In this document: positions 1-64,000 of the stretch, in pieces | Position numbering within the stretch: the first letter of the stretch is position 1 | Layout: each line of letters opens with the position of its first letter | Assembly: GCA_035438705.1 (NCBI GenBank) | Contig: DAORIV010000001.1 | Location: forward strand, 43,593 to 107,592 | From: Parcubacteria group bacterium | GTDB taxonomy: Bacteria > Patescibacteriota > Minisyncoccia > Phycocordibacterales > DATDWN01 | Length of the DNA stretch: 64,000 nt | Reading direction: 5' to 3' | Position numbers and translations under genes: made by a program | The notes under the pieces: model-generated | The model's database searches: none | What the model saw: the letters and a program-made list of their open reading frames with translations, nothing else | Told to the model about the DNA's origin: nothing

Positions 1-860
1 TCACAAATTCTATACAAAAAGTTTTACCAGAACCAGAGTCCAGTTTACTTGGGGGACTACTTTTAGGAAGTAAACAAAGTTTGGGGAAAGAGTTACTTAC
101 AGAGTTTCAACGAACTGGTGTTTCACATATAGTGGTTCTCTCTGGTTACAATATTGCCATTGTTAGTGAAAGTATAATTAATTTTCTAAAATTTTTACCC
201 AAAAATGTTTCTTTTGGTTTTGGTGTATTAGGAATTATTTTATTTACAATGCTTGCAGGTAGTGGTGCCTCTGGAGTCCGAGCTTCTATTATGGTTTTGG
301 TTGCACTATTGGCAAAACATTTTAATCGTGAATACAAAGCAAGTAGAGTTTTGGGTTTTACAATTATTTTAATGCTTGCGCCCAATCCACTTCTATTAGT
401 TTTTGATCCTTCTTTTCAATTATCTATTCTGGCTACGATTGGTATTGTGTATGTTTCACCAATTGTTGAAACTTATTTTGAAGGTGTTACAAATAAATGG
501 GGGATAAGAGAAACTCTATCAACTACTGTGGCCACACAAATAACAGTTCTTCCATTTCTAGTATTCAATACAGGTTTGCTTTCACTTGTTTCACTTCCTG
601 TAAATGTTTTGATTCTTGGAACAATACCCATAACTATGTTTCTCGGATTTACAACAGGACTACTTGGATTAATTAATTTTTATCTTTCAGTCATTCCAGG
701 ATTTTTTACCTACTGGCTTTTATGGTATCAATTAAAAGTAGTTCATTTAGGTTCATCAATTTCATTTGGAGCAATAAATCTTCCATTATTCAATCCAGTA
801 ATAGTAATTTTTATCTACGCATTTATTTTTACTGTTTTATATAAACTAAGGAAAGTTTAA
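1..860 (+). CDS. comEC: ComEC/Rec2 competence-domain protein, 5-prime truncated by the window edge; reading frame is open back to nt 3
   Basis: Polytopic membrane protein with a GVSHIVVLSGYNIAIV motif typical of the ComEC competence domain; no stop upstream in frame; stop at 858-860. Confidence 0.65.
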   Translation, partial: TNSIQKVLPEPESSLLGGLLLGSKQSLGKELLTEFQRTGVSHIVVLSGYNIAIVSESIINFLKFLPKNVSFGFGVLGIILFTMLAGSGASGVRASIMVLVALLAKHFNREYKASRVLGFTIILMLAPNPLLLVFDPSFQLSILATIGIVYVSPIVETYFEGVTNKWGIRETLSTTVATQITVLPFLVFNTGLLSLVSLPVNVLILGTIPITMFLGFTTGLLGLINFYLSVIPGFFTYWLLWYQLKVVHLGSSISFGAINLPLFNPVIVIFIYAFIFTVLYKLRKV

Positions 861-1454
861 CTATTTTACTTCCAAGAAATTTTTTTCTATTACACTCCAG
901 TTTAGGTTTGCGAAGAAATCTTCTACATATTGTTTCTTGCCACTTGGTTGGTAGTCTGCGACATATGAATGTTCCCACATATCAAGAGCAAGTATTGGAG
1001 CGCATCCTTGTAGTTGTCCCAAGTGTTGTTCGTCCACCCATGATGTAAGTAGTTTATTTTCTTTTTTATCAAACCAAAGCATTGCCCAGCCAATACCTCT
1101 AATCATCGCGATTGTTTTAAAGTACTTTAGAAAAGTTTCTACTGTTCCATAATTTTCTTCAATAGCTTTTTTCAGTTGTCCATCGGAAAGGGGGGTAGCT
1201 CCACCTGACAAAGACTCAAAATAGATTTCATGATTTCTCATCCCATTGTACTCAAAACTGAATCGTCTAATTAATTCATTCATTACATAAGTATTTTTCT
1301 CAGCATCCTCCGTCCACAATTCAAATAATTTTTGGTTTACTAAATTAGCATTTTTAACATATCCAGAATACAGCTTTAGATGCTCTTCAATATTTTTTGC
1401 CGAAATACCTTTTAACTCCCCAAGATTAAATTTTTTCTCTTCAAATTGTGCCAT
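861..1454 (-). CDS. sodA: Fe/Mn superoxide dismutase
   Basis: DMWEHSYV metal-binding motif and overall SodA/SodB-like sequence; likely true start at MAQFEEKKF (ATG 1452-1454). Confidence 0.85.
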   Translation of the reverse strand: MAQFEEKKFNLGELKGISAKNIEEHLKLYSGYVKNANLVNQKLFELWTEDAEKNTYVMNELIRRFSFEYNGMRNHEIYFESLSGGATPLSDGQLKKAIEENYGTVETFLKYFKTIAMIRGIGWAMLWFDKKENKLLTSWVDEQHLGQLQGCAPILALDMWEHSYVADYQPSGKKQYVEDFFANLNWSVIEKNFLEVK

Positions 1455-1492
1455 GTTTAGTTTTATATTTATTAATATGTATACTATATCAC

Positions 1493-2395
1493 ATGGAGGA
1501 AGTCTCATTTTATAGGAAGTATTTAAAGTGGTATTTTATTTTAGGTCTACTGGTTATAGTAATCCTTCTTTTATATGCAGTATTTTTTAAAAACACTGAG
1601 GGGGTTTTGAAATTCACCATTATGGATGTGGGGCAAGGGGATAGTATATATATCGAGTCTCCAACAGGAGTCCAGATAATTGTAGATGGTGGTCCTGGTA
1701 ATAATCTTTTAAAAGAAATACCAAAAGTTTTGCCATGGTATGACAGAAGTGTGGATATGATTTTTGTGACCAATCCTGATAGTGATCATTATGAAGGGTT
1801 TATTAAGTTTTTAGACAAGTATTCAGTTGGGGGCCTCGTGGAATCCGGAACAACAAATAGTTATAGTGCTTTTGTGGTTTTTCAGGAAAAGATAAAAGAA
1901 AAAGGTATTACAAAAACTCTAGCTCGTAGAGGGCTGACAATAGATATAGGTGGAGGAGCATATATTCAGATACTTTTTCCAGATAGAAATGTTTCTGAGG
2001 TCAGTCCAAACACAGGCTCAATTGTAATGAAGCTTGTATATGGAGACACTTCAGTTTTGCTACAAGGTGATTCTGTTGCAAGTATTGAGCAATACCTATT
2101 AGAAATTGATGGCGATTATTTAAATAGTGATATTTTAAAAGTGGGGCATCATGGTTCCAAGACTAGCAGTGTAAAAGAGTATGTTGAAAAAGTGTCACCA
2201 GACTATGCTGTTATTTCTGCGGGTTCGGATAATAGTTACGGGCATCCACATAAAGAAGTTATCGAGACGTTAAGAGATTTGAACATTAAAATAATAACAA
2301 CATGCAATAATGGTGCTATATATTTTGAATCAGATGGTAAAGATTTTGTTTTAAAAAATAGAAATACAGAAGAGGTTGAAGTGGGTTGCAAATAA
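1493..2395 (+). CDS. ComEC-type metallo-beta-lactamase domain protein with N-terminal TM helix (the ComEC C-terminal module as a separate ORF)
   Basis: FTIMDVGQGDSIYIE ... VGHHGS motifs typical of the ComEC MBL domain; ATG at 1493 within the GTG-initiated ORF 1448. Confidence 0.7.
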   Translation: MEEVSFYRKYLKWYFILGLLVIVILLLYAVFFKNTEGVLKFTIMDVGQGDSIYIESPTGVQIIVDGGPGNNLLKEIPKVLPWYDRSVDMIFVTNPDSDHYEGFIKFLDKYSVGGLVESGTTNSYSAFVVFQEKIKEKGITKTLARRGLTIDIGGGAYIQILFPDRNVSEVSPNTGSIVMKLVYGDTSVLLQGDSVASIEQYLLEIDGDYLNSDILKVGHHGSKTSSVKEYVEKVSPDYAVISAGSDNSYGHPHKEVIETLRDLNIKIITTCNNGAIYFESDGKDFVLKNRNTEEVEVGCK

Positions 2396-2403
2396 TTGAC
2401 TAA

Positions 2404-2655
2404 ATGACAAAAAATGTTATTGTGTGTTTGGAGGGTATTCATTTGGCGTACGAACTCAGGTACAGGGTAGCGGGTGAGAGTGTGATGAGTGGTATCGAGA
2501 AGTTGTCTGGGAGTCACGACTCAGCACTCGCACAAGCAAAACATCTGGCACAGAATCTTGCCTTTTCACCGAACAATCTCTCGGATTTCACTTTCTGTGG
2601 TCCAAACGGAGAAAGGATCCCGATCCAAGTGACCAGAGAAAGAGTTCCAGGGTAA
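2404..2655 (+). CDS. hypothetical 83-aa protein in a conspicuously GC-rich (~50%) segment; could instead be a structured RNA
   Basis: ORF fills the whole GC-rich island, starts 9 nt after the ComEC-MBL stop, ends just before the terminator hairpin. Confidence 0.3.
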   Translation: MTKNVIVCLEGIHLAYELRYRVAGESVMSGIEKLSGSHDSALAQAKHLAQNLAFSPNNLSDFTFCGPNGERIPIQVTRERVPG

Positions 2656-2657
2656 TA

Positions 2658-2697
2658 CAAAACGACCGGTTCCATTAGGACCCGGTCGTTTTTAGTT
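2658..2697. terminator. bidirectional rho-independent terminator (ACGACCGG-loop-CCGGTCGT, A-run before, T-run after)
   Basis: perfect 8-bp stem with flanking A/T runs between convergent genes. Confidence 0.6.
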
Positions 2698-2706
2698 TTG
2701 TATAAA

Positions 2707-2949
2707 CTATACTATTCCTGCTTTATGGAGAGTTGCGTAAGCCCCGTTCTTTTGAATGGTTTTTATTCCTTTTGCAGATAGTGTTAAAGTCACTGACTTT
2801 TTAAGTTCAGGTATGTATATTCTCTTTTTTTGAAGGTTAGGATATCTTCTTCTGATACCAGTTGGGTTAAACTGGGTTGCACGAGTTCTGTTAGAGTATC
2901 CTCCTCCTAATTTAGACGTCTTTCCTGTAATGTCGCATACTTTTGCCAT
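2707..2949 (-). CDS. rpmB: 50S ribosomal protein L28
   Basis: MAKVCDITGK... 80 aa, L28-like. Confidence 0.8.
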   Translation of the reverse strand: MAKVCDITGKTSKLGGGYSNRTRATQFNPTGIRRRYPNLQKKRIYIPELKKSVTLTLSAKGIKTIQKNGAYATLHKAGIV

Positions 2950-2981
2950 AGTGTGGAATATGTTAGCATATTATCTACATA

Positions 2982-3596
2982 ATGCAAATAGATTTCATAT
3001 TCTCAATAGTAATATTAATATTTTCCGTAGTTGTTCATGAGGTGGCTCATGGCTATATGGCGTATATGCTAGGGGACAACACAGCTAAATATGAAGGTAG
3101 ATTAAATCTCAATCCACTGAACCATTTAGAACTTTTTGGTTCATTTTTATTGCCAGTTGCCTCATATTTTCTAGGAGGTTTCATTATCGGTTGGGCAAAA
3201 CCAGTGCCATTTAACCCATATAATCTAAGGGACCAAAAATGGGGTGAAGCTAAGGTTGCAATGGCAGGACCTCTTTCAAATATACTAATAGCTCTATTTT
3301 TCGGATTACTAATACGCTTCGGTATCCTCACTTCACTAGGAGAATCCTTTTTATATATAGGGACAATGATTGTGTTTATTAATCTTGTACTTGCTACATT
3401 TAATTTAATCCCGATACCTCCACTAGATGGCTCGAAAATACTGTTTTCATTTTTACCGTATAGTAAAAACAACATAAGAGACTGGATGGAACAGAATGGT
3501 ATTTTCCTCATGTTGTTTTTTGTATTTTTCTTGTGGAAGTTTATTGTGCCTATTGTTTACTGGGAATTCATACTCATTACCGGTTTGAGTATATAA
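2982..3596 (+). CDS. M50 family (site-2 protease-like) zinc metalloprotease
   Basis: HEVAHG (HExxH) in a TM helix, polytopic membrane protein of 204 aa. Confidence 0.7.
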   Translation: MQIDFIFSIVILIFSVVVHEVAHGYMAYMLGDNTAKYEGRLNLNPLNHLELFGSFLLPVASYFLGGFIIGWAKPVPFNPYNLRDQKWGEAKVAMAGPLSNILIALFFGLLIRFGILTSLGESFLYIGTMIVFINLVLATFNLIPIPPLDGSKILFSFLPYSKNNIRDWMEQNGIFLMLFFVFFLWKFIVPIVYWEFILITGLSI

Positions 3597-3616
3597 ATTG
3601 ATATATAGAAGAACAG

Positions 3617-3645
3617 TTGCATTTTTCTCAAGGATATATTAGAGT
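3617..3645 (+). promoter_or_regulatory. candidate promoter TTGCAT-17-TAGAGT ending 9 nt before the rpsL ATG
   Basis: -35/-10 hexamers with 17-bp spacer. Confidence 0.3.
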
Positions 3646-3654
3646 AACCCGTAC

Positions 3655-4068
3655 ATGTCAACGATAAATCAATTGGTTAGAAGAAGAAGAAAGAATGTTA
3701 AAACAAAGCCGAAGGCCGTGGCTCTTACTCGTGGTTTCAATAACCTTACAAACAGACCTGTATTTTATCCTGCACCTTTTAAAAGAGGTGTGTGTACAAA
3801 GGTGACTACAAAAACTCCAAAGAAACCTAACTCAGCTATTCGAAAGATTGCGAGAGTCAGACTTACAAATGGTATGGAAGTAACAGCATATATTCCTGGA
3901 ATGGGACACAACCTGCAAGAACACTCAGTTGTTCTACTTAGAGGTGGAAAGGTTAAAGACGTTGGCGTTAGATACACTATAGTTAGAGGTATGCTAGATG
4001 CTACAGGAGTAGAGAAGAGAATGAAGGGTCGTTCAAGATACGGTGCAAAGAGACCAAAAGCTAAATAA
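3655..4068 (+). CDS. rpsL: 30S ribosomal protein S12
   Basis: [10 protein letters not shown]..., [29 protein letters not shown] hallmark. Confidence 0.95.
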
Positions 4069-4079
4069 TTTAAAAACAA

Positions 4080-4550
4080 ATGCGAAGAAAAGTTACAAAT
4101 AGAAATATAGTTGGACCAGATAGTAAATACAACTCAGAAAAGGTTGGTAAATTTGTTAATTACATAATGTGGAGAGGTCAAAAAGAAACAGCAAGAGGTA
4201 TTGTTTATGAGGCAATGGATATAGTAAAGGATACTGCCAAAGTAGAGGATCCGATGGAAGTTTTTGATACAGCCTTGAAAAACTCCGGACCACTTACAGA
4301 AGTAAGAAGTAGAAGAGTTGGAGGTGCTAACTACCAAATTCCGAGAGAAGTAAGACCAGAAAGAAGAACTTTCCTTGCTATGAAATGGATTATAGAAGCA
4401 GCAAGAGATGGAAAGGGAGCTCCTATGGCAAAAAGACTAGCTGATGAAATACTACTAGCAGCTAAAAACGAAGGTAAGGCGGTGAAGAAGAGAGAAGATA
4501 CACATAAGATGGCAGAAGCTAACAAAGCTTTCGCACACCTTGCATGGTAA
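4080..4550 (+). CDS. rpsG: 30S ribosomal protein S7
   Basis: S7 family sequence, 156 aa, directly downstream of rpsL. Confidence 0.95.
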   Translation: MRRKVTNRNIVGPDSKYNSEKVGKFVNYIMWRGQKETARGIVYEAMDIVKDTAKVEDPMEVFDTALKNSGPLTEVRSRRVGGANYQIPREVRPERRTFLAMKWIIEAARDGKGAPMAKRLADEILLAAKNEGKAVKKREDTHKMAEANKAFAHLAW

Positions 4551-4552
4551 AA

Positions 4553-4578
4553 GAAAATCCCCTGAAGGGGATTTTTTA
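4553..4578 (+). terminator. rho-independent terminator (AAATCCCC-GAA-GGGGATTTTTT)
   Basis: hairpin plus T-run after rpsG. Confidence 0.6.
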
Positions 4579-4597
4579 TAATGAAACTTTGCAATAA

Positions 4598-4628
4598 AAA
4601 CAAAGGCCTCATGACGAGGCCTTTTGTA
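4598..4628. terminator. bidirectional terminator (AGGCCTC-ATGAC-GAGGCCT flanked by A-run and T-run)
   Basis: hairpin located between rpsG (+) and the 3-prime end of minus-strand ORF 4630..4860. Confidence 0.55.
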
Positions 4629-4629
4629 A

Positions 4630-4860
4630 CTATTGTTCTGGTGGAAATTCGATCTGTTCGACCGGTTTCCATTCAGCGAGTTCACGAGTCAGAACATGAC
4701 CTTTCCTTTCTCCTTCTTTTGCGACAACAGTTATGGTAACTGTCATGCCTCTCGGCGTAAATGTTGCCGAAACAGGGTTGAATAGGATGAGGTTTCTGGT
4801 GACACCACTGTTACGAGCCCCACCAGCACGTCGTACAATTTCGGGGATAGTTGCTTTCAA
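4630..4860 (-). CDS. hypothetical 76-aa protein, antisense insertion in str operon, GC-richer than surroundings
   Basis: only ORF in a 450-bp gap between rpsG and fusA; ends at bidirectional terminator. Confidence 0.4.
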   Translation of the reverse strand: MKATIPEIVRRAGGARNSGVTRNLILFNPVSATFTPRGMTVTITVVAKEGERKGHVLTRELAEWKPVEQIEFPPEQ

Positions 4861-4903
4861 GTTTCCTCCGTCTTTTATGGATTTTTACATATGATAAATT
4901 CAA

Positions 4904-4932
4904 TTGCAATATGGGTGTTTTTAGTATATAGT
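4904..4932 (+). promoter_or_regulatory. candidate promoter TTGCAA-17-TATAGT upstream of fusA
   Basis: hexamers with 17-bp spacer. Confidence 0.4.
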
Positions 4933-4944
4933 TTTCGTTGAATT

Positions 4945-4963
4945 ACCCAATTGGGTTTTTTCT
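4945..4963 (+). promoter_or_regulatory. palindrome ACCCAATTGGGT followed by T-run in fusA leader (attenuator-like)
   Basis: perfect 12-nt palindrome plus TTTTTTCTTT about 40 nt before the fusA ATG. Confidence 0.35.
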
Positions 4964-4998
4964 TTACTTTAGTAAAATTAATAATTATAAATTTATTT

Positions 4999-7140
4999 AT
5001 GAATCGCGATTATACATTAGATAAGGTTAGAAATTTTGGGATCATTGCTCACATTGATGCAGGTAAAACTACTACATCAGAACGTGTACTTTTCTACACA
5101 GGAATGACGCACAAAATTGGTGAAGTGCATGAGGGAGAAACAGTTACTGACTGGATGGAGCAGGAGCGTGAAAGAGGAATTACGATCACGGCCGCTGCTA
5201 TTACTTGTTTCTGGAATCCAACATACATGCCTAAGGGCCAAAGACCTGAGTACCGTTTCAACATTATTGATACTCCAGGTCACATTGATTTTACAGCAGA
5301 AGTAAAGAGATCTCTTCGAGTGCTAGACGGTGCAGTGGTTGTGTTTGACGGAGTTGCTGGGGTAGAACCGCAGTCAGAAACTAACTGGAGATATGCTGAT
5401 GATGGAAATGTTCCAAGAATTTGTTTTATCAATAAACTAGATAGAACAGGAGCATCTTTTGAAAGAAGTTACGCATCTATTTTAGACAGACTTACAAAAA
5501 ATGCTGTAAGAGTTCAAATACCAATTGGACTAGAAGAAAACTTCCAGGGAGTTATTGATCTTTTGAAAATGAAAGCATTCTACTTTGAGGGTAATATGGG
5601 TATGAACATTCGTGAGGAAGAAATTCCAGCAGAATTTCTGGAGGAGGCTAAAAAATATAGAGCTGAACTTGTTGAAAAAATTGTAGAACAAGATGATGCT
5701 TTGATGTCAGCATATCTAGATGGAAAGGAGCCTTCATTTGAGGATATGAAGAAAACTTTAAGAGCAGCTACTCTTAAGGTAAAACTTATTCCTGTTTTCG
5801 CTGGCTCAGCATTGAAAAACAAAGGTGTACAACTTGTACTGGATGGTGTTGTTGATTATCTACCAAGTCCTATTGATGTTCCGCCAGTTCACGGTATTGA
5901 TCCAAAAACAAATGCAGAAATATTTAGAAACTCATCTGATACAGAACCTTTTGCTGCTCTTGCTTTCAAACTTCAAAACGATCCATTCGTAGGACAACTT
6001 ACTTTCTTCAGAGTTTATTCAGGAAGTATAGAAGCTGGTACATACATATATAATGCAACTACAGGAGAGAAAGAAAGACTAGGTCGTATTGTGCGATTGC
6101 AAGCTGACAAACGTGAAGAAGTTAAAAAAGTTTTCGCAGGAGAAATCGCTGCAGCTGTAGGACTAAAGTCTGCGAAAACTTCTCATACACTTTGTGATGA
6201 AAACAATCCTATAATTCTAGATCCAATCAAGTTCGTAGCTCCTGTGGTGTCTCTACGTATTGAACCAAAAACTAAAGCAGACCAAGAAAAAATGGGTATG
6301 GCTTTGAAGAAACTTTCTGATGAAGATCCAACTTTCGTGATCTCTTCAAACACAGATACTGGTGAATCAATTATTTCAGGAATGGGTGAGCTACACCTTG
6401 AAATCATGGTTGATCGTATGAAAAGAGAGTTTGGTGTAGAAGTAAATGTTGGTAAGCCACAAGTTGCATATAGAGAAACTATTCTTGGAGAGGCAGAGGC
6501 TGAACACAAATACATCAAGCAAACTGGAGGTAAGGGTCAATACGGTCACGTTAAACTTACAATTAAGCCAATGCAAGCTATTGAAGAGGGAGAAAAGATT
6601 CCTAAAAATGTTAAAAGATATGAAGATTTTGAATTCATCGATAACATTAAAGGAGGAGTTATCCCACAAGAATTTATTCCAGCTGTTGAAAAGGGAGTGT
6701 ATGAAGCTATGGAAAGAGGAATTGTTGCTGGTTATAAAATGGTAAATATTTCATGTGATCTGACTTTCGGTTCATACCACGATGTGGATTCATCTGAAAT
6801 CGCATACAAAATTGCAGCTTCACAAGCTTTCCAAGAAGCAGCTAAAAAGGCAAGACCAGTTATTCTCGAGCCTATCATGAAAGTTGAAGCTATAATGCCA
6901 GAGCAATTCATGGGAGACGTAACAGGTTCACTTTCAGGTAAAAGAGGACAAATAGAAGGAATGGCAGAGAGAGGAATGCTAAGAGTTATTCATGCAAAAG
7001 TTCCTCTATCTGAAATGTTTGGTTATACAACTGATATTAGATCAATGACACAAGGAAGAGGAAGTGTGCAAATGGAATTTGATCACTATGAAGTGGTACC
7101 ACCTAACGTAGAGAAGCAAATTGTTGAATCAAGAAAATAA
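4999..7140 (+). CDS. fusA: elongation factor G
   Basis: [10 protein letters not shown]-domain, full EF-G architecture; ATG at 4999 ([15 protein letters not shown]) inside the longer predicted ORF. Confidence 0.95.
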
Positions 7141-7146
7141 TTAAAA

Positions 7147-7185
7147 TAAAAATCTCACAAAAAGTGAGATTTTTATTTTTTTTAT
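7147..7185 (+). terminator. rho-independent terminator (ATCTCAC-AAAAA-GTGAGAT + T-run)
   Basis: hairpin plus T-run after fusA. Confidence 0.65.
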
Positions 7186-7218
7186 TAACATCTTATCCAG
7201 ATATTTATATCATTTTGT

Positions 7219-7247
7219 TTGATACTAAAATTCTTAAGATATATAAT
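7219..7247 (+). promoter_or_regulatory. promoter TTGATA-17-TATAAT ending 7 nt before the ATG at 7255 (leaderless arrangement)
   Basis: consensus-like hexamers, 17-bp spacer. Confidence 0.5.
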
Positions 7248-7254
7248 ATGTGTT

Positions 7255-10200
7255 ATGAGTCTCTCTACTTCTGAAGATTATACTCCACATAGTGGTAATG
7301 AAAGAGTGATTGATCTAGATCATCTAGATGATTTGCCATTAAATGTAAAACAAGATGATAAAGATGTTTTGGGTGATTTTGATATCTTACATAAACAACT
7401 AGACCCTGAAGAAAGAAAATCCGCAGTCGTACATGATTTTTCTGCATATAAAAAACCAACAGAAATAATTGAAGGACCAGTTTCAGAATCTATTGACGGT
7501 TTAGATATCGAAGATTTGAGAACTAAAATTAATTCTAATTTAGAAGATAATAATTTTGATGCTGCATACAATATAATTCAAAAAATTGACAGTGAAAGTG
7601 TTTTACATGCTGTTTTAAGTGAAGCTATCACTTTTCTCATAAGAAAAAAAGAATTTTCAGTTGCAAAGAAATTTGTGCGACTTATTCATAACATGGACGT
7701 GTACACGACTGAACTTAATTACATATTGGAGAAAGAGAGGAATACTGACCCACTTTCAGATTTTAAATCTCAAAATGACGAGGTGGTGGTAAATAAAATT
7801 GAAATTAAAAAACCAAAAAAAGAAGTTGAACCGGTTTTTGCAAATACTGAGAAGGGAAGCATTTCGGATATTAATGAACGCACAATTGACGAGACTAACG
7901 AGGAACTTATCTCTGATGAAGATTATGATAATTTTGTTAAAAAAGGTGATGTCTCAGGCGATATACTGGTAAACATAGCTGACAGAATGGCAAGAGGAGA
8001 AAAAACAACTGAAAGAGAGCTGGCTATTTACCAAACCTTTGGCCCAAAAATTGAATTACTTTTGAGGAATAGAAAAGGTGATAAAGAAGCTGTGGTTGAA
8101 GGGGAAACTGTGGAAACAGAAGACTCACATGAGGTTGTTCCTTCAGTACCAGAAGTAAGTAGTAGTATTGAAAACACCGAAAAACTAGAAAAAGATCTTG
8201 AGGATTCTAGAAAAGAATTTGTTGCACAAGAAGCTGTTTGGAGGGCAAAAAACCAACAAAGTAAAAGTTGGTTTAGAAAAAATGTTCTAGGGAATTTAGG
8301 TATGGACAAACAAACTCCTTTAATCCCAGAACAATCAGAGCTTGAAGAAGCCAGAATTGTGTATAATCTCGCAAAGAAAAATAAACTTAGAGAAACTATA
8401 GGTATGGGGGACATCACTGTCTTATTAGAAGAAACAGAAAGAGAAAGAAAGACTCTCGAATCTTTAAAGTCTAGTTATTCACCAAAAGTTATTAAAGAGT
8501 CCCAACTTAATAGAGATATAAGAACTGGTTTTTTGGGACTTAATTCAAAAGAAGAAGATGGGGTTGTGTACGAAGTGGAAAAGGGAGTGTTTGCAGAAAA
8601 GTTTGAATCTATGTCCCAAAAAGCCATGGATAAATGGTCTAAACTTCCTAAGCCAGTTCAGATAGCTACAAGTACAGCACTTGTTACTGGAACAAGCTTT
8701 ACATTTGGTTTAGCTGCAGCAGCAGGCCCTTTGGGTTATGCAGGATATAGAGTTGCAAAAAGTGCACTATTTGGAGGAGTAGTAGCTCAACCACTTGGAA
8801 AATTTGTTGACAATATACACAATAGAAAAAATAAAGCTTCAGAAGAAGAAAGTCTGGAAGAATTTTCAGAGGGGATAAATATAGATAATTTTGAAGAAAA
8901 AGAAGCAGAAAGAATGGCTCGAGATGAAAAGATGGTGGATGAAAAGAAAAAGCAGAGATTTGTAAAGGCAATGACAAAAGTTGCTGCGGGAGGAATAGTA
9001 TCTGCTGGAATGGAAATGAGCGGTGCATCTAGTTTACTTTTTGATAAGGGAGACATAGACCTTCCTGGAAAAGGCACACTAAATGTTCCAAATGATTTCG
9101 GAGATGTAGATAAAAATTTAGATAAATTAGAAAAATTCAGACTAAATGCAAAAGAAGTTTTACCTACAGATGATAAATTAGATAACCTTCAGGAGTTTAA
9201 GCCTGCAGTTTCAAGTAATTTGGATACAACACAAGTAGTAAATGAAGCACCTTCAGACCTAATTATCCAGGATATTCATAATCTAAAGGCACAGATAATG
9301 TCACAGTATGGGGGAGAGGTACCAGATAGTCTAAAGCCAATCATGGAAAAAACTCCAAAAGAATTAATAAAAATATTTGATTTCAATAATCCAGGTAATA
9401 CTGATTTTAAACCTGGTGTAGATACTGAGGATTTAACTATAGATAGTAATGGAAATGTTTATTATGTACACCAAGATGGAAGCAGGCAAACTCTTTTTGA
9501 TTCACAAAAAGGAAAATTTTACCGATTTGATGGCACTGAAGCTGAAAAAACTATTTCTAGTATAGGAACTGATGGTTCAGAGATTTATCCAAATGGTCAG
9601 ATAGGAGATAAAGTTTATTCCAAACTAGATTTTGGAGGAAATAAGATTTTGACACCAGATCCTGTTGTTCAGACTGTTGGAACAGAAGTGCTGGAGGGTG
9701 ATCCAATTTTCAAAACTGAAGCTGTCTCTGTTTTGGATGTGAAAGATACCACCGAAGAAGAAGTAGCAAATAACACAGTTTCTCACACAGAACTTTCACA
9801 GGGTAAATCTGTAGATGTATTCAGAATGGGAGAAGATAAAATTGTTTCATATGATGGGGCAAGAATTGGTCAGGAGGTATTACAAAATGGTAAAAAAACT
9901 CTAGTTCTTGATGATACTTACCAAGACGGTGAACAGTATAGAAGTACAAGAGAAGCTTTTTCAAAAGCATTTGAGGCAAATGCAACAGTGGAAAACGTTG
10001 GTACGAATCCAATAGCAGAATCTTTTGAAGGTGGTAAAATATATATTACATACAACATTCCAAACGATCCTAATTCAGTTAGAGTTTATTTAAATGGTAA
10101 AGAGATAGCAGTTGGAGATACTACAGTCGTTGATAGTAAGGGAATTCCAAAGATAAAAATGCATGGCAATTTAAAAGGGGGTTGGTTTCTTGTCGACAAT

Positions 10201-10269
10201 GCGTACGAGAGGGCTTTCAAGCACATCGATAAGTTGATAAAAGCTGGCACTTTTAATTTTAAGAATTAA
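7255..10269 (+). CDS. large (~1004 aa) highly acidic hypothetical protein with central hydrophobic segment, inserted between fusA and tuf
   Basis: long uninterrupted ORF, D/E-rich, putative TM pair near residues 470-520; no recognisable family. Confidence 0.6.
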   Translation: MSLSTSEDYTPHSGNERVIDLDHLDDLPLNVKQDDKDVLGDFDILHKQLDPEERKSAVVHDFSAYKKPTEIIEGPVSESIDGLDIEDLRTKINSNLEDNNFDAAYNIIQKIDSESVLHAVLSEAITFLIRKKEFSVAKKFVRLIHNMDVYTTELNYILEKERNTDPLSDFKSQNDEVVVNKIEIKKPKKEVEPVFANTEKGSISDINERTIDETNEELISDEDYDNFVKKGDVSGDILVNIADRMARGEKTTERELAIYQTFGPKIELLLRNRKGDKEAVVEGETVETEDSHEVVPSVPEVSSSIENTEKLEKDLEDSRKEFVAQEAVWRAKNQQSKSWFRKNVLGNLGMDKQTPLIPEQSELEEARIVYNLAKKNKLRETIGMGDITVLLEETERERKTLESLKSSYSPKVIKESQLNRDIRTGFLGLNSKEEDGVVYEVEKGVFAEKFESMSQKAMDKWSKLPKPVQIATSTALVTGTSFTFGLAAAAGPLGYAGYRVAKSALFGGVVAQPLGKFVDNIHNRKNKASEEESLEEFSEGINIDNFEEKEAERMARDEKMVDEKKKQRFVKAMTKVAAGGIVSAGMEMSGASSLLFDKGDIDLPGKGTLNVPNDFGDVDKNLDKLEKFRLNAKEVLPTDDKLDNLQEFKPAVSSNLDTTQVVNEAPSDLIIQDIHNLKAQIMSQYGGEVPDSLKPIMEKTPKELIKIFDFNNPGNTDFKPGVDTEDLTIDSNGNVYYVHQDGSRQTLFDSQKGKFYRFDGTEAEKTISSIGTDGSEIYPNGQIGDKVYSKLDFGGNKILTPDPVVQTVGTEVLEGDPIFKTEAVSVLDVKDTTEEEVANNTVSHTELSQGKSVDVFRMGEDKIVSYDGARIGQEVLQNGKKTLVLDDTYQDGEQYRSTREAFSKAFEANATVENVGTNPIAESFEGGKIYITYNIPNDPNSVRVYLNGKEIAVGDTTVVDSKGIPKIKMHGNLKGGWFLVDNAYERAFKHIDKLIKAGTFNFKN

Positions 10270-10272
10270 TAC

Positions 10273-10569
10273 ATGAAAAACATTTTACCAAACGACATAA
10301 TCAAAGAGTGGGGATTGCAATCTTTGCCACAAGAAAAACAACTTGAAATGGTTGAAAGAATAGGGAAGATAATATATCAAGCTCTTATGGTCAGATCATT
10401 AGACATACTTTCTTTAGACGAGCAGGAAGAATTTGACGAGCTGTTAGATCAAGATTCGACTACTCCAGATGATGTTTTGGGTTTTTTACAAAAGAAAATC
10501 AAGAATTTCGACAAGATAGTTTTGGAGGAAAGAAGGAGTCTAAAAAATGATTTATTGATTGAGGTTTGA
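10273..10569 (+). CDS. hypothetical 98-aa acidic protein
   Basis: ORF starting 4 nt after the large protein's stop; likely co-transcribed. Confidence 0.45.
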   Translation: MKNILPNDIIKEWGLQSLPQEKQLEMVERIGKIIYQALMVRSLDILSLDEQEEFDELLDQDSTTPDDVLGFLQKKIKNFDKIVLEERRSLKNDLLIEV

Positions 10570-10572
10570 GGT

Positions 10573-10601
10573 TTGACTATTTCATTATTTTTGTCTAGTA
10601 T
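10573..10601 (+). promoter_or_regulatory. promoter TTGACT-17-TAGTAT for tuf
   Basis: matches the TTGACA-17-TAGTAT element recurring at 15437 and 19316. Confidence 0.5.
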
Positions 10602-10721
10602 AGTAATGCCGTCGGTGTTTTTTTGCATACGGTCCATTTTTAAGTTCCCAAAATTCAGGTTTTCTCGAACACTGAGTTTTTGGAATTTCTCTCTGGTATT
10701 TATATACAGGAGGAAGACAAA

Positions 10722-10742
10722 ATGGCAATTATTAATTATTAA
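10722..10742 (+). other. mini-ORF MAIINY preceded by GGAGG (8-nt spacer) in the tuf leader
   Basis: the only clear SD-like motif seen in the window; 6-codon ORF ending 16 nt before the tuf ATG. Confidence 0.2.
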
Positions 10743-10758
10743 TTAATTTATAAATATT

Positions 10759-11955
10759 ATGGCAGATTTTGATAGATCAAAACCTCACATAAACGTGGGA
10801 ACAATTGGTCACGTTGACCATGGAAAGACAACATTAACAGCAGCTATCCTAAACACATTGGGTAGACAAGGAGCAGGCTACAGCGCAAAAGTTGTAGGTA
10901 TCGATGGTATCGATAAAGCTCCTGAAGAAAAAGCAAGAGGAATCACTATTGCTCTTTCTCACAACGAGTATGAGACACCTACAAGACACTATGCTCACGT
11001 AGATGCTCCAGGACACGCCGACTACATCAAGAACATGATTACTGGTGCCGCTCAAATGGATGGTGCCATCCTAGTGGTTGCTGCAACTGATGGAGTTATG
11101 CCACAAACAAGAGAACACGTTCTTTTGGCAAAACAAGTTGGAGTACCAAAACTTATCGTATTCCTAAACAAATGCGACATGGTACCTGATAAGGAGCTTA
11201 TTGATCTAGTTGAAGAGGAAGTTCGAGAGTTGCTTACAAAACAAGGTTTCGACGGAGCAGGAGCTCCAGTTATCAGAGGTTCAGGACTAAAAGCTCTTGA
11301 GTCAGCTAATAATGATGATGAATGGGCAAAGAAGGTTCTAGAGCTTGCAAACGCACTAGATACATACTTCCCAGTTCCAGAAAGAGATCTTGATAAACCA
11401 TTCCTAATGCCAGTTGAAGACATCTTCTCAATTGAAGGAAGAGGAACAGTGGTAACAGGAAGAATTGAAAGAGGAATTGTTAAGGTTGGAGAGGAAATTG
11501 AATGTGTTGGTCTACACGAGACACAAAAATACACAGTTACTGGTATTGAAATGTTCAATAAATCTCTACAACAAGGACAAGCTGGAGATAACGCAGGTAT
11601 CCTACTTAGAGGTGCTTCAAAGGATGGTGTTCACAGAGGACAAGTTCTTGCTAAGCCAAAATCTGTAACTCCTCACACAGAATTTACAGCTGAGGTGTAC
11701 ATCCTAAAGAAAGAGGAAGGAGGAAGACACACTCCATTCTTCTCTGGATACAAACCACAATTCTACATCAGAACAACAGACGTTACAGGAGATGTGACTC
11801 TAAATGAAGGAGTAGAAATGGTTATGCCAGGAGACCAAGTAACTTTCAAAGTTAAACTTGTTGCCCCAGTAGCTCTAGAAGACAACACTAAGTTTGCTAT
11901 TAGAGAGGGAGGTAAGACTGTGGGAGCGGGAGTTGTAACTAAAATTATAGCCTAA
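10759..11955 (+). CDS. tuf: elongation factor Tu
   Basis: [22 protein letters not shown] motifs; 398 aa. Confidence 0.97.
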
Positions 11956-11997
11956 GCCACAGCGTTTCCAAATTTGGTCAATCTCATTGGCTAATAT

Positions 11998-12025
11998 CAA
12001 AAAACCACCATGAGGTGGTTTTTTG
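11998..12025 (+). terminator. rho-independent terminator AAAACCACC-ATGA-GGTGGTTTTTT
   Basis: hairpin plus T-run after tuf. Confidence 0.65.
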
Positions 12026-12044
12026 ATATTTATAATAAAAACAC

Positions 12045-12073
12045 TTGAAATAAAAACACATATCTGTTAGTAT
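12045..12073 (+). promoter_or_regulatory. promoter TTGAAA-17-TAGTAT upstream of rpsJ
   Basis: hexamers with 17-bp spacer. Confidence 0.4.
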
Positions 12074-12095
12074 TCTGAAATCAACAAATTGACAT

Positions 12096-12473
12096 ATGGC
12101 AACTAAAGAAACAACAAAAAAAGCACCTGCAAAGAAAGCTGTAAAAGCTAAATCTAACCCAGATGTTATTTCAAAACTTAGAATACGTGTAAGAGCTTAT
12201 GAATATAAGATTCTAGATGTTTCTGTAAGACAAATCATAGATACAGCTCTTAGATATGATGCTAAAGTAGAGGGTCCTATACCACTTCCTACTGAAGTTA
12301 AGAAATACACTGTAAACCGATCATCATTCGTTTACAAAAACGCTAGAGAGCAGTTTGAGATGCGAGTTCACAAGAGAGTTATCGACATACTAAACCCAAC
12401 TCCAAAGATTATGGAGGCACTGACAAACTTGTCGCTACCTTCAGGAGTAAACATCGACGTAAAGATAATCTAA
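12096..12473 (+). CDS. rpsJ: 30S ribosomal protein S10 with N-terminal K/A-rich extension
   Basis: S10/NusE core (RIRVRAYEYKILD...). Confidence 0.9.
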   Translation: MATKETTKKAPAKKAVKAKSNPDVISKLRIRVRAYEYKILDVSVRQIIDTALRYDAKVEGPIPLPTEVKKYTVNRSSFVYKNAREQFEMRVHKRVIDILNPTPKIMEALTNLSLPSGVNIDVKII

Positions 12474-12476
12474 ACT

Positions 12477-12500
12477 AAAAACCACCGGTAGGTGGTTTTT
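12477..12500 (+). terminator. terminator AAAACCACC-GGTA-GGTGGTTTTT
   Basis: hairpin plus T-run after rpsJ. Confidence 0.6.
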
Positions 12501-12523
12501 AGTTTTGTTTATGATAATGTGAT

Positions 12524-12763
12524 TTGGGGTTATTAATAGTGCACAAACTTATAATTGGGAGTTTTACCAAGCGAGAAATTGGCGAGGTATATACATCTCT
12601 AACTGATCACAGAAGAATTCTTCACAAAGGTCAGAGGTTTAAAGTTGTAGGTATAAGTAATCTAGAAGATTGGATTGCTTGCATGAAAGCTTTGGGCAGT
12701 GAGCCTTACTGGGAAGAGATTGCTATACCTTGTGATTTTTACTACGAAATTGAAACGGACTGA
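12524..12763 (+). CDS. hypothetical ~75-aa protein between rpsJ and rplC (start uncertain, TTG/GTG)
   Basis: ORF with its own downstream hairpin AACGGAC...GTCCGTT + T-run (12754-12790). Confidence 0.3.
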   Translation: MGLLIVHKLIIGSFTKREIGEVYTSLTDHRRILHKGQRFKVVGISNLEDWIACMKALGSEPYWEEIAIPCDFYYEIETD

Positions 12764-12794
12764 CAGGTGTTGTCGGTCCGTTTTCTTTTAGGAC

Positions 12795-12823
12795 TTGATA
12801 TTAAATTCACTTTCTGCTAATGT
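12795..12823 (+). promoter_or_regulatory. promoter TTGATA-17-TAATGT upstream of rplC (followed by ~105-nt leader)
   Basis: hexamers with 17-bp spacer. Confidence 0.4.
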
Positions 12824-12933
12824 ATGCAAATCGCCTTTTGGGGCTAGTTTTGAAGGAGACTATCGATGGGCAATGTTGAGGAAAATCTTTCCTCGTTACT
12901 GTCCGAAAAATGTCTCCAAATTAAATAAATAAT

Positions 12934-13542
12934 ATGAAATTTTTATTGGGTACAAAAGTAAATATGACACAAATCTTCGATGAGAAGGGTATTGTGCATC
13001 CTGCAACTGTTATAAAAACAGGTCCTATGACTGTTACTCAAGTAAAGACAGTTGAAACTGATGGATACAATGCTGTCCAAGTAGGTTTTGGTGTAAGAAA
13101 TGCAAAGAATATAAACAAAGCTCTTAAGGGTCATATGAAGGAAGGAAATTTTGCAAACTTAGTAGAATTCAGATTGGATGATGTTTCTGGATTTAAAGTT
13201 GGAGATGTTTTACCACTGTCATTTGTTGCAGGAGATGTAGTTACAACTTCAAGTATTTCAAAAGGAAAAGGATTCCAAGGAGGTGTTAAGAGACACGGTT
13301 TCAAAGGAGGTCCAAGATCTCACGGTCAAAAGCACTCAGAGAGAGAACCAGGTTCACTTGGAGGAGGAGGAAGAGATGGAGGAAGAGTTGCTAAGGGAAA
13401 GAGAATGGCAGGAAGAATGGGTGGGGATGTTATTACCTCAAAAGGTCTTACAATAGTTTCTGTGAATGCAGATACAAATGAAGTATTTGTTAGAGGTGCA
13501 GTGGCTGGTAGAAAAGGAACTCTTGTAGAGATTCTAGGTTAG
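12934..13542 (+). CDS. rplC: 50S ribosomal protein L3
   Basis: L3 family, 202 aa. Confidence 0.93.
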   Translation: MKFLLGTKVNMTQIFDEKGIVHPATVIKTGPMTVTQVKTVETDGYNAVQVGFGVRNAKNINKALKGHMKEGNFANLVEFRLDDVSGFKVGDVLPLSFVAGDVVTTSSISKGKGFQGGVKRHGFKGGPRSHGQKHSEREPGSLGGGGRDGGRVAKGKRMAGRMGGDVITSKGLTIVSVNADTNEVFVRGAVAGRKGTLVEILG

Positions 13543-13562
13543 GATAAATAGAAAATAAAAAT

Positions 13563-14234
13563 ATGGAAACAATAGTTTACAACTTAAAAGGAAAAGAAGC
13601 GGGAAAGGTAAAACTACCTGAATCTGTTTTTGGTCTAAAATGGAATGCAGACTTGGTTCACCAGGTTGTAACTTCTATGCAGTCTAGTGCTAGAGTTAAT
13701 GTTGCTCATACTAAAACTAGAGGAGAAGTTTCTGGAGGAGGAAAGAAGCCATGGCAACAAAAGGGAACAGGAAGAGCTAGACATGGTTCTACACGTTCAC
13801 CTATCTGGAGACATGGAGGTATTACTCATGGTCCTAGAAATGACAAAGACTATACAAGAAAGATAAACAAGAAAATGAAAGCTAAAGCTTTGTATACTAT
13901 TCTTTCTGCAAAATTCTCAAAAGGCCAGATTTTCTTTGTTGATGACCTATCTTTAAAATCAATTAAGACTAAAGATGCCAGAGAGACACTTGCTTCTTTT
14001 GCGAAAGTGGAAGGGTTCAAGGATATTCTTTCAAAGAAGAAAAATTCAGCTTATATTGCTTTATCTAATAAAGACGTAAATACAGAAAAAAGTTTCAGAA
14101 ATCTAAACAACTTACTTGTTGATGAAATTAGAAATATGAGCCCTCTAGATTTGATGAAATATAAATATGTTGTTATCTCTAATCCAGAAAAAGGTCTACC
14201 TCAAATAACAGAGAAACTTACTGCTAAAAAATAA
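13563..14234 (+). CDS. rplD: 50S ribosomal protein L4
   Basis: L4 family, conserved gene order. Confidence 0.9.
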   Translation: METIVYNLKGKEAGKVKLPESVFGLKWNADLVHQVVTSMQSSARVNVAHTKTRGEVSGGGKKPWQQKGTGRARHGSTRSPIWRHGGITHGPRNDKDYTRKINKKMKAKALYTILSAKFSKGQIFFVDDLSLKSIKTKDARETLASFAKVEGFKDILSKKKNSAYIALSNKDVNTEKSFRNLNNLLVDEIRNMSPLDLMKYKYVVISNPEKGLPQITEKLTAKK

Positions 14235-14239
14235 AAATT

Positions 14240-14521
14240 ATGAAGAAAGACTTAAACAAAGTAATAATTCGCCCACACATTACAGAGAAAGCAACAATTT
14301 CTTCTGAGAAATCTGTTTATGTTTTTGAAGTAGATTCAAAATCAACTAAAGCTTCTATAACTAGATCTTTTGAAGAGAAATATAAAATATCTCCAGTAAA
14401 AGTTTCAACAGTTACAATCCCAGCTAAATCTGTTTTTGTAAGAGGTAAAAAGGGGAGTAAGTCTGGATACAAAAAAGCTTATGTTTATCTAAAACCAGGA
14501 ACTAAGATAGAGAATCTATAA
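14240..14521 (+). CDS. rplW: 50S ribosomal protein L23
   Basis: L23 family, 93 aa. Confidence 0.85.
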   Translation: MKKDLNKVIIRPHITEKATISSEKSVYVFEVDSKSTKASITRSFEEKYKISPVKVSTVTIPAKSVFVRGKKGSKSGYKKAYVYLKPGTKIENL

Positions 14522-14537
14522 TATTTAATACAAGATT

Positions 14538-15380
14538 ATGAAACGATATAAACCAACATCAAAATCACGAAGAGCAATGACCACTATTTCTTTTGGTGAT
14601 TTTGTAACTGTAAATGAGCCAGTTAAGTCTCTAACTCACGGTTTTAGAAGACAAATGGGAAGAAACCATCATGGTAAAGTTACAACTCGACATAAGGGCG
14701 GAGGACACAAGAGGCTATTTAGAGAGATTGATTTTAGATATAACAAAATAGATGTTCCTTACACTATAAAAACAGTAGAGTATGATCCAAATAGATCAGG
14801 ATTCATCGGTCTAGCTCAATATCATGATGGTGAGAAAAGATATGTTCTACTTCCACAATCTGTAAAAGTTGGTGATGTTAGAATTACATCTAGTAATGCT
14901 GAGCAAATACCTGGAAACAGACTACAACTTAAAAATATAAACGCTGGTACATTTATATATAACGTAGAAGTTAAGCCAGAAGGTGGGGCTAAACTAGGAA
15001 GATCAGCAGGGAACTATGTAGAACTTGTGGCTAAAGATGCTGGAATGGTAGACATAAAGCTTCCTTCTACTGAAGTTAGAAAAATAAAGGATACTGCTTG
15101 GGCATCTATCGGAGAAGTTTCAAATAATGAAAACAGATTAGTAAATCTTGGAAAAGCTGGAAGAAGTAGATGGCTTGGTATACGACCTACGGTTAAAGGT
15201 ACAGCTCAAAACCCTGTTGACCACCCACACGGAGGAGGAGAAGGAAGACAAGGTAGAGGTAGAAAGAGAGCAATCTCAGTTTATGGTAAACCAACAGGTA
15301 AAGGACAAAAATCTAGAACACCTAAGAAATACTCAAACAAATTCATCGTGTCTCGCCGAAAGGTTGGAAAGAGAAAGTAA
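14538..15380 (+). CDS. rplB: 50S ribosomal protein L2
   Basis: L2 family (GRNHHGK..TTRHKGGGHKR, DHPHGGGEG). Confidence 0.95.
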   Translation: MKRYKPTSKSRRAMTTISFGDFVTVNEPVKSLTHGFRRQMGRNHHGKVTTRHKGGGHKRLFREIDFRYNKIDVPYTIKTVEYDPNRSGFIGLAQYHDGEKRYVLLPQSVKVGDVRITSSNAEQIPGNRLQLKNINAGTFIYNVEVKPEGGAKLGRSAGNYVELVAKDAGMVDIKLPSTEVRKIKDTAWASIGEVSNNENRLVNLGKAGRSRWLGIRPTVKGTAQNPVDHPHGGGEGRQGRGRKRAISVYGKPTGKGQKSRTPKKYSNKFIVSRRKVGKRK

Positions 15381-15393
15381 GAGTTTTCAAAAC

Positions 15394-15419
15394 AAAAGCG
15401 CCGAAAGGCGTTTTTGTTT
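15394..15419 (+). terminator. terminator AAGCGCC-GAAA-GGCGTTTTT inside the S10 cluster
   Basis: GNRA-looped hairpin plus T-run directly after rplB. Confidence 0.6.
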
Positions 15420-15436
15420 GAAATAGTGAATAAGTG

Positions 15437-15465
15437 TTGACATTTAACCTGCTTTTGTATAGTAT
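15437..15465 (+). promoter_or_regulatory. promoter TTGACA-17-TAGTAT (internal, before rpsS)
   Basis: perfect -35, 17-bp spacer, TAGTAT -10. Confidence 0.55.
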
Positions 15466-15686
15466 GACTGGCACTGAAGTGAAATTGGGTAGGGACCCAA
15501 TTGTAAAACCTTGAGTGTTCTGCTATTTAATTAATAGCAGAAAGCGAAAGGTGTACAGAACCTGTAAGGTTTTGCTTCGATCCATTAGGGATTTGAAGTA
15601 AGTCAGTACCACACGATTTAAATTTACTGAGTGGTTTTCTTTTTGCCAGTAGGCTTATACGGGCAGGGAATTAAAATAGACAAAAT
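15466..15686 (+). ncRNA. ~220-nt structured leader / candidate regulatory RNA upstream of rpsS
   Basis: perfect hairpins ATTGGGT-AGGG-ACCCAAT and CTGCTATT-..-AATAGCAG plus further stems between promoter and rpsS ATG. Confidence 0.3.
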
Positions 15687-16031
15687 ATGACAAGATCATC
15701 AAAAAAAGGTCCATATGTAGACGAAAGACTCCTTAAGAAAATTGAGGGTAAAAAGCCTATAGAAACAGGTGTTATTAAAACATGGTCAAGAGCATGTGTT
15801 ATTTCTCCTGAAATGGTAGGTTTTATTTTTGGTGTACATAACGGTAAGTCTCACATAGAGGTTTTGGTTTCTGAAGATATGGTGGGTCACAGACTAGGCG
15901 AGTTTTCTCCTACTAAGAAATTCATAAAACACGGAGGTAAGATGCAAAAAGAGCTAGAAATCAAGAAGAAGGAAAGTGAAATCGCTTCTGCTCAGGCAGC
16001 AAAGGCGGCTACTTCTGATGCAAAGAAATAA
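15687..16031 (+). CDS. rpsS: 30S ribosomal protein S19 with K/A-rich C-terminal extension
   Basis: S19 core, 114 aa. Confidence 0.9.
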
Positions 16032-16044
16032 TTAATAAACGAAT

Positions 16045-16479
16045 ATGAAGACAGCACAAGCAACATTAAGAAACTTTAGACAATCACCTCGAAAAATGAG
16101 AATGGTTGTTAATGCTGTGAGAGGTAAAAAAGTCTCAGACGTTTTAGTTAACCTTGATTTCGTCGCAAAAAGAGCTTCACTTCCAGTAAAGAATCTTATT
16201 CTTTCTGCTTTAGCAAATGCTAAGAACCTAGATATTCCTACAGAGAATTTGGTAATAAAAACAATAAAAGTTGATGGTGGAAGTATAATGTATAGAAGAA
16301 GACCAGCTTCTAGAGGAAGTGCTCACCCTATTAGAAAAAGAACAAGTTCTATCTTTGTTGAATTAGGAGAAGTAGAATCAAAAAAGAAAACAAAGGTAGT
16401 TAAGGAAGAAGTTTCAGAAGAGTCTAAGGAGGTTAAGGTAAAAGCAAAAAAGCCAAGAGCTAAAAAAGCAACAAAATAA
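16045..16479 (+). CDS. rplV: 50S ribosomal protein L22 (with basic C-terminal extension)
   Basis: L22 family, conserved order. Confidence 0.9.
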   Translation: MKTAQATLRNFRQSPRKMRMVVNAVRGKKVSDVLVNLDFVAKRASLPVKNLILSALANAKNLDIPTENLVIKTIKVDGGSIMYRRRPASRGSAHPIRKRTSSIFVELGEVESKKKTKVVKEEVSEESKEVKVKAKKPRAKKATK

Positions 16480-16483
16480 TAAT

Positions 16484-17143
16484 ATGACACATACAGTTCA
16501 CCCATATTCACATAGACTTGGAATCATAAGAGATTGGAAATCTCGATGGTTTGGAGTAAAAAGTAAATACAAAGACTTTCTAAAGAGTGACGTTTTGCTT
16601 AGAGAATATCTTGAAAAGAAGTTTAGAGGATTTTACGTAAGTAATGTTGAAATGGAAAGAGGAGAAAAATTCCTAAGAATCATAATTGAAACTTCAAGAC
16701 CTGGAATGATTATCGGCAGAAGTGGAGATGGTGCTGTAAAACTAAAAAATGATATTTTGAAATTTATCAATAGAAATAAACTTGTTTCAGGTGGAGAGGT
16801 GAAGGTTGATATAAAGGAAATAAAATCTCCAGAATCTAACGCTTCTATCGTTGCTCAAATGGTAGCTGATGGTCTAGAAAAGAGATTACCTTTCAGAAGA
16901 GTTACAAAACAAATGGTAGAGAAAGTAATGGCAAATAGAGATGTAAAGGGTGTAAGAATCATCCTTTCTGGAATTCTAGGTGGTAACTCAATGGCAAGAA
17001 CAGAAATGATTAAGAAGGGAAGAGTGCCTCTACAGACTTTTAGAGCAGATATTGATTATGCACAATCTACTGCAAGACTTACTCTCGGAGCTGTTGGAGT
17101 AAAAGTTTGGATATATAAGGGAGATATTTTTGCAAAGAAATAA
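16484..17143 (+). CDS. rpsC: 30S ribosomal protein S3
   Basis: S3 family (KH domain), 219 aa. Confidence 0.93.
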   Translation: MTHTVHPYSHRLGIIRDWKSRWFGVKSKYKDFLKSDVLLREYLEKKFRGFYVSNVEMERGEKFLRIIIETSRPGMIIGRSGDGAVKLKNDILKFINRNKLVSGGEVKVDIKEIKSPESNASIVAQMVADGLEKRLPFRRVTKQMVEKVMANRDVKGVRIILSGILGGNSMARTEMIKKGRVPLQTFRADIDYAQSTARLTLGAVGVKVWIYKGDIFAKK

Positions 17144-17166
17144 TTTAAGTATTAATAATAAATACC

Positions 17167-17589
17167 ATGTTGTTACCAAAAAAAGTAAAATATAGAAAAT
17201 GGCACACTATGAGAAAAAACCCTAATAAGGTTGGGGTTGCTTCTCGTGGAGCTACTATCTCATTTGGTTCACATGCTATTAAAGCAGTTCAAGGTGCAAG
17301 AATAATGTCTAATCAAATTGAGGCCGCAAGAAAGGCATTGTCTAGAGCTTTAGGTAAAACTGGAAAAATCTGGATCAGAGTTTTCCCAGATATGCCACTT
17401 ACAAAAAAGCCTGCTGAAGTAAAACTTGGAAAAGGAAAGGGAGATTTGTTTGGATATTGTGCTCCAGTAAAACCTGGAAGAATAATATTTGAAGTGGATG
17501 GTGTTACAGATGCTGTTGCTAGAGAAGCTTTGAGAAAGGCGGGAACAAAGCTTCCTTTGAATACAAAAATCATAGCAAAAGCGCACTAG
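17167..17589 (+). CDS. rplP: 50S ribosomal protein L16
   Basis: L16 family, 140 aa. Confidence 0.93.
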   Translation: MLLPKKVKYRKWHTMRKNPNKVGVASRGATISFGSHAIKAVQGARIMSNQIEAARKALSRALGKTGKIWIRVFPDMPLTKKPAEVKLGKGKGDLFGYCAPVKPGRIIFEVDGVTDAVAREALRKAGTKLPLNTKIIAKAH

Positions 17590-17604
17590 AATAATATAAA
17601 TACT

Positions 17605-17790
17605 ATGAAGATAAAAGAATTAGTAAAAAAGAATAATGCGGAACTAGTTAAGACTCTTTCAGAAAAGAGAACAGCTTTGAGGGACTTTAGATTTTCTGTA
17701 AGCGGAAGTAATGTTAGAAATGTTAAAGAGGGTAAAGTTCTTAAGAAAGATATTGCTAGAATTCTTACTTTGTTAAACAAGAAAGCATAA
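17605..17790 (+). CDS. rpmC: 50S ribosomal protein L29
   Basis: 61 aa, L29-like, conserved position. Confidence 0.85.
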   Translation: MKIKELVKKNNAELVKTLSEKRTALRDFRFSVSGSNVRNVKEGKVLKKDIARILTLLNKKA

Positions 17791-17804
17791 TCTAAAAAAA
17801 GTAT

Positions 17805-18053
17805 ATGAAAAAAACTGAAAATAAAACAAAATATGCAGGTAAGATGGATGGTGTGGTAGTTTCTGACAAAATGAAAGACACTGTGGTGGTTAAGGTAAAA
17901 AGATTTGTAAAACACCCGAAATATGATAAATATACATCTATCGATAAGAGATATAAGGCTCATGATGCTGGAAATACGAAGAAAGTAGGGGACAAAGTAA
18001 CAATTGTAGAAACAGCACCAGTTTCAAAAGATAAGAGACACAAGGTAATTTAA
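17805..18053 (+). CDS. rpsQ: 30S ribosomal protein S17
   Basis: S17 family, 82 aa. Confidence 0.9.
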
Positions 18054-18070
18054 AACATAAACTTAATTAT

Positions 18071-18442
18071 ATGATACAACCAAGATCAATCGTAAAAATT
18101 GCTGATAACTCCGGAGGTAAAATCGGAAGAGTTTTCAAGGTGCTTGGTTCATCTAAAAAAAGATATGCAAGAATAGGTGAGGTCGTAGTTATTTCAGTTC
18201 AGAAAGCTGAGCCTAGAAAAACTACAAAGAAAAAAGATGTTCTATACGCTTTAGTTGTTAGACAAAAAGCTCCATTTAGAAGAAAAGATGGGTCATATAT
18301 TAGATTTGATGAAAATGCGGTTGTAATCGTAATGAAAGACAAGCCGGAACCAGTTGCAGGAAGAATCTTTGGACCTATTCCAAGAGAGATTGGAGAGGTT
18401 GGATATCAAAAAATTATCTCTCTAGCTCCAGAAGTTGTATAA
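18071..18442 (+). CDS. rplN: 50S ribosomal protein L14
   Basis: L14 family, 123 aa. Confidence 0.93.
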   Translation: MIQPRSIVKIADNSGGKIGRVFKVLGSSKKRYARIGEVVVISVQKAEPRKTTKKKDVLYALVVRQKAPFRRKDGSYIRFDENAVVIVMKDKPEPVAGRIFGPIPREIGEVGYQKIISLAPEVV

Positions 18443-18460
18443 GGTATAACTTTAAATATT

Positions 18461-18679
18461 ATGCATATAAAAAAAGACGACAAAGTAATAGTGTTAACAG
18501 GAAAAGATAAGGGTAAAACTGGTTCTGTTATTAAATCTATGCCTAAAGAGGGTAAGGTTATTGTTTCAGGAATAAATATTTCAAAGAAGCACCAAAGAGC
18601 AAGAAAGTCTGGAGAAACTGGACAAGTTTTGGATAAAGCGATGCCAATAAGTAGTTCAAATGTTAAAAAGGTAAAATAA
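18461..18679 (+). CDS. rplX: 50S ribosomal protein L24 (short, KOW domain only)
   Basis: KKDDKVIVLTGKDKGKTG KOW motif, 72 aa. Confidence 0.85.
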   Translation: MHIKKDDKVIVLTGKDKGKTGSVIKSMPKEGKVIVSGINISKKHQRARKSGETGQVLDKAMPISSSNVKKVK

Positions 18680-18690
18680 TATATAAAAAG

Positions 18691-19284
18691 ATGGAAACTA
18701 TTAAACAAAAAACAGAAAAGGCCTTTGATGTTCTAAAGAGTGAATTTGGCTATAAAAATGCAATGCAAGCTCCTCACATAATGAAGGTGGTTATATCTTC
18801 TGGTATAGGATCTGTTAAAGATAAAAAGAAAATTGAACTTATTGCTGATAGACTTTCAAAAATTACCGGTCAAAAGCCTGTTAGAAAGGGAGCAAAGATT
18901 TCTATTGCTGCATTTAAGGTTAGAGAGGGCGATCCAGTAGGTATGCAAGTAACATTAAGAGGAGCTAGAATGTATGATTTTCTAGATAAGTTGATAAATA
19001 TAGCTCTACCTAGAACAAAAGACTTTAGGGGCATTTCAAGTAATGGTATAGATGAAATGGGCAACTATACTCTAGGAATAAAGGAAAATACTATTTTCCC
19101 AGAATCTGGAGATGAAGATTTGAAAGACATCTTTGGACTTGCAGTTACAGTAGTAACAAACGTTAAGGATCCAAAGGAAACAAAAGCGTTCCTTACTCAT
19201 CTAGGATTCCCATTTAAAAAAGTGGAAACTAAAGAAGCAAGAGCAAAAGTAGAAGTAAAGAAGGGGGGATTTAGAAAGAAATAA
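18691..19284 (+). CDS. rplE: 50S ribosomal protein L5
   Basis: L5 family, 197 aa. Confidence 0.93.
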   Translation: METIKQKTEKAFDVLKSEFGYKNAMQAPHIMKVVISSGIGSVKDKKKIELIADRLSKITGQKPVRKGAKISIAAFKVREGDPVGMQVTLRGARMYDFLDKLINIALPRTKDFRGISSNGIDEMGNYTLGIKENTIFPESGDEDLKDIFGLAVTVVTNVKDPKETKAFLTHLGFPFKKVETKEARAKVEVKKGGFRKK

Positions 19285-19311
19285 AAAGAGGCTCGAAAGA
19301 GCCCTTTTTAT
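19284..19311 (+). terminator. terminator GAGGCTC-GAAA-GAGCCCTTTTT after rplE
   Basis: hairpin plus T-run. Confidence 0.55.
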
Positions 19312-19315
19312 ATTG

Positions 19316-19344
19316 TTGACATTCATAGGCAGAATTGCTAGTAT
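19316..19344 (+). promoter_or_regulatory. promoter TTGACA-17-TAGTAT (internal, before rpsN)
   Basis: identical architecture to the 15437 promoter. Confidence 0.55.
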
Positions 19345-19377
19345 GAACCCCGAGCTTAAAGGCTCTATTTTAATTCA

Positions 19378-19563
19378 ATGGCAAAAACATCAGTATTAGC
19401 AAGAGCAGCAAAGAAGCCAAAGTTTTCTACTCGGGCTACAAACCGATGTTTTAAATGTGGTCGTGGAAGAGCATTTATGAGAGATTTCGGTCTCTGCAGA
19501 ATATGCTTCCGTGAACTTGCTAATGAAGGTAAGATACCAGGAGTGAAGAAATCGTCTTGGTAA
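19378..19563 (+). CDS. rpsN: 30S ribosomal protein S14, type Z (zinc-binding)
   Basis: 61 aa with CxxC...CxxC. Confidence 0.93.
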
Positions 19564-19632
19564 AATATTAAGTCAGTTTAGGTAAGTCCAAATCGCTAGA
19601 AGAGGAAACTACCTAAATATAATAAAAACAAA

Positions 19633-20019
19633 ATGGATCCAATTTCAAACATGATAGTAATGATAAAGAATGCATCTGATTCAAAGAAAGAGTCAGTAGT
19701 TTTTTCTTATTCTAAAATAAAATTAGCAATATTAGATCTTTTGCAAAAAGAAGGTTTTATTAAATCTTTTGGGAAAAAGGGCAAAAAGGTGGTTAAGTTT
19801 ATTGAAGTAGAATTAATGTATTCTGGTAAAGAGCCAAGGATTAATGGTGTAAAAAGAGTTTCAAAAACTTCTAAAAGAGTTTATTTTGGAACAAAGGAAA
19901 TAAAGAAGGTTAAAAATGGTTTGGGTAGCTTGATAATGTCAACTCCGAAAGGAATTATGACAGATAAAATGGCTCGTGAAGCAAAGGTCGGAGGAGAGGC
20001 ATTGTTTGAAATATGGTAA
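19633..20019 (+). CDS. rpsH: 30S ribosomal protein S8
   Basis: S8 family, 128 aa. Confidence 0.93.
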   Translation: MDPISNMIVMIKNASDSKKESVVFSYSKIKLAILDLLQKEGFIKSFGKKGKKVVKFIEVELMYSGKEPRINGVKRVSKTSKRVYFGTKEIKKVKNGLGSLIMSTPKGIMTDKMAREAKVGGEALFEIW

Positions 20020-20030
20020 TTTAAAAAAAT

Positions 20031-20564
20031 ATGTCAAGAATAGGTAAAAAAGTAATAAGTATCCCAGCTGGAGTTGAAGTGAGTTACAATCACCCAGTTT
20101 TTACTGTAAAAGGCAAAGAAGGGACTCTAATTAAGAATTTCAATAATAGTATAGATATAAAAATAGAAGGCAATGAAATAACTCTTGCTCCAAAAGTAGT
20201 TACACTACAAAACAAGGCTCTTTGGGGAACATATTCTTCTCACATACAAAATATGGTAAAAGGTGTCGTCGCTCCTTTCGTTAAGAAACTTATCCTTGAA
20301 GGTATCGGTTATAAATCTGAAGTAAAAGGTACAAATCTTGTACTTGCTTTAGGATTTTCTCACCAAGTAAATGTGCCTATTCCTGAAGGATTAAAAGTTA
20401 CAGCTGAGAAGAACCTAATTACTATGTCAGGGGCTGATAAGGAAGTAGTAGGTAGTTTTGCAGCAAAAGTAAGATCTCTTAAGAAACCAGAGCCATATAA
20501 AGGTAAGGGTATGAGATATGAAGGGGAGGTAATAAAGAGAAAACAAGGTAAGAAAACTGCTTAG
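20031..20564 (+). CDS. rplF: 50S ribosomal protein L6
   Basis: L6 family, 177 aa. Confidence 0.93.
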   Translation: MSRIGKKVISIPAGVEVSYNHPVFTVKGKEGTLIKNFNNSIDIKIEGNEITLAPKVVTLQNKALWGTYSSHIQNMVKGVVAPFVKKLILEGIGYKSEVKGTNLVLALGFSHQVNVPIPEGLKVTAEKNLITMSGADKEVVGSFAAKVRSLKKPEPYKGKGMRYEGEVIKRKQGKKTA

Positions 20565-20589
20565 TCTAGAGTAATGAATAAAGAATAAA

Positions 20590-20940
20590 ATGAAAACATT
20601 AAATTCAAAAATAACAAATAGAATCAGAAGAAGAAACAGAATTAGATCTAAAATTTCTGGAACTACTTCGGTGCCTAGACTTTCAGTATTTAAATCAAAT
20701 ACAAGTATTTCAGCTCAACTTATCGATGATACAAAGGGTGCTACTATAGCTTCAGCACACAGTAGAGAAGTAAAGGGCAAGGGTCTCCTAGCTAAGGCAA
20801 CTGAAGTCGGTAAACTTATTGCTGAAAGAGCTTCAAAGAATAAAGTTACTAAGGTAGTTTTTGATAGAGGAGGTTTTATTTATACAGGAAACGTGAAAGC
20901 TTTGGCTGAAGCAGCTAGATCAGGAGGTTTGAAGTTTTAA
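20590..20940 (+). CDS. rplR: 50S ribosomal protein L18
   Basis: L18 family, 116 aa. Confidence 0.9.
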   Translation: MKTLNSKITNRIRRRNRIRSKISGTTSVPRLSVFKSNTSISAQLIDDTKGATIASAHSREVKGKGLLAKATEVGKLIAERASKNKVTKVVFDRGGFIYTGNVKALAEAARSGGLKF

Positions 20941-20954
20941 TTTATAATAAAAAT

Positions 20955-21521
20955 ATGGAAACAGAAGTAAAAAATGAAGAAATAATATCTGAGGCTCTAC
21001 CACAAGAAACTACGAGCGATCGTGCTCCTAGAGAGTTTAAGAGAAACAGTAGAAAACCTGCTCCAAAAAGAGAAGCTAGAGTTAAACCTGAATTCGATCA
21101 AAAAATAATCGATATTAGGAGAGTAACACGTGTTGTAACCGGAGGAAGAAGATTTAGTTTTTCTGTAGCAGTTGTTATTGGTGACAGAAAGGGGAGAGTT
21201 GGGGTTGGTATGGGTAAGGCAGGAGATACTCCAGTAGCTATAGATAAGGCCGTTAGAGACGCTAAGAAGAATATGATAAAAGTTAATCTAACTAAACATT
21301 CTTCACCTTTGCATGAAGTAAGTGCAAAATACTCTAGCTCTAGGGTTCTAATAATGAAGGCACCAGGAAAAGGAGTTTTGGCAGGTTCATCAGTTCGTGT
21401 AGTATTAGAATTGGCTGGTATTAAAGAGGTTAGTTCAAAGATTTTCTCTAGAAGTAAAAACAAGATTAATAACGCTAAAGCTGCTGTGAAAGCTCTTTCA
21501 TTAATGAAAGCACCTAAGTAA
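20955..21521 (+). CDS. rpsE: 30S ribosomal protein S5 (with N-terminal extension)
   Basis: S5 family, 188 aa. Confidence 0.93.
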   Translation: METEVKNEEIISEALPQETTSDRAPREFKRNSRKPAPKREARVKPEFDQKIIDIRRVTRVVTGGRRFSFSVAVVIGDRKGRVGVGMGKAGDTPVAIDKAVRDAKKNMIKVNLTKHSSPLHEVSAKYSSSRVLIMKAPGKGVLAGSSVRVVLELAGIKEVSSKIFSRSKNKINNAKAAVKALSLMKAPK

Positions 21522-21528
21522 TAAAAAT

Positions 21529-21969
21529 ATGCAAAATAATAATTTAAAAAGAAAGACACCTAACAAGAAATCCAAACAAGTTGGAAGAGGTGGTAAACAT
21601 GCAAAAACTTCTGGTAGAGGTACAAAAGGCCAAAATGCAAGAGCTGGACACAAAAAGAGACCAGAAATCAGAGATTTTATTAAGAGAATACCTAAGCTTA
21701 GAGGAAGAGGTAAAAATATAAATACTTCTATACAATCAAAGCCTGCTGTAATAAAACTATCTGTATTAAACAAGTTATGTAAAAATGGAGACACAGTCTC
21801 TCCAGTAACTTTGGTTAAACACAACCTGGTAAAAACTTTTGGTAATGTTACTCCTAAAATTAAAATCCTAGGGGGAGGGGATTTTGATAAGAAATTGATA
21901 TTTGAAGGTTGCCAAGTGTCTACTTCTGCAAAAGAGGCTATAATAAAGGCTGGTGGTAGTATTAATTAA
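21529..21969 (+). CDS. rplO: 50S ribosomal protein L15 (follows rpsE directly; no L30 gene)
   Basis: L15 family (KRKTPNKKSKQVGRGGKHAKTSGRGTKGQ). Confidence 0.9.
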   Translation: MQNNNLKRKTPNKKSKQVGRGGKHAKTSGRGTKGQNARAGHKKRPEIRDFIKRIPKLRGRGKNINTSIQSKPAVIKLSVLNKLCKNGDTVSPVTLVKHNLVKTFGNVTPKIKILGGGDFDKKLIFEGCQVSTSAKEAIIKAGGSIN

Positions 21970-21988
21970 TTTCTAAGCCTAAAACAAA

Positions 21989-23260
21989 ATGAAAGATTTT
22001 TTCGGTAAAATAAGCCTAGTTTTTCAAGATAGTATTTTAAGAAAAAAGATACTATTTACATTAGGAGCTCTAGTTTTGTTTAGAGTTCTTTCTGCTGTAC
22101 CTATTTCTGGTGTGGATGCGGGCAGACTAGCTCAGTTTTTTTCAAATAATCAATTTCTAGGTTTGCTAAACGTCTTTTCTGGAGGTGGCCTTTCACAACT
22201 TTCTATAGTTATGCTTGGTGTAGGTCCTTATATTACTGGATCTATAATAATGCAACTTCTTACAATAATGTCTCCTAAACTAAAGGCGATGTATCAAGAG
22301 GATGGAGAAGCAGGCAGAAGAAAATTTGCTCAATATGGAAGAATAATTACTATTCCACTTGCAATACTTCAATCATTTTCATTCCTAAAAATACTTGAAA
22401 ATCAGCAAATTATAACCAATCTTTCAGGTATGACATTATTCGTAAACTTGGCTGTTATCACAGCAGGTTCACTTCTACTTATGTGGATTGGAGAACTTGT
22501 TTCTGAATATGGTATCGGAAATGGTATTAGTTTGATCATATTTGCAGGTATAGTAGCCTCTCTTCCAAGTGCTATAGGTCAACTCATATTTGCTTTTGAC
22601 CCATCACAGATTGTGGTTTATCTAACTCTTCTTTTCGCTTCTATACTAGTTATTATAGGGGTGGTTGTGGTTACAGAAGCAGAAAGACCAATACCAGTTA
22701 CATATGCAAAGCAGGTTAGGGGTAATAGGGTTTTTGGGGGAACATCAACATATCTTCCTCTAAGAATAAACCAAGCTGGAGTTATTCCAATAATCTTTGC
22801 TTCATCTATACTACTATTTCCTCAAATGATTTTAAGTTTTCTTCAAAACTTAAATAATGAAGTAGTTAAAAATGTATCTACAACTATCTTATCCTTACTA
22901 AACAATAGCTGGTTTTATGGGGTAGCTTATTTCTTGCTTGTATTCATATTCACTTACTTCTACACAGCTGTAACTTTTGACCCAGATCAAATTTCTACAA
23001 ATTTACAAAAGAATGGAGCATTTATTCCTGGTGTAAGACCTGGAAAATCTACTTCTGATCATATTTCTAGAATACTAACTAGACTTACTCTTGTCGGAGC
23101 TTCATTTTTGGCAGTTATAGCTTTATTGCCTATAGTTGTTGCACAAACAACTGGTATTACAGCAATATCTATTGGAGGTACTTCACTTCTTATTATAGTG
23201 TCAGTTGTAATTGATTTGGTTAAGAAAGTTGACGCTCAAGTATCTATAAGAGAATATTAA
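21989..23260 (+). CDS. secY: preprotein translocase subunit SecY
   Basis: 10-TM SecY family, 423 aa. Confidence 0.95.
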   Translation: MKDFFGKISLVFQDSILRKKILFTLGALVLFRVLSAVPISGVDAGRLAQFFSNNQFLGLLNVFSGGGLSQLSIVMLGVGPYITGSIIMQLLTIMSPKLKAMYQEDGEAGRRKFAQYGRIITIPLAILQSFSFLKILENQQIITNLSGMTLFVNLAVITAGSLLLMWIGELVSEYGIGNGISLIIFAGIVASLPSAIGQLIFAFDPSQIVVYLTLLFASILVIIGVVVVTEAERPIPVTYAKQVRGNRVFGGTSTYLPLRINQAGVIPIIFASSILLFPQMILSFLQNLNNEVVKNVSTTILSLLNNSWFYGVAYFLLVFIFTYFYTAVTFDPDQISTNLQKNGAFIPGVRPGKSTSDHISRILTRLTLVGASFLAVIALLPIVVAQTTGITAISIGGTSLLIIVSVVIDLVKKVDAQVSIREY

Positions 23261-23288
23261 AAAAAGACCTCCCTCGGGAGGTCTTTTT
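23259..23288 (+). terminator. terminator AGACCTCCC-TCG-GGAGGTCTTTTT after secY
   Basis: hairpin plus T-run. Confidence 0.6.
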
Positions 23289-23296
23289 GTTTACAT

Positions 23297-23306
23297 CTGG
23301 TATAAT
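23297..23306 (+). promoter_or_regulatory. extended -10 (TGgTATAAT) ending 7 nt before the adk ATG at 23314
   Basis: TGnTATAAT element; leaderless arrangement. Confidence 0.4.
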
Positions 23307-23313
23307 ATTCTTT

Positions 23314-23901
23314 ATGACACCACAAACCTTTATATTTATTGGACGTTCAGGATGCGGAAAGGGAACTCAAGCAGAATTATTAATGCAGAAACTAAAGGAA
23401 AAAGATGACAGTAATGAAATATTCTATTTAGAAACAGGTCAAAAATTTAGGGATTTTACAAGTAGTGGGGGTTACACAAGTGGTCTTTCAAAAGAAATAC
23501 AAAGTAAGGGTGGATTACAACCTTCATTTCTTGCAGTATGGATATGGTCAAGTATATTTGTTGAAAAAATAAATAAAGATCAGCATTTGTTCATTGATGG
23601 AACTCCGAGGAAATTTAATGAAGCTCTTATTTTAGCAGAGGCAATGAAATTTTATGGTAGAAAACCATATGTGGTATACATAGATGTAGGGAGAACATGG
23701 GCTGAAGAAAGACTGTCTTCAAGACACAGAGAAGATGATTTAACTTTGATGGTTAAAAGTAGACTAGATTGGTTCGATACTGATGTAGTTCCAGTTGTTG
23801 AATACTTTAAAAGTAATACCGATGTGGATTTTATAAGTGTTAACGGGGAGCAGTCTATAGAAGAAGTTCACAACGAGTTATTATCTAAGCTAGGTTGGTA
23901 A
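23314..23901 (+). CDS. adk: adenylate kinase
   Basis: GRSGCGKGTQA P-loop; ATG at 23314 inside the predicted ORF 23287. Confidence 0.85.
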   Translation: MTPQTFIFIGRSGCGKGTQAELLMQKLKEKDDSNEIFYLETGQKFRDFTSSGGYTSGLSKEIQSKGGLQPSFLAVWIWSSIFVEKINKDQHLFIDGTPRKFNEALILAEAMKFYGRKPYVVYIDVGRTWAEERLSSRHREDDLTLMVKSRLDWFDTDVVPVVEYFKSNTDVDFISVNGEQSIEEVHNELLSKLGW

Positions 23902-23938
23902 GTTTTACAAGTTCTGATTTTGATGTATTGTTAGGGTA

Positions 23939-24709
23939 TTGATGATAAATATAAAGAAAAAAGAGGAAATTGAAATAATGAAAGAAGGTGGAAAACGCCA
24001 TTCATTTATACTGTCCGAACTATCTAAACTGGTGGTGCCTGGAGTTTCTACTCAAGAACTTGAGGATGCCGCTCGAAAGTATATAGAAGAGGGTGGAGAT
24101 AAGGCAGCTTTTCTAAACTACACTCCAAGGGGTGCAAAAAGACCATATCCAGCTGGTTTGTGTGTGTCAGTTAATGATGAAATAGTTCATGGAATACCGA
24201 ATGAGAATCCTAAAGTTCTAAAAGAGGGTGACGTTGTAACTCTGGATCTCGGTTTAGTTCATAAGGGTCTAATAACCGATAGTGCAGTGACTTTACCAGT
24301 TGGAGAAGTTTCAAATGAAAATCAAAAAATGATTGAGCATTGTAAAGAGGCATTATATTTGGGTATAAATGCAGCCCGTGGAGGAAATACTGTGGGTGAT
24401 ATCGGTCATGCCATTGAGTCATTTATTAAACCCTTAGGTTACGGCTTATCAGAGGGATTGGCTGGTCATGGGGTTGGTTATAAGGTTCATGAAGATCCGT
24501 TCGTTCCAAATGAGGGAAATAGGGGGCAAGGAGAGAAACTCGTTCCTGGTATGGTGATAGCTATTGAGCCAATGATTACACTAGGTAGTAGTAAAATCAC
24601 GTTAGCAAAAGATGGTTATACATACAAGACCAGAGATGGTTCAAATGCTGCACATTTTGAACACACGGTGGCAATTACTGACGGAAATCCTATAATACTT
24701 ACAAAATAA
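23939..24709 (+). CDS. map: methionine aminopeptidase type I
   Basis: MetAP family (pita-bread fold motifs), 256 aa. Confidence 0.9.
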   Translation: MMINIKKKEEIEIMKEGGKRHSFILSELSKLVVPGVSTQELEDAARKYIEEGGDKAAFLNYTPRGAKRPYPAGLCVSVNDEIVHGIPNENPKVLKEGDVVTLDLGLVHKGLITDSAVTLPVGEVSNENQKMIEHCKEALYLGINAARGGNTVGDIGHAIESFIKPLGYGLSEGLAGHGVGYKVHEDPFVPNEGNRGQGEKLVPGMVIAIEPMITLGSSKITLAKDGYTYKTRDGSNAAHFEHTVAITDGNPIILTK

Positions 24710-24718
24710 TATAAATTT

Positions 24719-25318
24719 ATGCATCCAAAAAAAGAAAGAACATTTGTGATAATTAAACCAGATGGTATTCAGAGATCATTGATTGGAGAAATTATAACTA
24801 GGTTAGAAAAAGTCGGATTAAAATTTATTGCAGTGAAGTTCTTTGTTCCTACCATAGAACAATGTATGGAGCATTATAAAAAAGACGATGTCTGGCTTAG
24901 AGAAAAAGGTCAAAGAATACTAGATAATAGAAAAGAAAAAGGACTTGCTGTGGAAAAAGATGCAATGGGTTATGGTAATGAAATTATAGAGAGGTTGGTT
25001 AAATTTATGACATCAGGACCTGTTTTAGCCATGGTGCTCGAGGGTAATAAGGCAGTGGGTGTTGTCAGAAAGCTTGTTGGTGGTACTGAACCATTAACAT
25101 CAGATGTGGGAACAATAAGGGGAGATCTGACACTTGATTCATATGATATATCTGGTACAGACGGTAGAGCGGTGAGAAATTTAATCCATTGTTCAGATAA
25201 AGTAGAAGAGGCAGAAAGAGAGATAAAAATATGGTTTAAGGAAAATGAAATAGTAAATTATAGATTCGCACACGAAGAAATATTATATGATATCGATTTA
25301 AATGGTATTTTGGAATAA
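24719..25318 (+). CDS. ndk: nucleoside diphosphate kinase, unusually long (199 aa)
   Basis: FVIIKPDGIQR ... NLIHCSD (N-x-x-H-x-S-D active-site region) with insertions. Confidence 0.75.
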   Translation: MHPKKERTFVIIKPDGIQRSLIGEIITRLEKVGLKFIAVKFFVPTIEQCMEHYKKDDVWLREKGQRILDNRKEKGLAVEKDAMGYGNEIIERLVKFMTSGPVLAMVLEGNKAVGVVRKLVGGTEPLTSDVGTIRGDLTLDSYDISGTDGRAVRNLIHCSDKVEEAEREIKIWFKENEIVNYRFAHEEILYDIDLNGILE

Positions 25319-25574
25319 GTTCTGACACATTTTAAGATTTTCTCAAGTTACATAATTAAAAAGTAGGGATATAATAATAAATAGGGTAGTGAATGATATT
25401 TTCTACCTAAAATTTATTTTTGGGAGTCTTAAATTTCTAGAGTTCTTGGACCCTAGGTGCGGACACCCACCTACTATCACAGTAGGCAAATATCTTTACT
25501 ACCCCACTAGTAAACCCACGAAAGTGGGATTTCTAGTTTAAGAAAAATAAAGTACAATTATAAATAGTAATTTT

Positions 25575-25970
25575 ATGAACAAAAGACTTTTTCGAAATAC
25601 TGCTATTTTGTTTTTTATAATTGGAGGTTCTAACTATTTAGGTAATAAACTGTATTTATATTGGACTACTTGGTGGCACGATATGATAATGCATTTTATT
25701 GCGGGTGTAGTGGTAGCAATGACATCTATTTTGTTCTATCAATTATTCTTTAAAAAATCAGAATGGTCTAAAAGTAAACTAGTCATGTTTTCTGTGGCAG
25801 TTACTATGATCGTCGGTTTGCTTTGGGAGTATTTTGAACTTTATTTTGAGATAACATCATTTGCTGACGGCTTGTCTTTCTGGACTGATACTTTGTCAGA
25901 TTTATTTCTGGATACTGTAGGAGGTTATCTGGGTGCTTTATATTCTATTAAAATATCAAAAAATGAGTAA
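25575..25970 (+). CDS. hypothetical small polytopic membrane protein
   Basis: 131 aa, 3-4 predicted TM helices. Confidence 0.5.
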   Translation: MNKRLFRNTAILFFIIGGSNYLGNKLYLYWTTWWHDMIMHFIAGVVVAMTSILFYQLFFKKSEWSKSKLVMFSVAVTMIVGLLWEYFELYFEITSFADGLSFWTDTLSDLFLDTVGGYLGALYSIKISKNE

Positions 25971-27336
25971 ATTACAAATTACATTCTATTCTGGTGTTGG
26001 AACAGTAACTGGCGCGAATTTTTTACTGGAAAGCTTGAGAACAAGAATATTAGTTGATTGTGGCTTAATACAGGGAACTCCGGATTCATACATTTTAAAT
26101 AAAAAATCTTTTGAATATGATCCAAAATCTGTAGATTATTTATTTATAACCCATGCACATATGGATCACATCGGTAGGGTGTGTAAGCTAGTTAGAGAGG
26201 GGTTTAGTGGAACTATTTATTCTACAGAAGAAACAAAAAGTTTGGCGAATGTAATGATAGCTGATGCCCTGAAGGTTATGAGTATGAAAGAAAAAGATCT
26301 AAATGCTGAAGTAAAAGAGGAGCCACTATATACATTGAATGATTTTAATAAAACCATGGCATTATGGAGAACTTTGCCATATTACAAAAAAACTAAAATC
26401 AACAATGAGTTTGAAGTTTTTCTAAAGGATGCTGGACATATACTTGGATCAAGTATGTATGAGTTCTTTTTTGAGGGCAAGAAAATTGTTTTTACTGGAG
26501 ATTCAGGCAATTCTCCGGCCCCACTTTTGAAAAATACAGATAGTATTACCGATGCCGATTTTCTTATAGTTGATAGTGTTTATGGAGATAGAAATCATGA
26601 AGATAAGGAAGTTAGAGATGAGAGGTTTAAAGAAGTTCTTTTAGATACAGTAAAAAGGGGAGGGGCATTGGTTATTCCAGCTTTTTCTATTGAAAGAACT
26701 CAAGTGGTTTTGTATATTCTTAATAATTTAATTGAAGAAAAACAAATACCATCAATTCCAGTTTTTCTAGATTCTCCATTGGCACTAAAGGTGACTGATA
26801 TTTATAAGCATTTTACAAAAGATTTTAATAAAAATGTTAAAGAAGAAATATCTTCTGGAGACAATATATTTAATTTCCCAAAGTTAAATATAATCCACAG
26901 TAAAGAGGAGTCGAATGAGATATTTAAAACTCCTAATCCCAAAATTATTATTGCTGGAAGTGGAATGTCTTCTGGTGGAAGAGTGGTTGGTCACGAAATG
27001 CAGTTTTTGCCAGATCCAAATTCAACCATTTTATTAATGGGTTACCAGGCTGTAGGTACTTTAGGCAGAAGAATTCAAGAAAAGCCTTCGTATGTTGAAA
27101 TAAATGGTCAAAATATACCTGTAAAAGCAAGAATAGAGAATATTACAGGTTACTCATCTCATAAAGATTCAGATGGTATTGTGGATATGGTTTCAAATAC
27201 AGCAAATACAGTTAAGAAAGTGTTCGTGGTAATGGGGGAGCCAAAATCTGCTTTGTTTCTAGCACAAAGATTGAGAGATGAGTTGGGGGTTAGTGTAACA
27301 TACCCAGAGCAAGGCATAAACTACAAACTATTTTAA
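25963..27336 (+). CDS. MBL-fold beta-CASP family RNA-metabolising hydrolase (RNase J / CPSF73-like)
   Basis: FITHAHMDHIG metal-binding motif, beta-CASP-like length; start at MSKLQITFYSG overlaps the upstream gene by 8 nt. Confidence 0.75.
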   Translation: MSKLQITFYSGVGTVTGANFLLESLRTRILVDCGLIQGTPDSYILNKKSFEYDPKSVDYLFITHAHMDHIGRVCKLVREGFSGTIYSTEETKSLANVMIADALKVMSMKEKDLNAEVKEEPLYTLNDFNKTMALWRTLPYYKKTKINNEFEVFLKDAGHILGSSMYEFFFEGKKIVFTGDSGNSPAPLLKNTDSITDADFLIVDSVYGDRNHEDKEVRDERFKEVLLDTVKRGGALVIPAFSIERTQVVLYILNNLIEEKQIPSIPVFLDSPLALKVTDIYKHFTKDFNKNVKEEISSGDNIFNFPKLNIIHSKEESNEIFKTPNPKIIIAGSGMSSGGRVVGHEMQFLPDPNSTILLMGYQAVGTLGRRIQEKPSYVEINGQNIPVKARIENITGYSSHKDSDGIVDMVSNTANTVKKVFVVMGEPKSALFLAQRLRDELGVSVTYPEQGINYKLF

Positions 27337-27366
27337 AAAAACCGGCATATGCTGGTTTTTTTAAAA
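27335..27366. terminator. bidirectional terminator (ACCGGCATATGCTGGT hairpin with A-run / T-run)
   Basis: between convergent beta-CASP gene and rplT. Confidence 0.55.
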
Positions 27367-27367
27367 G

Positions 27368-27712
27368 TTATTTAACTTGAGCGACTATTTTCTTGAATAC
27401 TTCTGGATTTTCTGTTGCTAGAGTAGCGAGTATTTTTCTATCTAGTAGGATGCCTTTCTTCTTAAGCCCTCCCATTAGTTTAGAGTATGAAGTTCCAAGT
27501 TCCTTTGCACCGTATGAAATCTTCACATTCCACATATTTCTAGCATCGCCTTTTTTGTCTCTTCTGTGAGCAAATGCGTAAGCTCCAGCGTGGTATAGAG
27601 CATCCCAAGCTTGTCTTTCTTTAGACTTTCTACCATGTCTAAAACCTTTTGTTCTTTTTAGAACATTTTTTCTTCCTTTCAGTGCATTTACTCCTTTTTT
27701 AACTCTTGTCAT
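27368..27712 (-). CDS. rplT: 50S ribosomal protein L20
   Basis: L20 family, 114 aa. Confidence 0.93.
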   Translation of the reverse strand: MTRVKKGVNALKGRKNVLKRTKGFRHGRKSKERQAWDALYHAGAYAFAHRRDKKGDARNMWNVKISYGAKELGTSYSKLMGGLKKKGILLDRKILATLATENPEVFKKIVAQVK

Positions 27713-27767
27713 GGTATTTCTTTAAAATTTAATTACTTAATATGCTATTTAAATTATTTTATATCAA

Positions 27768-27953
27768 TTATTTGATATAAAATGCCTTGTCTTTGTTACT
27801 CATAGGGAAGTTAACTCCTCTTTTCTTTGAAAGTTGTGATCTTCGAGACTCCTTAGCATTGAAATGGTTTTGGCCAGTTTTTCTAGCTTTTATTTTTCCA
27901 TTCTTACTAACTTTCAATCTTTTAGTGAATGATTTGTTTGTTTTTGTGCTCAT
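27768..27953 (-). CDS. rpmI: 50S ribosomal protein L35
   Basis: 61-aa basic protein between infC and rplT. Confidence 0.8.
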   Translation of the reverse strand: MSTKTNKSFTKRLKVSKNGKIKARKTGQNHFNAKESRRSQLSKKRGVNFPMSNKDKAFYIK

Positions 27954-27976
27954 AATTTTGTATTCAAATTTATATT

Positions 27977-28513
27977 TTATGCTCGTTCTATCACAATACT
28001 TAGTCCCTTAGGAGACTTTTTGGCAGGGTCAGCCACTTTGTATTCCTCAGTTATTAACTTTAGAACTCTCGCCATTCTTTCCTCTAGGAACTTAATATCC
28101 ATGTATTTAGTCCTTCCTGGCAAAAATAGGTCTATTTTTATACGATTTCCTTCCTTTAGCCAGCTACTTGCTTTTTTAGCCTTTAGCTCTAGGTCGTGGT
28201 CCCCAGTACCTACTTTTACCTGTATATTCTTGACTTCTACAGTATGAGCCTTGGTTTTAGCCACCTTTAGCTTCTTGTTTTCGGCATACTGAAATTTACC
28301 ATAATCCATGATTTTTGCAACTGGTGGAATGGCTTTTGGCGATATTTCAATAAGATCCATTGCTAGCTCTCTTGCTTTGTCTAAAGCTTCTTTGAAGGAG
28401 ATAACTCCAAGGTTTGAACCGTCCTCGAGTATTACACGTAGTTCTGGTGCTTGGATTTGGTTATTTATTCTTATGTGTGTGGACAATTTATTGTTATTTA
28501 ATATTAAAATCAA
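27977..28513 (-). CDS. infC: translation initiation factor IF-3 (non-ATG start likely)
   Basis: IF-3 N and C domains (INNQIQAPELRVIL...), classic infC-rpmI-rplT operon. Confidence 0.9.
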   Translation of the reverse strand: MILILNNNKLSTHIRINNQIQAPELRVILEDGSNLGVISFKEALDKARELAMDLIEISPKAIPPVAKIMDYGKFQYAENKKLKVAKTKAHTVEVKNIQVKVGTGDHDLELKAKKASSWLKEGNRIKIDLFLPGRTKYMDIKFLEERMARVLKLITEEYKVADPAKKSPKGLSIVIERA

Positions 28514-28633
28514 TTATGAATATAACACATTTATTTGGTGTTTACAATGAACTTTAACTTTAGTCTATTGCCTACCTTTTAAAAAAGTATATGATTATAG
28601 TTATTATAAGAATTTAATATTTCATCAAACAAT

Positions 28634-29203
28634 ATGAAGAATTCACTAATTTGGGCAGGGGTTATCGTAGTTATACTAGGTCTATTTATTTGGAGGATGG
28701 GTCAGGATACAAATACAAGCTTAGACTCTACCTTGGAAACACAAGAAGTCAGCACAACAACTGAAAAAGTTACTAAAACTCAACCTGTTGCAACAAAACC
28801 TGCGCCAGTAACTGGGATGAAAGTATCTCTAGGAGGAATTTTTGCTGAAAAGGGTAACTATCAATGTGATTATGAGCAAGCTACTCAACAAAATAGAAGT
28901 AAACATGTCATTTATATTTCAAATGGAAAAATGCGAGCAGAGTTTAGGACTTCTGAGGGTCTAAATAGTGATAATACATTAATGGTTTATGATGGTAGAT
29001 ACTTGTATGTTTGGACAGAAGGTAAGTCAACTGGAACTATTTCAGAACCAAAAACTATAAAAGATCTTCCTTCTCTAATACCAGAGGATATAAGTAGTGG
29101 AAGAATACTTGGCTCAGGTATAAATAATGTAAGTTGGAACTGTCACGCTTGGTCACTTGATAAGAGTAAGCTTGTACCGCCATCTTACGTGAGGTTTAAC
29201 TAA
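28634..29203 (+). CDS. hypothetical membrane-anchored/secreted protein (189 aa)
   Basis: N-terminal TM/signal anchor, Thr-rich linker. Confidence 0.5.
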   Translation: MKNSLIWAGVIVVILGLFIWRMGQDTNTSLDSTLETQEVSTTTEKVTKTQPVATKPAPVTGMKVSLGGIFAEKGNYQCDYEQATQQNRSKHVIYISNGKMRAEFRTSEGLNSDNTLMVYDGRYLYVWTEGKSTGTISEPKTIKDLPSLIPEDISSGRILGSGINNVSWNCHAWSLDKSKLVPPSYVRFN

Positions 29204-29245
29204 TAATACCATAAAACCACCTCTACGGTGGTTTTATGGTATTAT
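29203..29245 (+). terminator. terminator with long stem (ATACCATAAAACCACC-TCTA-CGGTGGTTTTATGGTAT)
   Basis: core AAAACCACCTCTACGGTGGTTTTA repeats at 31587. Confidence 0.6.
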
Positions 29246-29274
29246 TAGAATATTAAAATTTAATTAATCAAAAT

Positions 29275-31581
29275 ATGAATTTTAGGATTCTCTTTTTATT
29301 TGCGTTCATACTTTTAACAACACCATTTCATGTTCAAGCTAAAGATTTGTACGTAGACCCAAATGGAAATGATGCTGTTTCTTATGCAAACAACTCAGCA
29401 TCGACTCCTTGGAGAACTATCGGTCGTGCGGCATGGGGAAGTACGAATAGAGAGGCAAGAAATGGTTCTGAGGCCGCTAGAGCAGGAGATATTGTTATAG
29501 TTAATGCTGGCACATATACAGGAGTCGGAACGAACTCTAGAAATGAAATTTTGTATTACCAAGAAAACAATGGTACAGCTGGGAATCCTATTACGTTCAG
29601 AGCAAATGGTACTGTAAATCTAACTCAGACAGGGGCGGGTGCAATGATAGGTTCATACAGAAGAAATTATATTGTATGGGATGGTTTCACAATAAATGAA
29701 GCAACTGCAGCATCTGTGGCTGATACTGGCCCTGTTACAGTGTATGAGTGTACTGGATGTGTATTGCAAAACTTAAATATAAATGGGAACGGAGATGGAA
29801 ACGGCAGAATGGACAACCACAATGGAATTAGAATTGAAGCATCAAATAATATAACTATAAAAAATAATAGAATTCAAAATGTTTACACAGATCACAATGT
29901 TTATAACGGTGCTTGTGTTATGACATACTCCAGTCAGGGTCTGACTATTGAAAACAACCATTTTTCTGAATGTGGTTCAGGTGTGTTTATAAAAGGAGGT
30001 CCGTTCGGATCTCAAATCACAAACACTTCATATATAAGATACAACCTTTTTGAAAATGTGTATGAAAATAGAGGAGGGGATCTTTCTGGCGGTTGTATAG
30101 CACTTCATGCTGGGGCACCATATTCTGCATCAGCACCAATTCTTATATATCAAAACATCATGAAAAATTGTGGTTGGGCAGGTGTGAGAATATGGGCTTT
30201 TGATAGCACTAATCCGCTAAACAATCCGACTAACGCAAAAATATTTAACAATGTAATAGATAATGCTACAAACGGTATTTGGGTTACAGGAGGCCTTTTA
30301 ACAAATGCTGGTCATCAGTTTTGGAATAACATTATTACAAATACTACTGGAGATGCTATAGCATTTGGAACAACCCCATCAGAAAATGTAAAGAGTCGTT
30401 TTGATTCTGAACACAACCTATTCTATAGCAATTCTAGTATTGCTCAAGATGCTCCAGGAACTAGATATACTTTGGCAACATGGAAAGCAACCGGCCAAGA
30501 TTCTGCTTCGCCTGAGTCTGTAAACGCAAATCCACTATTTATAGGTCCATCATCAAATAATTATAGACTTCAGTCTGGTTCACCAGCATCATCTCTGGGT
30601 AGAGCTATATATGGAATTGGTGGTGTAACTGGTGCTGTAATACCTGTTGGAGCATATATAACAGGCAGTGAGCTGATTGGAATATCTAATGGAGGCAATA
30701 TACAAAACTCTAATCCAATTACACCAGTAACACCAGCCCCGACAGCAGATATTAGGATAAATAATTCCTCAACGGGTGTAAGTGTTAATGTGGGAACTTC
30801 AGTCGTTATTTCTTGGACATCAACTAATGCTACTTCTTGTACTGTTTCACCTAGCTCATGGAGTGGAACAGCTGGGACACAAACTGTCACCCCTATTTCA
30901 AGTGCCACTTATACCATTTCTTGTTCTGGTGCGGGTGGTTCGGTAACTGATTCTGTTTCAGTGACCGTAAATCCTGTTGTTGTAGATCCGGTACCAGTTA
31001 CTCCAGTTGCAACATCTACAGAAGAGTGGGTATTTTGTTCGAATGAAAATGGAACATGTACTTTTTCTGGAACTAAGGATGTTAGATATGGAGCACAAAA
31101 TTCATATAATATAAGAACAGTAACTGGTTCAATAGGATGTAACAATGATGTTTTTGGAGACCCTATTTTAAATGTCGTAAAGCAATGTCAATATAAAAAT
31201 ATTGTCACAAATACTACACCCACAACTACAACTCCAACAACTCCGACTGCCACAACAACTACTAGTAATGATAATTTAATTAAGGTTGGAGATAGAATAA
31301 AAACAACAGCTACAATAAATGTAAGATCATCTGCTGGGGGAAGAATTGTGGGTACTCAAAGAACTGGTAGGGTAGGAAGTGTTACCACAGGACCTTCTAC
31401 AGTTAGTAGGAGGGATTGGTTTAGAGTTAATTTTGAATCAGGAGTAGATGGTTGGGTTGCGGTGGATTATATAACTAAAATTTCTACAACCACACTTTCT
31501 CAAGAAGAAATATTAAATCAAATTGCAAATCTGTTCATACTTATTAAACAACTTCAACAACAACTTAATAATCTAAGATAA
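29275..31581 (+). CDS. secreted multidomain protein: signal peptide, right-handed parallel beta-helix (pectate-lyase-like), PKD/Ig-like domain, T/P linker, SH3b-like domain, C-terminal amphipathic helix
   Basis: beta-helix repeats (NNRIQN, NNHFSE, IMKN...), WTSTNATSCTVS..YTISCSGAGGS Ig-like, WFRVNFESGVDGWV SH3b-like. Confidence 0.65.
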   Translation: MNFRILFLFAFILLTTPFHVQAKDLYVDPNGNDAVSYANNSASTPWRTIGRAAWGSTNREARNGSEAARAGDIVIVNAGTYTGVGTNSRNEILYYQENNGTAGNPITFRANGTVNLTQTGAGAMIGSYRRNYIVWDGFTINEATAASVADTGPVTVYECTGCVLQNLNINGNGDGNGRMDNHNGIRIEASNNITIKNNRIQNVYTDHNVYNGACVMTYSSQGLTIENNHFSECGSGVFIKGGPFGSQITNTSYIRYNLFENVYENRGGDLSGGCIALHAGAPYSASAPILIYQNIMKNCGWAGVRIWAFDSTNPLNNPTNAKIFNNVIDNATNGIWVTGGLLTNAGHQFWNNIITNTTGDAIAFGTTPSENVKSRFDSEHNLFYSNSSIAQDAPGTRYTLATWKATGQDSASPESVNANPLFIGPSSNNYRLQSGSPASSLGRAIYGIGGVTGAVIPVGAYITGSELIGISNGGNIQNSNPITPVTPAPTADIRINNSSTGVSVNVGTSVVISWTSTNATSCTVSPSSWSGTAGTQTVTPISSATYTISCSGAGGSVTDSVSVTVNPVVVDPVPVTPVATSTEEWVFCSNENGTCTFSGTKDVRYGAQNSYNIRTVTGSIGCNNDVFGDPILNVVKQCQYKNIVTNTTPTTTTPTTPTATTTTSNDNLIKVGDRIKTTATINVRSSAGGRIVGTQRTGRVGSVTTGPSTVSRRDWFRVNFESGVDGWVAVDYITKISTTTLSQEEILNQIANLFILIKQLQQQLNNLR

Positions 31582-31616
31582 AAAATAAAACCACCTCTAC
31601 GGTGGTTTTATTTTTG
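31581..31616. terminator. bidirectional terminator AAAACCACC-TCTA-CGGTGGTTTTATTTTT
   Basis: identical core to the 29215 terminator; flanked by convergent genes. Confidence 0.6.
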
Positions 31617-32654
31617 GATGTGTTGAGTGATGCTGTAAATTGGTGAGATTATTGATATGGAGACGAACCCGATTATAATACCTACAATTATCATCATGAT
31701 TGGCTCAATTAGACTCGAGATATTTTTGGTGAATTCATCTATTTCCTGTTCATAATTTTTTGAGACGTAAATCAAAGATTCCGAAAGATTCCCGCTTTTT
31801 TCACCAGATGAAATTAATGCTGTCATTTCGTGAGGGAATAAAAAATTATTTTTTTGAGTATAAGAAGATAGTTGTTCGCCTTTTTCTGATATAGAAAGTA
31901 ATTTCTTTAGTTCTTTTTTGTATATGATATTTTGAGTGGTCCTTTCGGTTACAAGTATGCCTTCACTAAGAGACATACCACTCTGGAGTAGAACCCCGAG
32001 AGTCCTTGTTATGTTGCTTAATATGTATTTTTTTATAACATCACCTATAACAGGTGTAGATAGTGTTTTGTAGAAAGTAAAATATCTCACTCTTTTGTTG
32101 TTTTTAAGTATATATAATAATCCCAAGATAATTAATATTGTTAAGAGTAACAATATTAACCAATTATTTAGCACAAAACTACTAGTGTAGATTAGTATTT
32201 TTGTTGATGTCGGTATCTCAATGTTCATAGTTTTAAAAACCGGGGTAATTTTGGGAAATAAGTATACTATTAGAAAAATAGTAATACACAGTGTAGATAA
32301 ACCGATAACTATTGGATAAATAAGAGAGTTTATTAATTTTTTTCTGATCAAGTTTTTCTTTGTGATTTCCTCTGTGAGATATTCAAGATTTTCACTTAAG
32401 GTTCCACTTGATTCTCCATAATCAATAATATTTATACTAAACTCATTAAATACTTTTGGAAACCTAGCAAGACTTTTTGATAATTTTTTACCATTAGATA
32501 TGTCGGTGATTAGATGATTAATAATGGTTGAATGTTTTTTAGTAGACTGTTTTTGTATAGTACTTAAACTATCTATCAAACCCAAACCAGCTTTTGTAAG
32601 AAAAGTGAGTCTTTTGAAAAAAAATATCTGGTCACTATTTTTCATATTATTCAT
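31608..32654 (-). CDS. GspF/PilC-family platform protein, short (ComGB-like)
   Basis: T2SSF-like domains, 3 TM segments, 348 aa. Confidence 0.7.
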   Translation of the reverse strand: MNNMKNSDQIFFFKRLTFLTKAGLGLIDSLSTIQKQSTKKHSTIINHLITDISNGKKLSKSLARFPKVFNEFSINIIDYGESSGTLSENLEYLTEEITKKNLIRKKLINSLIYPIVIGLSTLCITIFLIVYLFPKITPVFKTMNIEIPTSTKILIYTSSFVLNNWLILLLLTILIILGLLYILKNNKRVRYFTFYKTLSTPVIGDVIKKYILSNITRTLGVLLQSGMSLSEGILVTERTTQNIIYKKELKKLLSISEKGEQLSSYTQKNNFLFPHEMTALISSGEKSGNLSESLIYVSKNYEQEIDEFTKNISSLIEPIMMIIVGIIIGFVSISIISPIYSITQHIQK

Positions 32655-33867
32655 TTGTTACTCTGAGTATTTCATCTATGGTTGTGACTCCATTCATAAC
32701 TTTTTCCAGCCCATCCATTAGTAGTGTTTTTGTATTGTTTCCTAAAGCAATTTTTTTCAATTCATTTAAACTTTTTTTATCATGAATTGCTTCTCTAATT
32801 TTATCGTCAATTATTAGTATTTCGTTAATTGAAATTCTTCCAGAGTATCCGCTCATACCACATCTTTTGCAACCCTCACCACGATATAAATTTATTACAT
32901 CTTCTGTCCTGTGGGATTTAATGAATTTTTTGTCTATATCGTTAGGTTTATATGTTGATTTACAGTATGTACATATTTTCCTAACCAATCTTTGTCCAAT
33001 TACAAGACTTAGTGTGGATGAAATTAAATACTCTTCAACACCCATATCAATTAGTCTGGGTATTGTGCCTATGGCATCATTTGTATGAATGGTCGATAAG
33101 AGTAGATGTCCTGTGAGAGCCGTATTTACTGCAATTCCAGCTGTTTCTTTGTCTCTTATTTCTCCAACCATTATAATATTGGGGTCTTGGCGCAAAATAC
33201 TCCTAAGTCCGTTTGCAAAACCAAGTCCATTTTTAGTATTAACTTGTATTTGTTCTACATCATCTATTGCATATTCAATAGGGTCTTCTATGGTCACAAT
33301 TGAAACATCAGGGGAATTAAGTAAATTTATTAAAGAATATAAGGTTGTAGTTTTTCCGGAACCTGTTGGTCCAGTAGCTAGTACCATGCCGTGAGGTTTT
33401 TTAAGGCATCTTATAATTTTTTCTTGATCACTATCACTAAAACCTAATTGTTTTAGCGTCACTTTTTGATTGTCCGTTGATAAAAGTCTCATTACTACAT
33501 TTTCTCCATAGTATGTTGGTACCATAGAAACTCTAATATCAACAAAATTATCTGGCTCAACAATAGAATATCTAAAACGTCCATCTTGTGCAGTTTGATG
33601 TTCATCAGTGCGTAGTTTACAGAGAACTTTAATTCTGGAAATTATTTCTTCATGAGTTTTCTTTGGGAGAAAAAATGGTTTTTGTAAAACCCCATCAATT
33701 CTAAATCTTACTTTTACAGTATCTGAGTTTGGGTCAATGTGGATATCTGAGACCTTATTTTTAATTGCTTTTTCAATTAGGTATTCAATTAGGTTTATGA
33801 TAGAAATATCTAGGTTTTCTTCAATTTCCTTTTCTAGTTGAGCCTGTTTTTCCTCAATGTTGGGCAT
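32647..33867 (-). CDS. GspE/PilB-family secretion ATPase, short form lacking N-terminal domain (ComGA-like)
   Basis: Walker A ATGPTGSGKTTTLYS, Asp box, Walker B, C-terminal CxxC pairs; 406 aa. Confidence 0.8.
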   Translation of the reverse strand: MPNIEEKQAQLEKEIEENLDISIINLIEYLIEKAIKNKVSDIHIDPNSDTVKVRFRIDGVLQKPFFLPKKTHEEIISRIKVLCKLRTDEHQTAQDGRFRYSIVEPDNFVDIRVSMVPTYYGENVVMRLLSTDNQKVTLKQLGFSDSDQEKIIRCLKKPHGMVLATGPTGSGKTTTLYSLINLLNSPDVSIVTIEDPIEYAIDDVEQIQVNTKNGLGFANGLRSILRQDPNIIMVGEIRDKETAGIAVNTALTGHLLLSTIHTNDAIGTIPRLIDMGVEEYLISSTLSLVIGQRLVRKICTYCKSTYKPNDIDKKFIKSHRTEDVINLYRGEGCKRCGMSGYSGRISINEILIIDDKIREAIHDKKSLNELKKIALGNNTKTLLMDGLEKVMNGVTTIDEILRVTNE

Positions 33868-33942
33868 GTTGGGTAGGGTTATTCACCGAACTCTACTCCC
33901 ATTCAAAGGTAAACACAAGTATTTGATGATACAATTGTCTTT

Positions 33943-36900
33943 ATGAAAAAAGTATATTTTATTGTATTTATATTGGGAGCATTATTGTTTAATAATTCAG
34001 TTTATTCTGCAACTGCGACATTTCAACACGGGGTCAATGGTTATACGGGTGGAGAGGACTTAGAAATAAGTAGTGATAACCCAAATACCAATTATATTTC
34101 AGGAGGAAGTAATTATTCTGATAGAAGTGGACTGCGTTTCTGTGGTTCGAAGTGTAATAAAATACTCTTACGTTTTAATTCTCTTGGAATAACGGGCAAC
34201 ATAACAAATGTTAGGCTCGAACTAAAAGAAAGTGGAAGACAAGGTGGGGCAAGTAATATATATGCATATAAAATATCTAAAAATGACTGGGTAAATAGTC
34301 AAACTACTTGGAATACATATAAGACTGGAAGCAATTGGGCATCTGCAGGAGGTGATATAGGTTCAGTATTATCTACAATATCTGCACCTGGGACAAACAA
34401 TTGGGCTAGTTTTGATCTCGGTGCAAACTGGACTATTACAGAATTACAACAAAATGGTATATTAATTGATACTGATATACCCGGATGGAATTATGTCTGG
34501 TTTTATACGAATGAGGCAAGTAATGTAACTGATAGACCAAAACTTATTGTTACCTATGATGGAACAACTCCCACAACCCCAACAACTCCAGCTCCAACTG
34601 TTACAATTTCTGCTTCACCTACATCTATAACTTCAGGTGGAAGTTCAACACTAACTTGGTCTTCAACAAATGCGACATCTTGTACTGCAAGTGGTTCATG
34701 GACTGGAAGTAGAGGAACTTCAGGAACACAATCAACTGGAACACTTACAACAAACTCAACTTTTACACTTTCATGTAGTGGAGCTGGGGGCACAACGAAT
34801 CAGTCTGTCACAGTAATTATCAATTCAACAACACCAGTAACACCAACATCTGGAGGATTAGAAATAGATCTTTCTTATGTAAATCAAAGTTCTCCAGAGT
34901 TTATAAGATTTAAGTCTGTAGTAGATGCTGCGTTAGCTGGAAATCCTGATTATGGTTTTTCAGGCGAACATGCTGCTCTTATGTATAAAATTACTGGTGA
35001 TGTAAGGTATGCTGATTATGCCATCGGTTTTATTGAGAATTGCCAAAATTCAAGATACGCAGGTGCTAATTGTGGAGTACAAGGTGCTGAAGCTTTAATT
35101 TCTAATGGAAACAGACCTCCAGTTGCTGGGGATTCGTATCTTGAAGTTGGTGATATTATAGGTTCTCTTGCACTTGTATATGATTGGGCTGGGTCTAGAA
35201 TGACACAATCTCAGAAAACAAGATGGGCTAATTATGCAAACCAGACAATTTATAATGTTTGGAATCCGAATCAAGCTTCATGGGGAGGAGTATCTCATCC
35301 CTGGACAGGATGGTCTATAAATAATCCTGGAAATAACTATTATTACAGTTTCGTTCAAGCGACAATGTACTGGGCTCTTGCAACAAATGATACAACACTA
35401 CTTTCTTTTGTTAGAAATCAAAAATTACAACCTTTGGTAAATTATTTCAATCAAATCCCAGGTGGAGGAAGTCTTGAAGGAACTGGTTACGGAACTGCTC
35501 ATATGAGAATGTTTCATCTGTATCAGGTCTGGAAAGATTCAACAGGAGAGGATCTTGCAAATGCGAATAGCCACTTAACAGATAGTATAAGACTTTGGTT
35601 ACATCAAACAACACCAAATAGAGCTTATTATGCACCAATAGGAGATTTATCTAGAAGTTCTTTCCCAGATCTATTTGATTATCATAGAAGACTTGTGCTT
35701 GAAGCTCGTAATCTAACAAATAATAACTCTGCAAAAGATACTGCTTCATGGTGGTTAAATAATATTTCTGTGACACAAATGTCTAGACGTATTGATTCTC
35801 AATATGATTTATTACCGAAAGGAATAAATACTAGTGTTGCGCCAAATGAACCTCTGTCATATAGAGCAAGCGGGATAGGTAGAGTATTTGCTAGAACAGG
35901 TTGGGATACAAATGCATTATGGATGTCATTTGCTGCAGGAAAATATAATGAAAGTCACGCACATCAAGATCAAGGATCGTTTACTTTAGCAAACAATGCA
36001 TGGCTTGCTGTTACAAATAATATTTATACGAATAGTGGAATTGAGCAGTCAACCGATTACCACAATATTATCAGATTTGTTCAAAATGGATCAGTAGTCC
36101 CACAAAGAGAGGGTACTGAATCTGTGATGACAGTAAATCAACTTGGAACAAATGGTGAAGTAGATGTAACTGGAAATATCACTCCAGCTTATGGAGGAAG
36201 TTCAGCTGTCCAAAGTTGGGTTAGAAATATTAGATTTTCTGGAAGGAAACTCACAGTTAATGATGGCTTTTCTGTGGCAGCAGGGACTCAAGCAATATTT
36301 CAAATTCATGTACCTGTTCAACCTGTCGTGAGTGGAAACACAATAACAGCAGGTAATTTAAGAGTAAGAGTCCTTGTTCCAGCATCTCCTACGATAACAG
36401 TAGTAAATCAAGGTAGGTATAGAATTGATATAAGTGGTGGAACAAATCAATATGTTGTCGAACTTTCGGATCAAGCAATTACTGGTACGACGATAATACC
36501 AGCACCCCCAGTTTCAGGTAGTCCAACAACTCCCACAACCCCAACAACTCCAGCTCCAACTGTTACAATTTCTGCTTCACCTACATCTATAACTTCAGGT
36601 GGAAGTTCAACACTAACTTGGTCTTCAACAAATGCGACATCTTGTACTGCAAGTGGTTCATGGACTGGAAGTAGAGGAACTTCAGGAACATTGTCTGTAA
36701 CCCCCACAACAACATCAACATATACATTGTCTTGTACAGGCATAGGCGGAAGTATAAATCAATCTACTACAGTTACAGTGAATACTGTGATTCCGACAAC
36801 ACCAGCATCAACACTATTTACATCAGGTCAAAGAGTTCAAACAACAGCCAACCTAAATGTTAGAGCAACTGCTTCATCAAACGGAACACTACTAGGCACG

Positions 36901-38799
36901 CAAAGCACTAGTGCATTAGGAACAATCACAGGAACATCAGTATATGCAAACAGTATAAACTGGTGGAATGTTAACTATGATACTGGAGTAGATGGGTGGT
37001 CATCAGAGCAATTCTTGCAAAATTATGTTGCGCCTACTACTCCAACAACACCTACTGCTCCGACACAACCGACAACACCAAGTGGCACAGGTAGTACTTT
37101 CTACCCTCCAATAAATACTAGTGACACATCAGATGCTCCTCTAATTAACTTTGCTGAAACATGGGCAAGAAACTGGAACTTTGGTGGACACAGTGTAACT
37201 ACTACAAACTGGAGTGGTTGGTGGGATTACAGTGATACTTCTTACGAGCCTTGGTTGTTCGATAGAGCATCAGTTGGTTACTATTTATACAAGAGAACAA
37301 ATGATTCTAAATGGTTAGATAAGTTTATGTCTGACTTTGCTTGGTACAGAGCAAGAATAGATGCAAATGGATTCTTTACACCTACATCCTATGACGATAA
37401 CAAATATGCTTACGTTAGACCATTTCTTTTATATGAAAGACAAACAGGTGACAATCAATATAGAAGTCAAGCACTAAATATTTATAATATGTGGCTTAGA
37501 GAATTTTCTAACACATATAGTACTTCTATTGGACTTTGGACTGAAAGAGAAATTGGTTTAGCTCTTGAAGTTGCTGTAGATTATTACGATCTTACAGGAA
37601 GTCAGGCAGCGCTTACTCGTGCGAATGCACTTGTTACTCAGTGGTCAGTTATGTCGGCAAATAATGGAGGTGCACCACTTCACACTGTAACTCAACATGA
37701 AGGTGGTGGGGGATCTCAAATGATTACTAGTCCGTGGATGAGTGCACTTTATTTTCAAGCTGCATATAAACTTTATGCATTAACCGGTAATACAGAAGTG
37801 TTACAACAAATAAGTAGATATGCTGATTGGATGGAGCAATATGGTTACTTCTCTGGAAATACAGTGGGGGTTTCAAGTGTTCCTACTGCAGCATATTATT
37901 TAGCTGGCCCAAACGGTCCTTACACTGCCGAGACACCTAGTACAGGAGATTTTTCTCACTGTTTAGATATCTCAAATATGATTAAGTTCGCAGTGGTTGC
38001 AAAACAAGCTCTTGGAGAGTCAACTACAGCAGTTGCAAACAGACAAGCACAATTAAAAACATGCGCAGCATATTATTTTGCTGACGCAACAAGAACTACA
38101 ACAAGTCTTCCAAGATACAGAGTAAATCCGGCCAGATCATTTAACTGGTGGGTGCGTTCAACAGTTGAGTACAGAACATCTGGAACAAACTCAACTCCAA
38201 TACCTACTCCAACAGTAACACCAACAATACCACCCACCACAACAACTCCAACTACACCTACATCAGGAGGAGCAGGTGGTGGAAGTTCAGCACCAAGTAC
38301 ACCATCTACACCAGTAACACCTACAACACCGAGTGCAGGGTCAGGAGCTGGGGTAGGTGGAGGAGGCGGAGTGCAAACTCCTAGCTTACCAAGTACAGGT
38401 GGCGGAGGAACATCTTCCACACCTAAACCAGTTATCACTCGCAATTTGTCACCAGGAACAAAGGGAACTGATGTAACACAATTACAAAACTTCCTAATCT
38501 CTACAGGATATCTAGCATCAGGACTAAACACAGGATACTATGGTAATGCTACCAAAGAAGCTGTACAGAAGTATCAATGTGCCACACTTAAACTATGTTC
38601 AGGAACACAAACAACTAATGGTTACGGAGTAGTAGGAACAAAGACAAGAACAGCACTAACTACAACAAACACTCCTGTGCAAACCATAACCTCTACACTT
38701 ACTGCAGAACAAAGAGTTGCAATACAGAAACAGATTAGTGATTTACTTGTAGTTGTCGCACAACTTATGGAGCAACTAAAAGCAATGCAGGGGAACTAG
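33943..38799 (+). CDS. giant (1618 aa) secreted multidomain protein: signal peptide, two near-identical PKD/Ig-like modules, heparinase II/III-like polysaccharide-lyase region, SH3b-like domain, second alpha/alpha-toroid-like region, T/P/G-rich linkers, C-terminal peptidoglycan-binding domain and amphipathic helix
   Basis: ESHAHQDQGSFTL (heparinase II/III-like H-x-H-x-D-x-GSF), PG_binding_1-like LSPGTKGTDVTQLQNFLISTGYL...TKEAVQKYQ, repeated Ig-like WSSTNATSCTASGSW modules. Confidence 0.7.
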   Translation: MKKVYFIVFILGALLFNNSVYSATATFQHGVNGYTGGEDLEISSDNPNTNYISGGSNYSDRSGLRFCGSKCNKILLRFNSLGITGNITNVRLELKESGRQGGASNIYAYKISKNDWVNSQTTWNTYKTGSNWASAGGDIGSVLSTISAPGTNNWASFDLGANWTITELQQNGILIDTDIPGWNYVWFYTNEASNVTDRPKLIVTYDGTTPTTPTTPAPTVTISASPTSITSGGSSTLTWSSTNATSCTASGSWTGSRGTSGTQSTGTLTTNSTFTLSCSGAGGTTNQSVTVIINSTTPVTPTSGGLEIDLSYVNQSSPEFIRFKSVVDAALAGNPDYGFSGEHAALMYKITGDVRYADYAIGFIENCQNSRYAGANCGVQGAEALISNGNRPPVAGDSYLEVGDIIGSLALVYDWAGSRMTQSQKTRWANYANQTIYNVWNPNQASWGGVSHPWTGWSINNPGNNYYYSFVQATMYWALATNDTTLLSFVRNQKLQPLVNYFNQIPGGGSLEGTGYGTAHMRMFHLYQVWKDSTGEDLANANSHLTDSIRLWLHQTTPNRAYYAPIGDLSRSSFPDLFDYHRRLVLEARNLTNNNSAKDTASWWLNNISVTQMSRRIDSQYDLLPKGINTSVAPNEPLSYRASGIGRVFARTGWDTNALWMSFAAGKYNESHAHQDQGSFTLANNAWLAVTNNIYTNSGIEQSTDYHNIIRFVQNGSVVPQREGTESVMTVNQLGTNGEVDVTGNITPAYGGSSAVQSWVRNIRFSGRKLTVNDGFSVAAGTQAIFQIHVPVQPVVSGNTITAGNLRVRVLVPASPTITVVNQGRYRIDISGGTNQYVVELSDQAITGTTIIPAPPVSGSPTTPTTPTTPAPTVTISASPTSITSGGSSTLTWSSTNATSCTASGSWTGSRGTSGTLSVTPTTTSTYTLSCTGIGGSINQSTTVTVNTVIPTTPASTLFTSGQRVQTTANLNVRATASSNGTLLGTQSTSALGTITGTSVYANSINWWNVNYDTGVDGWSSEQFLQNYVAPTTPTTPTAPTQPTTPSGTGSTFYPPINTSDTSDAPLINFAETWARNWNFGGHSVTTTNWSGWWDYSDTSYEPWLFDRASVGYYLYKRTNDSKWLDKFMSDFAWYRARIDANGFFTPTSYDDNKYAYVRPFLLYERQTGDNQYRSQALNIYNMWLREFSNTYSTSIGLWTEREIGLALEVAVDYYDLTGSQAALTRANALVTQWSVMSANNGGAPLHTVTQHEGGGGSQMITSPWMSALYFQAAYKLYALTGNTEVLQQISRYADWMEQYGYFSGNTVGVSSVPTAAYYLAGPNGPYTAETPSTGDFSHCLDISNMIKFAVVAKQALGESTTAVANRQAQLKTCAAYYFADATRTTTSLPRYRVNPARSFNWWVRSTVEYRTSGTNSTPIPTPTVTPTIPPTTTTPTTPTSGGAGGGSSAPSTPSTPVTPTTPSAGSGAGVGGGGGVQTPSLPSTGGGGTSSTPKPVITRNLSPGTKGTDVTQLQNFLISTGYLASGLNTGYYGNATKEAVQKYQCATLKLCSGTQTTNGYGVVGTKTRTALTTTNTPVQTITSTLTAEQRVAIQKQISDLLVVVAQLMEQLKAMQGN
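34565..34730 (+). repeat. intragenic direct repeat copy 1 (~166 bp, PKD/Ig-like module)
   Basis: apparently identical to 36526..36691 (by reading, and by identical antisense ORF translations). Confidence 0.85.
36526..36691 (+). repeat. intragenic direct repeat copy 2 (~166 bp)
   Basis: apparently identical to 34565..34730. Confidence 0.85.
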
Positions 38800-38805
38800 A
38801 GAAAT

Positions 38806-38834
38806 AAAAAAACCGCCACATAGCGGTTTTTTTA
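38806..38834. terminator. bidirectional terminator AAACCGCCACATAGCGGTTT with A/T runs
   Basis: between the giant gene (+) and the malic enzyme gene (-). Confidence 0.55.
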
Positions 38835-39989
38835 TTTGCTAACCTTTTTTACTGCATTTGCTACAGCTTTAGCAACTCTTTTATCAAATGGACTTGGAAT
38901 AATGTAACTAGGGGATAGCTCCTTGTAAGTGACTAGTTTAGCTATAGCTAAAGCTGATGCTAACTTCATTTCGGTGGTTATTTGTTTTGCACCACTATCT
39001 AATGCGCCCCGGAAAATCCCAGGAAATACTAAAACATTATTTATTTGGTTTGGGTAATCACTTCTGCCTGTTCCAAAAACTTTTATTTTGGTTTTCTTTG
39101 CATTCTCCATACTTATCTCTGGATTAGGATTTGCCAAAGCAAGAACTATTGGGTCTTTGGCCATTTTTTCTATCCATTCAGGTTTTAAAATATCTGCAAC
39201 TGAAACACCAATAAAAACATCAGCATCTTCCAGCACTTGTTCCAGGTTTCCTTCCATTGTCTTACTATTTGTTTTATCAGCAATAGCTTTTTTGTATTTG
39301 TTTAAGTCAGTTCTTTTTCTATGTAAGGCACTTTTACTATCTAACATGATAATATTCTTTGCATTCACGCCATAATCAATAAGTAGATTACATATTGCTA
39401 TTGCTGCAGAACCAGCACCGTTAATTATAGTTTTAATACTGTTCTTATCTTTTTTAACGACTTTTAATGCGTTTATTAATGAAGCAAGAACCACAATTGC
39501 TGTGCCATGCTGATCGTCGTGCATTACAGGTATGTTCAATTCTTTTTTTAGTCGTTCTTCTATCTCAAAACATTTTGGCGCTGAAATATCCTCTAAATTT
39601 ATTCCACCAAATCCAACTGAGATTATTTTGATTGTTCTAATAATTTCTTCTGTATCTTGTGTGTCTAAACAAATAGGGTAGGCATCTATTCCAGCAAACT
39701 CTTTAAATAATATTGCCTTACCTTCCATAACAGGCAGAGCACCGTAAGGTCCAATATTTCCAAGTCCCAGAACTGATGACCCATCGGATATTACAGCCAC
39801 AGAGTTTGATTTAACTGTGAGTTTATTAGCTAAATCTTTATTTTTTTTTAAAACTCTTGATACTTCTGCTATCCCTGGTGTGTATGCAACAGATAGCTCG
39901 TATTTATTAGTTACTTTTAATTTAGAATAAGTACCAATTTTACCTTTAATTTTTTTATGCAATTCAAGTGATTTTTTAAAATAATTCAT
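38832..39989 (-). CDS. NAD(P)-dependent malic enzyme (short bacterial form)
   Basis: YTPGIAEV, ISDGSSVLGLGNIGPYGALPVMEGK malic-enzyme motifs; start at MNYFKK (ATG 39987-39989); upstream in-frame extension to 40055 runs into repeat/hairpin sequence. Confidence 0.8.
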   Translation of the reverse strand: MNYFKKSLELHKKIKGKIGTYSKLKVTNKYELSVAYTPGIAEVSRVLKKNKDLANKLTVKSNSVAVISDGSSVLGLGNIGPYGALPVMEGKAILFKEFAGIDAYPICLDTQDTEEIIRTIKIISVGFGGINLEDISAPKCFEIEERLKKELNIPVMHDDQHGTAIVVLASLINALKVVKKDKNSIKTIINGAGSAAIAICNLLIDYGVNAKNIIMLDSKSALHRKRTDLNKYKKAIADKTNSKTMEGNLEQVLEDADVFIGVSVADILKPEWIEKMAKDPIVLALANPNPEISMENAKKTKIKVFGTGRSDYPNQINNVLVFPGIFRGALDSGAKQITTEMKLASALAIAKLVTYKELSPSYIIPSPFDKRVAKAVANAVKKVSK

Positions 39990-39992
39990 ACT

Positions 39993-40003
39993 GTGTTGGC
40001 GGG
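39993..40003. repeat. 11-bp direct repeat TGTGTTGGCGG (copy of the tRNA-Ser 3-prime end/flank; second copy 43133..43143)
   Basis: region reads GGCCCGCCAACACA on the minus strand, versus GGCTCCGCCAACACA at the intact tRNA-Ser 3-prime end. Confidence 0.6.
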
Positions 40004-40074
40004 CCACTCGGGTTAAGTACCGTCCGAGTGAGACGTTGTAAGGATATTTTAACACATTTATTGACGGTCAATTG

Positions 40075-40088
40075 AAGCACTCGGGTCA
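40075..40088. repeat. 14-bp direct repeat AAGCACTCGGGTCA (second copy 43105..43118)
   Basis: exact 14-mer at both ends of the GC-rich islet. Confidence 0.6.
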
Positions 40089-40234
40089 GGGTCTCAGTAG
40101 ACACGATAGACACTATAAAAAGAAAATCTAAAACTTATTTTTCTGTATAAAATATGATAGTATTATTAAAACACTTACCATTTACAAAACCAATTTTTTA
40201 TGATTATATAACCTCGGAGGTTATTTGAAAAACT

Positions 40235-40960
40235 ATGGAAAAACCCAAGATCTTACTTATCCACGGCTGGAACTATACGAACTACACATCCTCAGGATGT
40301 AAGAGTGCGTGGTCAAACCGATTAAAATTTGTGGAAGCATTGTCTCAACATTTCAATGTTGTGACTATCAACCTGCCTGGGTTTTGTGGTCAGGCCGATC
40401 CAGAAAAACCTTGGACTATTGATGATTATGTTGACCATGTCAACACGGTTGTCAGAGCAGAGAACCCGAACTTTGTCCTCGGATATTCTTTTGGAGGAGC
40501 GATTGTCCTTCGTTGGAAAAGCAGAACAAAAGATACAGTGACTGGAGTGATTCTTGTTTCTCCTGCAATTATTCGCAGGTACGAGAATAAGGATCTAAGT
40601 CTTGTTCAGGAGATTCTCAAGAAGGTTCTCCCAAACAGACTGATTTCTACTCTCAGGGATCTGTATCTAACACAGTTCGTGAAGAATCCGTATTACTCAA
40701 AAGCAACGAAGGTGATGCGCGAAACGTATCGCAATATCGTTGCTGTTGATTTGCGGAAAGACCTACAAGAACTTACCCAGCCAATCACGCTTATCTATGG
40801 TGAATTCGACAGTGCAACACCTGTCGAATTGGTCAAAGAGGTTCTTTCAAGCTCAAAAACGAAACACAAACTGAATGTGATTCCTGCTGGTGGGCATGAC
40901 ATTGCAAATTCTCACACAGCGGAGCTCATTTCCCTGATCACAAGAGAAATTGGAGGATAG
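40235..40960 (+). CDS. alpha/beta-hydrolase fold protein (esterase/lipase-like); GC-rich (~46%) relative to the genome
   Basis: LLIHGW ... GYSFGG nucleophile elbow, His near C-terminus. Confidence 0.65.
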   Translation: MEKPKILLIHGWNYTNYTSSGCKSAWSNRLKFVEALSQHFNVVTINLPGFCGQADPEKPWTIDDYVDHVNTVVRAENPNFVLGYSFGGAIVLRWKSRTKDTVTGVILVSPAIIRRYENKDLSLVQEILKKVLPNRLISTLRDLYLTQFVKNPYYSKATKVMRETYRNIVAVDLRKDLQELTQPITLIYGEFDSATPVELVKEVLSSSKTKHKLNVIPAGGHDIANSHTAELISLITREIGG

Positions 40961-40962
40961 AA

Positions 40963-42336
40963 ATGGTATTTGACCTTGAGACCTTAAGAAGAATCCTTCC
41001 GGATTCAAGATTTGTAAATTTGAGTGGTAATGAGATCTTCACAGTTCTCAATATCGCTCATCTAAAGCAGTTTGAAGCTACATCTTCAGAAGACAGAATT
41101 CTGTATTTCTGTGTGTATGAAGATGATCCTAATCTTATGGGTTGGTACAACAATCCATTTGACCGATCTCTCAACATTCAGAAAATCAGGACTGACGAGA
41201 GAGTTACTTTCGTTGTTGACCAGAGAGTCCCTGAAGACCGAGTTCATCGTATACGACACATTCGCGTCGGTAATATCTACGATGCGATTGATTGTATTCG
41301 CCGACACGTCCTATCCCAAATCAATCCTCAGGTGATTGGTGTGACAGGAAGTGTTGGAAAAACCACAGGAGTGGCTCTTATCCAAAGCATTTTGGAGAAG
41401 GGGTTGAGTTGCGGAAGGATATATTCAAAACGCCTCACTCCATTGACCTTGTCTTCGTGGCTGGTCAACTTTCTAGATTCATCACACCGTGTGTTGGCTC
41501 TAGAATATTCAATGTACCGAAAGGATCACATTGATAGACTGACTGACATCCTAACTCCTGATATTGGTGTATTCCTGAATGTGAAAAGGATGCATCTGGG
41601 AGTACAAGGGATAAACAGCTTGCAAGATATCGTTGAAGGCAAAGAGGCTCTGGTGCGTAAATCAAAGTTGGGAGTACTCAATATTGATGAGCCACTAGTG
41701 TCTCAACTCAAGAGGCATGGAGATCTGACTTTCTCACTTAGAGACAAGCAAGCAGATGCCTTCATATTCACTGATGGTGATGAAGCAGTGCTTATCTTGA
41801 ATAGCACGGGTCATGAAATCAGATTTGTGCCATACATCAAGACAAGTCTGTTTTACTACCAAGCGTCTGTTGCTGGTCTCATTGGAGTACAGTTCGGAAT
41901 TTCTCCTGAACTTATCACTAATGCTCTTGAGGATTTCAGACCAGCAGAAAACAGGATCAATTGGATTGATGTTAAGGGCCACCAAGTGCTGTTTGATGGT
42001 GATGTAACTGTAAGTGGCAGAATGGCCTCTCTATCAGAACATCACTACACAACCAGTATTTTGATGATCCATAGTTTTGACTTTGGTGAGGAAAATATCG
42101 ACTTGCAAGTCGATGATTTTTCTCAGGTTTTCTCAACATTTTCTGAAGTTAGAGTTCTAGACACTGAAGAAAATAGGACAATTATTTCAAAGTATTCATT
42201 GAGAAATATTATCTTTGTAACAAAAGATGACTTCCTCTCTGGACTTTCGAAATTTGAGTTCAAAGTTCTTCACTTCGGGACATACTTCAGGAAGTATAAG
42301 GACCTGAGTTTCCTCATGCAATTCATAGCCGTCTGA
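40963..42336 (+). CDS. Mur ligase family protein (MurF/MurE-like ATP-dependent amide ligase) with N-terminal extension; GC-rich
   Basis: GVTGSVGKTT Mur-ligase P-loop, central and C-terminal Mur-ligase-like regions. Confidence 0.6.
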   Translation: MVFDLETLRRILPDSRFVNLSGNEIFTVLNIAHLKQFEATSSEDRILYFCVYEDDPNLMGWYNNPFDRSLNIQKIRTDERVTFVVDQRVPEDRVHRIRHIRVGNIYDAIDCIRRHVLSQINPQVIGVTGSVGKTTGVALIQSILEKGLSCGRIYSKRLTPLTLSSWLVNFLDSSHRVLALEYSMYRKDHIDRLTDILTPDIGVFLNVKRMHLGVQGINSLQDIVEGKEALVRKSKLGVLNIDEPLVSQLKRHGDLTFSLRDKQADAFIFTDGDEAVLILNSTGHEIRFVPYIKTSLFYYQASVAGLIGVQFGISPELITNALEDFRPAENRINWIDVKGHQVLFDGDVTVSGRMASLSEHHYTTSILMIHSFDFGEENIDLQVDDFSQVFSTFSEVRVLDTEENRTIISKYSLRNIIFVTKDDFLSGLSKFEFKVLHFGTYFRKYKDLSFLMQFIAV

Positions 42337-42353
42337 GTAAAATCAGACGGCTA
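42328..42353 (+). terminator. hairpin AGCCGTCTGA-GTAAAA-TCAGACGGCT overlapping the stop of the Mur-ligase-like gene
   Basis: 10-bp perfect stem; weak T-run. Confidence 0.4.
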
Positions 42354-42490
42354 TTCGTTTAAATTATTATATTAATTTTTTATACAAATCAGCTTTCAAA
42401 AACTTATGTTTCTTAAAAGATTTACATCTTTTACAAACCAGAATCACATTACTCATATTAGAGAGTACAAGGATAAAACACTCGCACTAA

Positions 42491-43090
42491 TTAACAAATG
42501 ATATAATTTATAAAAGTAGAAAATATTATATATAAAGTGCCTAATGTAAAAAGAGATATGATCCATTTGTGATATTTAATAAATGAAGCTCTGTTTTTTA
42601 TTATATTAATATCCAAATGGTTTGTGCCCAGAGTATTATCCATTTTAAATGTTTCTTGAACATACTCCGACATGCTTGTAACCCGATCGTTAGATGGTTT
42701 ATTTTTATCTAAAATTATGGACTTGGCACCGTTTGATATTATCCAGGATATTTCAGCACTAGATATTTTTTTATTTTCTGATTCAAGATGATAGTTTAGA
42801 AAAACATACGACAATACAATATTTACTAAAAGGACAACAAATCCTATAAGTAAAACTACAACATTTATGTTGAGTTTATCTACATCAAGCAACATTAAAG
42901 AAAATGGTGCTATAACCCCAGAAACTACTGCAATATCTTTAATTTGTTCTCTATAAGAATCAATCAATATTTTGATATTTGAATTAAGTAATATCCTTCT
43001 TGAAATATCATCTTCTTCTAGATTTGCGGAAAAATTAGAGATCAAATCCTGTATTTCAGCTTCTAGTTTTTTTATATTTTCATCTTGCAT
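42491..43090 (-). CDS. hypothetical membrane protein with N-terminal coiled-coil segment
   Basis: 199 aa, 3-4 TM helices, AT-rich like host. Confidence 0.45.
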   Translation of the reverse strand: MQDENIKKLEAEIQDLISNFSANLEEDDISRRILLNSNIKILIDSYREQIKDIAVVSGVIAPFSLMLLDVDKLNINVVVLLIGFVVLLVNIVLSYVFLNYHLESENKKISSAEISWIISNGAKSIILDKNKPSNDRVTSMSEYVQETFKMDNTLGTNHLDINIIKNRASFIKYHKWIISLFTLGTLYIIFSTFINYIIC

Positions 43091-43137
43091 GTTAGTTAAA
43101 ACTAAAGCACTCGGGTCACACCGATACTAAATTGTGT

Positions 43138-43230
43138 TGGCGGAGCCGGATGGATTCGAACCATCGGTACCTTATTAAAGGGTACACCTCTTTAGCAAAG
43201 AGGCACGTTAGACCACTCTGACACGGCTCC
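43138..43230 (-). tRNA. tRNA-Ser (anticodon GCU), class II with long variable arm, CCA encoded
   Basis: GGAGCCG acceptor, anticodon loop TTGCTAA, T-arm GATGGTTCGAATCCATC, 3-prime CGGCTCCGCCA. Confidence 0.85.
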
Positions 43231-43257
43231 AATAAAATAACATTCAACATGCTTTCT

Positions 43258-43386
43258 TTTTAGCAAAGAGGCACGTTAGGTCAGGAATAGTTTTTTTTAA
43301 AAACTTTCCCGACCCGGACTCGCGTCTAGACGCTCCGTCTCTAAATTACTATCCCATAGTAATTTAGCACTCTGACACGGCTCCAA
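43258..43386 (-). repeat. partial duplicate of the tRNA-Ser 5-prime half (positions ~1-38) interrupted in the D-loop by an ~80-bp insert made of two perfect palindromes
   Basis: GGAGCCGTGTCAGAGTG...[CTAAATTACTAT-GGG-ATAGTAATTTAG ; GCGTCTAGACGC]...CTAACGTGCCTCTTTGCTAAA matches the intact tRNA, then diverges. Confidence 0.7.
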
Positions 43387-43444
43387 TTAATTTCAAGGTT
43401 AGCATATTTTATGTATTAGGTATATTATAGCGCACGGAGGACTT

Positions 43445-43894
43445 ATGCCAGATAGACACGGTTACACCGTTGAAGAATTTGCTCTTTTACTTTCTGTTGG
43501 TGAGTGTACTGTCTACAGATGGATTTACGAGGACACTATCCTGTACTTTAATTCTCGCATACCAAAGAAATATGCAAATAAAATAATAAAGCTTTGGTCA
43601 AAAACATGTACACCTTCTGAATTTTCAAGGCACCTTGGAGTCAGTCCTTCCAAGGTAGACATACTGATTAAAAAAGGAAAACTTCGAACTATTCGAGTGG
43701 TCAGAAAACCTCGGGTTTTTCTAAGAGATCTGGAGAAAATCAAAAATGATAAAAATCTGGTACAAAAGACAGATGTAATTAACAAAAATAAAATAGGTTT
43801 TGCTAGATATTCAAAAAAAAGAAAAACAGCAATTGCTCTATTGGGCTGTTATTCTCCAAATAGAAAAAAGCGGGGTAAAAGAGATATATTTTAA
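43445..43894 (+). CDS. small DNA-binding protein with two HTH (excisionase/MerR-like HTH_17) motifs
   Basis: YTVEEFALLLSVGECTVYRWI and SEFSRHLGVSPSKVDILIKKGKL helix-turn-helix signatures. Confidence 0.5.
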   Translation: MPDRHGYTVEEFALLLSVGECTVYRWIYEDTILYFNSRIPKKYANKIIKLWSKTCTPSEFSRHLGVSPSKVDILIKKGKLRTIRVVRKPRVFLRDLEKIKNDKNLVQKTDVINKNKIGFARYSKKRKTAIALLGCYSPNRKKRGKRDIF

Positions 43895-43896
43895 TT

Positions 43897-43929
43897 AAGG
43901 CGCCCGTCATTACTACGGGCGCCTGTTCT
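43897..43929 (+). terminator. terminator GGCGCCCGT-CATTACT-ACGGGCGCC + T-rich tail
   Basis: 9-bp GC-rich stem after the HTH gene. Confidence 0.55.
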
Positions 43930-43968
43930 ATTACATTTTTTAAAAAAATTCTGTATACTGGAAAAATT

Positions 43969-44055
43969 GGATAGGTGGATGAGTGGTTTAAATCAACGGT
44001 TTACTAAACCGTCGTAGGGTAAAACCTACCGAGAGTTCGAATCTCTCCCTATCCG
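43969..44055 (+). tRNA. class II tRNA (Ser-like, long variable arm) with anticodon loop UUACUAA, apparent anticodon ACU
   Basis: acceptor GGATAGG/CCTATCC, D-stem GAT/ATC, anticodon stem ACGGT/ACCGT, variable arm GTAGG..CCTAC, T-arm GAGAGTTCGAATCTCTC, discriminator G. Confidence 0.6.
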
Positions 44056-44058
44056 CAT

Positions 44059-44703
44059 TTAATGTGCAATTGTAAAGCCAATTACATCTTTTGCCCCCTT
44101 ACCAATCAGTATTTTTCTAGCTTCAGTTAGTGTGGTGCCAGTTGTAACAACATCATCAATCAGGAATATATATTTACCAAAAACCCTCTCATCAGCATCA
44201 AAACAATCAGATAAGTTTTTTACTCGTTCTTCTTTTGAGTTGCTATGACTTTGTTTTGGAGTCTCTTTCACTTTGCCAAGCCATTGTGGTGCATAAATAA
44301 GTAGTCTCTGGGTATCACAATCTATTATTGATTTGGCAATTAATTCACTTTGGTTATATCCACGTTGGACTCTTGATTCTGTGGTTATGGGAATCGGTAT
44401 TAACAAAAATTCAGCATTATTGTTGAATAATGATATATCAGAAATTACAGAAATAATTTCTTCGAATATAATTTTTCCAATAGTTTCTAATGGTGAGACA
44501 TTTTCTTTGTATTTCAATTCCCAAATTATTGCTTTTACTCTAGTGTCTTTATATTGAAATAAGGGGGTTATCCATTCTATATCGGTTACTTTTTGAGATT
44601 TGGGTAATGAATATATAGTTTTTTCGTCGAGCTTCTTCACTATTTCATAATTAGATCTTGGTGGAATGATAAAATCCAAGATACTTTTTCCGATCTCAAT
44701 CAT
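44059..44703 (-). CDS. comFC: ComF-family phosphoribosyltransferase-domain protein
   Basis: C-terminal PRTase motif FLIDDVVTTGTT; likely start at MIEIGKS. Confidence 0.7.
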   Translation of the reverse strand: MIEIGKSILDFIIPPRSNYEIVKKLDEKTIYSLPKSQKVTDIEWITPLFQYKDTRVKAIIWELKYKENVSPLETIGKIIFEEIISVISDISLFNNNAEFLLIPIPITTESRVQRGYNQSELIAKSIIDCDTQRLLIYAPQWLGKVKETPKQSHSNSKEERVKNLSDCFDADERVFGKYIFLIDDVVTTGTTLTEARKILIGKGAKDVIGFTIAH

Positions 44704-44779
44704 TCTATTTACAACAGTATTTACCATTATGGTATTTATTATACACCTAATATTGTGATACAATATTTTAAATATATTT

Positions 44780-45907
44780 ATGGCAAATTTCCTATCTCAA
44801 ATAACAGATTTATTTGCAAAGAAAAGTGGAAGTGTCTTAGGCATCGACATAGGTTCATCTTCTATAAAAGTAGTGCAAATAAGTAGAAAAAATGGTCATG
44901 CTATTTTAGAAACATACGGGGAACTTGCTCTCGGACCTTACACTGGGAAGGGGGTTGGGGAGTCTGTAGCTCTACCTCAAGAAAAAGTAATTGAAGCAGT
45001 TAAGGATATGCTTAAAGAAAAAGAGGTAAATATTACGACTATGTCTTGTGGAGTTGCCATACCTTTTGCATCAAGTTTGATGGCGGTAATTGAAATGCCA
45101 GATGTATCGAGGAAAGAATTGGAGCAAATGATTCCTATTGAAGCTAGAAAGTATGTTCCGGTGCCAATATCTGAGGTTACATTAGATTGGTATGTGATAC
45201 CAAAAGATAAAAATGCTGAACCTCTTGTTCCTGCGGACCCAAATGCTCCTAAACCAAAATCAACCATTGAAGTATTAATTGTTGCATTGCACAACGACAC
45301 TATAAATAAATACAAAAATATTGTAACAAATACTGGTTTAGATGTTGGATTTTTTGAGATTGAAATATTCAGTACTATGCGTTCTGTTTTGGATGATGAA
45401 ACTAAACCGGTTTTAGTTGTTGATATGGGAGCATCTAGCACAAAGTTATATATGGTTGAAAGGGGGATACTTAGAGCATCACATATGGTTGAAAGAGGTT
45501 CATATGACATAACAGATGAGTTGTCAAAATCACTTGGTATTTCTCTTACTGATGCAGAATATTTGAAAAGAGAAAAGGGTTTGATAGGAGAAACAAATGG
45601 AATTGCTTTAAAAAATGTTGCTTCCTTTACATTAAACTATATTTTTACAGAAGCAGATCGCTTTATACTTACTTATCAAAAAAAATACAATAAGGATGTC
45701 AGTAAGGTGATTCTTGTGGGGGGTGGTAGTGCATTAAAAGGTGTGGTTCCGTTTGCAAAAGAAATACTTGAAACAGAAGTTTTGGCAGGAGATCCTTTTT
45801 CAAAAGTGGTAGCACCTGCATTTCTAGAACAAGTTCTTAAAGAGACAGGTCCTGAGTTCGCTGTGGCAGTTGGAGTGGCTCTTCGAAAGTTGCAAGAAGT
45901 ACGTTAG
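44780..45907 (+). CDS. pilM: type IV pilus assembly protein PilM (actin-like ATPase fold)
   Basis: GIDIGSSSIKVVQ N-terminus, 375 aa, first gene of pilMNO set. Confidence 0.8.
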   Translation: MANFLSQITDLFAKKSGSVLGIDIGSSSIKVVQISRKNGHAILETYGELALGPYTGKGVGESVALPQEKVIEAVKDMLKEKEVNITTMSCGVAIPFASSLMAVIEMPDVSRKELEQMIPIEARKYVPVPISEVTLDWYVIPKDKNAEPLVPADPNAPKPKSTIEVLIVALHNDTINKYKNIVTNTGLDVGFFEIEIFSTMRSVLDDETKPVLVVDMGASSTKLYMVERGILRASHMVERGSYDITDELSKSLGISLTDAEYLKREKGLIGETNGIALKNVASFTLNYIFTEADRFILTYQKKYNKDVSKVILVGGGSALKGVVPFAKEILETEVLAGDPFSKVVAPAFLEQVLKETGPEFAVAVGVALRKLQEVR

Positions 45908-45962
45908 TTTGACTATTGCAAAATCAAGTATAAAATTTAATAAGATTTTTGGGAGGACTATT

Positions 45963-46145
45963 ATGCCTGAAGTCCAGTCATGTGATTGTAGGCAGGTAGG
46001 AAACGACGAAATGTTTGACCTCGGTCAGTCCTCAAGGGAACTGAGGAGTGTAAAATCCACAAGAAGGGGAATTCTGGTTTGTTTTTTTGTAGTATTTCTT
46101 ATTGCTTTTGGGATTATAACAAAAAGAATTCCCGTTCCTTTCTAA
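45963..46145 (+). CDS. hypothetical ~60-aa tail-anchored protein in GC-richer insert between pilM and pilN (could instead be an sRNA)
   Basis: ATG at 45963 within ORF 45870; C-terminal TM; followed by a strong terminator. Confidence 0.25.
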   Translation: MPEVQSCDCRQVGNDEMFDLGQSSRELRSVKSTRRGILVCFFVVFLIAFGIITKRIPVPF

Positions 46146-46148
46146 GTT

Positions 46149-46199
46149 AGCTCTGCACAAAATATTCGTAAGTATTTTGTGCAGAGCTTTCTGTTTTTA
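46149..46199 (+). terminator. strong terminator (17-bp stem AGCTCTGCACAAAATAT/ATATTTTGTGCAGAGCT + T-run)
   Basis: long perfect inverted repeat then TTTCTGTTTTT. Confidence 0.65.
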
Positions 46200-46253
46200 T
46201 ACACAGTTAATATAGTTTTTTGGGATAGCATATACTATAATTACGTATATATT

Positions 46254-46862
46254 ATGGAACCAAAGTTTCAAACTTCTTTTATTCCGAAAAAAATTGCAGA
46301 AGATGATTCTAGAAATAGAGTTAGCATCTCTGCTGAAACAAATATTTTTACACTTGCCGCCACAGTTGTATTTGTGGTCATTTCACTTCTCTATGGGGGA
46401 TTATTCTTTTATAAAGGGGTAATCATAAAACAAGTAGAAAAAGCTAGACAAGATTTGATAAGTGCTAGTGATGCCATACAGCCGGATAAAATTCAAGAAA
46501 TAATTGATAACAATACTAGAATAAATAATTCCTTGGAAATTTTAGATAAACACTTAGCAACATCTAGATTGATGATGTTTTTAAGTGATTCCACGATAAA
46601 AAAATTAAAATTTAATGAGTTTCTATATCAAAACAAAGATGGTGTTGCGTCTGTAATTATAGACAGTGAGGTTCAGACATACAATGCTTTTGCATATCAA
46701 CAAGAAGTTTTGGCTAAAAGTGAATATGTTAAAAATCCTACATTTACTGACATATCACTCTCTGATGATGGAAATGTTAAGTTTAAGTTTTCTGGAAGAA
46801 TAGAGCAAAGTCTTGTTTCTTACAAAAAAGCTCTTGAGTCAACAATAACAATAAACCAATAA
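46254..46862 (+). CDS. pilN: PilN-like pilus assembly protein
   Basis: N-terminal TM then coiled/periplasmic domain; ATG at 46254. Confidence 0.6.
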   Translation: MEPKFQTSFIPKKIAEDDSRNRVSISAETNIFTLAATVVFVVISLLYGGLFFYKGVIIKQVEKARQDLISASDAIQPDKIQEIIDNNTRINNSLEILDKHLATSRLMMFLSDSTIKKLKFNEFLYQNKDGVASVIIDSEVQTYNAFAYQQEVLAKSEYVKNPTFTDISLSDDGNVKFKFSGRIEQSLVSYKKALESTITINQ

Positions 46863-46863
46863 A

Positions 46864-47418
46864 ATGAAATCTTTATTATCGATACTAGTTATAGCAGTTT
46901 CAGTTGGAGTATATTTTGTATATATCAAACCACTTACTTTGGATATTAGAGTACAGATGGCAAAGAAACAGGAAATTGAAAAAGTGTTGAATAGAGTTAA
47001 AGAGATTAAAGAGAAAAGAGATTCTATATTGGATGAGTACAATGCAATTAGCGTTGAAGATATAGAAAAACTTAATAAAATCATTCCTGAAACCATTAAT
47101 TCAGTTGAAATATTTAATGATCTGGCTTCTGCAGGTGCCGGATACGGTTTAACTGTGCAGGAGTATAAGGCCGATGAAGATAATTCAAACCAAAACTCTG
47201 TTTCAGAAACAGTATCTGATCTTCCGTATAAAAAAACTAAACTCACGATTAAATTTACAGGACCATATTCTCAGTTTGTTGGATTTTTAGAAAAAATTGA
47301 GTCAAGTTTAAGAATAATAGATATAAATTCATTGAGTATAAAACAGGGGTCATCTTCTGATAGGGGTCCTGTTACCCTTGATTATGTGTTGGAAGCAAAC
47401 GTTTATTCTTTAAGATAA
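46864..47418 (+). CDS. pilO: PilO-like pilus assembly protein
   Basis: N-terminal TM, coiled-coil, 184 aa, position after pilN. Confidence 0.6.
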   Translation: MKSLLSILVIAVSVGVYFVYIKPLTLDIRVQMAKKQEIEKVLNRVKEIKEKRDSILDEYNAISVEDIEKLNKIIPETINSVEIFNDLASAGAGYGLTVQEYKADEDNSNQNSVSETVSDLPYKKTKLTIKFTGPYSQFVGFLEKIESSLRIIDINSLSIKQGSSSDRGPVTLDYVLEANVYSLR

Positions 47419-47422
47419 AAAT

Positions 47423-47746
47423 ATGAATGTAACACCCGCAATACAAAAATTAATTGTTACCATAGTGATATTAGTAGGTTTGGGTTATTTACTTTTCAAT
47501 ACTTTGACAAGTGATATTCCAGTGGATGACACTATGGTTGCAACTAAAGCTGAAGGGGAGGAGATACTTATATTGGCAGATAAACTCGATGCAGTTAACA
47601 TTAATGACTCTATTTTTTCATCACCACTTTTTACAAGCTTGGTTGATATTTCTGTTCCAGTTGTAGAAGAACCAAAAGGTAGACCAAATCCATTTTCACA
47701 AATAGGTAATGATACTGTTTCTACAGGACCAGGTGGAGTACGTTAA
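47423..47746 (+). CDS. hypothetical pilus assembly protein (PilP-position)
   Basis: N-terminal TM, 107 aa, within pil operon. Confidence 0.4.
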   Translation: MNVTPAIQKLIVTIVILVGLGYLLFNTLTSDIPVDDTMVATKAEGEEILILADKLDAVNINDSIFSSPLFTSLVDISVPVVEEPKGRPNPFSQIGNDTVSTGPGGVR

Positions 47747-47760
47747 TAACACAGCAAAAT

Positions 47761-49485
47761 ATGGATATTATTCAAATACTAGTACAAAAAGGACTACTGG
47801 ATAAAAAGGATGTTGATTCTATAAAAGATGAAGCCGTTTCATCCGGCTCAACTATTGAACAAGCGCTAATAAAAAGAGGTATCTCTCCTCACGATATTCT
47901 TCTCGCAAAAGGGGAATATTTTGATGTTCCTACTAAAAATCTTGGCGATATTGTAATTACAGAAAAAATTCTAAAATACATTCCAGAAGACTCTGCTTCA
48001 CACTATCATTTTATTCCAATAGCAGTGACTAAGGGTGTTTTGGAGGTTGGAATGGTTAATCCAGACGATATTGAAGCTAGGGACGCATTAAACTTTATTT
48101 CCTCAAAAACAGGTTTGCCATTTAAGATTTACTTAATAACAGAAACTGATTTTGAAAAAGTATTTTCACAGTACAAAGGTTTTTCAGCGGAAGTTTCTAA
48201 ATCTCTTTCTGAACTTGAGAATGAGTTAAAAATGGAAACTACATTAGCCGAAGAAAGAGTAAAAGCTGAAAATGCAGATACTACAGCTCAAGATACACAA
48301 CTTGCTGAAGACGCTCCGGTTACTAAAATAGTGGCTACAGTCCTTCGATATGCTACAGACGGCAATGCTTCCGATGTTCATATAGAGCCATGGAGAGAAA
48401 ATGTAAAAGTTAGATTTCGTGTAGATGGAACCATGAATACAAGTTTACTTCTTCCAATTAAAGTACATCCTGCTGTGGTTGCTCGTATTAAAATACTAAG
48501 TGAAATGAGACTTGATGAAAAAAGAAAGCCTCAAGACGGAAGATTTACAACTAGAATTGATGATAGAAAAATAGATTTTCGTGTTTCAACATTTCCAACA
48601 TATTTTGGAGAAAAAGTGGTGATGAGACTTCTTGATCAAGAGAAGGGTGTAAAAGGTTTAGATAAGTTGGGACTTAGTGAGAGAAACATTAGTATGATTA
48701 GAGCAGCAATTAAAAAACCTTTCGGATTAATACTTATTTCTGGTCCTACCGGATCTGGAAAAACAACCACATTGTATTCCATGTTGAATGAGTTGGATAG
48801 GGAACACCAAAATGTTCTTTCACTAGAAGATCCTATAGAGTATAACATTGAAGGTATTTCCCAATCTCAGGTACAAGCAGATATAGGTTACACTTTTGCT
48901 TCTGGACTTAGAACAACTCTTCGTCAGGACCCAGATGTAATCATGGTGGGAGAGATTCGTGATAAAGAAACTGCTCAGCTTGCTATACAGGCAGCATTGA
49001 CCGGTCACTTGGTGCTTTCTACTATTCACACCAATACAGCTACTGGAGTAATTCCTAGACTCATAGATATGGGTGTTGATCCTTACCTTATTGCGCCTAC
49101 ACTAATACTGGCAATGGCACAAAGACTTACCCAAGCCCTTTGTCCGGATGCTGGCAAGCCTGAAAAAATCGAGGGAAGTTTGAAGGCAATGATTGATAAA
49201 CAGTTCAGTGACCTACCTCAGAAATATGTAGATGAGTTAAATTTAAAAGATGTTGTGTATCATGTCGGCTCAAGTGATGAGTGTCCAAATGGTACAAGGG
49301 GCAGAATGGCGGTAATGGAAGTGTTTGAAATGGATAAGGATTTGGAAAATGCAATACTTAAGGGGGCAAACGAGTTGGATATTGCAAAAATAGTAAGACA
49401 AAAAGGAATGATAACAATGAAGGAGGATGCGATTGTTAAATCCATGAACAAACTAGTTCCTTTTGAAGAAGTTAACATGCTATAA
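47761..49485 (+). CDS. pilB: type IV pilus assembly ATPase PilB (full length with N-terminal GspE_N domain)
   Basis: Walker A ISGPTGSGKTTTLYS, Asp/His boxes, tetracysteine motif; 574 aa. Confidence 0.9.
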   Translation: MDIIQILVQKGLLDKKDVDSIKDEAVSSGSTIEQALIKRGISPHDILLAKGEYFDVPTKNLGDIVITEKILKYIPEDSASHYHFIPIAVTKGVLEVGMVNPDDIEARDALNFISSKTGLPFKIYLITETDFEKVFSQYKGFSAEVSKSLSELENELKMETTLAEERVKAENADTTAQDTQLAEDAPVTKIVATVLRYATDGNASDVHIEPWRENVKVRFRVDGTMNTSLLLPIKVHPAVVARIKILSEMRLDEKRKPQDGRFTTRIDDRKIDFRVSTFPTYFGEKVVMRLLDQEKGVKGLDKLGLSERNISMIRAAIKKPFGLILISGPTGSGKTTTLYSMLNELDREHQNVLSLEDPIEYNIEGISQSQVQADIGYTFASGLRTTLRQDPDVIMVGEIRDKETAQLAIQAALTGHLVLSTIHTNTATGVIPRLIDMGVDPYLIAPTLILAMAQRLTQALCPDAGKPEKIEGSLKAMIDKQFSDLPQKYVDELNLKDVVYHVGSSDECPNGTRGRMAVMEVFEMDKDLENAILKGANELDIAKIVRQKGMITMKEDAIVKSMNKLVPFEEVNML

Positions 49486-49508
49486 TTAAATTACTTTATA
49501 CTCAAGTT

Positions 49509-49901
49509 ATGGAAGCTGATAAAAAAAATTTAAAAATACTACTTGTTGATGATGATCGTTTTCTGTTGGATATGTATATTTTGAAATTTAAGAAATCAGG
49601 TCTAGATATTGATACTGCATCAAATGGTGCTGCAGCATTAGAAAAAATAAAATCTGGGGTAGAGTATGACATAGTGCTTTCTGACATAATTATGCCAAGC
49701 ATGGATGGACTAGAGCTTTTAAAGACCATGAGAACGGAAAAAATACTTCCAAATGCAACTGTCATAATGCTAACAAATCAAGCAGATGATTATGATAAAG
49801 CAAAGGCTTTGGGAGTTGATGGTTATATTATAAAAGCCACAACAATCCCATCTGAAGTTGTAGAAAAAGTATTAACCATTTATAAAAATAAGAAAAAATA
49901 A
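49509..49901 (+). CDS. stand-alone response-regulator receiver (CheY-like) protein
   Basis: LLVDDD...D(S)D..MP..DG REC motifs, 130 aa. Confidence 0.8.
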   Translation: MEADKKNLKILLVDDDRFLLDMYILKFKKSGLDIDTASNGAAALEKIKSGVEYDIVLSDIIMPSMDGLELLKTMRTEKILPNATVIMLTNQADDYDKAKALGVDGYIIKATTIPSEVVEKVLTIYKNKKK

Positions 49902-49903
49902 AA

Positions 49904-50971
49904 ATGTCAGCTGATTATAAAAAAGATTTTGAAAACTTAGTTTCAATAATGGTGCAAGAAGAGGCATCAGATTTACACTTGTCTGAAGGAAGAAAACCTA
50001 CAGTAAGAGCATCGGGGATATTGATACAACTTGAGAATTATCCAGTTATGGCTCATGCAGATATGAAAGGTATACTTGACGCGTTGCTTGATGAAGTTAA
50101 GAAAGAAGTTTTTGAACAAAAAAAAGAAGTTGATTTTTCTTACTTAACAACTGAAGGTTCACGTTTGAGAGGAAACGCTTTTCACAGAATGGATAAAATA
50201 AGTATTGCATTTAGACTTATCCCAAAACAAATAAAAACTTTAGCTGAATTAAAAATTCCTACTATTCTAGAGACATTTACAAGAAAAAAACAAGGTTTCT
50301 TTTTGGTGGTAGGTCCAACAGGTCAGGGTAAAAGTACAACTCTTGCTGCTCTAATTGAAATGATTAACCAAGAAAGACTTGCTCATATTGTTACCATTGA
50401 AGATCCTGTAGAGTATGTTTTTGAATCAAAAAAATCAATTATTGACCAAAGAGAAGTTCTAGAAGACACACCAGATTTTCATACGGCTTTACAAGGCGCC
50501 TTTAGACAGGATATAGATGTGCTTATGATTGGAGAAATGCGAACACCAGAAGATATAGCTACTGCTGTTACTGCTGCAGAAACAGGACATTTGGTTTTTT
50601 CTACGCTTCACACTAACAATGCTGCTCAAACTATAGATCGTATTATTGATTCATTTGACACCATGGCTCAGAAACAAATACGTACACAATTAGCTTCCTC
50701 TTTGCTTGCAGTATTTTCTCAAAGACTCATACCTACAGTTTCAAAAGGATTAGTTCCATCTGTAGAATTACTTATAAACAACAGTGCAGTCGCAAATCTT
50801 ATTCGTGAGGGTAGGACTCATGAAATCAATTCTGTTATTGAGACAAGTTCAGAGCAGGGAATGATAGATTCAAATAGGTATTTAAGTGATTTGGTTCGGG
50901 CGGGAGAGATATCTATCGAAAATGCTTTCTTGTATTCTCAAAATTCAAAAGGTCTAGAAAGAATGTTGTAG
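49904..50971 (+). CDS. pilT: twitching motility / pilus retraction ATPase PilT
   Basis: Walker A VVGPTGQGKSTTL, 355 aa PilT-size. Confidence 0.85.
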   Translation: MSADYKKDFENLVSIMVQEEASDLHLSEGRKPTVRASGILIQLENYPVMAHADMKGILDALLDEVKKEVFEQKKEVDFSYLTTEGSRLRGNAFHRMDKISIAFRLIPKQIKTLAELKIPTILETFTRKKQGFFLVVGPTGQGKSTTLAALIEMINQERLAHIVTIEDPVEYVFESKKSIIDQREVLEDTPDFHTALQGAFRQDIDVLMIGEMRTPEDIATAVTAAETGHLVFSTLHTNNAAQTIDRIIDSFDTMAQKQIRTQLASSLLAVFSQRLIPTVSKGLVPSVELLINNSAVANLIREGRTHEINSVIETSSEQGMIDSNRYLSDLVRAGEISIENAFLYSQNSKGLERML

Positions 50972-50988
50972 AATAAGAATACTTAAAT

Positions 50989-52197
50989 ATGATTTTTAAA
51001 TACAAAGCCATAACAAATACTGGAGAACAGAGAACAGGTACTATTGAGGCTTTTAATGTTGATATAGCAATTAATCAACTACAGAAATCTGGTTTAATTA
51101 TTTCTCAGATTTCTTCCAATGAAGAAGAAAAGGGTTTTAAGATTCCACTCATGTCTTTTTTTAATAAAATATCCAATAAAGACATTGTTATTTTATCAAG
51201 ACAAATAGCCACACTCTTTCAAGCCCAGGTTTCAGCTTTAAGAATTTTTAGATTACTTAGCGAGCAAGCCGAGAATCCTACTTTAAAAAAATATTTAGTT
51301 ACTATTTCTGAAGATATACAAGGTGGAAGTTCTATCTCAAAAGCAATTGAAAAATACCCAACAGCTTTTTCTAGTTTTTATGTAAACATGGTTCGTTCAG
51401 GAGAGGAATCGGGAAAGTTGGATGAGATTTTTAACTATCTGGCAGATTATATGGATAGAACTTATGAAGTTACTTCAAAAGCAAAAAATGCACTTATTTA
51501 TCCAGCTTTCATTATACTGACTTTCATAGGTGTTATGGTGTTGATGTTTACAGTTATTATTCCAAAAATTGCTTTGATGATTGAAGATTCAGGTCAACCA
51601 ATACCTTTTTATACTAAAGTAGTTTTGTGGGTGAGTGACCTTTTGGTAAACAATATAATTCTAATTGGTATAGGAGTTATAGTTATTTCATATTTAACTT
51701 GGCGTTATGCAAGAACTGAAGAAGGTTCATTATATTTGGATAAGCTAAAACTAGATGTCCCATATATCGGTAGTTTATATAGAAAACTATATCTCTCCAG
51801 AATATCAGACAACCTAAACACAATGATTATTTCTGGTATACCAATTATTAAAGCACTTGAAATTACATCCGCTGTTGTAGATAACAAAATTTATCAGGGA
51901 ATACTAACTGATGCATTAAAGAAGGTTAAAGAAGGTACACCACTCTCTGAGGCGTTTTCTCAACATAAGGAGATTCCTGTTTTGTTAAGTCAGATGATAA
52001 AGGTCGGAGAGGAGACAGGAGAATTGGGAAGTATTTTAAAATCATTGGCCAAATTTTATCAAAGAGAGGTTACTGGGGCTGTGGATACATTAGTAGGTTT
52101 AATTGAGCCAGTAATGATAGTGGGTCTTGGATTAGGAGTAGGTTTCTTGCTTGCGGCTGTGCTGATGCCAATCTATAACATCGCCTCCGCAACATAA
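50989..52197 (+). CDS. pilC: type IV pilus platform protein PilC
   Basis: two T2SSF repeats, 402 aa. Confidence 0.85.
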   Translation: MIFKYKAITNTGEQRTGTIEAFNVDIAINQLQKSGLIISQISSNEEEKGFKIPLMSFFNKISNKDIVILSRQIATLFQAQVSALRIFRLLSEQAENPTLKKYLVTISEDIQGGSSISKAIEKYPTAFSSFYVNMVRSGEESGKLDEIFNYLADYMDRTYEVTSKAKNALIYPAFIILTFIGVMVLMFTVIIPKIALMIEDSGQPIPFYTKVVLWVSDLLVNNIILIGIGVIVISYLTWRYARTEEGSLYLDKLKLDVPYIGSLYRKLYLSRISDNLNTMIISGIPIIKALEITSAVVDNKIYQGILTDALKKVKEGTPLSEAFSQHKEIPVLLSQMIKVGEETGELGSILKSLAKFYQREVTGAVDTLVGLIEPVMIVGLGLGVGFLLAAVLMPIYNIASAT

Positions 52198-52398
52198 AAC
52201 TTCCAAATCTGGCGAACTTCTTGTTTCGAGTTTGTAAATTTTCGTCAACGTATATCTAATACGTTTTCTCAGATTTATAAACTCTCAACATCGAATTTCA
52301 TTCAGATTTGAAAGTTTTACTTAAAAATTGGAATTATGTGTTGGGAAGATAAATCAGATTATGAAAGTTTTATCAAATTAAGATATAATTATCTGAAT

Positions 52399-52839
52399 AT
52401 GAATCATAAAAAAGGTTTTACCATAATTGAGTTACTTATGGTTATCGCAATAATAGGTTTACTTTCTACAATCGTGCTTACTTCATTAAGTGGTGCTAGA
52501 AATAGAGGTAGTGATGCTGCTGTAAAAAGCAACTTAAACAGTATACGTTCTGCTGCAGATCTATTTTATGATAACAATGGCACTTCTTATGGAACATTTG
52601 CAATTGGTAATTGCGTTTCAGGTTCTGGAATGTTCGGCAATTCAACAATAATTTCTGCTATCAATGCAGCTATTTCTGCAGGTGACGGCACCTCGAGGTG
52701 TGTATCTTCTGGAACAGCATATGCTGTGGCTGTAGGCATGAAAACCATAGGTCAGTCATGGTGCATAGATAGTTTGGGTAGATCTAAGCTGTATCTTGGT
52801 AATCCAGTTTCAGCTATTTCTGGGTCTAGCTGTAATTAG
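52399..52839 (+). CDS. type IV pilin (major pilin paralog 1)
   Basis: class III signal KKGF|TIIELLMVIAIIG with Glu+5; C-terminal Cys pair (WCIDS...SSCN). Confidence 0.85.
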   Translation: MNHKKGFTIIELLMVIAIIGLLSTIVLTSLSGARNRGSDAAVKSNLNSIRSAADLFYDNNGTSYGTFAIGNCVSGSGMFGNSTIISAINAAISAGDGTSRCVSSGTAYAVAVGMKTIGQSWCIDSLGRSKLYLGNPVSAISGSSCN

Positions 52840-53008
52840 CTTGTGCCTTATCCACAGTGCCACTTTTAATGGGTTTGAAGCAGAAGTATAATATGTATAT
52901 TCGTTTAGTAAAAACGGTAAACTCTCAAAATGTAAATAGCGAGAGGAACGGTCGAGTGGTAAAATTAAATTTATTTATAAGAAAAAATAATAATTTTTAA
53001 AATTAATT

Positions 53009-53446
53009 ATGTCAAAAAGATTTTCACAAGGTTTTACACTTATTGAGTTGTTGGTTGTTATTGCAATTATCGGTATTCTATCATCAGTTGTTCTAGCTTC
53101 TCTTAACACAGCAAGAGGAAAGGGAGCAAACGTTGCTGTAAAAAGTAACCTAAACAACATGAGAGCAGCAGCAGAACTTTTCTACGATAACAACTCTAAT
53201 GTTTACACAGGTTTCTGTGCTACACAAACAGCAGCTATGGCTTCAGCGGCTTCAGCGGGAGGTGGAACAGCAGGAGCATCATCAAACGATTGTAATGATG
53301 CTGCCGGTGCGTGGGCTGCTTACTCTCTACTAAAGGTAGCAGAAGGAACAACAGTTCTATGGTGCGTAGACTCAACAGGAGCATCAAAGGGACAAACAGC
53401 AGCTAACCAAACATCACTTGGTACAACAGCTACAGCTTGTATATAA
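53009..53446 (+). CDS. type IV pilin (major pilin paralog 2, Ala-rich, GC-richer)
   Basis: SQGF|TLIELLVVIAIIG; WCVDS...TACI. Confidence 0.85.
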   Translation: MSKRFSQGFTLIELLVVIAIIGILSSVVLASLNTARGKGANVAVKSNLNNMRAAAELFYDNNSNVYTGFCATQTAAMASAASAGGGTAGASSNDCNDAAGAWAAYSLLKVAEGTTVLWCVDSTGASKGQTAANQTSLGTTATACI

Positions 53447-53468
53447 TATTTATCTTATATAAGTTATC

Positions 53469-53492
53469 AAAACCGGCTAATGGCCGGTTTTG
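53469..53492 (+). terminator. terminator AACCGGC-TAAT-GGCCGGTTTT
   Basis: hairpin plus T-run after pilin 2. Confidence 0.6.
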
Positions 53493-53576
53493 TGTTTATA
53501 AGTTTGTTGTTAATCAAATCAAATCTCTAGTATAATTATAAGTACATAAATTATTATTATTATTATTTTATACATT

Positions 53577-53987
53577 ATGATTGAAACAAAGAAAGGTTTT
53601 ACCCTTATTGAGCTTCTGGTTGTAATTGCAATCATTGGTGTACTTTCAAGTATTACTCTAACTCAACTTAACTCATCCAGAAACAAGGGTGCTGACGCAT
53701 CAGTTAAATCTAATCTGGTAAACATGCGAGGCGTTGCAGAAAACCTGTATGATGCAGCTACTGGAACTAATGGTTTTAACCAAGTCTGTGCCAACTCTTC
53801 TATTTCGGCTATGCAGGCAGCAGCGGTTGCGGCAGGTGGAAACGGTGGTACTTGTGCAAACGCAATAGGATACTGGGTTGCATGGGCAGGACTAAAAACA
53901 AACACAGCAAATGCTTGGTGCGTAGATAGTGTGGGGAATTCAAAACAAATAGTTAAACCAGTCGGAGGCATAACCGTGTGTCCTTAA
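53577..53987 (+). CDS. type IV pilin (major pilin paralog 3)
   Basis: KKGF|TLIELLVVIAIIG; WCVDS...TVCP. Confidence 0.85.
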   Translation: MIETKKGFTLIELLVVIAIIGVLSSITLTQLNSSRNKGADASVKSNLVNMRGVAENLYDAATGTNGFNQVCANSSISAMQAAAVAAGGNGGTCANAIGYWVAWAGLKTNTANAWCVDSVGNSKQIVKPVGGITVCP

Positions 53988-53991
53988 TTAA

Positions 53992-54837
53992 ATGGATCTA
54001 TTTTTTATAACATTAGTTTTTATACTAGGGGCTCTCGTAGGAAGTTTTGTTAATGTAGTTAGTTTGCGTCATGGTACAGGTCTTTCTTCTGCTGTTGGAA
54101 GATCAAGATGCTTTAGTTGTAATACTCAGCTTAAATGGTATGAGCTAGTTCCTATTTTCAGTTTCATATTTCTTAGGGGGGAGTGTAGAACATGTAGGAG
54201 TAGAATATCTATACAATATCCACTGATTGAGTTTTTAACTGGCTTAGTTTTTGTGGGGGTAATTGTGAGACAGATAAGTCTGTGGCCAATCTATAGTGGT
54301 TTTGAAAATGGTCTCATGTTTTCAACACTGCTTGCGGTGTATTATTTTCTAATTTTCAGTATTTTATTCGTGATTATGATTTATGATTTTAAGCATAAAA
54401 TAATTCCGAATTTCTTCGTTTATTCTTTTATACTTCTGAGTCTTTCAAAGCTACTGTTATTTATGTATCTGAAATATCCTGCACTAGAAAAAATAGATTT
54501 ATTTGATATGGCAGCACCTCTCATACTTTTCTTGTTTTTTGCAACTATGTGGATAGTTTCATCGGGAATGTGGATTGGTTTTGGGGATGCAAAGCTCGTT
54601 TTCGGTATCGGGGCATTACTTGGTTTTGCATACGGTATAGGAGCAGTGGTTTTAGGTTTTTGGATAGGGGCAGTATGGAGTATTTTGTTAATAATAAAAA
54701 ATAAAATATATAGAAGTAATAGTAGTATAGGCATGAAAACTGAAATACCGTTTGCACCATTCTTAATACTTGGAACAATAATAGTGTTTATTTTTAGAAT
54801 CGATGTTATGAATTTATCAGCTTTTTTTGGAGTTTAG
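53992..54837 (+). CDS. pilD: prepilin peptidase PilD (A24 family) with N-terminal zinc-finger
   Basis: CFSCNTQL...CRTCRSRI N-terminal Cys tetrad, polytopic membrane peptidase/methyltransferase-like. Confidence 0.8.
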
Positions 54838-54846
54838 ATAAGTAGT

Positions 54847-55419
54847 ATGTTTAAAACAAACAAAGCATTTTCACTAGTAGAGTTGATTGTTACTGTTTCA
54901 ATTATGACAGTAATACTTTCTGTAGTTTTATACAACTATGGTGGTTTTAATGACAAGTTGGCGCTTTCCGCTGGAGCACAGGAACTTGCAGTTTCTATAA
55001 GACAGGCACAAGCATTTGGTATTAATGTTAAGGAATCTGCTGTTAGTAGCGGACAGTTTAACTATGCCTATGGGATATCTTTTAGTAATCAAACACCTGG
55101 AAGTTACTACATATATGTAGATTCAAACTCAAACAATAAATATGATTCAGGTGGAGGAGAGTTGGTAGAAAGAGTAGATTTTAAAAATGGAATAACTATA
55201 AACAATATTTGTGATTCTACGACTTGTCCAGCATCTGGGGTTACTACTATGAGTGTGAGATTTCTAAGACCCAACCCTGATGCACGAATATATTTTTTAA
55301 ATAGTAGTGGGACTGTAGTATCTGGTCCGATCTCATATGGAAGAGTACAACTTCGCTCACCTAAAGGAACTTTTTCATATGTTATTATTGAAAGTACTGG
55401 TCAGATAGTTGTTCAATAA
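54847..55419 (+). CDS. minor pilin/pseudopilin (FimT/GspH-like)
   Basis: KAF|SLVELIVTVSIM prepilin leader. Confidence 0.7.
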   Translation: MFKTNKAFSLVELIVTVSIMTVILSVVLYNYGGFNDKLALSAGAQELAVSIRQAQAFGINVKESAVSSGQFNYAYGISFSNQTPGSYYIYVDSNSNNKYDSGGGELVERVDFKNGITINNICDSTTCPASGVTTMSVRFLRPNPDARIYFLNSSGTVVSGPISYGRVQLRSPKGTFSYVIIESTGQIVVQ

Positions 55420-55987
55420 AATGTGTACCAACAAAGAATTAAAAAAAGGATTTACATTGATTGAGATTATGGTTTCAATTTCAGTGTTTGCAATAGTGAT
55501 GCTTGTCTCAAGTGGATCAATTTTTAGTGTTTTTGATGCAAATAGAAAATCGCAAACTCTTAGAAGTGTTATGGATAACCTGAATCTGTCTTTGGAGTCT
55601 ATGACCAGGACTATTCGTTTTGGAAGTGTTTACCATTGCGACATTACTCAAGGTGGGGCATTGAGTACTACTAGAGATTGTGCGGGTGGGGCTACTTCTA
55701 TTGCTGTTCTGGATTCTGCAGGGCAACAAATTGTATATAGATTAGACGGCACAAGAATTTCTAGAAGTATAAATGGTGGGGCATATCAGTATGTTACCGG
55801 TACAGATGTATCTATTAACAGCCTTAACTTTTTCGTTCTAGGTTCTACACCTTATTCAAGCGGTAGCAATATAATACAACCAAAAGTAATTATTTCCGTA
55901 ACTGGTCATGCGGGTACAAAAACTTCAAGTCGTACGGATTTTAGATTGCAGACTATGGTATCCCAAAGACTTTTTGATTCACAATAA
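55409..55987 (+). CDS. minor pilin (PilW/GspJ-like)
   Basis: KKGF|TLIEIMVSISVFAI prepilin leader. Confidence 0.7.
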   Translation: MFNKMCTNKELKKGFTLIEIMVSISVFAIVMLVSSGSIFSVFDANRKSQTLRSVMDNLNLSLESMTRTIRFGSVYHCDITQGGALSTTRDCAGGATSIAVLDSAGQQIVYRLDGTRISRSINGGAYQYVTGTDVSINSLNFFVLGSTPYSSGSNIIQPKVIISVTGHAGTKTSSRTDFRLQTMVSQRLFDSQ

Positions 55988-55988
55988 A

Positions 55989-56519
55989 ATGAAAAAAATT
56001 ACTAAAAAAACAGGATTTACTTTAGTTGAGACACTTGTAGCAATAAGTATTTTGTCATTGTCTATATTGGCAGGCTTTACTGCAGTACAAAATGGTCTTA
56101 AATCCTCACTCACAGCCAAAAATCAAGTCATTGCTTTTTATTTGGTACAAGAGGCAATGGAATATATCAAGAATAAAAGAGATAACAATGCTTTGGATTT
56201 TATCAATGGGGGAAGCAGTACATGGTTAACAGGTTTATCTTCGTGTGCAAGTCCATCAGTGTGTTATATAGATGTACCAACAGATACAATTACCGCTTGC
56301 TCCGGGGTAAATACTACATGTCCTAATTTGGTTGTTAAAAACTCAAATGGTTTATATGGCTATAATGCAGCGGGTGTCACAACAAATTTTAAAAGGGCAA
56401 TTTCTTATCAAGTAGTTAGTGCTGATGAAGTAACTGTTACCATATGGATAAGTTGGACACAGGGGATTACAACAAAATCATTTCAGGTTACTCATTCTTT
56501 GTTTAACAGACTGCAATAA
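55989..56519 (+). CDS. minor pilin (PilV/GspI-like)
   Basis: KTGF|TLVETLVAISILS prepilin leader; ATG at 55989. Confidence 0.7.
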   Translation: MKKITKKTGFTLVETLVAISILSLSILAGFTAVQNGLKSSLTAKNQVIAFYLVQEAMEYIKNKRDNNALDFINGGSSTWLTGLSSCASPSVCYIDVPTDTITACSGVNTTCPNLVVKNSNGLYGYNAAGVTTNFKRAISYQVVSADEVTVTIWISWTQGITTKSFQVTHSLFNRLQ

Positions 56520-56521
56520 TT

Positions 56522-56983
56522 ATGAATAATAAAAATAAAAAAAAGGCTGGTTTTACTATACTTGTAGCTGTGATAGTTACCGGAATGCTTCTTATAGTAA
56601 GTTTTGCTGTTGTAAATATTGCAGTAAGACAATTGATACTCGCTAATTCAAATGAGGAATCACAACATGCATTTTATGCGGCAGATAGTGGAACAGAGTG
56701 TGCTGTATACTGGGATTTTAGAAATGGTGTGAGTGCTTTTGCAACCACAAGTTCAAGTCTTATTTCCTGTGGAACAATGATAAATCAGTCTGTTGGCGGA
56801 GGGGGGCTAGGGAATGCTACAAGTACATTTCAGCTAAATTTCACAAAAGGATGTGCTGTGGTGCAAGTAGGTAAACACTATATTTCTGGAAATTTGGTTA
56901 CAATAATAGACTCTCGAGGTTATAACACTTGTGCCGTGGGAGCAATAAGAAAACTAGAGAGAGCTGAAAAACTTACCTACTAG
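56522..56983 (+). CDS. minor pilin (PilX-like)
   Basis: KAGF|TILVAVIVTG leader, 153 aa. Confidence 0.6.
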   Translation: MNNKNKKKAGFTILVAVIVTGMLLIVSFAVVNIAVRQLILANSNEESQHAFYAADSGTECAVYWDFRNGVSAFATTSSSLISCGTMINQSVGGGGLGNATSTFQLNFTKGCAVVQVGKHYISGNLVTIIDSRGYNTCAVGAIRKLERAEKLTY

Positions 56984-57003
56984 AAATCATACTTTTTTGG
57001 TAG

Positions 57004-59010
<2,007 letters not shown>

Positions 59011-59046
59011 TTCTTTCATTATTGTGGTATTATCGATTTTAAGGAT

Positions 59047-59325
59047 ATGGTAAATAAAGATGAAGTAAAGAATTTAGCTGATCTGGCTAGAGTCAGGTTA
59101 AGTGATGAGGAGGCTGAGGCTCTATCAAAAGAGATAGATTCTATCTTGGCGTATGTCGGACAAATAAAGGATGCCTCTGTGGAGGATGAGGTTTTGGTTC
59201 CTGTGTTGAAAAATGTAATGAGAGAAGATGAACCTAAAAACAAAGATGATGAATATACAGAAGATATACTAAATAATGCGCCAAGTAGAGAGGGGAGATT
59301 TCTGAAAGTTAAAAAAATTTTATGA
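59047..59325 (+). CDS. gatC: Asp/Glu-tRNA(Asn/Gln) amidotransferase subunit C
   Basis: 92 aa GatC-like, immediately upstream of gatA with 4-nt overlap. Confidence 0.85.
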   Translation: MVNKDEVKNLADLARVRLSDEEAEALSKEIDSILAYVGQIKDASVEDEVLVPVLKNVMREDEPKNKDDEYTEDILNNAPSREGRFLKVKKIL

Positions 59326-60749
59326 TAGATCTACATAAATTAACCATAAAAGAAGCTCGGGAAAATCTTCAAAAAAAAGTATTTTCAGCAAAAGATTTAG
59401 CTCTGAGTTATTTATCTAGAATAAAGGAAGTTAATGGAGATATTAATGCTTATCTGGAAGTATATGATGATGTAATAAAACAGGCTGAAGAAGCTGATAA
59501 AAAAATAGCAAATGGAGAAGATTTGCCACTGCTCGGAATACCTTTGGCTATTAAAGATAACATATTGGTAAGGGGCAAAAGAGCTACTTCAGCATCTAAA
59601 ATTTTGGAAGGTTTTATTTCTCCTTATGATGCGACAGTTATTACCAAGCTAAAAGAAGCTGGGGCAATTTTTCTGGGTAGGGTAAATATGGATGAATTTG
59701 CAATGGGTGGTTCTACAGAGAATTCAGCATTTGGAGTTACAAAAAATCCTCTTGATTTTACCCGTGTTCCAGGGGGTTCTTCTGGGGGCTCTATAGCTGC
59801 CGTGGCAATGGATGGGGCATTAGCTTCGCTTGGTTCTGATACTGGTGGTTCAGTTCGTGAACCAGCTTCATTTTGTGGTGTTGTGGGTTTAAAACCTACA
59901 TATGGAGGTGTTTCAAGACATGGTTTAATGGCACTTGGCTCTTCACTAGATGTTATAGGTCCTATTACAAAGACTGCAACAGATTCAGAAACACTTTTTA
60001 ATTGTATTAAAGGTATTGATCCTATGGATAGTACAACTTACAGTGAAGATACTTATCCAAAAGCAGTTGTAAAAGATAAAATGGTGATCGGTGTTCCATA
60101 TCATATTTTAAATAAAGGGGGTATTTCAAAAGAGGCGAGAGAAGTTTTCGATAATTCAGTAGATAAATTAAAAAAATTAGGTTTTGAAATAAAAGAAATA
60201 GAGTTGCCTAATATAGAATACTCGCTTGCTGTTTACTATATTATTATGCCTGCGGAAGCGTCTTCAAATTTGGCTCGTTTTGACGGAGTAAGGTTTGGTT
60301 TGCATAAAGACGGAGATAATCTGTTAGAAGATTACTTGAAAACAAAGGGGGAAGGATTTGGAAAAGAAGTAAGAAGAAGAATATTAATTGGAACTTATGT
60401 TCTTTCAGCTGGTTATCATGATGCATATTACAACAAAGCACTGAAGCTTAGATCCAAAATTTCAAAAGATTTTGAGAAAGCTTTTAAAGACGTAGATGCG
60501 ATAATTACACCGACAACTACTGGAGTAGCGTTTAAGATTGGTGAAAAAGCAAATGACCCACTATCACTTTACTTAGAAGATATTTTCACAGTTCCTGCCA
60601 ATATTGTGGGTATTCCAGCGATATCTATACCATCAGGAACAATTTCTGTTTCTGAAAAAGAGCTTCCACTTGGTTTGCAAATAATGTCAAAACATAACGC
60701 TGAGAATATTCTGTTTCATATTTCTAAAAAGTTTTTGGGGGAAAACTAG
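59322..60749 (+). CDS. gatA: Asp/Glu-tRNA(Asn/Gln) amidotransferase subunit A
   Basis: amidase signature GGSSGGS..., 475 aa. Confidence 0.93.
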   Translation: MIDLHKLTIKEARENLQKKVFSAKDLALSYLSRIKEVNGDINAYLEVYDDVIKQAEEADKKIANGEDLPLLGIPLAIKDNILVRGKRATSASKILEGFISPYDATVITKLKEAGAIFLGRVNMDEFAMGGSTENSAFGVTKNPLDFTRVPGGSSGGSIAAVAMDGALASLGSDTGGSVREPASFCGVVGLKPTYGGVSRHGLMALGSSLDVIGPITKTATDSETLFNCIKGIDPMDSTTYSEDTYPKAVVKDKMVIGVPYHILNKGGISKEAREVFDNSVDKLKKLGFEIKEIELPNIEYSLAVYYIIMPAEASSNLARFDGVRFGLHKDGDNLLEDYLKTKGEGFGKEVRRRILIGTYVLSAGYHDAYYNKALKLRSKISKDFEKAFKDVDAIITPTTTGVAFKIGEKANDPLSLYLEDIFTVPANIVGIPAISIPSGTISVSEKELPLGLQIMSKHNAENILFHISKKFLGEN

Positions 60750-60783
60750 ATACTCTATAATTACTGCTGTATAATATAAAAAT

Positions 60784-62208
60784 ATGGCGGATGATAAAGC
60801 TAAAAGCGACAAACCTGCAGCGGGTGGAAGTGATCCATTTGTTGAAATTGTATGGACAATCCTAGCTATTTTGCTTTTGGTCACAGCAATAAACAGTATA
60901 TCTGCTTTTCTAAGTCAAAGTAAGTTTTTTTCTAAAGGTTGGAAGTCTTTAACACCACAAGGTTTGCTTGCATCTACAACTAAACCAATTTCTTCACTTA
61001 TAAACCCAATCGGTGCAAAGTTTATAGTTACCTCAAGTAATGCAGATATTTATAACACCCCAGGTGGAGAAAAAATTTCAACAAAAAAACTTGGAGATAA
61101 GGGGGTGATTGTGGGCGGTCCAGTTAATTACAATGGTCAAAAATATTGGCAAGTAAAGTTTGATGATGGTACAACGGGTTGGGTAAATGAAAAGGATATT
61201 GGTGCTATAGTGCAAAAAATTACTCCAATGAGTGAGATGGAAACTCTTATTGGCACACAAGTAGAGACAAATAAAGAGGCTAAAGTATATAGCAGACCTG
61301 GTGAGGATGAAATTGCAACTGTTCCAAAAGGAAGTAAGGCTATTATAATTGAAGGCCCTCTAATTGTAGACGGTGTGAAATACTGGCACGTCCGTTTTGA
61401 TGATGGTACAGAAGGATGGGTAGATGAAGATGCTTTGGATAGTTTGAGTGGAGAAAGGGAACCTCTATCTAAAAAACCAAGCCTAATTGGCGGGAATGTG
61501 GAGACTAGTAAAGATGGCACTAAAATTTATGATAGTCCTGGTGGGAATGTTGTGGGAACAAAAGAAAAAGGTGTGTCGGGTAAAATTATTGAAGGTCCTC
61601 TGGTTGTAGACGGTGTGAAATACTGGCACGTCCGTTTTGATGATGGTACAGAAGGATGGGTTTCTGAAAATGATTTAGTTTACGTGGAACAGGATAACAG
61701 TGGGATAATTTTAAGTATAGTTAAGTTTTTAAGTAACCTATTTTCATTTACTAAATTTTTGTTGGTTGTCGTTTCATTAGGATTAATATTTTGGATAGTT
61801 TATTTATTGAATGGAATAAATAGATTGGCTTCCGAACAAAATAAATTATTGTATCCAAATGGTAGTGTTTCAGAATTACCAAACACTGAGGTTGGTAATC
61901 CAAGATGGGAAAGGGTTCTAAGTCACACTATTTCTCAGAATGAAAATGATTGGAGACTTGCGATCATGGAGGCAGATATAATGTTAGGGGATTTGCTGGA
62001 AACAATGTCACTTCCAGGCAATACTATTGGTGATAAACTTAAAGCCATTGAGAAGTCTGATTTCCTTACACTAGATAATGCTTGGGAGGCCCATAAGGTT
62101 AGAAATCTTATTGCTCATGAAGGCATGAACCATAAAATTACTCAAAAAGAAGTAAATAGAGTTATTGATTTATATAAATCTGTATTTGATGAATTTAAAA
62201 TAATATAA
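60784..62208 (+). CDS. membrane protein with three tandem SH3b-like repeats, a second TM and a C-terminal domain containing an R-x4-H (HEPN-like) motif
   Basis: repeats ...GPLVVDGVKYWHVRFDDGTEGWV...; TM at ~20-45 and ~310-340; KVRNLIAHEG near C-terminus. Confidence 0.6.
   Translation: MADDKAKSDKPAAGGSDPFVEIVWTILAILLLVTAINSISAFLSQSKFFSKGWKSLTPQGLLASTTKPISSLINPIGAKFIVTSSNADIYNTPGGEKISTKKLGDKGVIVGGPVNYNGQKYWQVKFDDGTTGWVNEKDIGAIVQKITPMSEMETLIGTQVETNKEAKVYSRPGEDEIATVPKGSKAIIIEGPLIVDGVKYWHVRFDDGTEGWVDEDALDSLSGEREPLSKKPSLIGGNVETSKDGTKIYDSPGGNVVGTKEKGVSGKIIEGPLVVDGVKYWHVRFDDGTEGWVSENDLVYVEQDNSGIILSIVKFLSNLFSFTKFLLVVVSLGLIFWIVYLLNGINRLASEQNKLLYPNGSVSELPNTEVGNPRWERVLSHTISQNENDWRLAIMEADIMLGDLLETMSLPGNTIGDKLKAIEKSDFLTLDNAWEAHKVRNLIAHEGMNHKITQKEVNRVIDLYKSVFDEFKII
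61348..61421 (+). repeat. SH3b-repeat DNA copy A (~74 bp)
   Basis: near-identical to 61588..61661 (53-nt perfect core). Confidence 0.8.
61588..61661 (+). repeat. SH3b-repeat DNA copy B (~74 bp)
   Basis: near-identical to 61348..61421. Confidence 0.8.
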
Positions 62209-62360
62209 TATTCTATCTCTTCTAGAGCTTTCTCTGTGGAATGTAAAATTCTCTCACGAGGATTTTAAATTATGCCCAACCTCCTCTCGAACCTTACAGG
62301 TTCAGTACACCTTTTGGATTTTTTGTTTCTATTCGAACAAAAAAGTCTCAAAAGGTCTTC

Positions 62361-62410
62361 GAGTCCGGACAAAAGCTGTCCCACAGCTTTTTCCGAGGCA
62401 CGCAAAAATC
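62361..62410. repeat. repeated hairpin element (CAAAAGCTGTCCCACAGCTTTTTCCG...) 3-prime of tRNA-Asp on the minus strand
   Basis: ~80% identical to 62670..62723. Confidence 0.5.
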
Positions 62411-62428
62411 CGCCTTTCAGCGGATTTG
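62400..62428 (-). terminator. terminator AAATCCGC-TGAAAG-GCGGATTTTT following tRNA-Asp
   Basis: hairpin plus T-run on minus strand. Confidence 0.6.
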
Positions 62429-62429
62429 T

Positions 62430-62506
62430 TGGCGCGCCCGGCCGGACTCGAACCGGTAACCTCTCCCGTGACAGGGGAGTGCTCTAACCAGTTGAGCTAC
62501 GAGCGC
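62430..62506 (-). tRNA. tRNA-Asp (anticodon GUC), CCA encoded
   Basis: GCGCTCG acceptor, D-arm TAGCTCAACTGGTTAGAGCA, anticodon loop CTGTCAC, T-arm CCGGTTCGAGTCCGG. Confidence 0.85.
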
Positions 62507-62560
62507 ATTTTCTGGTTAACAGGTAAAATCTACCAGATTTTTAGAAATATATCAATTTGT

Positions 62561-62582
62561 TTGTGTCGGCGGGAGGACTCGA
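62561..62582. repeat. 22-bp duplicate of the tRNA-Met 3-prime end (TTGTGTCGGCGGGAGGACTCGA); remainder not tRNA-like
   Basis: identical to 62727..62748. Confidence 0.6.
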
Positions 62583-62669
62583 CAACAACTCAAAATTCGT
62601 CGTCACTCATTTTGGTTTCTTTCCCAGCTCGCGACCTAGTTTGCTAACTAAGGTGCCCGCTCCGTTTTT

Positions 62670-62723
62670 CTAGTCCTCACAAAAGCTCTCCTAGAGCTTT
62701 TTCCGCGATACAAAAACAAATGC
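62670..62723. repeat. repeated hairpin element (CAAAAGCTCTCCTAGAGCTTTTTCCG...) 3-prime of tRNA-Met on the minus strand
   Basis: paralogous to 62361..62410. Confidence 0.5.
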
Positions 62724-62728
62724 TTTTG

Positions 62729-62802
62729 TGTCGGCGGGAGGACTCGAACCTCCGACCTTGGGCTTATGAGTCCCACGCTCTAACCACCTGAGCTACGCCG
62801 AC
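62729..62802 (-). tRNA. tRNA-Met (anticodon CAU; elongator-like, could be tRNA-Ile2/lysidine)
   Basis: GTCGGCG acceptor, D-arm TAGCTCAGGTGGTTAGAGC, anticodon loop CTCATAA, T-arm GGAGGTTCGAGTCCTCC, discriminator A, no CCA. Confidence 0.8.
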
Positions 62803-63036
62803 AATATAGGAAATATAACAGAAAATAAGGAAAAACGGAATATAAAACATACCAGGGACTTTTTCTAGATTCTTATTCGTCGACACTCATAAGAATCTAG
62901 AACGCAGATTTGCGACAATCCGTACTCGGATTGTAAACCGCAAATCTGTGCAAGTTCTGACGTAAACTACCCCAGGTAGTTTACTGTCCTCGAACAAGTA
63001 AGCAAAAACTCCTAAAAAGGAGTTTTTGCTTACTTG

Positions 63037-63107
63037 TTGCGGGACCAGGACTTGCACCTGGGTCTGCAGGTTATGAGCCTACCGAGATACTGCTTCTCTA
63101 TCCCGCT
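63037..63107 (-). tRNA. second CAU-anticodon tRNA (initiator-like 1:72 mismatch, atypical T-loop TGCAAGT); Met/fMet/Ile2 undetermined
   Basis: AGCGGGA/TCCCGCA acceptor with A1-A72, D-arm GAGA-AGCAGTA-TCTC, anticodon stem-loop GTAGG-CTCATAA-CCTGC. Confidence 0.55.
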
Positions 63108-63184
63108 ATTAAACTGACGGATGTATTCTACCATAAGTAGTTATGTATATCAATAATGGGATATTGCTGTGATATAATTCAATC

Positions 63185-63835
63185 ATGAATAAAATTGGTT
63201 CCGGTGTTCAGTACAATGCTTATGATATTGGAAACAATAGAATCAAAAAGATTCCAACCACTTTTTTTGAAAAAATTATAAGATTTCACAAGATTGCTAG
63301 AAAGTATAAACTCTATCTACACCCATTACATAATATAAAAACCTGTGTGCTTGCTAGTAAACAAACTAAAGAATCTGCTGAAAATTTATTGAAGCATATG
63401 GCAAGTATCGATCAAAGATTATTGGGTAATCCCAAAATCAATTCTGATTATAGTTATGAGCAAGATAAGGTGTATATATTTGGAGAGAAGCTTGATTCTT
63501 ATGACATTTCAAAACAAAAAGCATTAATCGATGCTTATATTGAAAATATATTGTCATGTTTTGATTATGGTTTTAGTGATACTAATTTTAATTTTATGAT
63601 AAACAGTGGTGTAACTGAAGACGGTAAGGTCATACTAATTGATTTAGGGGAGCTTAGTTGGAATAAGGAGGAAATAAGAAAATTGGTTATAAGTAAGCAT
63701 TGGGAAAAAAGGGGATCATTTAACAAATTAGAAGACGGCGAATTGAAAGATTATTTACGCAAGGAGCTAGAACAGAGAGTGAATATAGATAGCTTTGAAA
63801 ATAGATGGGGGTCAAAAATAAATAAGTATGAATAA
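63185..63835 (+). CDS. hypothetical protein (possible atypical kinase-like fold)
   Basis: 216-aa ORF; FSDTNFNF ... ILIDLGE loosely resembles catalytic-loop/DFG spacing of protein-kinase-like folds. Confidence 0.4.
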   Translation: MNKIGSGVQYNAYDIGNNRIKKIPTTFFEKIIRFHKIARKYKLYLHPLHNIKTCVLASKQTKESAENLLKHMASIDQRLLGNPKINSDYSYEQDKVYIFGEKLDSYDISKQKALIDAYIENILSCFDYGFSDTNFNFMINSGVTEDGKVILIDLGELSWNKEEIRKLVISKHWEKRGSFNKLEDGELKDYLRKELEQRVNIDSFENRWGSKINKYE

Positions 63836-64000
63836 GTTTAACTACTCCAAAGAGGAAGTATCTTTATTTAAGAAACTTTCTGCTCCTGCAAAAATTCAAG
63901 ATTATTTAAATTCAATATCTTTTAATTTTGAAAAGAATGGTCAGACTTGTTACTCACCTAGAGAAGTAATAAAAAATAAAACTGCACATTGTACAGAGGG
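63828..64000 (+). CDS. hypothetical protein, 3-prime truncated by window end
   Basis: ATG at 63828 overlapping upstream stop; MNKFNYSKEEVSLFKKL...AHCTEG. Confidence 0.35.
   Translation, partial: MNKFNYSKEEVSLFKKLSAPAKIQDYLNSISFNFEKNGQTCYSPREVIKNKTAHCTE

Follow-up and report, generated by a model that had tools for sequence, protein, structure and literature searches.

A likely two-subunit ComEC with an antisense superoxide dismutase gene between its channel and nuclease genes in a Parcubacteria group bacterium

Canonical ComEC/Rec2 (B. subtilis; Neomoorella/Moorella, PDB 30bt and 9ic4) is a single chain. Cryo-EM analysis showed that it has 11 TM helices and periplasmic OB and MBL domains, that TM4–9 form the channel, and that TM10 and TM11 are peripheral (PMC13539106). 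In the same structure, TM10 and TM11 are joined by a short cytoplasmic helix, TM11 is mobile, and the MBL domain is carried on a flexible linker and positioned by a small OB–MBL interface in the full-length protein (PMC13539106). Motif II of the MBL domain has been defined as H-x-D-x-D-H (PMC12455585, PMC8579336). About half of all ComEC proteins have been scored as lacking a nuclease domain, and disposal of the non-transported strand in those cases is a stated open question (PMC8579336). In the CPR (Patescibacteria), ComEC is nearly universal and the ComEC–MBL fusion is essentially absent (Meheust et al. 2019, PMC6744442), while ComEC-dependent competence has been demonstrated in another CPR phylum (PMC10633639). 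In the literature that we searched, no earlier description of a split ComEC was found; the absence of the fusion in CPR noted by Meheust 2019 is the nearest.

We analyzed a stretch of 64,000 nucleotides from a Parcubacteria group bacterium (hereafter the window). The locus shares with canonical ComEC three modules in the same order. However, they are encoded here in two polypeptides, with an antisense sodA between them and with a candidate promoter region belonging to the nuclease gene. The features are as follows.

3..860, + strand: ComEC channel gene, 3′ part, 285 codons plus TAA, with its start upstream of the window
861..1454, − strand: sodA-like Fe/Mn superoxide dismutase gene, 197 aa, based on Pfam and alignment with a solved Fe-SOD
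1455..1492, unstranded: divergent intergenic region of 38 bp between the sodA ATG and the MBL ATG
1493..2395, + strand: ComEC nuclease piece, 300 aa (ATG 1493, TAA 2395), consisting of a TM11-homologous helix, a linker and the MBL domain
1532..1591, + strand: membrane-anchor codons, residues 14–33, WYFILGLLVIVILLLYAVFF, based on hydropathy, the AF2 model and the ComEC alignment
1772..1789, + strand: MBL motif II N-P-D-S-D-H, residues 94–99, with Asn for the first His of H-x-D-x-D-H
2404..2655, + strand: small conserved ORF, 83 aa (or ~69 aa from TTG 2447), based on codon-position-biased substitutions
2662..2693, unstranded: hairpin ACGACCGG ... CCGGTCGT with T-runs flanking on both strands, based on a terminator scan and conservation

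The ORF map of the window confirmed the layout proposed in a sequence-only reading. As that reading had placed it, the competence-domain ORF ends at 860; on the + strand, frame 3 runs without a stop from the edge of the window to the TAA at 858–860. The complete antisense Fe/Mn superoxide dismutase gene that it had put at 861–1454 with zero gap was likewise found, both by ORF coordinates and by Pfam: its stop codon (cta at 861–863, TAG on the − strand) directly abuts the channel TAA. Thus, sodA converges tail-to-tail on the channel gene and diverges head-to-head from the MBL gene, and the two ComEC halves are 632 bp apart with the antisense gene within. Identical MBL and SOD proteins were present on at least 23 independently assembled contigs (NCBI, JGI, ENA, Logan), and the gene order was the same in all six places examined (the channel gene of L001 is frameshifted), indicating that the layout is not an assembly artefact. 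The type IV pilus genes pilB and pilC and a pilT-like gene are located in the same window.

Both halves were then compared with domain models and solved structures. The channel piece matched, over window 3–857, positions 1–268 of the 270 of Pfam Competence PF03772 (E 8.5e-44, 150.4 bits; cut-off 23) and scored 59.2 bits against TIGR00360 ComEC_N-term (cut-off 36.5), and the channel half aligned with residues 8–474 of the solved ComEC 30bt_A (E 1.8e-25). The full-length channel gene was taken from contigs with 4 differences from the window in 2395 bases (L002:7911-9368); there it encodes 485 aa and carries both PF13567 and PF03772, that is, TM1–3, the OB fold (DUF4131, PF13567) and the Competence domain through TM10. 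Its C-terminus, VIVIFIYAFIFTVLYKLRKV, is a hydrophobic helix followed by a basic tail. The MBL piece matched Pfam Lactamase_B (E 1.5e-12), and its best NCBIfam model was TIGR00361 ComEC_Rec2 (positions 423–663 of 663, E 8e-34); it aligned with residues 510–791 of 30bt_A (E 1.4e-33). The AF2 model of this piece (pLDDT 86.9) had a helix at residues 4–31, and its best Foldseek match was the crystal structure of a ComEC MBL domain, 9ic4 (TM 0.87, rmsd 2.3 Å). TIGR00361, the solved ComEC and the AF2 helix together bear out the earlier assignment of 1493–2395 as a ComEC-type MBL ORF with its own N-terminal TM helix. Hydropathy peaked at residues 9–33, with 19-residue Kyte-Doolittle windows of up to 2.95, and the anchor segment aligned with the helix preceding the MBL domain in the solved ComEC. 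Three basic residues (R8, K9 and K12) lie ahead of the anchor residues 14–33; by the positive-inside rule, the nuclease piece is predicted to be oriented N-in, C-out.

As grounds for its own refutation, the sequence-only reading had named the case of two unrelated genes, for example another permease and a generic MBL hydrolase; there would then be no ComEC kinship. Pfam alone gives the third ORF only the broad Lactamase_B, and the ORF has a weaker match to the B3-like beta-lactamase model blaAHM (E 2.4e-21, well short of its cut-off), both of which fit such a pair. However, ComEC is the best match in NCBIfam, among PDB sequences and by fold, the first ORF contains a full-length Competence domain, and both halves are collinear on one solved ComEC chain, so that we give this explanation almost no credence. 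ComEC identity of both halves is the result on which Pfam, NCBIfam, solved structures and predicted fold agree, at E-values far too low for chance matches. Neither half reaches the TIGR00361 equivalog cut-off of 190.05 (58.9 and 116.8 bits), and two ORFs are found here in place of the one-polypeptide ComEC/Rec2 architecture.

Placed on the 801-aa ComEC, the halves are collinear (485 + 300 = 785 aa), with nothing missing or duplicated. Because they align to residues 8–474 and 510–791, the break lies in the cytoplasmic TM10–TM11 loop, and because cryo-EM shows a mobile TM11 and a flexible linker, it falls at the most separable part of the protein. All three genes showed dN/dS of 0.06–0.2. The value was ~0.15 for the channel half (0.15–0.22 in four comparisons, with dS near saturation), 0.06–0.18 for the MBL gene (0.10 at dS ~0.45) and 0.07–0.11 for sodA (0.07 at dS ~0.45). 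We consider it likely that the locus encodes a functional two-subunit ComEC, which arose by fission at the TM10–TM11 loop with a later sodA insertion and which supplies its nuclease in trans. Subunit 1 (485 aa) would comprise TM1–3, the OB fold on the outside and the Competence channel as far as TM10, and would end in the cytoplasm. Subunit 2 would start in the cytoplasm, cross the membrane once via the TM11 counterpart and expose its MBL nuclease, Mn-dependent and of the ComEC type, at the outer surface. This second subunit would dock non-covalently on the first and degrade the DNA strand that is not transported, as its partner strand passes through the channel. The word functional is suggested here by conservation. 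The proposed association of the subunits in the membrane is in keeping with the linkage of the halves in 66/76 split loci, the TM11 homologue and the architecture of full-length ComEC, and their membrane topology is likewise a prediction.

The earlier reading had left two outcomes: a ComEC that functions in two pieces, or a gene that the insertion of sodA had disrupted. Conserved intact ORFs, the low dN/dS and the retention of nearly all metal ligands support the former, and the latter was not borne out as stated, since 18 distant CPR loci are split without sodA. A recent insertion that broke a normal comEC and left the halves as decaying pseudogene fragments would account for the bare layout, in which an antisense gene lies exactly between the halves with zero gap. 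Nevertheless, both ORFs are intact down to ~40% identity in ~40 species with the same layout, purifying selection of the above strength acts on genes whose ligands are conserved, the split occurs without sodA in other CPR lineages, and the sodA composition is normal. This explanation is exceedingly improbable, and the two-gene ComEC looks like a variant of the known ComEC system, not a broken gene.

The metal ligands of the nuclease were also analyzed. The conserved MBL ligands are D65, D96, D98, H99, N173, D193, H219, H220 and H251, and N94, D96, D98 and H99 were invariant in 19 relatives. The D-x-D-H of motif II and the motif I, III, IV and V ligands are the same as in canonical ComEC; the first residue of motif II, His in canonical ComEC, is Asn here. 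The first motif II position was Asn in 33/40 loci of the sodA-containing clade, and His in 35/35 alignable sequences from 36 other split loci sampled. The same Asn is found in S. pneumoniae ComEC, whose MBL domain is suspected to be inactive (PMC8579336). In that protein, the fused MBL domain is probably inactive with three ligand changes, whereas one ligand is changed here and the others are intact; the present domain, with Asn at the first motif II position, may retain nuclease activity.

To place the locus among its relatives, 97 loci were collected using sequence similarity to this MBL together with two peptide patterns, and the locus frequencies given below are therefore not unbiased. Nearly all of the 120 closest MBL homologues listed, and nearly all of the best 150 of the 50%-identity cluster representatives, were stand-alone proteins of roughly 270–325 aa. 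The comparison of orthologues bore out the separation of the halves: in the CPR sampled they are separate with or without sodA, and the eight fused relatives in the sample are all non-CPR by record title. The three-gene layout was present in ~40 Parcubacteria/Paceibacteria species, down to ~40% identity, and antisense sodA lay between the halves in 40 loci, 39 of which fell in one NJ clade. Adjacent split halves without sodA were observed in 18 more distant CPR loci, with proper start codons and overlaps of 4, 16–31 nt and the like. In eight loci, other genes lay between the halves, which sequence motifs suggest to be guanylate-kinase-like, RNase-III-like and methyltransferase-like.

Given the 18 distant CPR loci that are split without sodA, it is most likely that sodA entered the junction of already separate genes and that the split predates the insertion. 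A fused ancestral gene would have split at the TM10–TM11 loop early in CPR, with the halves at first adjacent and translationally coupled. An antisense sodA would later have been inserted between them in one large Paceibacteria clade including this organism, after which the nuclease gene would have been transcribed from its own promoter, head-to-head with sodA. The two-gene state could instead be ancestral, and canonical ComEC a fusion of the channel gene with the adjacent anchored MBL gene; this alternative concerns origin only and leaves the present function the same. Gene fusions are generally commoner than fissions, which counts for it, as do the ATGA-type overlapping junctions of L076, L077 and L091, which could be fused by a single indel. 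In an NJ tree of the MBL domains, the fused sequences nest among the split ones and form no outgroup, which would also count for it; the tree, based on about 270 residues, has unreliable deep branching and no power at such depth, and we rejected it as a polariser of fission versus fusion. CPR may branch within Terrabacteria near Chloroflexota, and if so, a single fission is more parsimonious. Furthermore, Pimentel and Zhang 2018 inferred a Competence-only ancestor with repeated gain of Lactamase_B, which favors an ancestral two-gene state, whereas fused ComEC spans many phyla, among them Chloroflexota (L071, L075, L094), Firmicutes, Bacteroidota and Margulisiibacteriota, and the split is essentially confined to CPR (PMC6744442), which speaks against it. 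On balance, we judge an ancestral two-gene state to be rather improbable and keep to the fission.

The channel gene was located upstream, on the same strand and within 6 kb in 66/76 split loci, which are mostly CPR by record title. In the other 10, no channel gene was found within ~1–6 kb upstream, a range set by contig extent, and profile HMMs of the channel half and of SOD, iterated over the full set of 97 loci, gave no extra copies at these MBL-only loci. Channel–MBL linkage is therefore not obligatory. These 10 loci would suit a nuclease that became an autonomous surface enzyme after the split, with the channel half working alone like the MBL-less ComEC of H. pylori. Such a nuclease might break down extracellular DNA, so that organisms unable to make nucleotides could scavenge them. 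Also consistent with autonomy, the MBL gene has a promoter-like region and, in many lineages, is parted from the channel gene by an antisense gene or by unrelated ones; ComEC MBL domains are nucleolytic in vitro when isolated (PMC8579336, PMC12455585), and some competent bacteria have MBL-less ComEC (PMC12455585). However, the linkage in 66/76 split loci has lasted through deep divergence, with the orientation unchanged and stop and start codons often overlapping; the anchor is a TM11 homologue, not a generic signal anchor; and nearness to the OB fold seems to matter. An autonomous nuclease is thus unlikely, though of appreciable weight, and a nuclease subunit that works with the channel is the reading that we prefer.

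Such a pair resembles known systems in several respects. S. pneumoniae similarly uses ComEC as a channel together with a separate membrane-anchored nuclease on the outer face for the non-transported strand (PMC8579336, PMC12455585). The trans nuclease of S. pneumoniae is EndA, whereas here it would be a ComEC MBL module with its own TM11. EndA has a nuclease fold unrelated to the ComEC MBL domain. Taken alone, the channel gene would be scored as 'DC' (DUF4131 plus Competence), like MBL-less ComEC (H. pylori; the 'DC' and 'C' profiles of Pimentel and Zhang 2018), although the MBL module is not lost here but encoded 632 bp downstream. Because surveys score domains per polypeptide, a separate MBL gene is invisible to them. 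A further likeness is with the adjacent two-gene ComEC of other CPR lineages, for example Sungbacteria (L043, L045, L052) and Kerfeldbacteria (L091), which has orthologous halves and the same break point: the channel gene ends after TM10 with a basic tail, and in the MBL protein a short basic N-terminus leads into a TM helix. Those loci differ from ours in that the halves are adjacent, often with a 4–31 nt overlap, without sodA and with His in motif II; since the genes are adjacent and often overlapping, they are probably translationally coupled.

In the CPR sampled, the nuclease domain is not lost but appears as a separate TM11-plus-MBL protein, and CPR make up a very large part of bacterial diversity; per-polypeptide domain surveys overcount nuclease-domain 'losses'. 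As a natural experiment, the split suggests that ComEC can be divided at the TM10–TM11 loop, which fits the mobility of TM11 and the flexible linker observed by cryo-EM. It also points to a soluble or single-pass nuclease subunit, whose expression and testing should be simpler than those of full-length ComEC.

The gene between the halves was examined as well. sodA matched Sod_Fe_C (PF02777) over positions 2–102 of 102 (E 2.7e-23, 82.4 bits; cut-off 20.9), whereas Sod_Fe_N (PF00081) scored 25.1 bits, just under its cut-off of 27, with a divergent N-terminal hairpin. Its best solved relative was the Fe-SOD 1coj_A (E 9.5e-26; alignment from residue 13), in which the His of 'EEH', the His of 'RNHEIYF' and the Asp and His of 'LDMWEHSY' have matching residues. 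We take these His, His, Asp and His positions to be the metal ligands of Fe/Mn superoxide dismutase. With a full-length C-terminal domain and four conserved ligand positions, but a divergent N-terminal domain, the product is predicted to be a bona fide SOD, although it reached none of the NCBIfam equivalog cut-offs. The check on GC and codon usage of 861–1492 that had been suggested earlier showed no anomaly: sodA has GC 0.343 and GC3 0.284 against 0.353 for the window and resembles its neighbor genes in both GC and codon usage, so the compositional test for recent transfer was negative. sodA is most likely a passenger without a role in DNA uptake, and its insertion is probably a mere quirk of conserved synteny.

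Two −10-like boxes lie in the intergenic region, each 7 nt ahead of an ATG: TATACT (1480–1485, + strand) for the MBL gene and TATAAA (1467 to 1462, − strand) for sodA. In relatives of 57–70% protein identity (L013-L016, L020, L028, L033, L038, L040, L046, L047, L065), a TATACT, TATAAT or TAnnAT box ends ~6–8 nt before the MBL ATG. A consensus promoter scan gave sites no more frequent than in shuffled sequence. Of the divergent promoter region proposed in the sequence-only reading, the conserved −10-like box thus stood, and the consensus scan added nothing to it; because that scan was not above background, the promoter claim is that of the box. No Shine-Dalgarno sequence was found on either side of 1455–1492. 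As proof of a leaderless MBL mRNA, this is weakened by the scarcity of GGAG or GAGG in the genome, which is SD-poor (upstream of 3 of the 32 window genes). Given the background-level scan and this scarcity, we infer, tentatively, that the MBL gene may have its own promoter and a leaderless mRNA. The sodA and MBL start codons are 11–70 bp apart in most sodA loci, and only 14 bp in some. This clade is also the one in which Asn took the place of a His metal ligand of the nuclease. A compact bidirectional promoter might place the external Mn-dependent nuclease under the same control as the Fe/Mn SOD, responsive to metal supply or oxidative stress, for instance, but not tied to the channel. We regard this as quite improbable; if true, the cell could uncouple DNA degradation from import, for example DNA as food versus transformation.

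Two elements follow the MBL gene. The small ORF at 2404..2655 has GC of 0.47 against 0.35 for the window and had no Pfam or Rfam match. Compared with L097, its substitutions numbered 21, 23 and 42 by codon position, showing third-position bias. It is possibly co-transcribed with the MBL gene. Since it is missing in L014 and L015, it is not obligatory to the system. For RNA genes in the GC-rich stretches near the locus, an Rfam scan of the whole window at the gathering threshold, and of 2380–5000 at E up to 1, gave only tRNAs and one sub-threshold chance match. The hairpin at 2662..2693 was kept with compensated changes in L097, L096, L013 and L016, and it is likely a bidirectional terminator that serves both the MBL transcription unit and rpmB (L28), the gene that converges on it.

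The beginning of the window contained three open reading frames (ORFs), which were read as follows.

1–860, + strand (frame 3): 3′ part of the channel gene, comEC-N, uninterrupted from base 1 of the window to the TAA at 858–860; 285 codons
861–1454, − strand: sodA, 197 aa, with its stop codon beginning at base 861, directly after the channel-gene TAA
1493–2395, + strand: metallo-β-lactamase (MBL) ORF, the nuclease gene, 300 aa, with its ATG at 1493, 38 bases past the sodA ATG

The 285 channel codons matched Pfam Competence end to end (model positions 1–268 of 270, E 8.5e-44), and the ORF scored over the cut-off of TIGR00360 ComEC_N-term (NCBIfam). For the sodA product, the Fe/Mn SOD C-terminal domain was a strong Pfam match and the N-terminal hairpin a weak one, and alignment to the solved Fe-SOD 1coj indicated that the His, His, Asp, His ligand positions are kept. 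On the MBL ORF, Pfam detected only the broad Lactamase_B family. The best NCBIfam model was ComEC_Rec2, through its C-terminal 240 positions (E 8e-34), and ComEC chains were the best solved relatives (E 1.4e-33). The AlphaFold2 model of the MBL protein (pLDDT 86.9) showed a long N-terminal helix, residues 4–31, and then the MBL fold, whose closest solved structure was the ComEC β-lactamase-like domain 9ic4 (TM 0.87, rmsd 2.3 Å). The sequence-only reading had described a competence-domain ORF ending at 860, a complete antisense Fe/Mn SOD gene abutting it with zero gap, and an independent ComEC-type MBL ORF with its own N-terminal helix. All three were confirmed, and the profile matches of both halves agree with the ComEC assignment.

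The 5′ part of the channel gene, which lies upstream of the window, was read from contigs that match the window at all but 4 of 2395 bases. The full gene encodes 485 aa, comprising DUF4131 (OB fold) and then Competence. This protein aligned to residues 8–474 of the solved 801-aa ComEC (PDB 30bt_A), and the MBL ORF aligned to residues 510–791 of the same chain; together, the halves (785 residues) were collinear on the solved protein without gap or duplication. Full-length ComEC, as determined by cryo-EM, has 11 TM helices and exposes its OB fold and MBL domain at the outer face (PMC13539106). The channel is built from TM4–9, with TM10 and TM11 at the periphery and a short cytoplasmic helix linking these two; TM11 is mobile, and the MBL domain is carried on a flexible linker, its position set by a small contact surface on the OB fold (PMC13539106). 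Alignment to the solved ComEC located the split between TM10 and TM11. The channel protein ended with a hydrophobic helix and a basic tail, KLRKV, and the MBL protein began with a short basic segment followed by a strongly hydrophobic helix. Judged by the positive-inside rule and homology, these ends agree with a cut in the cytoplasmic loop and with a predicted N-in, C-out anchor, which would hold the MBL domain outside.

Conservation was then analyzed, every sequence in the comparison being a metagenome assembly. At least 23 contigs, obtained from independent samples with different assemblers, encoded an MBL protein and a SOD identical to those of the window. All six places examined showed the same order: recJ, rnhA, comEC-N, sodA (antisense), MBL, rpmB, M50 protease, rpsL, rpsG, and fusA. 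Of the 120 top-ranking homologues listed (identity to the MBL ORF down to 55%), nearly all were stand-alone proteins of ~300 aa belonging to Parcubacteria, Paceibacterota, Minisyncoccia, and Zambryskibacteria. In an exhaustive search with clustering at 50% identity, the best 150 cluster representatives were stand-alone almost throughout. The three-gene layout was kept in relatives at 57–71% identity, some of which carried one or two additional genes separating comEC-N from sodA. Pairwise dN/dS against a relative at dS ~0.45 was 0.10 for MBL and 0.07 for SOD; that of the channel half was ~0.15 (0.15–0.22 in four comparisons with more distant relatives, at dS near saturation). The GC, GC3, and codon usage of sodA were those of the neighboring genes, so the compositional difference for which the sequence-only reading proposed a check did not appear. 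Its second alternative, that sodA had disrupted comEC, also fails for a recent event, which is excluded by the wide conservation, the low dN/dS, and the ordinary composition of sodA. A pseudogene reading of the halves and a pair of unrelated genes were likewise excluded.

In L001, one of a group of nearly identical strains (GCA_964399045.1, contig CAYNPG010000002.1, a public MAG), the channel gene was split over two frames, no recJ was called, and pgk was called short (309 aa vs 377). These defects probably reflect faulty assembly or frameshift errors rather than biology, because all three genes were intact in five other assemblies of the same population.

Relatives, sampled by similarity to the window's MBL, were obtained from a scan of one genome per species (80 loci). 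Classes were assigned by phmmer and profile searches for the channel, SOD, and MBL proteins.

40 loci: antisense sodA upstream of the MBL gene (channel gene off contig in three)
18 loci: channel and MBL genes adjacent on one strand, without sodA
8 loci: other genes between the halves (guanylate-kinase-like, RNase-III-like, methyltransferase-like, AAA ATPase; named from sequence motifs)
10 loci: no channel gene within the upstream flank
8 loci: single fused ORF, 617–870 aa, some cut by contig ends

This comparison answers the question, raised from the sequence, of whether related comEC loci are fused: the eight that are all carry record titles outside CPR (Patescibacteria, including Parcubacteria and Paceibacteria), namely Chloroflexota, Bacteroidota, Lachnoclostridium, Margulisiibacteriota, and Acidiferrum, many record titles looking unreliable (e.g., 'uncultured Candidatus Saccharibacteria'). 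The adjacent class showed proper gene junctions; the stop–start overlap was 4 nt in three lineages, 31 nt in four Sungbacteria-like genomes with a common conserved N-terminus, and 13–25 nt in others. In a neighbor-joining (NJ) tree of MBL domains, 39 of the 40 sodA loci grouped as a single clade lying within split lineages that lack sodA. The simplest scenario has a single fission at the TM10–TM11 loop early in CPR and places the insertion of sodA later, in the ancestor of a large Paceibacteria clade, at a junction that was by then intergenic. This scenario fits a published remark that CPR genomes essentially lack the ComEC-MBL fusion (PMC6744442). That CPR instead keep a pre-fusion two-gene state is improbable in our estimation; the NJ tree does not settle the deep polarity, and we prefer fission because fused ComEC occurs in many phyla, which favors it by parsimony.

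ComEC MBL domains bind two Mn2+ via motif II (H-x-D-x-D-H) and ligands in four other motifs (PMC8579336, PMC12455585). The corresponding element here was as follows.

1772–1789, + strand: motif II of the MBL ORF, N-P-D-S-D-H

In the 19 closest relatives the Asn was invariant, and it was present in 33 of the 40 sodA-clade loci (those with antisense sodA before the MBL gene), the seven basal members having His; His was also found in all 35 alignable sequences from the 36 other split loci. The remaining metal-ligand positions were all conserved. Because the Asn is invariant and all other ligands are intact, a putative altered but functional metal site is suggested. ComEC of S. pneumoniae similarly has Asn at this position but, unlike the window's MBL, two further ligands are changed there (PMC8579336), and the nuclease work is done by a separate protein, EndA (PMC8579336).

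The basal loci with His were L029, L030, L035, L036, L039, L048, and L057. In six of the seven, 0.5–2.9 kb separated sodA from the MBL gene, and in the Asn subclade the two start codons were at most ~150 bp apart in nearly all loci; this coincidence carries no statistical weight because it reflects single correlated transitions. Furthermore, C271 and C299 of the MBL ORF (window 2303–2305 and 2387–2389) were invariant in the 19 closest relatives and absent from most more distant split and fused homologues. They could form a disulfide particular to this lineage; such a bond would suit a location outside the cytoplasm.

We propose that the locus probably encodes a two-subunit ComEC. In this model the OB fold belongs to the channel subunit, on which the nuclease subunit (TM11 plus MBL) would dock from within the membrane, and the docked nuclease would degrade the non-transported strand, like fused ComEC. 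Docking is proposed because the TM11 homologue is retained and because linkage and orientation are conserved in 66 of 76 split loci. The ten unlinked loci and the independent putative promoter of the MBL gene speak for the main rival, an anchored nuclease acting alone, e.g., in nucleotide scavenging, which we regard as a serious but rather unlikely alternative to two subunits. As for sodA, it is most simply a passenger, since it encodes a normal SOD, does not keep a fixed position relative to comEC-N, and belongs to a neighborhood that is syntenic throughout at such depth. The tight head-to-head pairing leaves room for co-regulation of sodA and the nuclease gene, which seems unlikely. The window also encodes the following.

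31608–33867, − strand, and 47761–49482, + strand: type IV pilus genes, pilC (T2SSF), pilT-like ATPase, and pilB with MshEN domain
33943–38799, + strand: 1618-aa protein with a peptidoglycan-binding domain
25933–27336, + strand: β-CASP (RNase J-like) MBL nuclease

The pilus genes would fit a predicted working DNA-uptake apparatus.

No earlier description of a two-gene ComEC was found in the literature searched. Domain surveys count domains per polypeptide and report Lactamase_B 'loss' (Pimentel and Zhang 2018). Some 300-aa MBL proteins were labelled 'competence protein ComEC' in source annotations; therefore, the homology is visible to pipelines. The split ComEC bears on the question of how MBL-less ComEC proteins handle the second strand, and points to an easily testable nuclease subunit.

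Transcription-related features around the MBL gene were as follows.

38 bp between the sodA and MBL ATGs: intergenic region with two −10-like boxes
2404–2655, + strand: small conserved ORF, 83 aa, directly 3′ of the MBL gene
2662–2693: conserved hairpin with T-runs on both strands, common to the convergent rpmB gene

TATACT preceded the MBL ATG by 7 nt, and on the opposite strand TATAAA preceded the sodA ATG by as much. A box resembling TATACT recurred at this spacing from the MBL start in relatives whose proteins are only 57–70% identical, and in some genomes the two ATGs were just 14–21 bp apart. This suggests a putative compact bidirectional promoter with very short or absent leaders. Two results weaken that reading: a consensus promoter scan did not raise the sites above background, and Shine-Dalgarno (SD) sequences were rare in any case, GGAG or GAGG occurring within 20 nt upstream of the start in 3 of the 32 window genes examined. 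The shared divergent promoter region of the sequence-only reading is partly supported, by the conserved −10-like box before the MBL ATG. The channel gene and sodA run toward each other with zero gap, and because no terminator separates them, their transcripts probably overlap. Elsewhere in the window, several starts (e.g., 2982, beside the divergent rpmB, and 60784 and 63185) lay ~6–11 nt after a TATAAT-like box. The genome looks poor in SD sequences overall, and leaderless or short-leader mRNAs, like compact bidirectional promoters, may be common in it.

The 83-aa ORF and the hairpin probably close the MBL transcription unit. The ORF had a GC of 0.47 and a GC3 of 0.48, vs 0.35 for the window, and matched nothing in Pfam or Rfam. 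It was kept as a protein in the relative L097 (differences by codon position 21, 23, 42) and absent from some relatives (L014, L015). It is possibly ~69 aa long, from TTG 2447 after a GGAGG.

After fusA, a 1016-aa ORF (7219–10269, + strand) had no Pfam match, and strains that are otherwise almost identical carried it at different lengths (L001, 1328 aa; L002, 1016 aa; L003 and L005, 1004 aa); its product may be a surface protein that varies from strain to strain. ARAGORN detected a type II tRNA-Ser with anticodon ACT at 43969–44056 (anticodon loop UUACUAA), in which A at position 34 is unusual for serine. It is adjoined by tRNA-Ser(GCT) (43138–43230, − strand), with partial repeats of the 3′ half of the latter at ~43255–43280 and ~43368–43390, and by an ORF (43446–43895) that by eye resembles a helix-turn-helix/excisionase-type protein. 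Taken together, the two tRNA genes, the repeats, and this ORF (43138–44056) may be a remnant of an element integrated at the tRNA gene.

Follow-up and report, generated by a model that had tools for sequence, protein, structure and literature searches.

Small acidic chaperones or adaptors are known to be encoded beside a large partner, as is the case for the class I chaperones of type III secretion and for IcmS and IcmW of the Dot/Icm system. By analogy, the gene pair described here resembles these in that a ~100-aa acidic helical protein adjoins, and is apparently co-translated with, a large protein carrying basic helices, and the comparison extends to the small partner being better conserved than the large one; one homologue of the small ORF (locus L038, see below) gave a weak match to IcmW (E = 0.011). 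Many protein families enriched in CPR bacteria are predicted membrane or extracellular proteins, and the large protein belongs to a family that is equally lineage-restricted, unannotated, predicted to hold a membrane segment and widely kept in its clade as are the CPR/Parcubacteria-enriched hypothetical membrane-protein families of that study (Meheust et al. 2019, PMC6744442); DUF5663 (PF18908), the family of the small protein, is absent from its supplements, and we could link the large family to none of its family identifiers. With bacterial leaderless genes, whose published signature is a TANNNT box ~12 bp upstream of the start codon, the pair shares this spacing, a missing Shine-Dalgarno sequence and conservation of the layout in relatives, although the survey in question took in no CPR genomes (Zheng et al. 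2011, PMC3160421). On balance, we think it fairly probable that the pair specifies a membrane-anchored scaffold and, in the cytosol, an adaptor or chaperone-like partner for it, encoded in a vertically inherited CPR operon whose position reflects synteny.

The window (the whole stretch of DNA analysed, 64,000 nt) comes from a Parcubacteria/Paceibacterota MAG, in which the Shine-Dalgarno sequence is missing from most genes; all features given below lie on the + strand. The upstream edge of the pair adjoins fusA, which stops at 7140 and whose true start is probably ATG 4999 rather than TTG 4951. Terminator scanning and folding place an intrinsic fusA terminator at 7143..7187, made up of a 16-bp hairpin (7143-7179; -18.3 kcal/mol, z = -8.46 against shuffles) and a U-run, and a hairpin with a T-run likewise stands 3' of fusA at L001, L002, L005, L007, L008 and L010. 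A pattern scan then finds a sigma-70-type promoter at 7219..7247, with TTGATA (7219-7224) and TATAAT (7242-7247) separated by a 17-nt spacer; it matches at 11 of 12 positions and is the top promoter-like site across 3500-13000. The large-ORF ATG follows at 7255, 7 nt past the end of the -10 box, so that the TANNNT box starts 12-13 nt before it, and there is no Shine-Dalgarno sequence. From this leaderless-type layout, the mRNA of the pair would be leaderless, its transcript beginning at or next to the ATG. Terminator and leaderless-type promoter recur together in relatives, and 18 of the 27 distinct loci of relatives show the strict form of the layout (TTGnnn-16..18-TAnnnT-4..11-ATG of a long ORF), mostly with a gap of 6 nt. 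A promoter pattern of the leaderless type also precedes rpsL and rpmB.

Downstream, the unit is limited by the tuf promoter, which a promoter scan locates at 10573..10601 (TTGACT-17-TAGTAT), beginning 4 nt past the DUF5663 stop and with a core that is invariant in 7 relatives. No strong terminator was found between the DUF5663 gene and tuf and the hairpin after the tuf promoter is weak (z = -1.45), so that transcription of the pair may run on into the tuf leader. By its predicted signals, then, the pair is a separate unit that has a promoter to itself and is shielded from fusA by a terminator. The preliminary description of this locus had proposed the terminator after fusA, the promoter ending 7 nt ahead of the start codon of an acidic ORF of ~1004 aa, a second acidic ORF (98 aa) directly downstream and a separate promoter for tuf, and each of these is borne out here.

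The small ORF (10273..10569, 98 aa) starts 3 nt past the TAA of the large ORF, a gap from which translational coupling between the two is probable. It encodes an acidic protein (pI 4.49, net charge -8.5) without hydrophobic segment or signal peptide, which the AF2 model folds into four main helices (pLDDT 91.5, pTM 0.81), and with 89 homologues among the matches listed its conservation identifies it as more than a chance reading frame. An identical protein (P0009) carries the NCBI name 'DUF5663 domain-containing protein', and near-identical ones likewise bear a DUF5663 annotation. Against the PF18908 HMM, residues 10-91 align to model positions 2-81 of 84 with 18.1 bits (E = 0.0041), which is below the gathering score of 23.7 bits in the Pfam copy used; the precomputed Pfam table (PF18908.7) lists P0009 and most of its 89 listed homologues as hits. 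Moreover, the small ORFs of two loci outside the fusA-tuf context (L038, L039), which tblastn picked up from the window-clade alignment at E = 2e-17 and 1e-14, pass the gathering score (27.2 and 28.9 bits) and share with the window protein, among other positions, invariant R29, I30, G31, Y35 and Q36. With those of the uncharacterised, about 85-100-aa proteins of PF18908 that pass the gathering score, the small ORF has the motifs ERIGxxxYQA, EFxxLL and FLxxKIxxF in common, and its predicted model agrees with an all-helical, soluble-type small protein of about 85-105 aa. On profile and motif evidence, we assign it to DUF5663 (PF18908), a family that has no assigned function, so membership gives no mechanism.

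The large ORF (7255..10269) encodes a 1004-aa acidic protein (pI 4.84, net charge about -52, zero Cys) that is 100% identical to NCBI 'hypothetical protein PLZ99_00265 [Parcubacteria group bacterium]' and has no match in Pfam, NCBIfam, PADLOC or PHROG; that it, too, is no chance reading frame is clear from its homologues among 335 cluster representatives. Since the full-length AF2 model, built from a 5-sequence alignment, is poor (mean pLDDT 44.7), our domain picture rests mainly on conservation. A variable, acidic and partly disordered N-terminus contains a predicted helical-repeat domain of the TPR/PPR-like alpha-solenoid kind (residues 81-165, 7495..7749), without a Pfam TPR match in the window protein; compared with solenoid scaffolds of this type (e.g. 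TON_1535, PDB 3zpj), the repeat takes up only about 85 of 1004 residues. The family conservation profile (69 sequences) reveals basic, coiled-coil-like helices at residues 305-380 (8167..8394; L..AR..YA.....WKNK.R.KK..F.K...DLG..K..PE...P.EL..AE..Y..AKK.K), for which AF2 gives helices at 308-345 and 361-382. There follow a Gly/Ala/Ser/Thr-rich hydrophobic segment 1 (residues 468-496, 8656..8742) with a conserved YxGYRxxR turn after it, a conserved, highly charged helix (NFEEKE...KKRQ.L.KA; residues 520-572, 8812..8970) and a marginal hydrophobic segment 2 (residues 573-596, 8971..9042). Domain A (residues 663-762, 9241..9540), a conserved alpha plus beta-hairpin region with the motif VELSSKGFI...LK...Y...VP...LAK.FGFYDP...G.KGE.L..D..GN..Y.H..G and a pLDDT around 70-83, is kept family-wide as well as in the out-of-context L039 protein. 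Domain B (residues 841-1000, 9775..10254), conserved, beta-rich and C-terminal, carries FQDG...FEGGKI...VLLNGKEIA.G...LK.GWF..D.VYERAFK and is the best conserved part of the protein, column identity in LLNGKEIA and YERAFK reaching 80-90% (69 members). The beta-rich C-terminal region named in the preliminary description is thus recovered, as AlphaFold strands at 726-764 and 841-969 of low to moderate confidence. Beyond the TPR-like repeat, the basic coiled coil, the hydrophobic segments and the beta-rich C-terminal domains, nothing emerged from structure and profile searches with the large protein; they returned no fold match for domain B, its model being of low to moderate confidence, and no informative structural relative of the small protein.

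Several known families and systems were set aside. For Oxa1/YidC/TMCO1/EMC3 insertases, the only match (TMCO1, 6w6l) covers the charged helix and segment 2 and is not significant (E = 0.06), Pfam models of Oxa1, EMC3 and YidC matched none of 54 family members scanned, and the large protein has one clear plus one marginal hydrophobic segment where an insertase has a core of three TM helices and, between TM1 and TM2, a coiled coil in the cytosol. As for a sigma/anti-sigma pair, neither sigma-70 region 2 or 4 was seen in the small protein nor an anti-sigma domain in the large one. A J-domain co-chaperone was rejected because the window protein has no DnaJ match; among the 54 members scanned two do, the stronger being P0159, whose N-terminal J-like domain (E = 7e-8) reads HSD where the HPD motif is expected. 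In another member, P0191, a C-terminal peptide deformylase with its own Met replaces the C-terminal domains and no DUF5663 ORF is called downstream, which looks like a deletion or read-through fusion. PADLOC had no match for the pair, PHROGs gave noise only (E >= 0.33) and no relatives were found in 2.9 million viral contigs; nor did any RNA-family signal turn up.

The hydrophobic segments are kept in every member of the family. Segment 1 occurs in 69 of 69 aligned sequences; its hydropathy peaks at up to 2.3, its crude Hessa-scale minimum (median +2.4 kcal/mol) lies within the range of the weaker helices in the M50 peptidase and the SecY-like protein of the window, and a membrane span is plausible here. 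Segment 2, in most members situated ~100 residues past segment 1, makes a marginal TM helix: its median crude Hessa sum (+5.9 kcal/mol) is above that of real TM helices (4 or less) and below what the most strongly hydrophobic parts of EF-G and EF-Tu give (8.3 or more). Hence, of the central pair of hydrophobic helices described before, both segments stand, the first as a plausible TM segment and the second as a marginal one. Lys/Arg residues average 5.5 in the 15 residues ahead of segment 2 and 1.7 per 20 residues after it; the former suggests that the charged helix between the segments is cytoplasmic, and the positive-inside pattern overall suggests a cytoplasmic N-terminus and charged loop with the C-terminus outside. 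Speaking against this topology are the marginal nature of segment 2 and two conserved Arg/Lys in the turn after segment 1. An N-terminal signal peptide was not found in the large protein family.

Such an in-to-out span, the predicted beta-rich C-terminal region and the tendency of CPR-enriched families towards membrane or extracellular location (PMC6744442) would suit a surface or host-interaction protein, whose ~400-aa C-terminal part contacts envelope, host or environment while DUF5663 stays on the cytoplasmic side. To our minds, this is unlikely. Domain B is the most conserved part, unlike typical fast-evolving host-contact surfaces; segment 2 is marginal as a TM helix; and the protein has neither signal peptide nor Cys, no recognisable adhesin, cell-wall-anchor or S-layer domain and no structural match that we could find.

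The large protein belongs to a sizeable family. A profile search with the large protein collected 335 cluster representatives at E <= 1e-3, 175 at <= 1e-10 and 102 at <= 1e-30, and all blocks of the family core (basic coiled coil, Gly-rich segment, YxGYRxxR, NFEEKE...KKRQ helix, segment 2, domains A and B) occur in the window protein and also in 50% or more of the 69 members aligned. Median identities to the proteins of the window across loci are 89% for EF-G, 91% for EF-Tu, 88% for S10, 62% for DUF5663 and 31% for the large protein, a pattern by which both genes diverge along with their hosts, and GC and GC3 of the pair match the rest of the window. We read these comparisons as identifying the pair as an operon of two genes that is inherited vertically and confined to CPR bacteria. 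Of 34 distinct DUF5663 loci, 33 have the end of a long ORF just upstream (-10 to +157 nt from the DUF5663 start, about two thirds at <= 11 nt), the sole exception being a 1.5-kb contig that extends too little in the upstream direction. The order fusA, ORF of 417-1438 aa without Pfam match, DUF5663, tuf is seen at L001, L002/3, L005, L007, L008/9 and L010 as well as in most of 28 GTDB species-representative loci, and at least 25 genomes keep the pair between fusA and tuf. Outside this context its neighbour is thioredoxin reductase at L038, a UvrD-like helicase at L039 and a Ser/Thr kinase at L044, and the large ORFs of L038 and L039 align to the family in hhalign with 96.6% (E = 6e-10) and 98.7% (E = 4e-16) probability. 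As the pair is kept together at these three loci, gene order identifies it as an obligate module inside and outside the fusA-tuf context, whose place between fusA and tuf is probably a matter of synteny within one clade. In this clade the str/S10 cluster has unrelated small ORFs and HicAB modules in further intergenic slots, so the position of the pair looks inherited within an insertion-tolerant cluster; neutral synteny would account for its retention, without proving it. The lineage-specific nature of the pair and its co-occurrence in related genomes, both anticipated in the preliminary description, are hence supported, whereas the weight it placed on the translation-factor locus is undercut by the three other neighbourhoods. 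Its view that no family is recognisable needs dividing: the small protein is DUF5663 and the large one belongs to an unnamed CPR family of at least 175 clusters, which still has no Pfam model.

Retention between fusA and tuf in so many genomes, the J-like domain of P0159, the deformylase of P0191 and the weak TMCO1 (Oxa1 superfamily) match might be taken to mean that the pair works with ribosomes or elongation factors, for instance as a membrane tether or a co-translational chaperone platform. We regard this as improbable, because terminator and promoter uncouple the pair from fusA, tuf is separately promoted, the pair is found at sites with no translation gene beside it as well, and the conservation of DUF5663 is clearly below that of ribosomal proteins; nor do the added domains help, with HSD for HPD in one of only two DnaJ matches among 54 members, a deformylase that resembles a fusion product and a TMCO1 match that is not significant and unaccompanied by Oxa1/EMC3 Pfam matches in any scanned member. 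A selfish or accessory insertion (mobile, toxin-antitoxin-like or anti-phage) into a permissive slot, in keeping with the HicAB modules and unrelated ORFs in neighbouring slots of relatives and with the unit's own promoter, is hardly credible given the lack of PADLOC, PHROG and viral-contig relatives, no integrase among genes called in the fusA-tuf relative loci, host-typical GC and GC3, and a single site throughout the clade, where the pair's divergence keeps pace with that of EF-G, EF-Tu and S10.

In the scaffold-and-adaptor reading we favour, the two proteins would be produced in coupled amounts and assemble into a complex. The large protein may be a scaffold that is anchored in the membrane and serves the envelope or the organisation of the cell, and the small acidic one its adaptor or chaperone-like partner in the cytosol, binding the conserved basic juxtamembrane helices or, should it be cytoplasmic, the C-terminal domain. 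Binding to the basic helices would fit the charge of the small protein (-8.5) and the K/R-rich nature of these helices. The fusA-tuf position would then reflect clade-specific synteny in an insertion-tolerant cluster instead of a functional tie to translation. Indeed, as far as the genomic evidence goes, nothing ties the function of the pair to translation, and the literature searched contained no paper naming DUF5663 and none on its strict linkage to a large upstream gene. Bolder still, and in our estimate quite improbable, is a CPR-specific membrane-anchored machine for translation or protein biogenesis, docking for example ribosomes, elongation factors or nascent chains at the membrane. If true, such a machine would explain the clade-wide retention of the pair between fusA and tuf as well as the rare J-like and deformylase modules.

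Across related genomes, it is the tie between the large ORF (7255-10269) and the DUF5663 gene (10273-10569), rather than their position between the EF-G and EF-Tu genes, that is kept. Seven distinct contigs, retrieved via either protein, share the order fusA, a Pfam-less large ORF (634-1111 aa), DUF5663 and tuf, and a DUF5663 alignment run against GTDB species representatives retrieved 28 loci, which carry the labels Zambryskibacteria, Paceibacterota or Parcubacteria, along with some TPA assemblies labelled otherwise. EF-G upstream and/or EF-Tu downstream were found by tblastn in 26 of these 28, contig reach permitting, and loci without a tblastn match to the large protein still have an ORF in its place, either 417-1276 aa long or split. 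Co-occurrence of the pair in related genomes is borne out by 33 of 34 distinct loci, in which a long ORF lies upstream and the spacing between its end and the DUF5663 start ranges from -10 to +157 nt; about two thirds are spaced by 11 nt or less. In three loci outside fusA-tuf, too, DUF5663 is immediately preceded by a large ORF: one pair (L038) adjoins thioredoxin reductase and a CCA-adding-type enzyme, another (L039) has an M23/LysM protein on one side and a UvrD-like helicase on the other, and the third (L044) follows a Ser/Thr kinase. By hhalign, the large ORFs of L038 and L039 belong to the large-protein family (probability 96.6% and 98.7%, respectively). Since the pair stays intact inside and outside fusA-tuf, the conserved feature is gene-gene linkage and not the translation-factor neighbourhood; the two genes are an obligate module whose fusA-tuf location is clade-specific. 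A Rosetta-stone search among 244 retrieved proteins gave no fusions between the large protein and DUF5663. As a separate observation, the out-of-context pair in L038 is directly preceded by a second pair (950-3689), one ORF being large (805 aa) and the other small (101 aa), with C-terminal ends that are alike (...IRRVIRAALKKIRVDKKDD... vs ...IVRSAIKKIRSDKKND...).

The window holds a Parcubacteria (CPR) str/S10 ribosomal cluster ordered M50 peptidase, rpsL, rpsG, fusA, large ORF, small ORF, tuf, rpsJ, rplC and further genes. The 3' end of fusA (7140) is followed by a 16-bp hairpin (7143-7179) with U-run (-18.3 kcal/mol, z = -8.5) and by TTGATA-17-TATAAT (7219-7247), the top promoter-like site within 9.5 kb, which ends 7 nt from the ATG at 7255. 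The large ORF encodes 1004 aa (pI 4.84, net charge about -52, no Cys) with two hydrophobic segments (residues 468-496 and 573-596); the small ORF (98 aa, pI 4.49) starts 3 nt past its stop codon, and TTGACT-17-TAGTAT (10573-10601) lies upstream of tuf (10759-11955). Recomputation thus reproduced all that the preliminary description had read from the sequence, namely the terminator, promoter spacing, acidic 1004-aa ORF, hydrophobic segments, small ORF and tuf promoter. Elsewhere in the cluster, other slots of the clade (rpsG|fusA, tuf|rpsJ, rpsJ|rplC, rplB|rpsS) are occupied by HicAB modules and by small ORFs that are varied and unrelated; the clade's str/S10 cluster consists of several transcription units and is insertion-tolerant. 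In the window, rpsG is followed by a terminator within the 448-bp rpsG-fusA spacer (4551-4998), which also contains a GC-rich, bidirectional hairpin (4602-4624) and a 76-aa minus-strand ORF (4630-4860) with no Pfam match; in relatives this slot is taken up by a HicAB toxin-antitoxin pair or by a membrane peptide of 64-66 aa that is conserved (METFWDLLKDPAHWEFE...). Between rpsJ and rplC (12472-12763), a strong 15-bp hairpin directly 3' of rpsJ precedes a 79-aa ORF (12524-12763) without family match, and the same slot in relatives houses unrelated ORFs (128-130 aa proteins, an M90-like peptidase, HicA). Further along the window, ARAGORN called a tRNA-Ser with anticodon ACT, hence A at position 34 (43969-44056), near a normal tRNA-Ser(GCT) at 43138-43230; unmodified A34 in tRNA-Ser would be unusual for bacteria.

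The transcription signals of the pair recur among its relatives. In six loci (L001, L002, L005, L007, L008, L010) a hairpin and T-run after the fusA stop are followed by a -35/-10 pair whose -10 box is 6-9 nt from the ATG, and the strict pattern of TTGnnn, 16-18 nt, TAnnnT and 4-11 nt before the long-ORF start was found in 18 of 27 distinct loci, the gap being mostly 6 nt. Leaderless genes are marked, as published (PMC3160421), by a TANNNT box about 12 nt upstream of the start codon. Among close relatives the large protein begins with conserved M(S/N)xSTSE, which favours ATG 7255 over the upstream TTG 7219. Leaderless-type geometry (TTGnnn, 16-17 nt, TAnnnT, 9-10 nt, ATG) is also seen at rpsL (3655) and rpmB (2949, minus strand), and most window genes have no Shine-Dalgarno sequence. 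Hence the layout is this genome's usual way to start a transcription unit and not special to the large ORF, and initiation at the first gene of a unit may generally be leaderless here. A literature search gave no paper joining Parcubacteria with leaderless, an Rfam scan of 4400-13000 had no match and folding showed no strong terminator between the small ORF and the tuf promoter. On the tuf side, the leader (within 10573-10758) is conserved and structured over about 155 nt, with a weak hairpin and U-run (10608-10641) after an invariant promoter and a conserved 16-bp stem-loop (10642-10688) that has invariant CTCGAAC in its loop and shows one compensatory and several wobble changes over six loci. 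It also contains a mini-ORF (10722-10742, MAIINY*), whose 'CAAAATGGCA' start is kept in 6/7 loci and resembles ATGGCAG at the start of tuf; the window has AGGAGG (10708-10713) ahead of this mini-ORF, and tuf itself is without a Shine-Dalgarno sequence. The leader has no Rfam match; one possible reading is an uncharacterised element that regulates EF-Tu, either as a regulatory leader or through a leader peptide.

That the pair had no recognisable family, as the preliminary description put it, does not hold for the small protein. Its sequence is identical to an NCBI entry named "DUF5663 domain-containing protein", and nearly all of the 89 homologues listed (54-100% identity) have a precomputed PF18908 (DUF5663) match. 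It scores 18.1 bits against PF18908, under the 23.7-bit cut-off of the Pfam copy used, in an alignment that covers the whole model; the remoter homologues from L038 and L039 exceed the cut-off and have an invariant ERIGxxxYQA core in common with the window's small protein. For the large protein the statement stands insofar as no family model matches it in Pfam, NCBIfam, PADLOC or PHROGs, the weak DUF5663 match being the sole one in these scans of both proteins, though exhaustive profile searching finds 175 cluster representatives at E <= 1e-10 (335 at <= 1e-3, 102 at <= 1e-30), most of them 800-1300 aa long. A word-index search gave 8 relatives only, and NCBI holds a 100% identical "hypothetical protein [Parcubacteria group bacterium]". 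Pfam matches in 54 further family members are isolated (one Pep_deformylase, two DnaJ, one TPR_19, one DUF6353). Against the PDB, sequence and profile searches with three alignments had no significant result, TON_1535 (E = 0.0017, helical repeat) and TMCO1 (E = 0.06) ranking highest, and Foldseek with the full-length model had no PDB hit at E <= 0.001. DUF5663 is in no searchable paper according to a literature search and is absent from the supplements of PMC6744442.

The full-length AlphaFold model of the large protein, built from a 5-sequence alignment, is poor (mean pLDDT 44.7) with four confident islands: a helical repeat (residues 81-165), residues 235-270, helices with beta hairpins (668-760) and beta strands (841-905). 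According to a 69-member alignment, a variable, acidic region of about 300 residues is followed by a conserved basic coiled-coil block (305-380), hydrophobic segment 1 (468-496) with an invariant YxGYRxxR turn, a conserved charged helix (NFEEKE...KKRQxLxKA), hydrophobic segment 2 (573-596), domain A (663-762) and domain B (841-1000), the best conserved block, with motifs VLLNGKEIA and VYERAFK. Short proteins matching domain B alone were considered as secreted stand-alone domains and rejected, as they appear to be fragments. A 98%-identical strain variant of 1328 aa (P0002) carries some 324 extra aa, beta-rich and without Pfam match, past residue ~272, indicating that the variable N-terminal region takes whole-domain insertions. 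By a crude Hessa-scale sum, the median of segment 1 (+2.4 kcal/mol) would allow a TM helix when set against the window's M50 peptidase and SecY-like protein, and that of segment 2 (+5.9 kcal/mol) is marginal. K/R counts suggest that the charged helix, the turn and the flank on the N-terminal side face the cytoplasm and that the stretch after segment 2 does not. If segment 2 does span the membrane, the surface or host-interaction protein proposed earlier is a possible reading; the extreme conservation of domain B, however, speaks against a fast-evolving contact surface, and signal peptide, anchor and adhesin signature are all absent.

We see less reason to assume that the pair works with the translation apparatus. 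Its location between EF-G and EF-Tu, which the preliminary description had considered telling, says little about function given the pairs at L038, L039 and L044, and is no evidence for a translation role. The pair has its own transcription signals, and median identity over the same genomes is 62% for DUF5663 and 31% for the large protein vs 88-91% for EF-G, EF-Tu and S10. Weak hints to the contrary come from two singletons in the large-protein family, P0159 (L041 1492-5577) with an N-terminal J-like domain in which HSD replaces HPD, and P0191 (L040 2420-6193) with a complete peptide deformylase tail, as well as from the non-significant TMCO1 match, which we discarded as one of charged-coil/Gly-rich composition. 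P0191 was likewise rejected as a genuine fusion: its deformylase retains its own Met and stands in place of the C-terminal domains, pointing to a probable deletion or read-through, and no DUF5663 gene is found downstream. A mobile or defence element is the least likely option in light of nil PADLOC and PHROG matches, a viral contig scan without relatives, host-typical GC and GC3 and one and the same site throughout the clade.

Our data show that the pair is a vertically inherited, CPR-restricted two-gene operon whose genes are tightly spaced and whose terminator/promoter cassette is conserved, and that it encodes a membrane-associated multi-domain protein together with a soluble acidic DUF5663 protein. 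Its transcript would be leaderless, and the two proteins may be made in coupled amounts and form a complex, in which the small one might serve a membrane-anchored scaffold as cytosolic adaptor or chaperone-like partner; such a role is envisaged by analogy with small acidic partners encoded beside large proteins and not from homology. CPR-enriched and Parcubacteria-enriched families of hypothetical membrane proteins are an already described phenomenon (PMC6744442), and to our minds the pair is real, conserved and uncharacterised, yet ordinary for CPR genomes. What is new is that the orphan Pfam family DUF5663 has an obligate partner, a much larger and as yet unnamed family counting at least 175 sequence clusters, that the conserved blocks of this family are defined and that a conserved leaderless-type promoter cassette, judged by sequence, probably drives the unit. 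The pair thereby offers experimenters a concrete two-protein target. Tiny Parcubacteria genomes devote 3.3 kb to it, and if the two proteins form a membrane complex, this would be a lineage-defining component of the Parcubacteria.

What the first reader, a model, noticed from the sequence alone, without database searches (positions are those of the whole stretch)
29275..31581. Secreted beta-helix / PKD / SH3b surface protein
The 768-aa protein has a signal peptide, a pectate-lyase-like parallel beta-helix with repeated N-rich turns, an Ig/PKD-like module, a Thr-Pro linker, an SH3b-like domain and a terminal amphipathic helix. For a reduced-genome organism this is a big investment in an extracellular polysaccharide-acting enzyme, and it is plausibly directed at a host or partner cell envelope.
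Basis: partly seen in the sequence, partly recalled or inferred. Interest (0 to 1): 0.5.

Follow-up and report, generated by a model that had tools for sequence, protein, structure and literature searches.

The report
Secreted modular beta-helix glycan-cleaving enzyme
A tiny-genome (Parcubacteria/CPR) bacterium encodes a real, exported 768-residue protein whose beta-helix domain belongs to a large uncharacterised enzyme family normally found inside exopolysaccharide gene clusters of other bacteria; here it is fused to binding modules and a coiled-coil tail, so it most likely cuts another cell's surface sugar polymer, though this is not a surprising kind of protein.

Summary
ORF 29275..31581 (+) encodes a 768-aa protein with these parts:
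- a Sec-type signal peptide
- a right-handed parallel beta-helix (AlphaFold pLDDT 94.5) with an Asn ladder
- an Ig-like module
- a Thr/Pro linker
- an SH3b-like barrel
- a C-terminal heptad helix

Across 134 diverse representatives, the only strictly conserved candidate catalytic side chains are Tyr218 and Lys240, stacked on the PB1 face. No carboxylate is strict. This favours a lyase-type depolymerase over a hydrolase. The window protein keeps all family-conserved residues.

Its helix domain is 58% identical to a homologue from a 63%-GC EPS locus, but only 36-41% identical to other CPR copies, which suggests horizontal capture.

In four CPR loci, helix-tailed enzymes flank a PilB2/PilC2-like pair. 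Eighty other such loci lack them.

Verdict: a plausible host-glycan depolymerase. Substrate and chemistry are untested. Interest is moderate.

The parts
29275..29340 (+). Sec-type signal peptide, res 1-22 (MNFRILFLFAFILLTTPFHVQA, predicted cleavage before K23)
   Evidence: Read directly from the sequence. A22 and K23 are >=90% conserved at the start of the mature family domain. The model shows a helix at res 3-15. No signal-peptide predictor was run.
29341..30684 (+). Right-handed parallel beta-helix domain, res 23-470. It has an N-terminal cap (PWRTIGRAAWGS, AGDxVxVxAGTY), about 10 coils with an Asn ladder, and a C-terminal cap (NYRLQSGSPA...GAYITGSE).
29926..29994 (+). Codons for Tyr218 (29926-29928) through Lys240 (29992-29994): the putative catalytic dyad on stacked PB1 positions of consecutive coils.
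   Evidence: Y218 is conserved in 133/134 and K240 in 134/134 diverse 50%-cluster representatives. No Asp or Glu in the central helix exceeds 95%. K240 aligns with the catalytic nucleophile position of GH120 XylC (D382) and lies one coil before Pel9A K273.
30739..30975 (+). Ig-like beta-sandwich module, res 489-567, with two conserved Cys (C522, C550).
   Evidence: AF2 pLDDT >90. Foldseek hits the PKD domain of 1l0q and titin Ig domains. The same module is repeated in the neighbouring 1618-aa protein (38-49% id) and in P0121, P0127, P0130 and P0134. There is no Pfam PKD hit.
31003..31218 (+). Small 4-Cys beta module, res 577-648 (W.FC..E.G.C.F.G...VRYG......G.I.C.N..FGDP.....K.C.Y). Likely a carbohydrate-binding module.
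   Evidence: AF2 pLDDT ~95. Homologous copies occur singly or in tandem in proteins carrying SGNH, GH16 or DUF1349 domains (P0122-P0125, P0133). No Pfam family matches.
31219..31290 (+). Thr/Pro-rich flexible linker, res 649-672.
   Evidence: Read from the sequence. AF2 pLDDT is <50 for model res 186-197.
31291..31482 (+). SH3b-like beta-barrel, res 673-736.
   Evidence: AF2 pLDDT ~93. Pfam SH3_3 is weak (E 0.068, 13.8 bits, below the cut-off of 27). Identity is 36-39% to proteins with PF08239 hits (P0128, P0132). Foldseek hits the SH3b-bearing 2evr.
31501..31581 (+). C-terminal heptad-repeat helix, res 743-768 (QEEILNQIANLFILIKQLQQQLNNLR), plus the stop codon.
   Evidence: The AF2 model shows a helix at model res 274-298. 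Seven of 8 a/d positions are hydrophobic, and N/Q/K residues make a membrane span unlikely. The same tail ends seven large secreted CPR proteins.
31608..33867 (-). Context: a T2SSF (31608-32654) and T2SSE (32647-33867) pair. These are paralogues of the main PilC/PilB of the window.
   Evidence: Pfam T2SSF E 4e-47 and T2SSE E 4e-125. Identity to the window's PilB is 42% and to PilC 26%. The orthologous pair lies next to helix-tailed enzymes in L014, L020 and L039 but not in 80 other loci.
33943..38799 (+). Context: a 1618-aa secreted protein that shares the Ig-like module, an SH3b-like module and the C-terminal heptad helix with the target.
   Evidence: blastp finds the shared modules. Weak hits to heparinase HepB, GH127, Disaggr_repeat and SH3_3, and a PG_binding_1 hit at E 1e-7. 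The helix-tail HMM gives E 8e-22.

Best explanation
The gene encodes an exported, modular polysaccharide depolymerase.

Proposed steps:
1. After Sec export and signal-peptide cleavage, the N-terminal right-handed beta-helix binds a linear, probably acidic, glycan along its PB1 groove.
2. It cleaves the glycan, most likely by beta-elimination. Invariant Lys240 would act as Bronsted base and the stacked invariant Tyr218 as proton donor. Asn181, Asn211 and Arg186 would position or neutralise the uronate.
3. The Ig-like spacer, the 4-Cys CBM-like module and the SH3b-like barrel hold the enzyme on a glycan or peptidoglycan surface.
4. The C-terminal heptad helix oligomerises it or docks it to a partner on the cell surface.

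The catalytic domain comes from a family that other phyla use as a periplasmic or secreted processing enzyme inside their own exopolysaccharide loci. This reduced genome has no such locus nearby, so the likely substrate is the capsule or EPS of a host or neighbouring cell.

Shown: the fold, family membership, the conservation pattern, the genomic contexts and the module folds.

Inferred: catalysis, lyase chemistry, the substrate, and the role of the tail.

For: Family. There are 1,097 clusters at E<=1e-30, mostly ~460-500 aa single-domain proteins with signal peptides.

Conservation. In 134 diverse representatives, K240 is 134/134 and Y218 133/134. D150 is 117/132, D180 107/134 and E188 105/134. 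By the coil register from DSSP, Y218 and K240 occupy the same outward PB1 position on consecutive coils. K240 aligns with a catalytic position of GH120 XylC. In the closest sequence-related solved structure, 9rx2, the same position is Arg. A Lys base is the proposed catalytic base in RbmB (K227A abolishes activity) and is reported for Pel9A (PMC12993940, PMC10992409). The window protein keeps all family-conserved residues.

Context. Non-CPR homologues lie among GT4/GT2 glycosyltransferases, Wzx, AsnB-type amidotransferases, carbamoyl- and acyl-transferases, PEP-CTERM proteins and PrsK/PrsR regulators.

No EPS genes in the window. The neighbours are ribosomal/IF3 genes, T2SSE/F, malic enzyme, a Mur ligase and a T4P locus.

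Horizontal origin. Identity is 58% to P0004 (63%-GC EPS locus) against 36-41% to other CPR beta-helix domains.

Binding modules. They fold confidently.
Against: No activity or substrate is known for any member of this family. No solved structure of a member has a published function (9rx2 has no paper).

There is no strictly conserved Ca2+ site or Arg neutraliser as in PL1, PL6 and PL9. R186 is only 115/134.

The placement of K240 and Y218 in the groove therefore rests on DSSP plus repeat register and on low-confidence profile alignments (Prob 83-93% only with relaxed settings; default settings aligned only the N-terminal cap).

Lys and Tyr could instead be ligand-binding residues.

The host-directed role is circumstantial. 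The enzyme could trim the organism's own surface glycan.
Confidence: 0.5

Rival explanations
1. It is a glycoside hydrolase rather than a lyase. Two groove carboxylates (for example D150/D180 or D180/E188) would act as acid and base. Lys240, Arg186 and Tyr218 would only bind an anionic substrate, as the RIK-motif Lys does in GH28.
Against: No carboxylate in the central helix is strictly conserved: 11-22% of representatives replace D150, D180 or E188 with N, G, T or Q. The GH28 catalytic Asp positions align to G212 and G234/S235. The GH120 D382/E405 positions align to K240/A276.
Confidence: 0.25
2. The beta-helix is a non-catalytic adhesin or scaffold, like PfbA, pertactin-type passengers or NosD. 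The whole protein would then be a surface adhesin that binds host glycans.
Against: Stand-alone ~480-aa homologues without any binding module are conserved components of EPS biosynthesis loci. A Lys/Tyr pair is invariant across >130 diverged clusters, which is more typical of an active site than of an adhesin surface. The top fold matches are enzymes.
Confidence: 0.12
3. It modifies rather than cleaves a polymer, for example as a uronate C5-epimerase of the AlgG/AlgE type. That chemistry uses the same proton-abstraction step. The family motif D180-N181-H/Y182 resembles the epimerase DPH(D/E) motif (the motif is recalled from memory, not checked here).
Against: D180 is only 107/134 and position 182 is H in 104/134. 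The motif resemblance was not tested by alignment to an epimerase. An epimerase would be of little use to a cell that does not make the polymer. Fusion to binding modules is typical of depolymerases.
Confidence: 0.08
4. It acts on the bacterium's own envelope, in cell-wall or surface-glycan remodelling (for example to let pili through), rather than on a host.
For: SH3b and PG_binding modules usually bind peptidoglycan. The gene lies beside a pilus-type ATPase/platform pair in four CPR loci. A Mur ligase gene is nearby.
Against: The catalytic family is linked to secreted EPS, not to peptidoglycan. No glycan-synthesis genes were found in the 64-kb window, though the rest of the genome was not seen.
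Confidence: 0.15

Closest known systems
PL9 pectate lyase Pel9A (PDB 1ru4) and rhamnogalacturonan lyase BT4170 (5olq)
   Different: Sequence identity is only 14-18%. In the coil-by-coil register read from the sequences (my inference), the Ca2+-binding D209/D233/D234/D237 correspond to N211..Y218 and S235-G236..K240. hhalign places base K273 at H278 or A276, which are not conserved in the family. The family's own invariant Lys lies one coil earlier. Default hhalign aligns only the cap. The window protein has no Pfam Pel9A-like hit.
Vibrio cholerae RbmB, the VPS exopolysaccharide lyase (PDB 9ozd; PMC12993940, PMC11637428)
   Different: No sequence-level relationship was detected: it is absent from the PDB profile hits. 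RbmB pairs Lys with Glu253, whereas this family pairs Lys with Tyr. RbmB has no Ig, CBM, SH3b or coiled-coil modules. The residue correspondence could not be computed.
Pantoea stewartii WceF, a tailspike-like beta-helix EPS-modifying enzyme (PMC7949094)
   Same: It is a beta-helix enzyme encoded in a Wzx/Wzy-type EPS biosynthesis cluster, and it trims the cell's own polymer. This is the same genomic logic as the non-CPR homologues.
NosD / CASH-domain (PbH1 repeat) proteins
   Different: Scores are far below the curated cut-offs (19 bits against 300). There is no nos operon context. NosD is an ABC-transporter partner in N2O reductase maturation.
PDB 9rx2 'parallel beta-helix repeat protein' (717 aa, function unpublished)
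   Same: It is the closest solved structure by sequence: profile E 6e-14 over the C-terminal half, including the GxGI(F/Y)(L/I)(K/R) strand and the C-terminal cap.
   Different: It has Arg in place of Lys240. Only half of the domain aligns. No paper was found.

Membership tests
Pectin-lyase-like right-handed beta-helix superfamily (CASH/PbH1 repeats) | Three-sheet right-handed parallel beta-helix with stacked coils | tested here: met
Pectin-lyase-like right-handed beta-helix superfamily (CASH/PbH1 repeats) | Asn ladder / PbH1-type repeat signature | tested here: met
   N228, N257, N294, N326 and N352 are invariant at the same repeat position. Homologues hit PF13229 at E down to 3e-25.
CAZy PL9 (Pel9A-type pectate lyases) | Ca2+-binding aspartates D209, D233, D234, D237 (PMC10992409 names D209, D233 and D237; D234 is from memory) | tested here: not met
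   Coil-by-coil mapping, read by me from the sequences and anchored on both caps that hhalign aligns, puts N211-G-A-C-V-M-T-Y218 and G234-S-G-V-F-I-K240 at these positions. No acidic cluster is present.
CAZy PL9 (Pel9A-type pectate lyases) | Catalytic base Lys273 in the GNGFKLGG strand | tested here: not met
   hhalign places K273 opposite H278 (neighbour A276). H278 is conserved in only 32/134 representatives. The alignment confidence in this stretch is low.
CAZy PL9 (Pel9A-type pectate lyases) | Significant sequence match to the family model | tested here: not met
   The window protein has no Pfam hit. Default hhalign gives Prob 12.8% and covers the cap only. Some relatives have precomputed 'weak' PF22842 hits.
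CAZy GH28 (polygalacturonases) | Catalytic Asp of the NTD and DD motifs | tested here: not met
   The profile alignment to 3jur puts G212 opposite the NND Asp and G234/S235 opposite the DD pair. Only the following IK(S)G Lys matches K240.
CAZy GH120 (XylC-type beta-xylosidases) | Nucleophile D382 and acid/base E405 (residue roles are from memory of the XylC literature) | tested here: not met
   The profile alignment to 3vst puts K240 opposite D382 and A276 opposite E405.
PKD domain (PF00801/PF18911) | Sequence match to the PKD model | tested here: not met
   There is no Pfam hit at E<=1. The fold is Ig-like and resembles the PKD domain of 1l0q only at Foldseek E 6e-4.
Bacterial SH3 (SH3b, PF08239) | Sequence match above the gathering score | tested here: inconclusive
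   The score is 13.8 bits against a cut-off of 27 (E 0.068). Against that: 36-39% identity to proteins with PF08239 hits, a confident small beta-barrel, and a Foldseek hit to the SH3b-bearing 2evr with prob 1.0.
Sec-exported protein (type I signal peptide) | n-h-c regions with an AxA-like cleavage site and no lipobox | tested here: met
   Read from the sequence: R4, the hydrophobic run L6-T15, V20-Q-A22|K. There is no Cys near the site. No SignalP-type tool was available.
Colanic-acid WcaM family | Detectable homology to E. coli WcaM | tested here: not met
   hhalign of A1 against WcaM (b2043) gives Prob 1.6%.
Polysaccharide lyase (any family) | Beta-elimination products from a uronic-acid polymer | not testable with these tools
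   This needs enzyme assays. Only the invariant Lys/Tyr pattern speaks for it.

The most novel reading that the evidence does not exclude
In one Parcubacteria-type lineage, the C-terminal heptad helix may be a sorting or docking tag. It would attach horizontally captured glycan-degrading domains to the cell surface next to a T4P-2-like (PilB2/PilC2) host-tethering pilus. The captured domains include EPS-locus beta-helix enzymes with a previously undescribed Lys/Tyr active site, and a heparinase-II/III-like enzyme. The slot beside the pilB2/pilC2 pair would be a swap site where different depolymerases are exchanged to match different host capsules. The beta-helix family itself would be a new polysaccharide-lyase family.
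Probability: 0.15. Interest if true: 0.7.

Novelty: new variant of a known kind. Interest (0 to 1): 0.4.

Why it matters
If the chemistry is confirmed, a family of more than 1,000 sequence clusters would gain a function. The family is a routine but unnamed component of exosortase- and Wzx-type exopolysaccharide loci, and it would probably gain a new CAZy family number.

For CPR biology, it would give a concrete and testable candidate for how an epibiont gets through a host's capsule or biofilm matrix. It would also be an example of a reduced genome repeatedly capturing enzyme domains from EPS-producing bacteria and re-tooling them with lineage-specific surface modules.

In itself, a secreted modular beta-helix carbohydrate-active protein is a familiar kind of thing.

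Tried and rejected
- Direct phmmer of the protein against PDB sequences gave nothing useful.
- Pfam and NCBIfam on the whole protein gave only sub-threshold SH3_3 and NosD hits.
It was replaced by a scan of 10 members.
- The second beta-helix of the Thioalkalivibrio locus was tried as a bridge to Pel9A. It hit PL6 chains weakly, not 1ru4.
- Default hhalign against Pel9A aligned only the cap. Relaxed and global settings were needed, and the middle of that alignment is unreliable.
- WcaM is not a relative (Prob 1.6%).
- Literature searches for 9rx2, for PEP-CTERM plus beta-helix, and for 'parallel beta-helix repeat protein' structures found nothing.
- A database search with the helix-tail alignment returned only two short fragments, so the spread of the tail beyond seven proteins is unknown.
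- I tested whether the T2SSE/F pair is generally coupled to helix-tailed or beta-helix proteins. In 80 metagenome loci (0.92 Mb) with T2SSE at 45-63% identity, none had either. General coupling is rejected, and only a lineage-restricted link remains.
- Composition shows no foreign-DNA signature. The beta-helix part has GC 0.386 against 0.353 for the window, so any transfer is old.
- Promoter and terminator scans are at background level.
Full report

Yes. The ORF listing gives one ATG-initiated ORF at 29275..31581 on the + strand, 768 aa. The identical protein is in public collections as 'right-handed parallel beta-helix repeat-containing protein [Parcubacteria group bacterium]'. It recurs on six contigs from different samples with the same neighbours. 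More than 300 homologues were found, many with E<1e-100.

The window has 35% GC. It carries ribosomal-protein, IF3, SecY and type IV pilus genes, as expected of a reduced CPR genome.

**2. Anatomy**

*Signal peptide.* Residues 1-22 (MNFRILFLFAFILLTTPFHVQA) look like a Sec signal peptide with a VQA|K site. A22 and K23 are >=90% conserved at the start of the family domain.

*Beta-helix.* An AlphaFold2 model of res 1-482, built on 108 homologues, has pLDDT 94.5 and pTM 0.93. It consists of about ten beta-helix coils.

*C-terminal region.* A second model (res 470-768, pLDDT 87.6) resolves these parts:
- an Ig-like sandwich (res 489-567)
- a compact beta module with four conserved cysteines (res 577-648)
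- a disordered Thr/Pro linker (res 649-672)
- an SH3-like barrel (res 673-736)
- a 25-residue terminal helix (res 743-767), with 7 of 8 a/d heptad positions hydrophobic

The helix contains N, Q and K throughout, so it is a coiled-coil-type helix and not a membrane anchor.

*Module assignments.*
- The Ig module has no PKD sequence signature, but it resembles PKD and titin Ig folds.
- The SH3b assignment is sub-threshold in Pfam (E 0.068). It is backed by 36-39% identity to PF08239-positive proteins and by a fold hit to 2evr.
It has no Pfam family. It recurs, often in tandem, in proteins that carry SGNH, GH16 or DUF1349 domains. That is the behaviour of a carbohydrate-binding module.

**3. What is the beta-helix?**

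*Curated sequence models.* Only generic models are touched. Beta_helix and NosD hit the homologues. The window protein itself gets nothing above threshold.

*Family size and spread.* A profile of the domain finds 1,097 50%-identity clusters at E<=1e-30. Nearly all are single-domain proteins of 460-500 aa. Hosts include Nitrospira, Acidobacteriota, Planctomycetota, Myxococcota, Bdellovibrionota, Beta- and Gammaproteobacteria, Elusimicrobia and a few CPR.

**4. Membership tests for known catalytic families**

I recovered the Pel9A sequence and verified it as identical to chain 1ru4_A.

*PL9.* Default hhalign aligns only the N-terminal cap. With relaxed or global settings the two families align end to end (Prob 83-93%), because both caps are homologous.

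I then counted coils between the fixed points GIRIE/GLEIN and GCIALH/NGFKL. This count is my own reading of the sequences, not an hhalign result; in this stretch hhalign's own alignment skips a coil and is unreliable. By that count, the PL9 Ca2+ ligands D209 and D233/D234/D237 (PMC10992409) correspond to N211..Y218 and S235-G236..K240. hhalign places the PL9 base K273 opposite H278. That residue is conserved in only 32 of 134 representatives. The PL9 machinery is therefore absent.

*GH28.* In the profile alignment to 3jur, the NTD and DD aspartates fall on G212 and G234/S235.

*GH120.* In the alignment to XylC, the nucleophile D382 falls on K240 and the acid/base E405 on A276.

*WcaM.* The beta-helix protein of the colanic-acid locus is unrelated (Prob 1.6%).

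The domain is thus a member of the pectin-lyase-like superfamily, but of none of the catalytic families I could test.

**5. The family's own signature**

I examined 134 diverse representatives. Within the central helix, the only side chains conserved at >=95% are:
- the Asn ladder
- N181 and N211, a second ladder at the T3/PB1 junction
- Tyr218 (133/134)
- Lys240 (134/134)

The groove carboxylates are less conserved:

| Residue | Conserved in |
|---|---|
| E142 | 112/132 |
| D150 | 117/132 |
| D180 | 107/134 |
| E188 | 105/134 |

From the DSSP strands and the repeat register, Y218 and K240 occupy the same outward-facing position at the end of PB1 on consecutive coils. They are flanked by E188 on the coil before. 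PB1 with its T3 loops is the canonical substrate groove of this superfamily. K240 coincides with a catalytic position in GH120. The closest solved sequence relative (9rx2) has Arg there.

A strictly conserved Lys/Tyr pair, with no strictly conserved carboxylate, points to proton abstraction and donation (beta-elimination, or epimerisation) rather than hydrolysis. A Lys base is the proposed catalytic base in RbmB, where K227A abolishes activity, and is reported for Pel9A (PMC12993940, PMC10992409). The window protein keeps every one of these residues.

**6. Genomic context**

*Outside CPR.* All five stand-alone homologues I looked up lie inside exopolysaccharide loci:
- Thioalkalivibrio Tgr7_2354
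- a homologue on a 1.1-Mb contig
- two soil contigs
- a Nitrospira MAG

Their neighbours include GT4/GT2 glycosyltransferases, Wzx, AsnB-type amidotransferases, carbamoyltransferase-SxtJ-DUF5989 sets, GDSL/SGNH and acyltransferase-3 genes, LMW phosphatase, PEP-CTERM proteins, PrsK/PrsR, and often a paralogous second beta-helix. Six more genome loci show the same partners.

The analogy is to RbmB in the Vibrio VPS cluster and to WceF in the stewartan cluster (PMC12993940, PMC7949094): enzymes that trim the cell's own polymer.

*In the CPR window.* No polysaccharide-synthesis genes lie within the 64 kb.

*Horizontal origin.* The helix domain is 58% identical to P0004, which comes from a 63%-GC EPS locus. 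It is only 36-41% identical to the beta-helix domains of other CPR proteins (P0003, P0114, L020). Of the 120 best homologues, 105 have GC-rich-type amino-acid composition. This argues for horizontal capture, probably more than once. The capture was followed by fusion to CPR-type modules. Nucleotide composition is already ameliorated.

**7. The tail and the neighbouring pilus-type genes**

*The tail.* The same C-terminal heptad helix (consensus L-S/T-x-E-E/Q...I..QI..L-hydrophobic x3-x-QL..QL...) ends seven large secreted CPR proteins:
- the target
- the 1618-aa neighbour at 33943..38799
- P0002
- a 1111-aa LamG/Big protein in the same locus as P0002
- P0003
- P0114
- an 840-aa protein in MAG contig L020

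*Adjacency to T2SSE/T2SSF.* Six of the seven lie within a few kb of a short T2SSE/T2SSF pair. That pair is orthologous between these loci (60-92% identity). It is a paralogue of the main PilB/PilC of the window (42% and 26%).

In L039 the arrangement is T2SSF-T2SSE | tailed enzyme | malic enzyme, the same as in the window. There, however, the enzyme is a beta-helix protein instead of the heparinase-like 1618-aa protein. In the close relative L014 (T2SSE 92% identical) a different beta-helix subtype sits in the slot.

*A wider test.* Eighty metagenome loci (0.92 Mb) with T2SSE at 45-63% identity contain no beta-helix of this family and no tail. They usually carry pilins and ~510-550-aa proteins downstream, like the pilins and the faint-LVIVD 512-aa protein in L014. 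In Saccharibacteria, a second non-retractile pilus system, T4P-2, mediates host tethering (PMC12206443).

The link between tailed enzymes and this pair is therefore real but lineage-restricted. I treat a functional coupling as a low-probability, higher-interest reading.

**8. Verdict**

The most likely mechanism is a Sec-exported, surface-retained polysaccharide depolymerase. It would use a Lys240/Tyr218 dyad on the PB1 groove and act on a foreign (host or neighbour) acidic exopolysaccharide. My rough weights for the chemistry:

| Reading | Weight |
|---|---|
| Lyase | ~0.45-0.5 |
| Hydrolase | ~0.25 |
| Non-catalytic binder | ~0.1 |
| Epimerase-type modifier | <0.1 |

Whether the target is a host polymer or the cell's own envelope is a separate question; I give the own-envelope reading about 0.15.

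It is a modular variant within a well-known kind of protein. It belongs to a large family whose chemistry has never been assigned. That is useful to know, but not startling.

Noticed in passing
window 33943-38799 (+): A 1618-aa secreted protein shares the Ig-like module (twice), an SH3b-like module and the C-terminal heptad helix with the target. It has weak hits to heparin/heparan-sulfate lyase HepB (res 635-698), the GH127 catalytic domain, Disaggr_repeat and SH3_3, and a PG_binding_1 hit at E 1e-7. This is a second large glycan-active exoprotein, divergent from the T2SSE gene.
   Followed up: partly
window 31608-33867 (-); L014 2820-5217; L020 9338-11645; L039 1-2128: A short T2SSE/T2SSF pair, paralogous to the main PilB/PilC, is flanked by helix-tailed secreted enzymes in four CPR loci. 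The enzyme in the slot differs even between close relatives (L014 against L039, T2SSE 92% identical). Eighty other loci with related T2SSE/F lack such enzymes.
   Followed up: yes
window 31501-31578 and 38701-38796; P0002, P0003, P0114 C-termini; L014 ~12770-12898; L020 ~7385-7499: A conserved C-terminal heptad-repeat helix (…QI..L[LIV]3.QL..QL…, often ending QGN) acts as a common tail on seven large secreted CPR proteins with unrelated catalytic domains. No curated model covers it. A database search with it returned only two fragments.
   Followed up: partly
window 31003-31218 (res 577-648 of the target): A ~60-residue 4-Cys beta module (W.xC..EGGxCxFxGT..VRYGA.G......TGSIxCNNxxFGDPxxGxxKxCxY) has no Pfam family. 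It is found in tandem copies in proteins with SGNH, GH16 or DUF1349 domains (P0122-P0125, P0133). It is probably an undescribed carbohydrate-binding module.
   Followed up: partly
window 29200-29248: A perfect 22-bp hairpin (dG -32.6 kcal/mol, z -10) starts at the stop codon of the upstream 189-aa ORF and ends 26 nt before the target's ATG. It has no clear U-tract, and no obvious Shine-Dalgarno lies before the ATG. It may be a terminator or a regulatory structure.
   Followed up: partly
window 28634-29203 (+): A 189-aa ORF lies just upstream on the same strand. It has an N-terminal membrane/signal segment, a Thr-rich linker and a Cys-containing domain. It has no Pfam hit. It is conserved as the neighbour in all contigs that carry the target.
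   Followed up: no
window 44780-55419: A complete type IV pilus locus: PilM, PilO, PilB with an MshEN domain, a PilT-like ATPase, PilC, N_methyl pilins and the prepilin peptidase PilD.
   Followed up: partly
window 60784-62208 (+): A 474-aa protein is built of repeated SH3b/GW-like modules. It shares 27-31% identity with the target's SH3b region.
   Followed up: no
window 43969-44056 (+): ARAGORN calls a tRNA-Ser with anticodon ACT. An unmodified A34 is unusual for bacterial tRNAs other than tRNA-Arg(ACG). This could be a miscall or an oddity.
   Followed up: no
L006, L007, L013, L017 (non-CPR EPS loci): There is a recurrent neighbourhood around stand-alone family members: a paralogous second beta-helix, a GDSL/SGNH hydrolase, an acyltransferase-3/SGNH fusion, and a carbamoyltransferase-SxtJ-DUF5989 trio. 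This suggests that the family processes an O-carbamoylated or O-acylated exopolysaccharide.
   Followed up: partly
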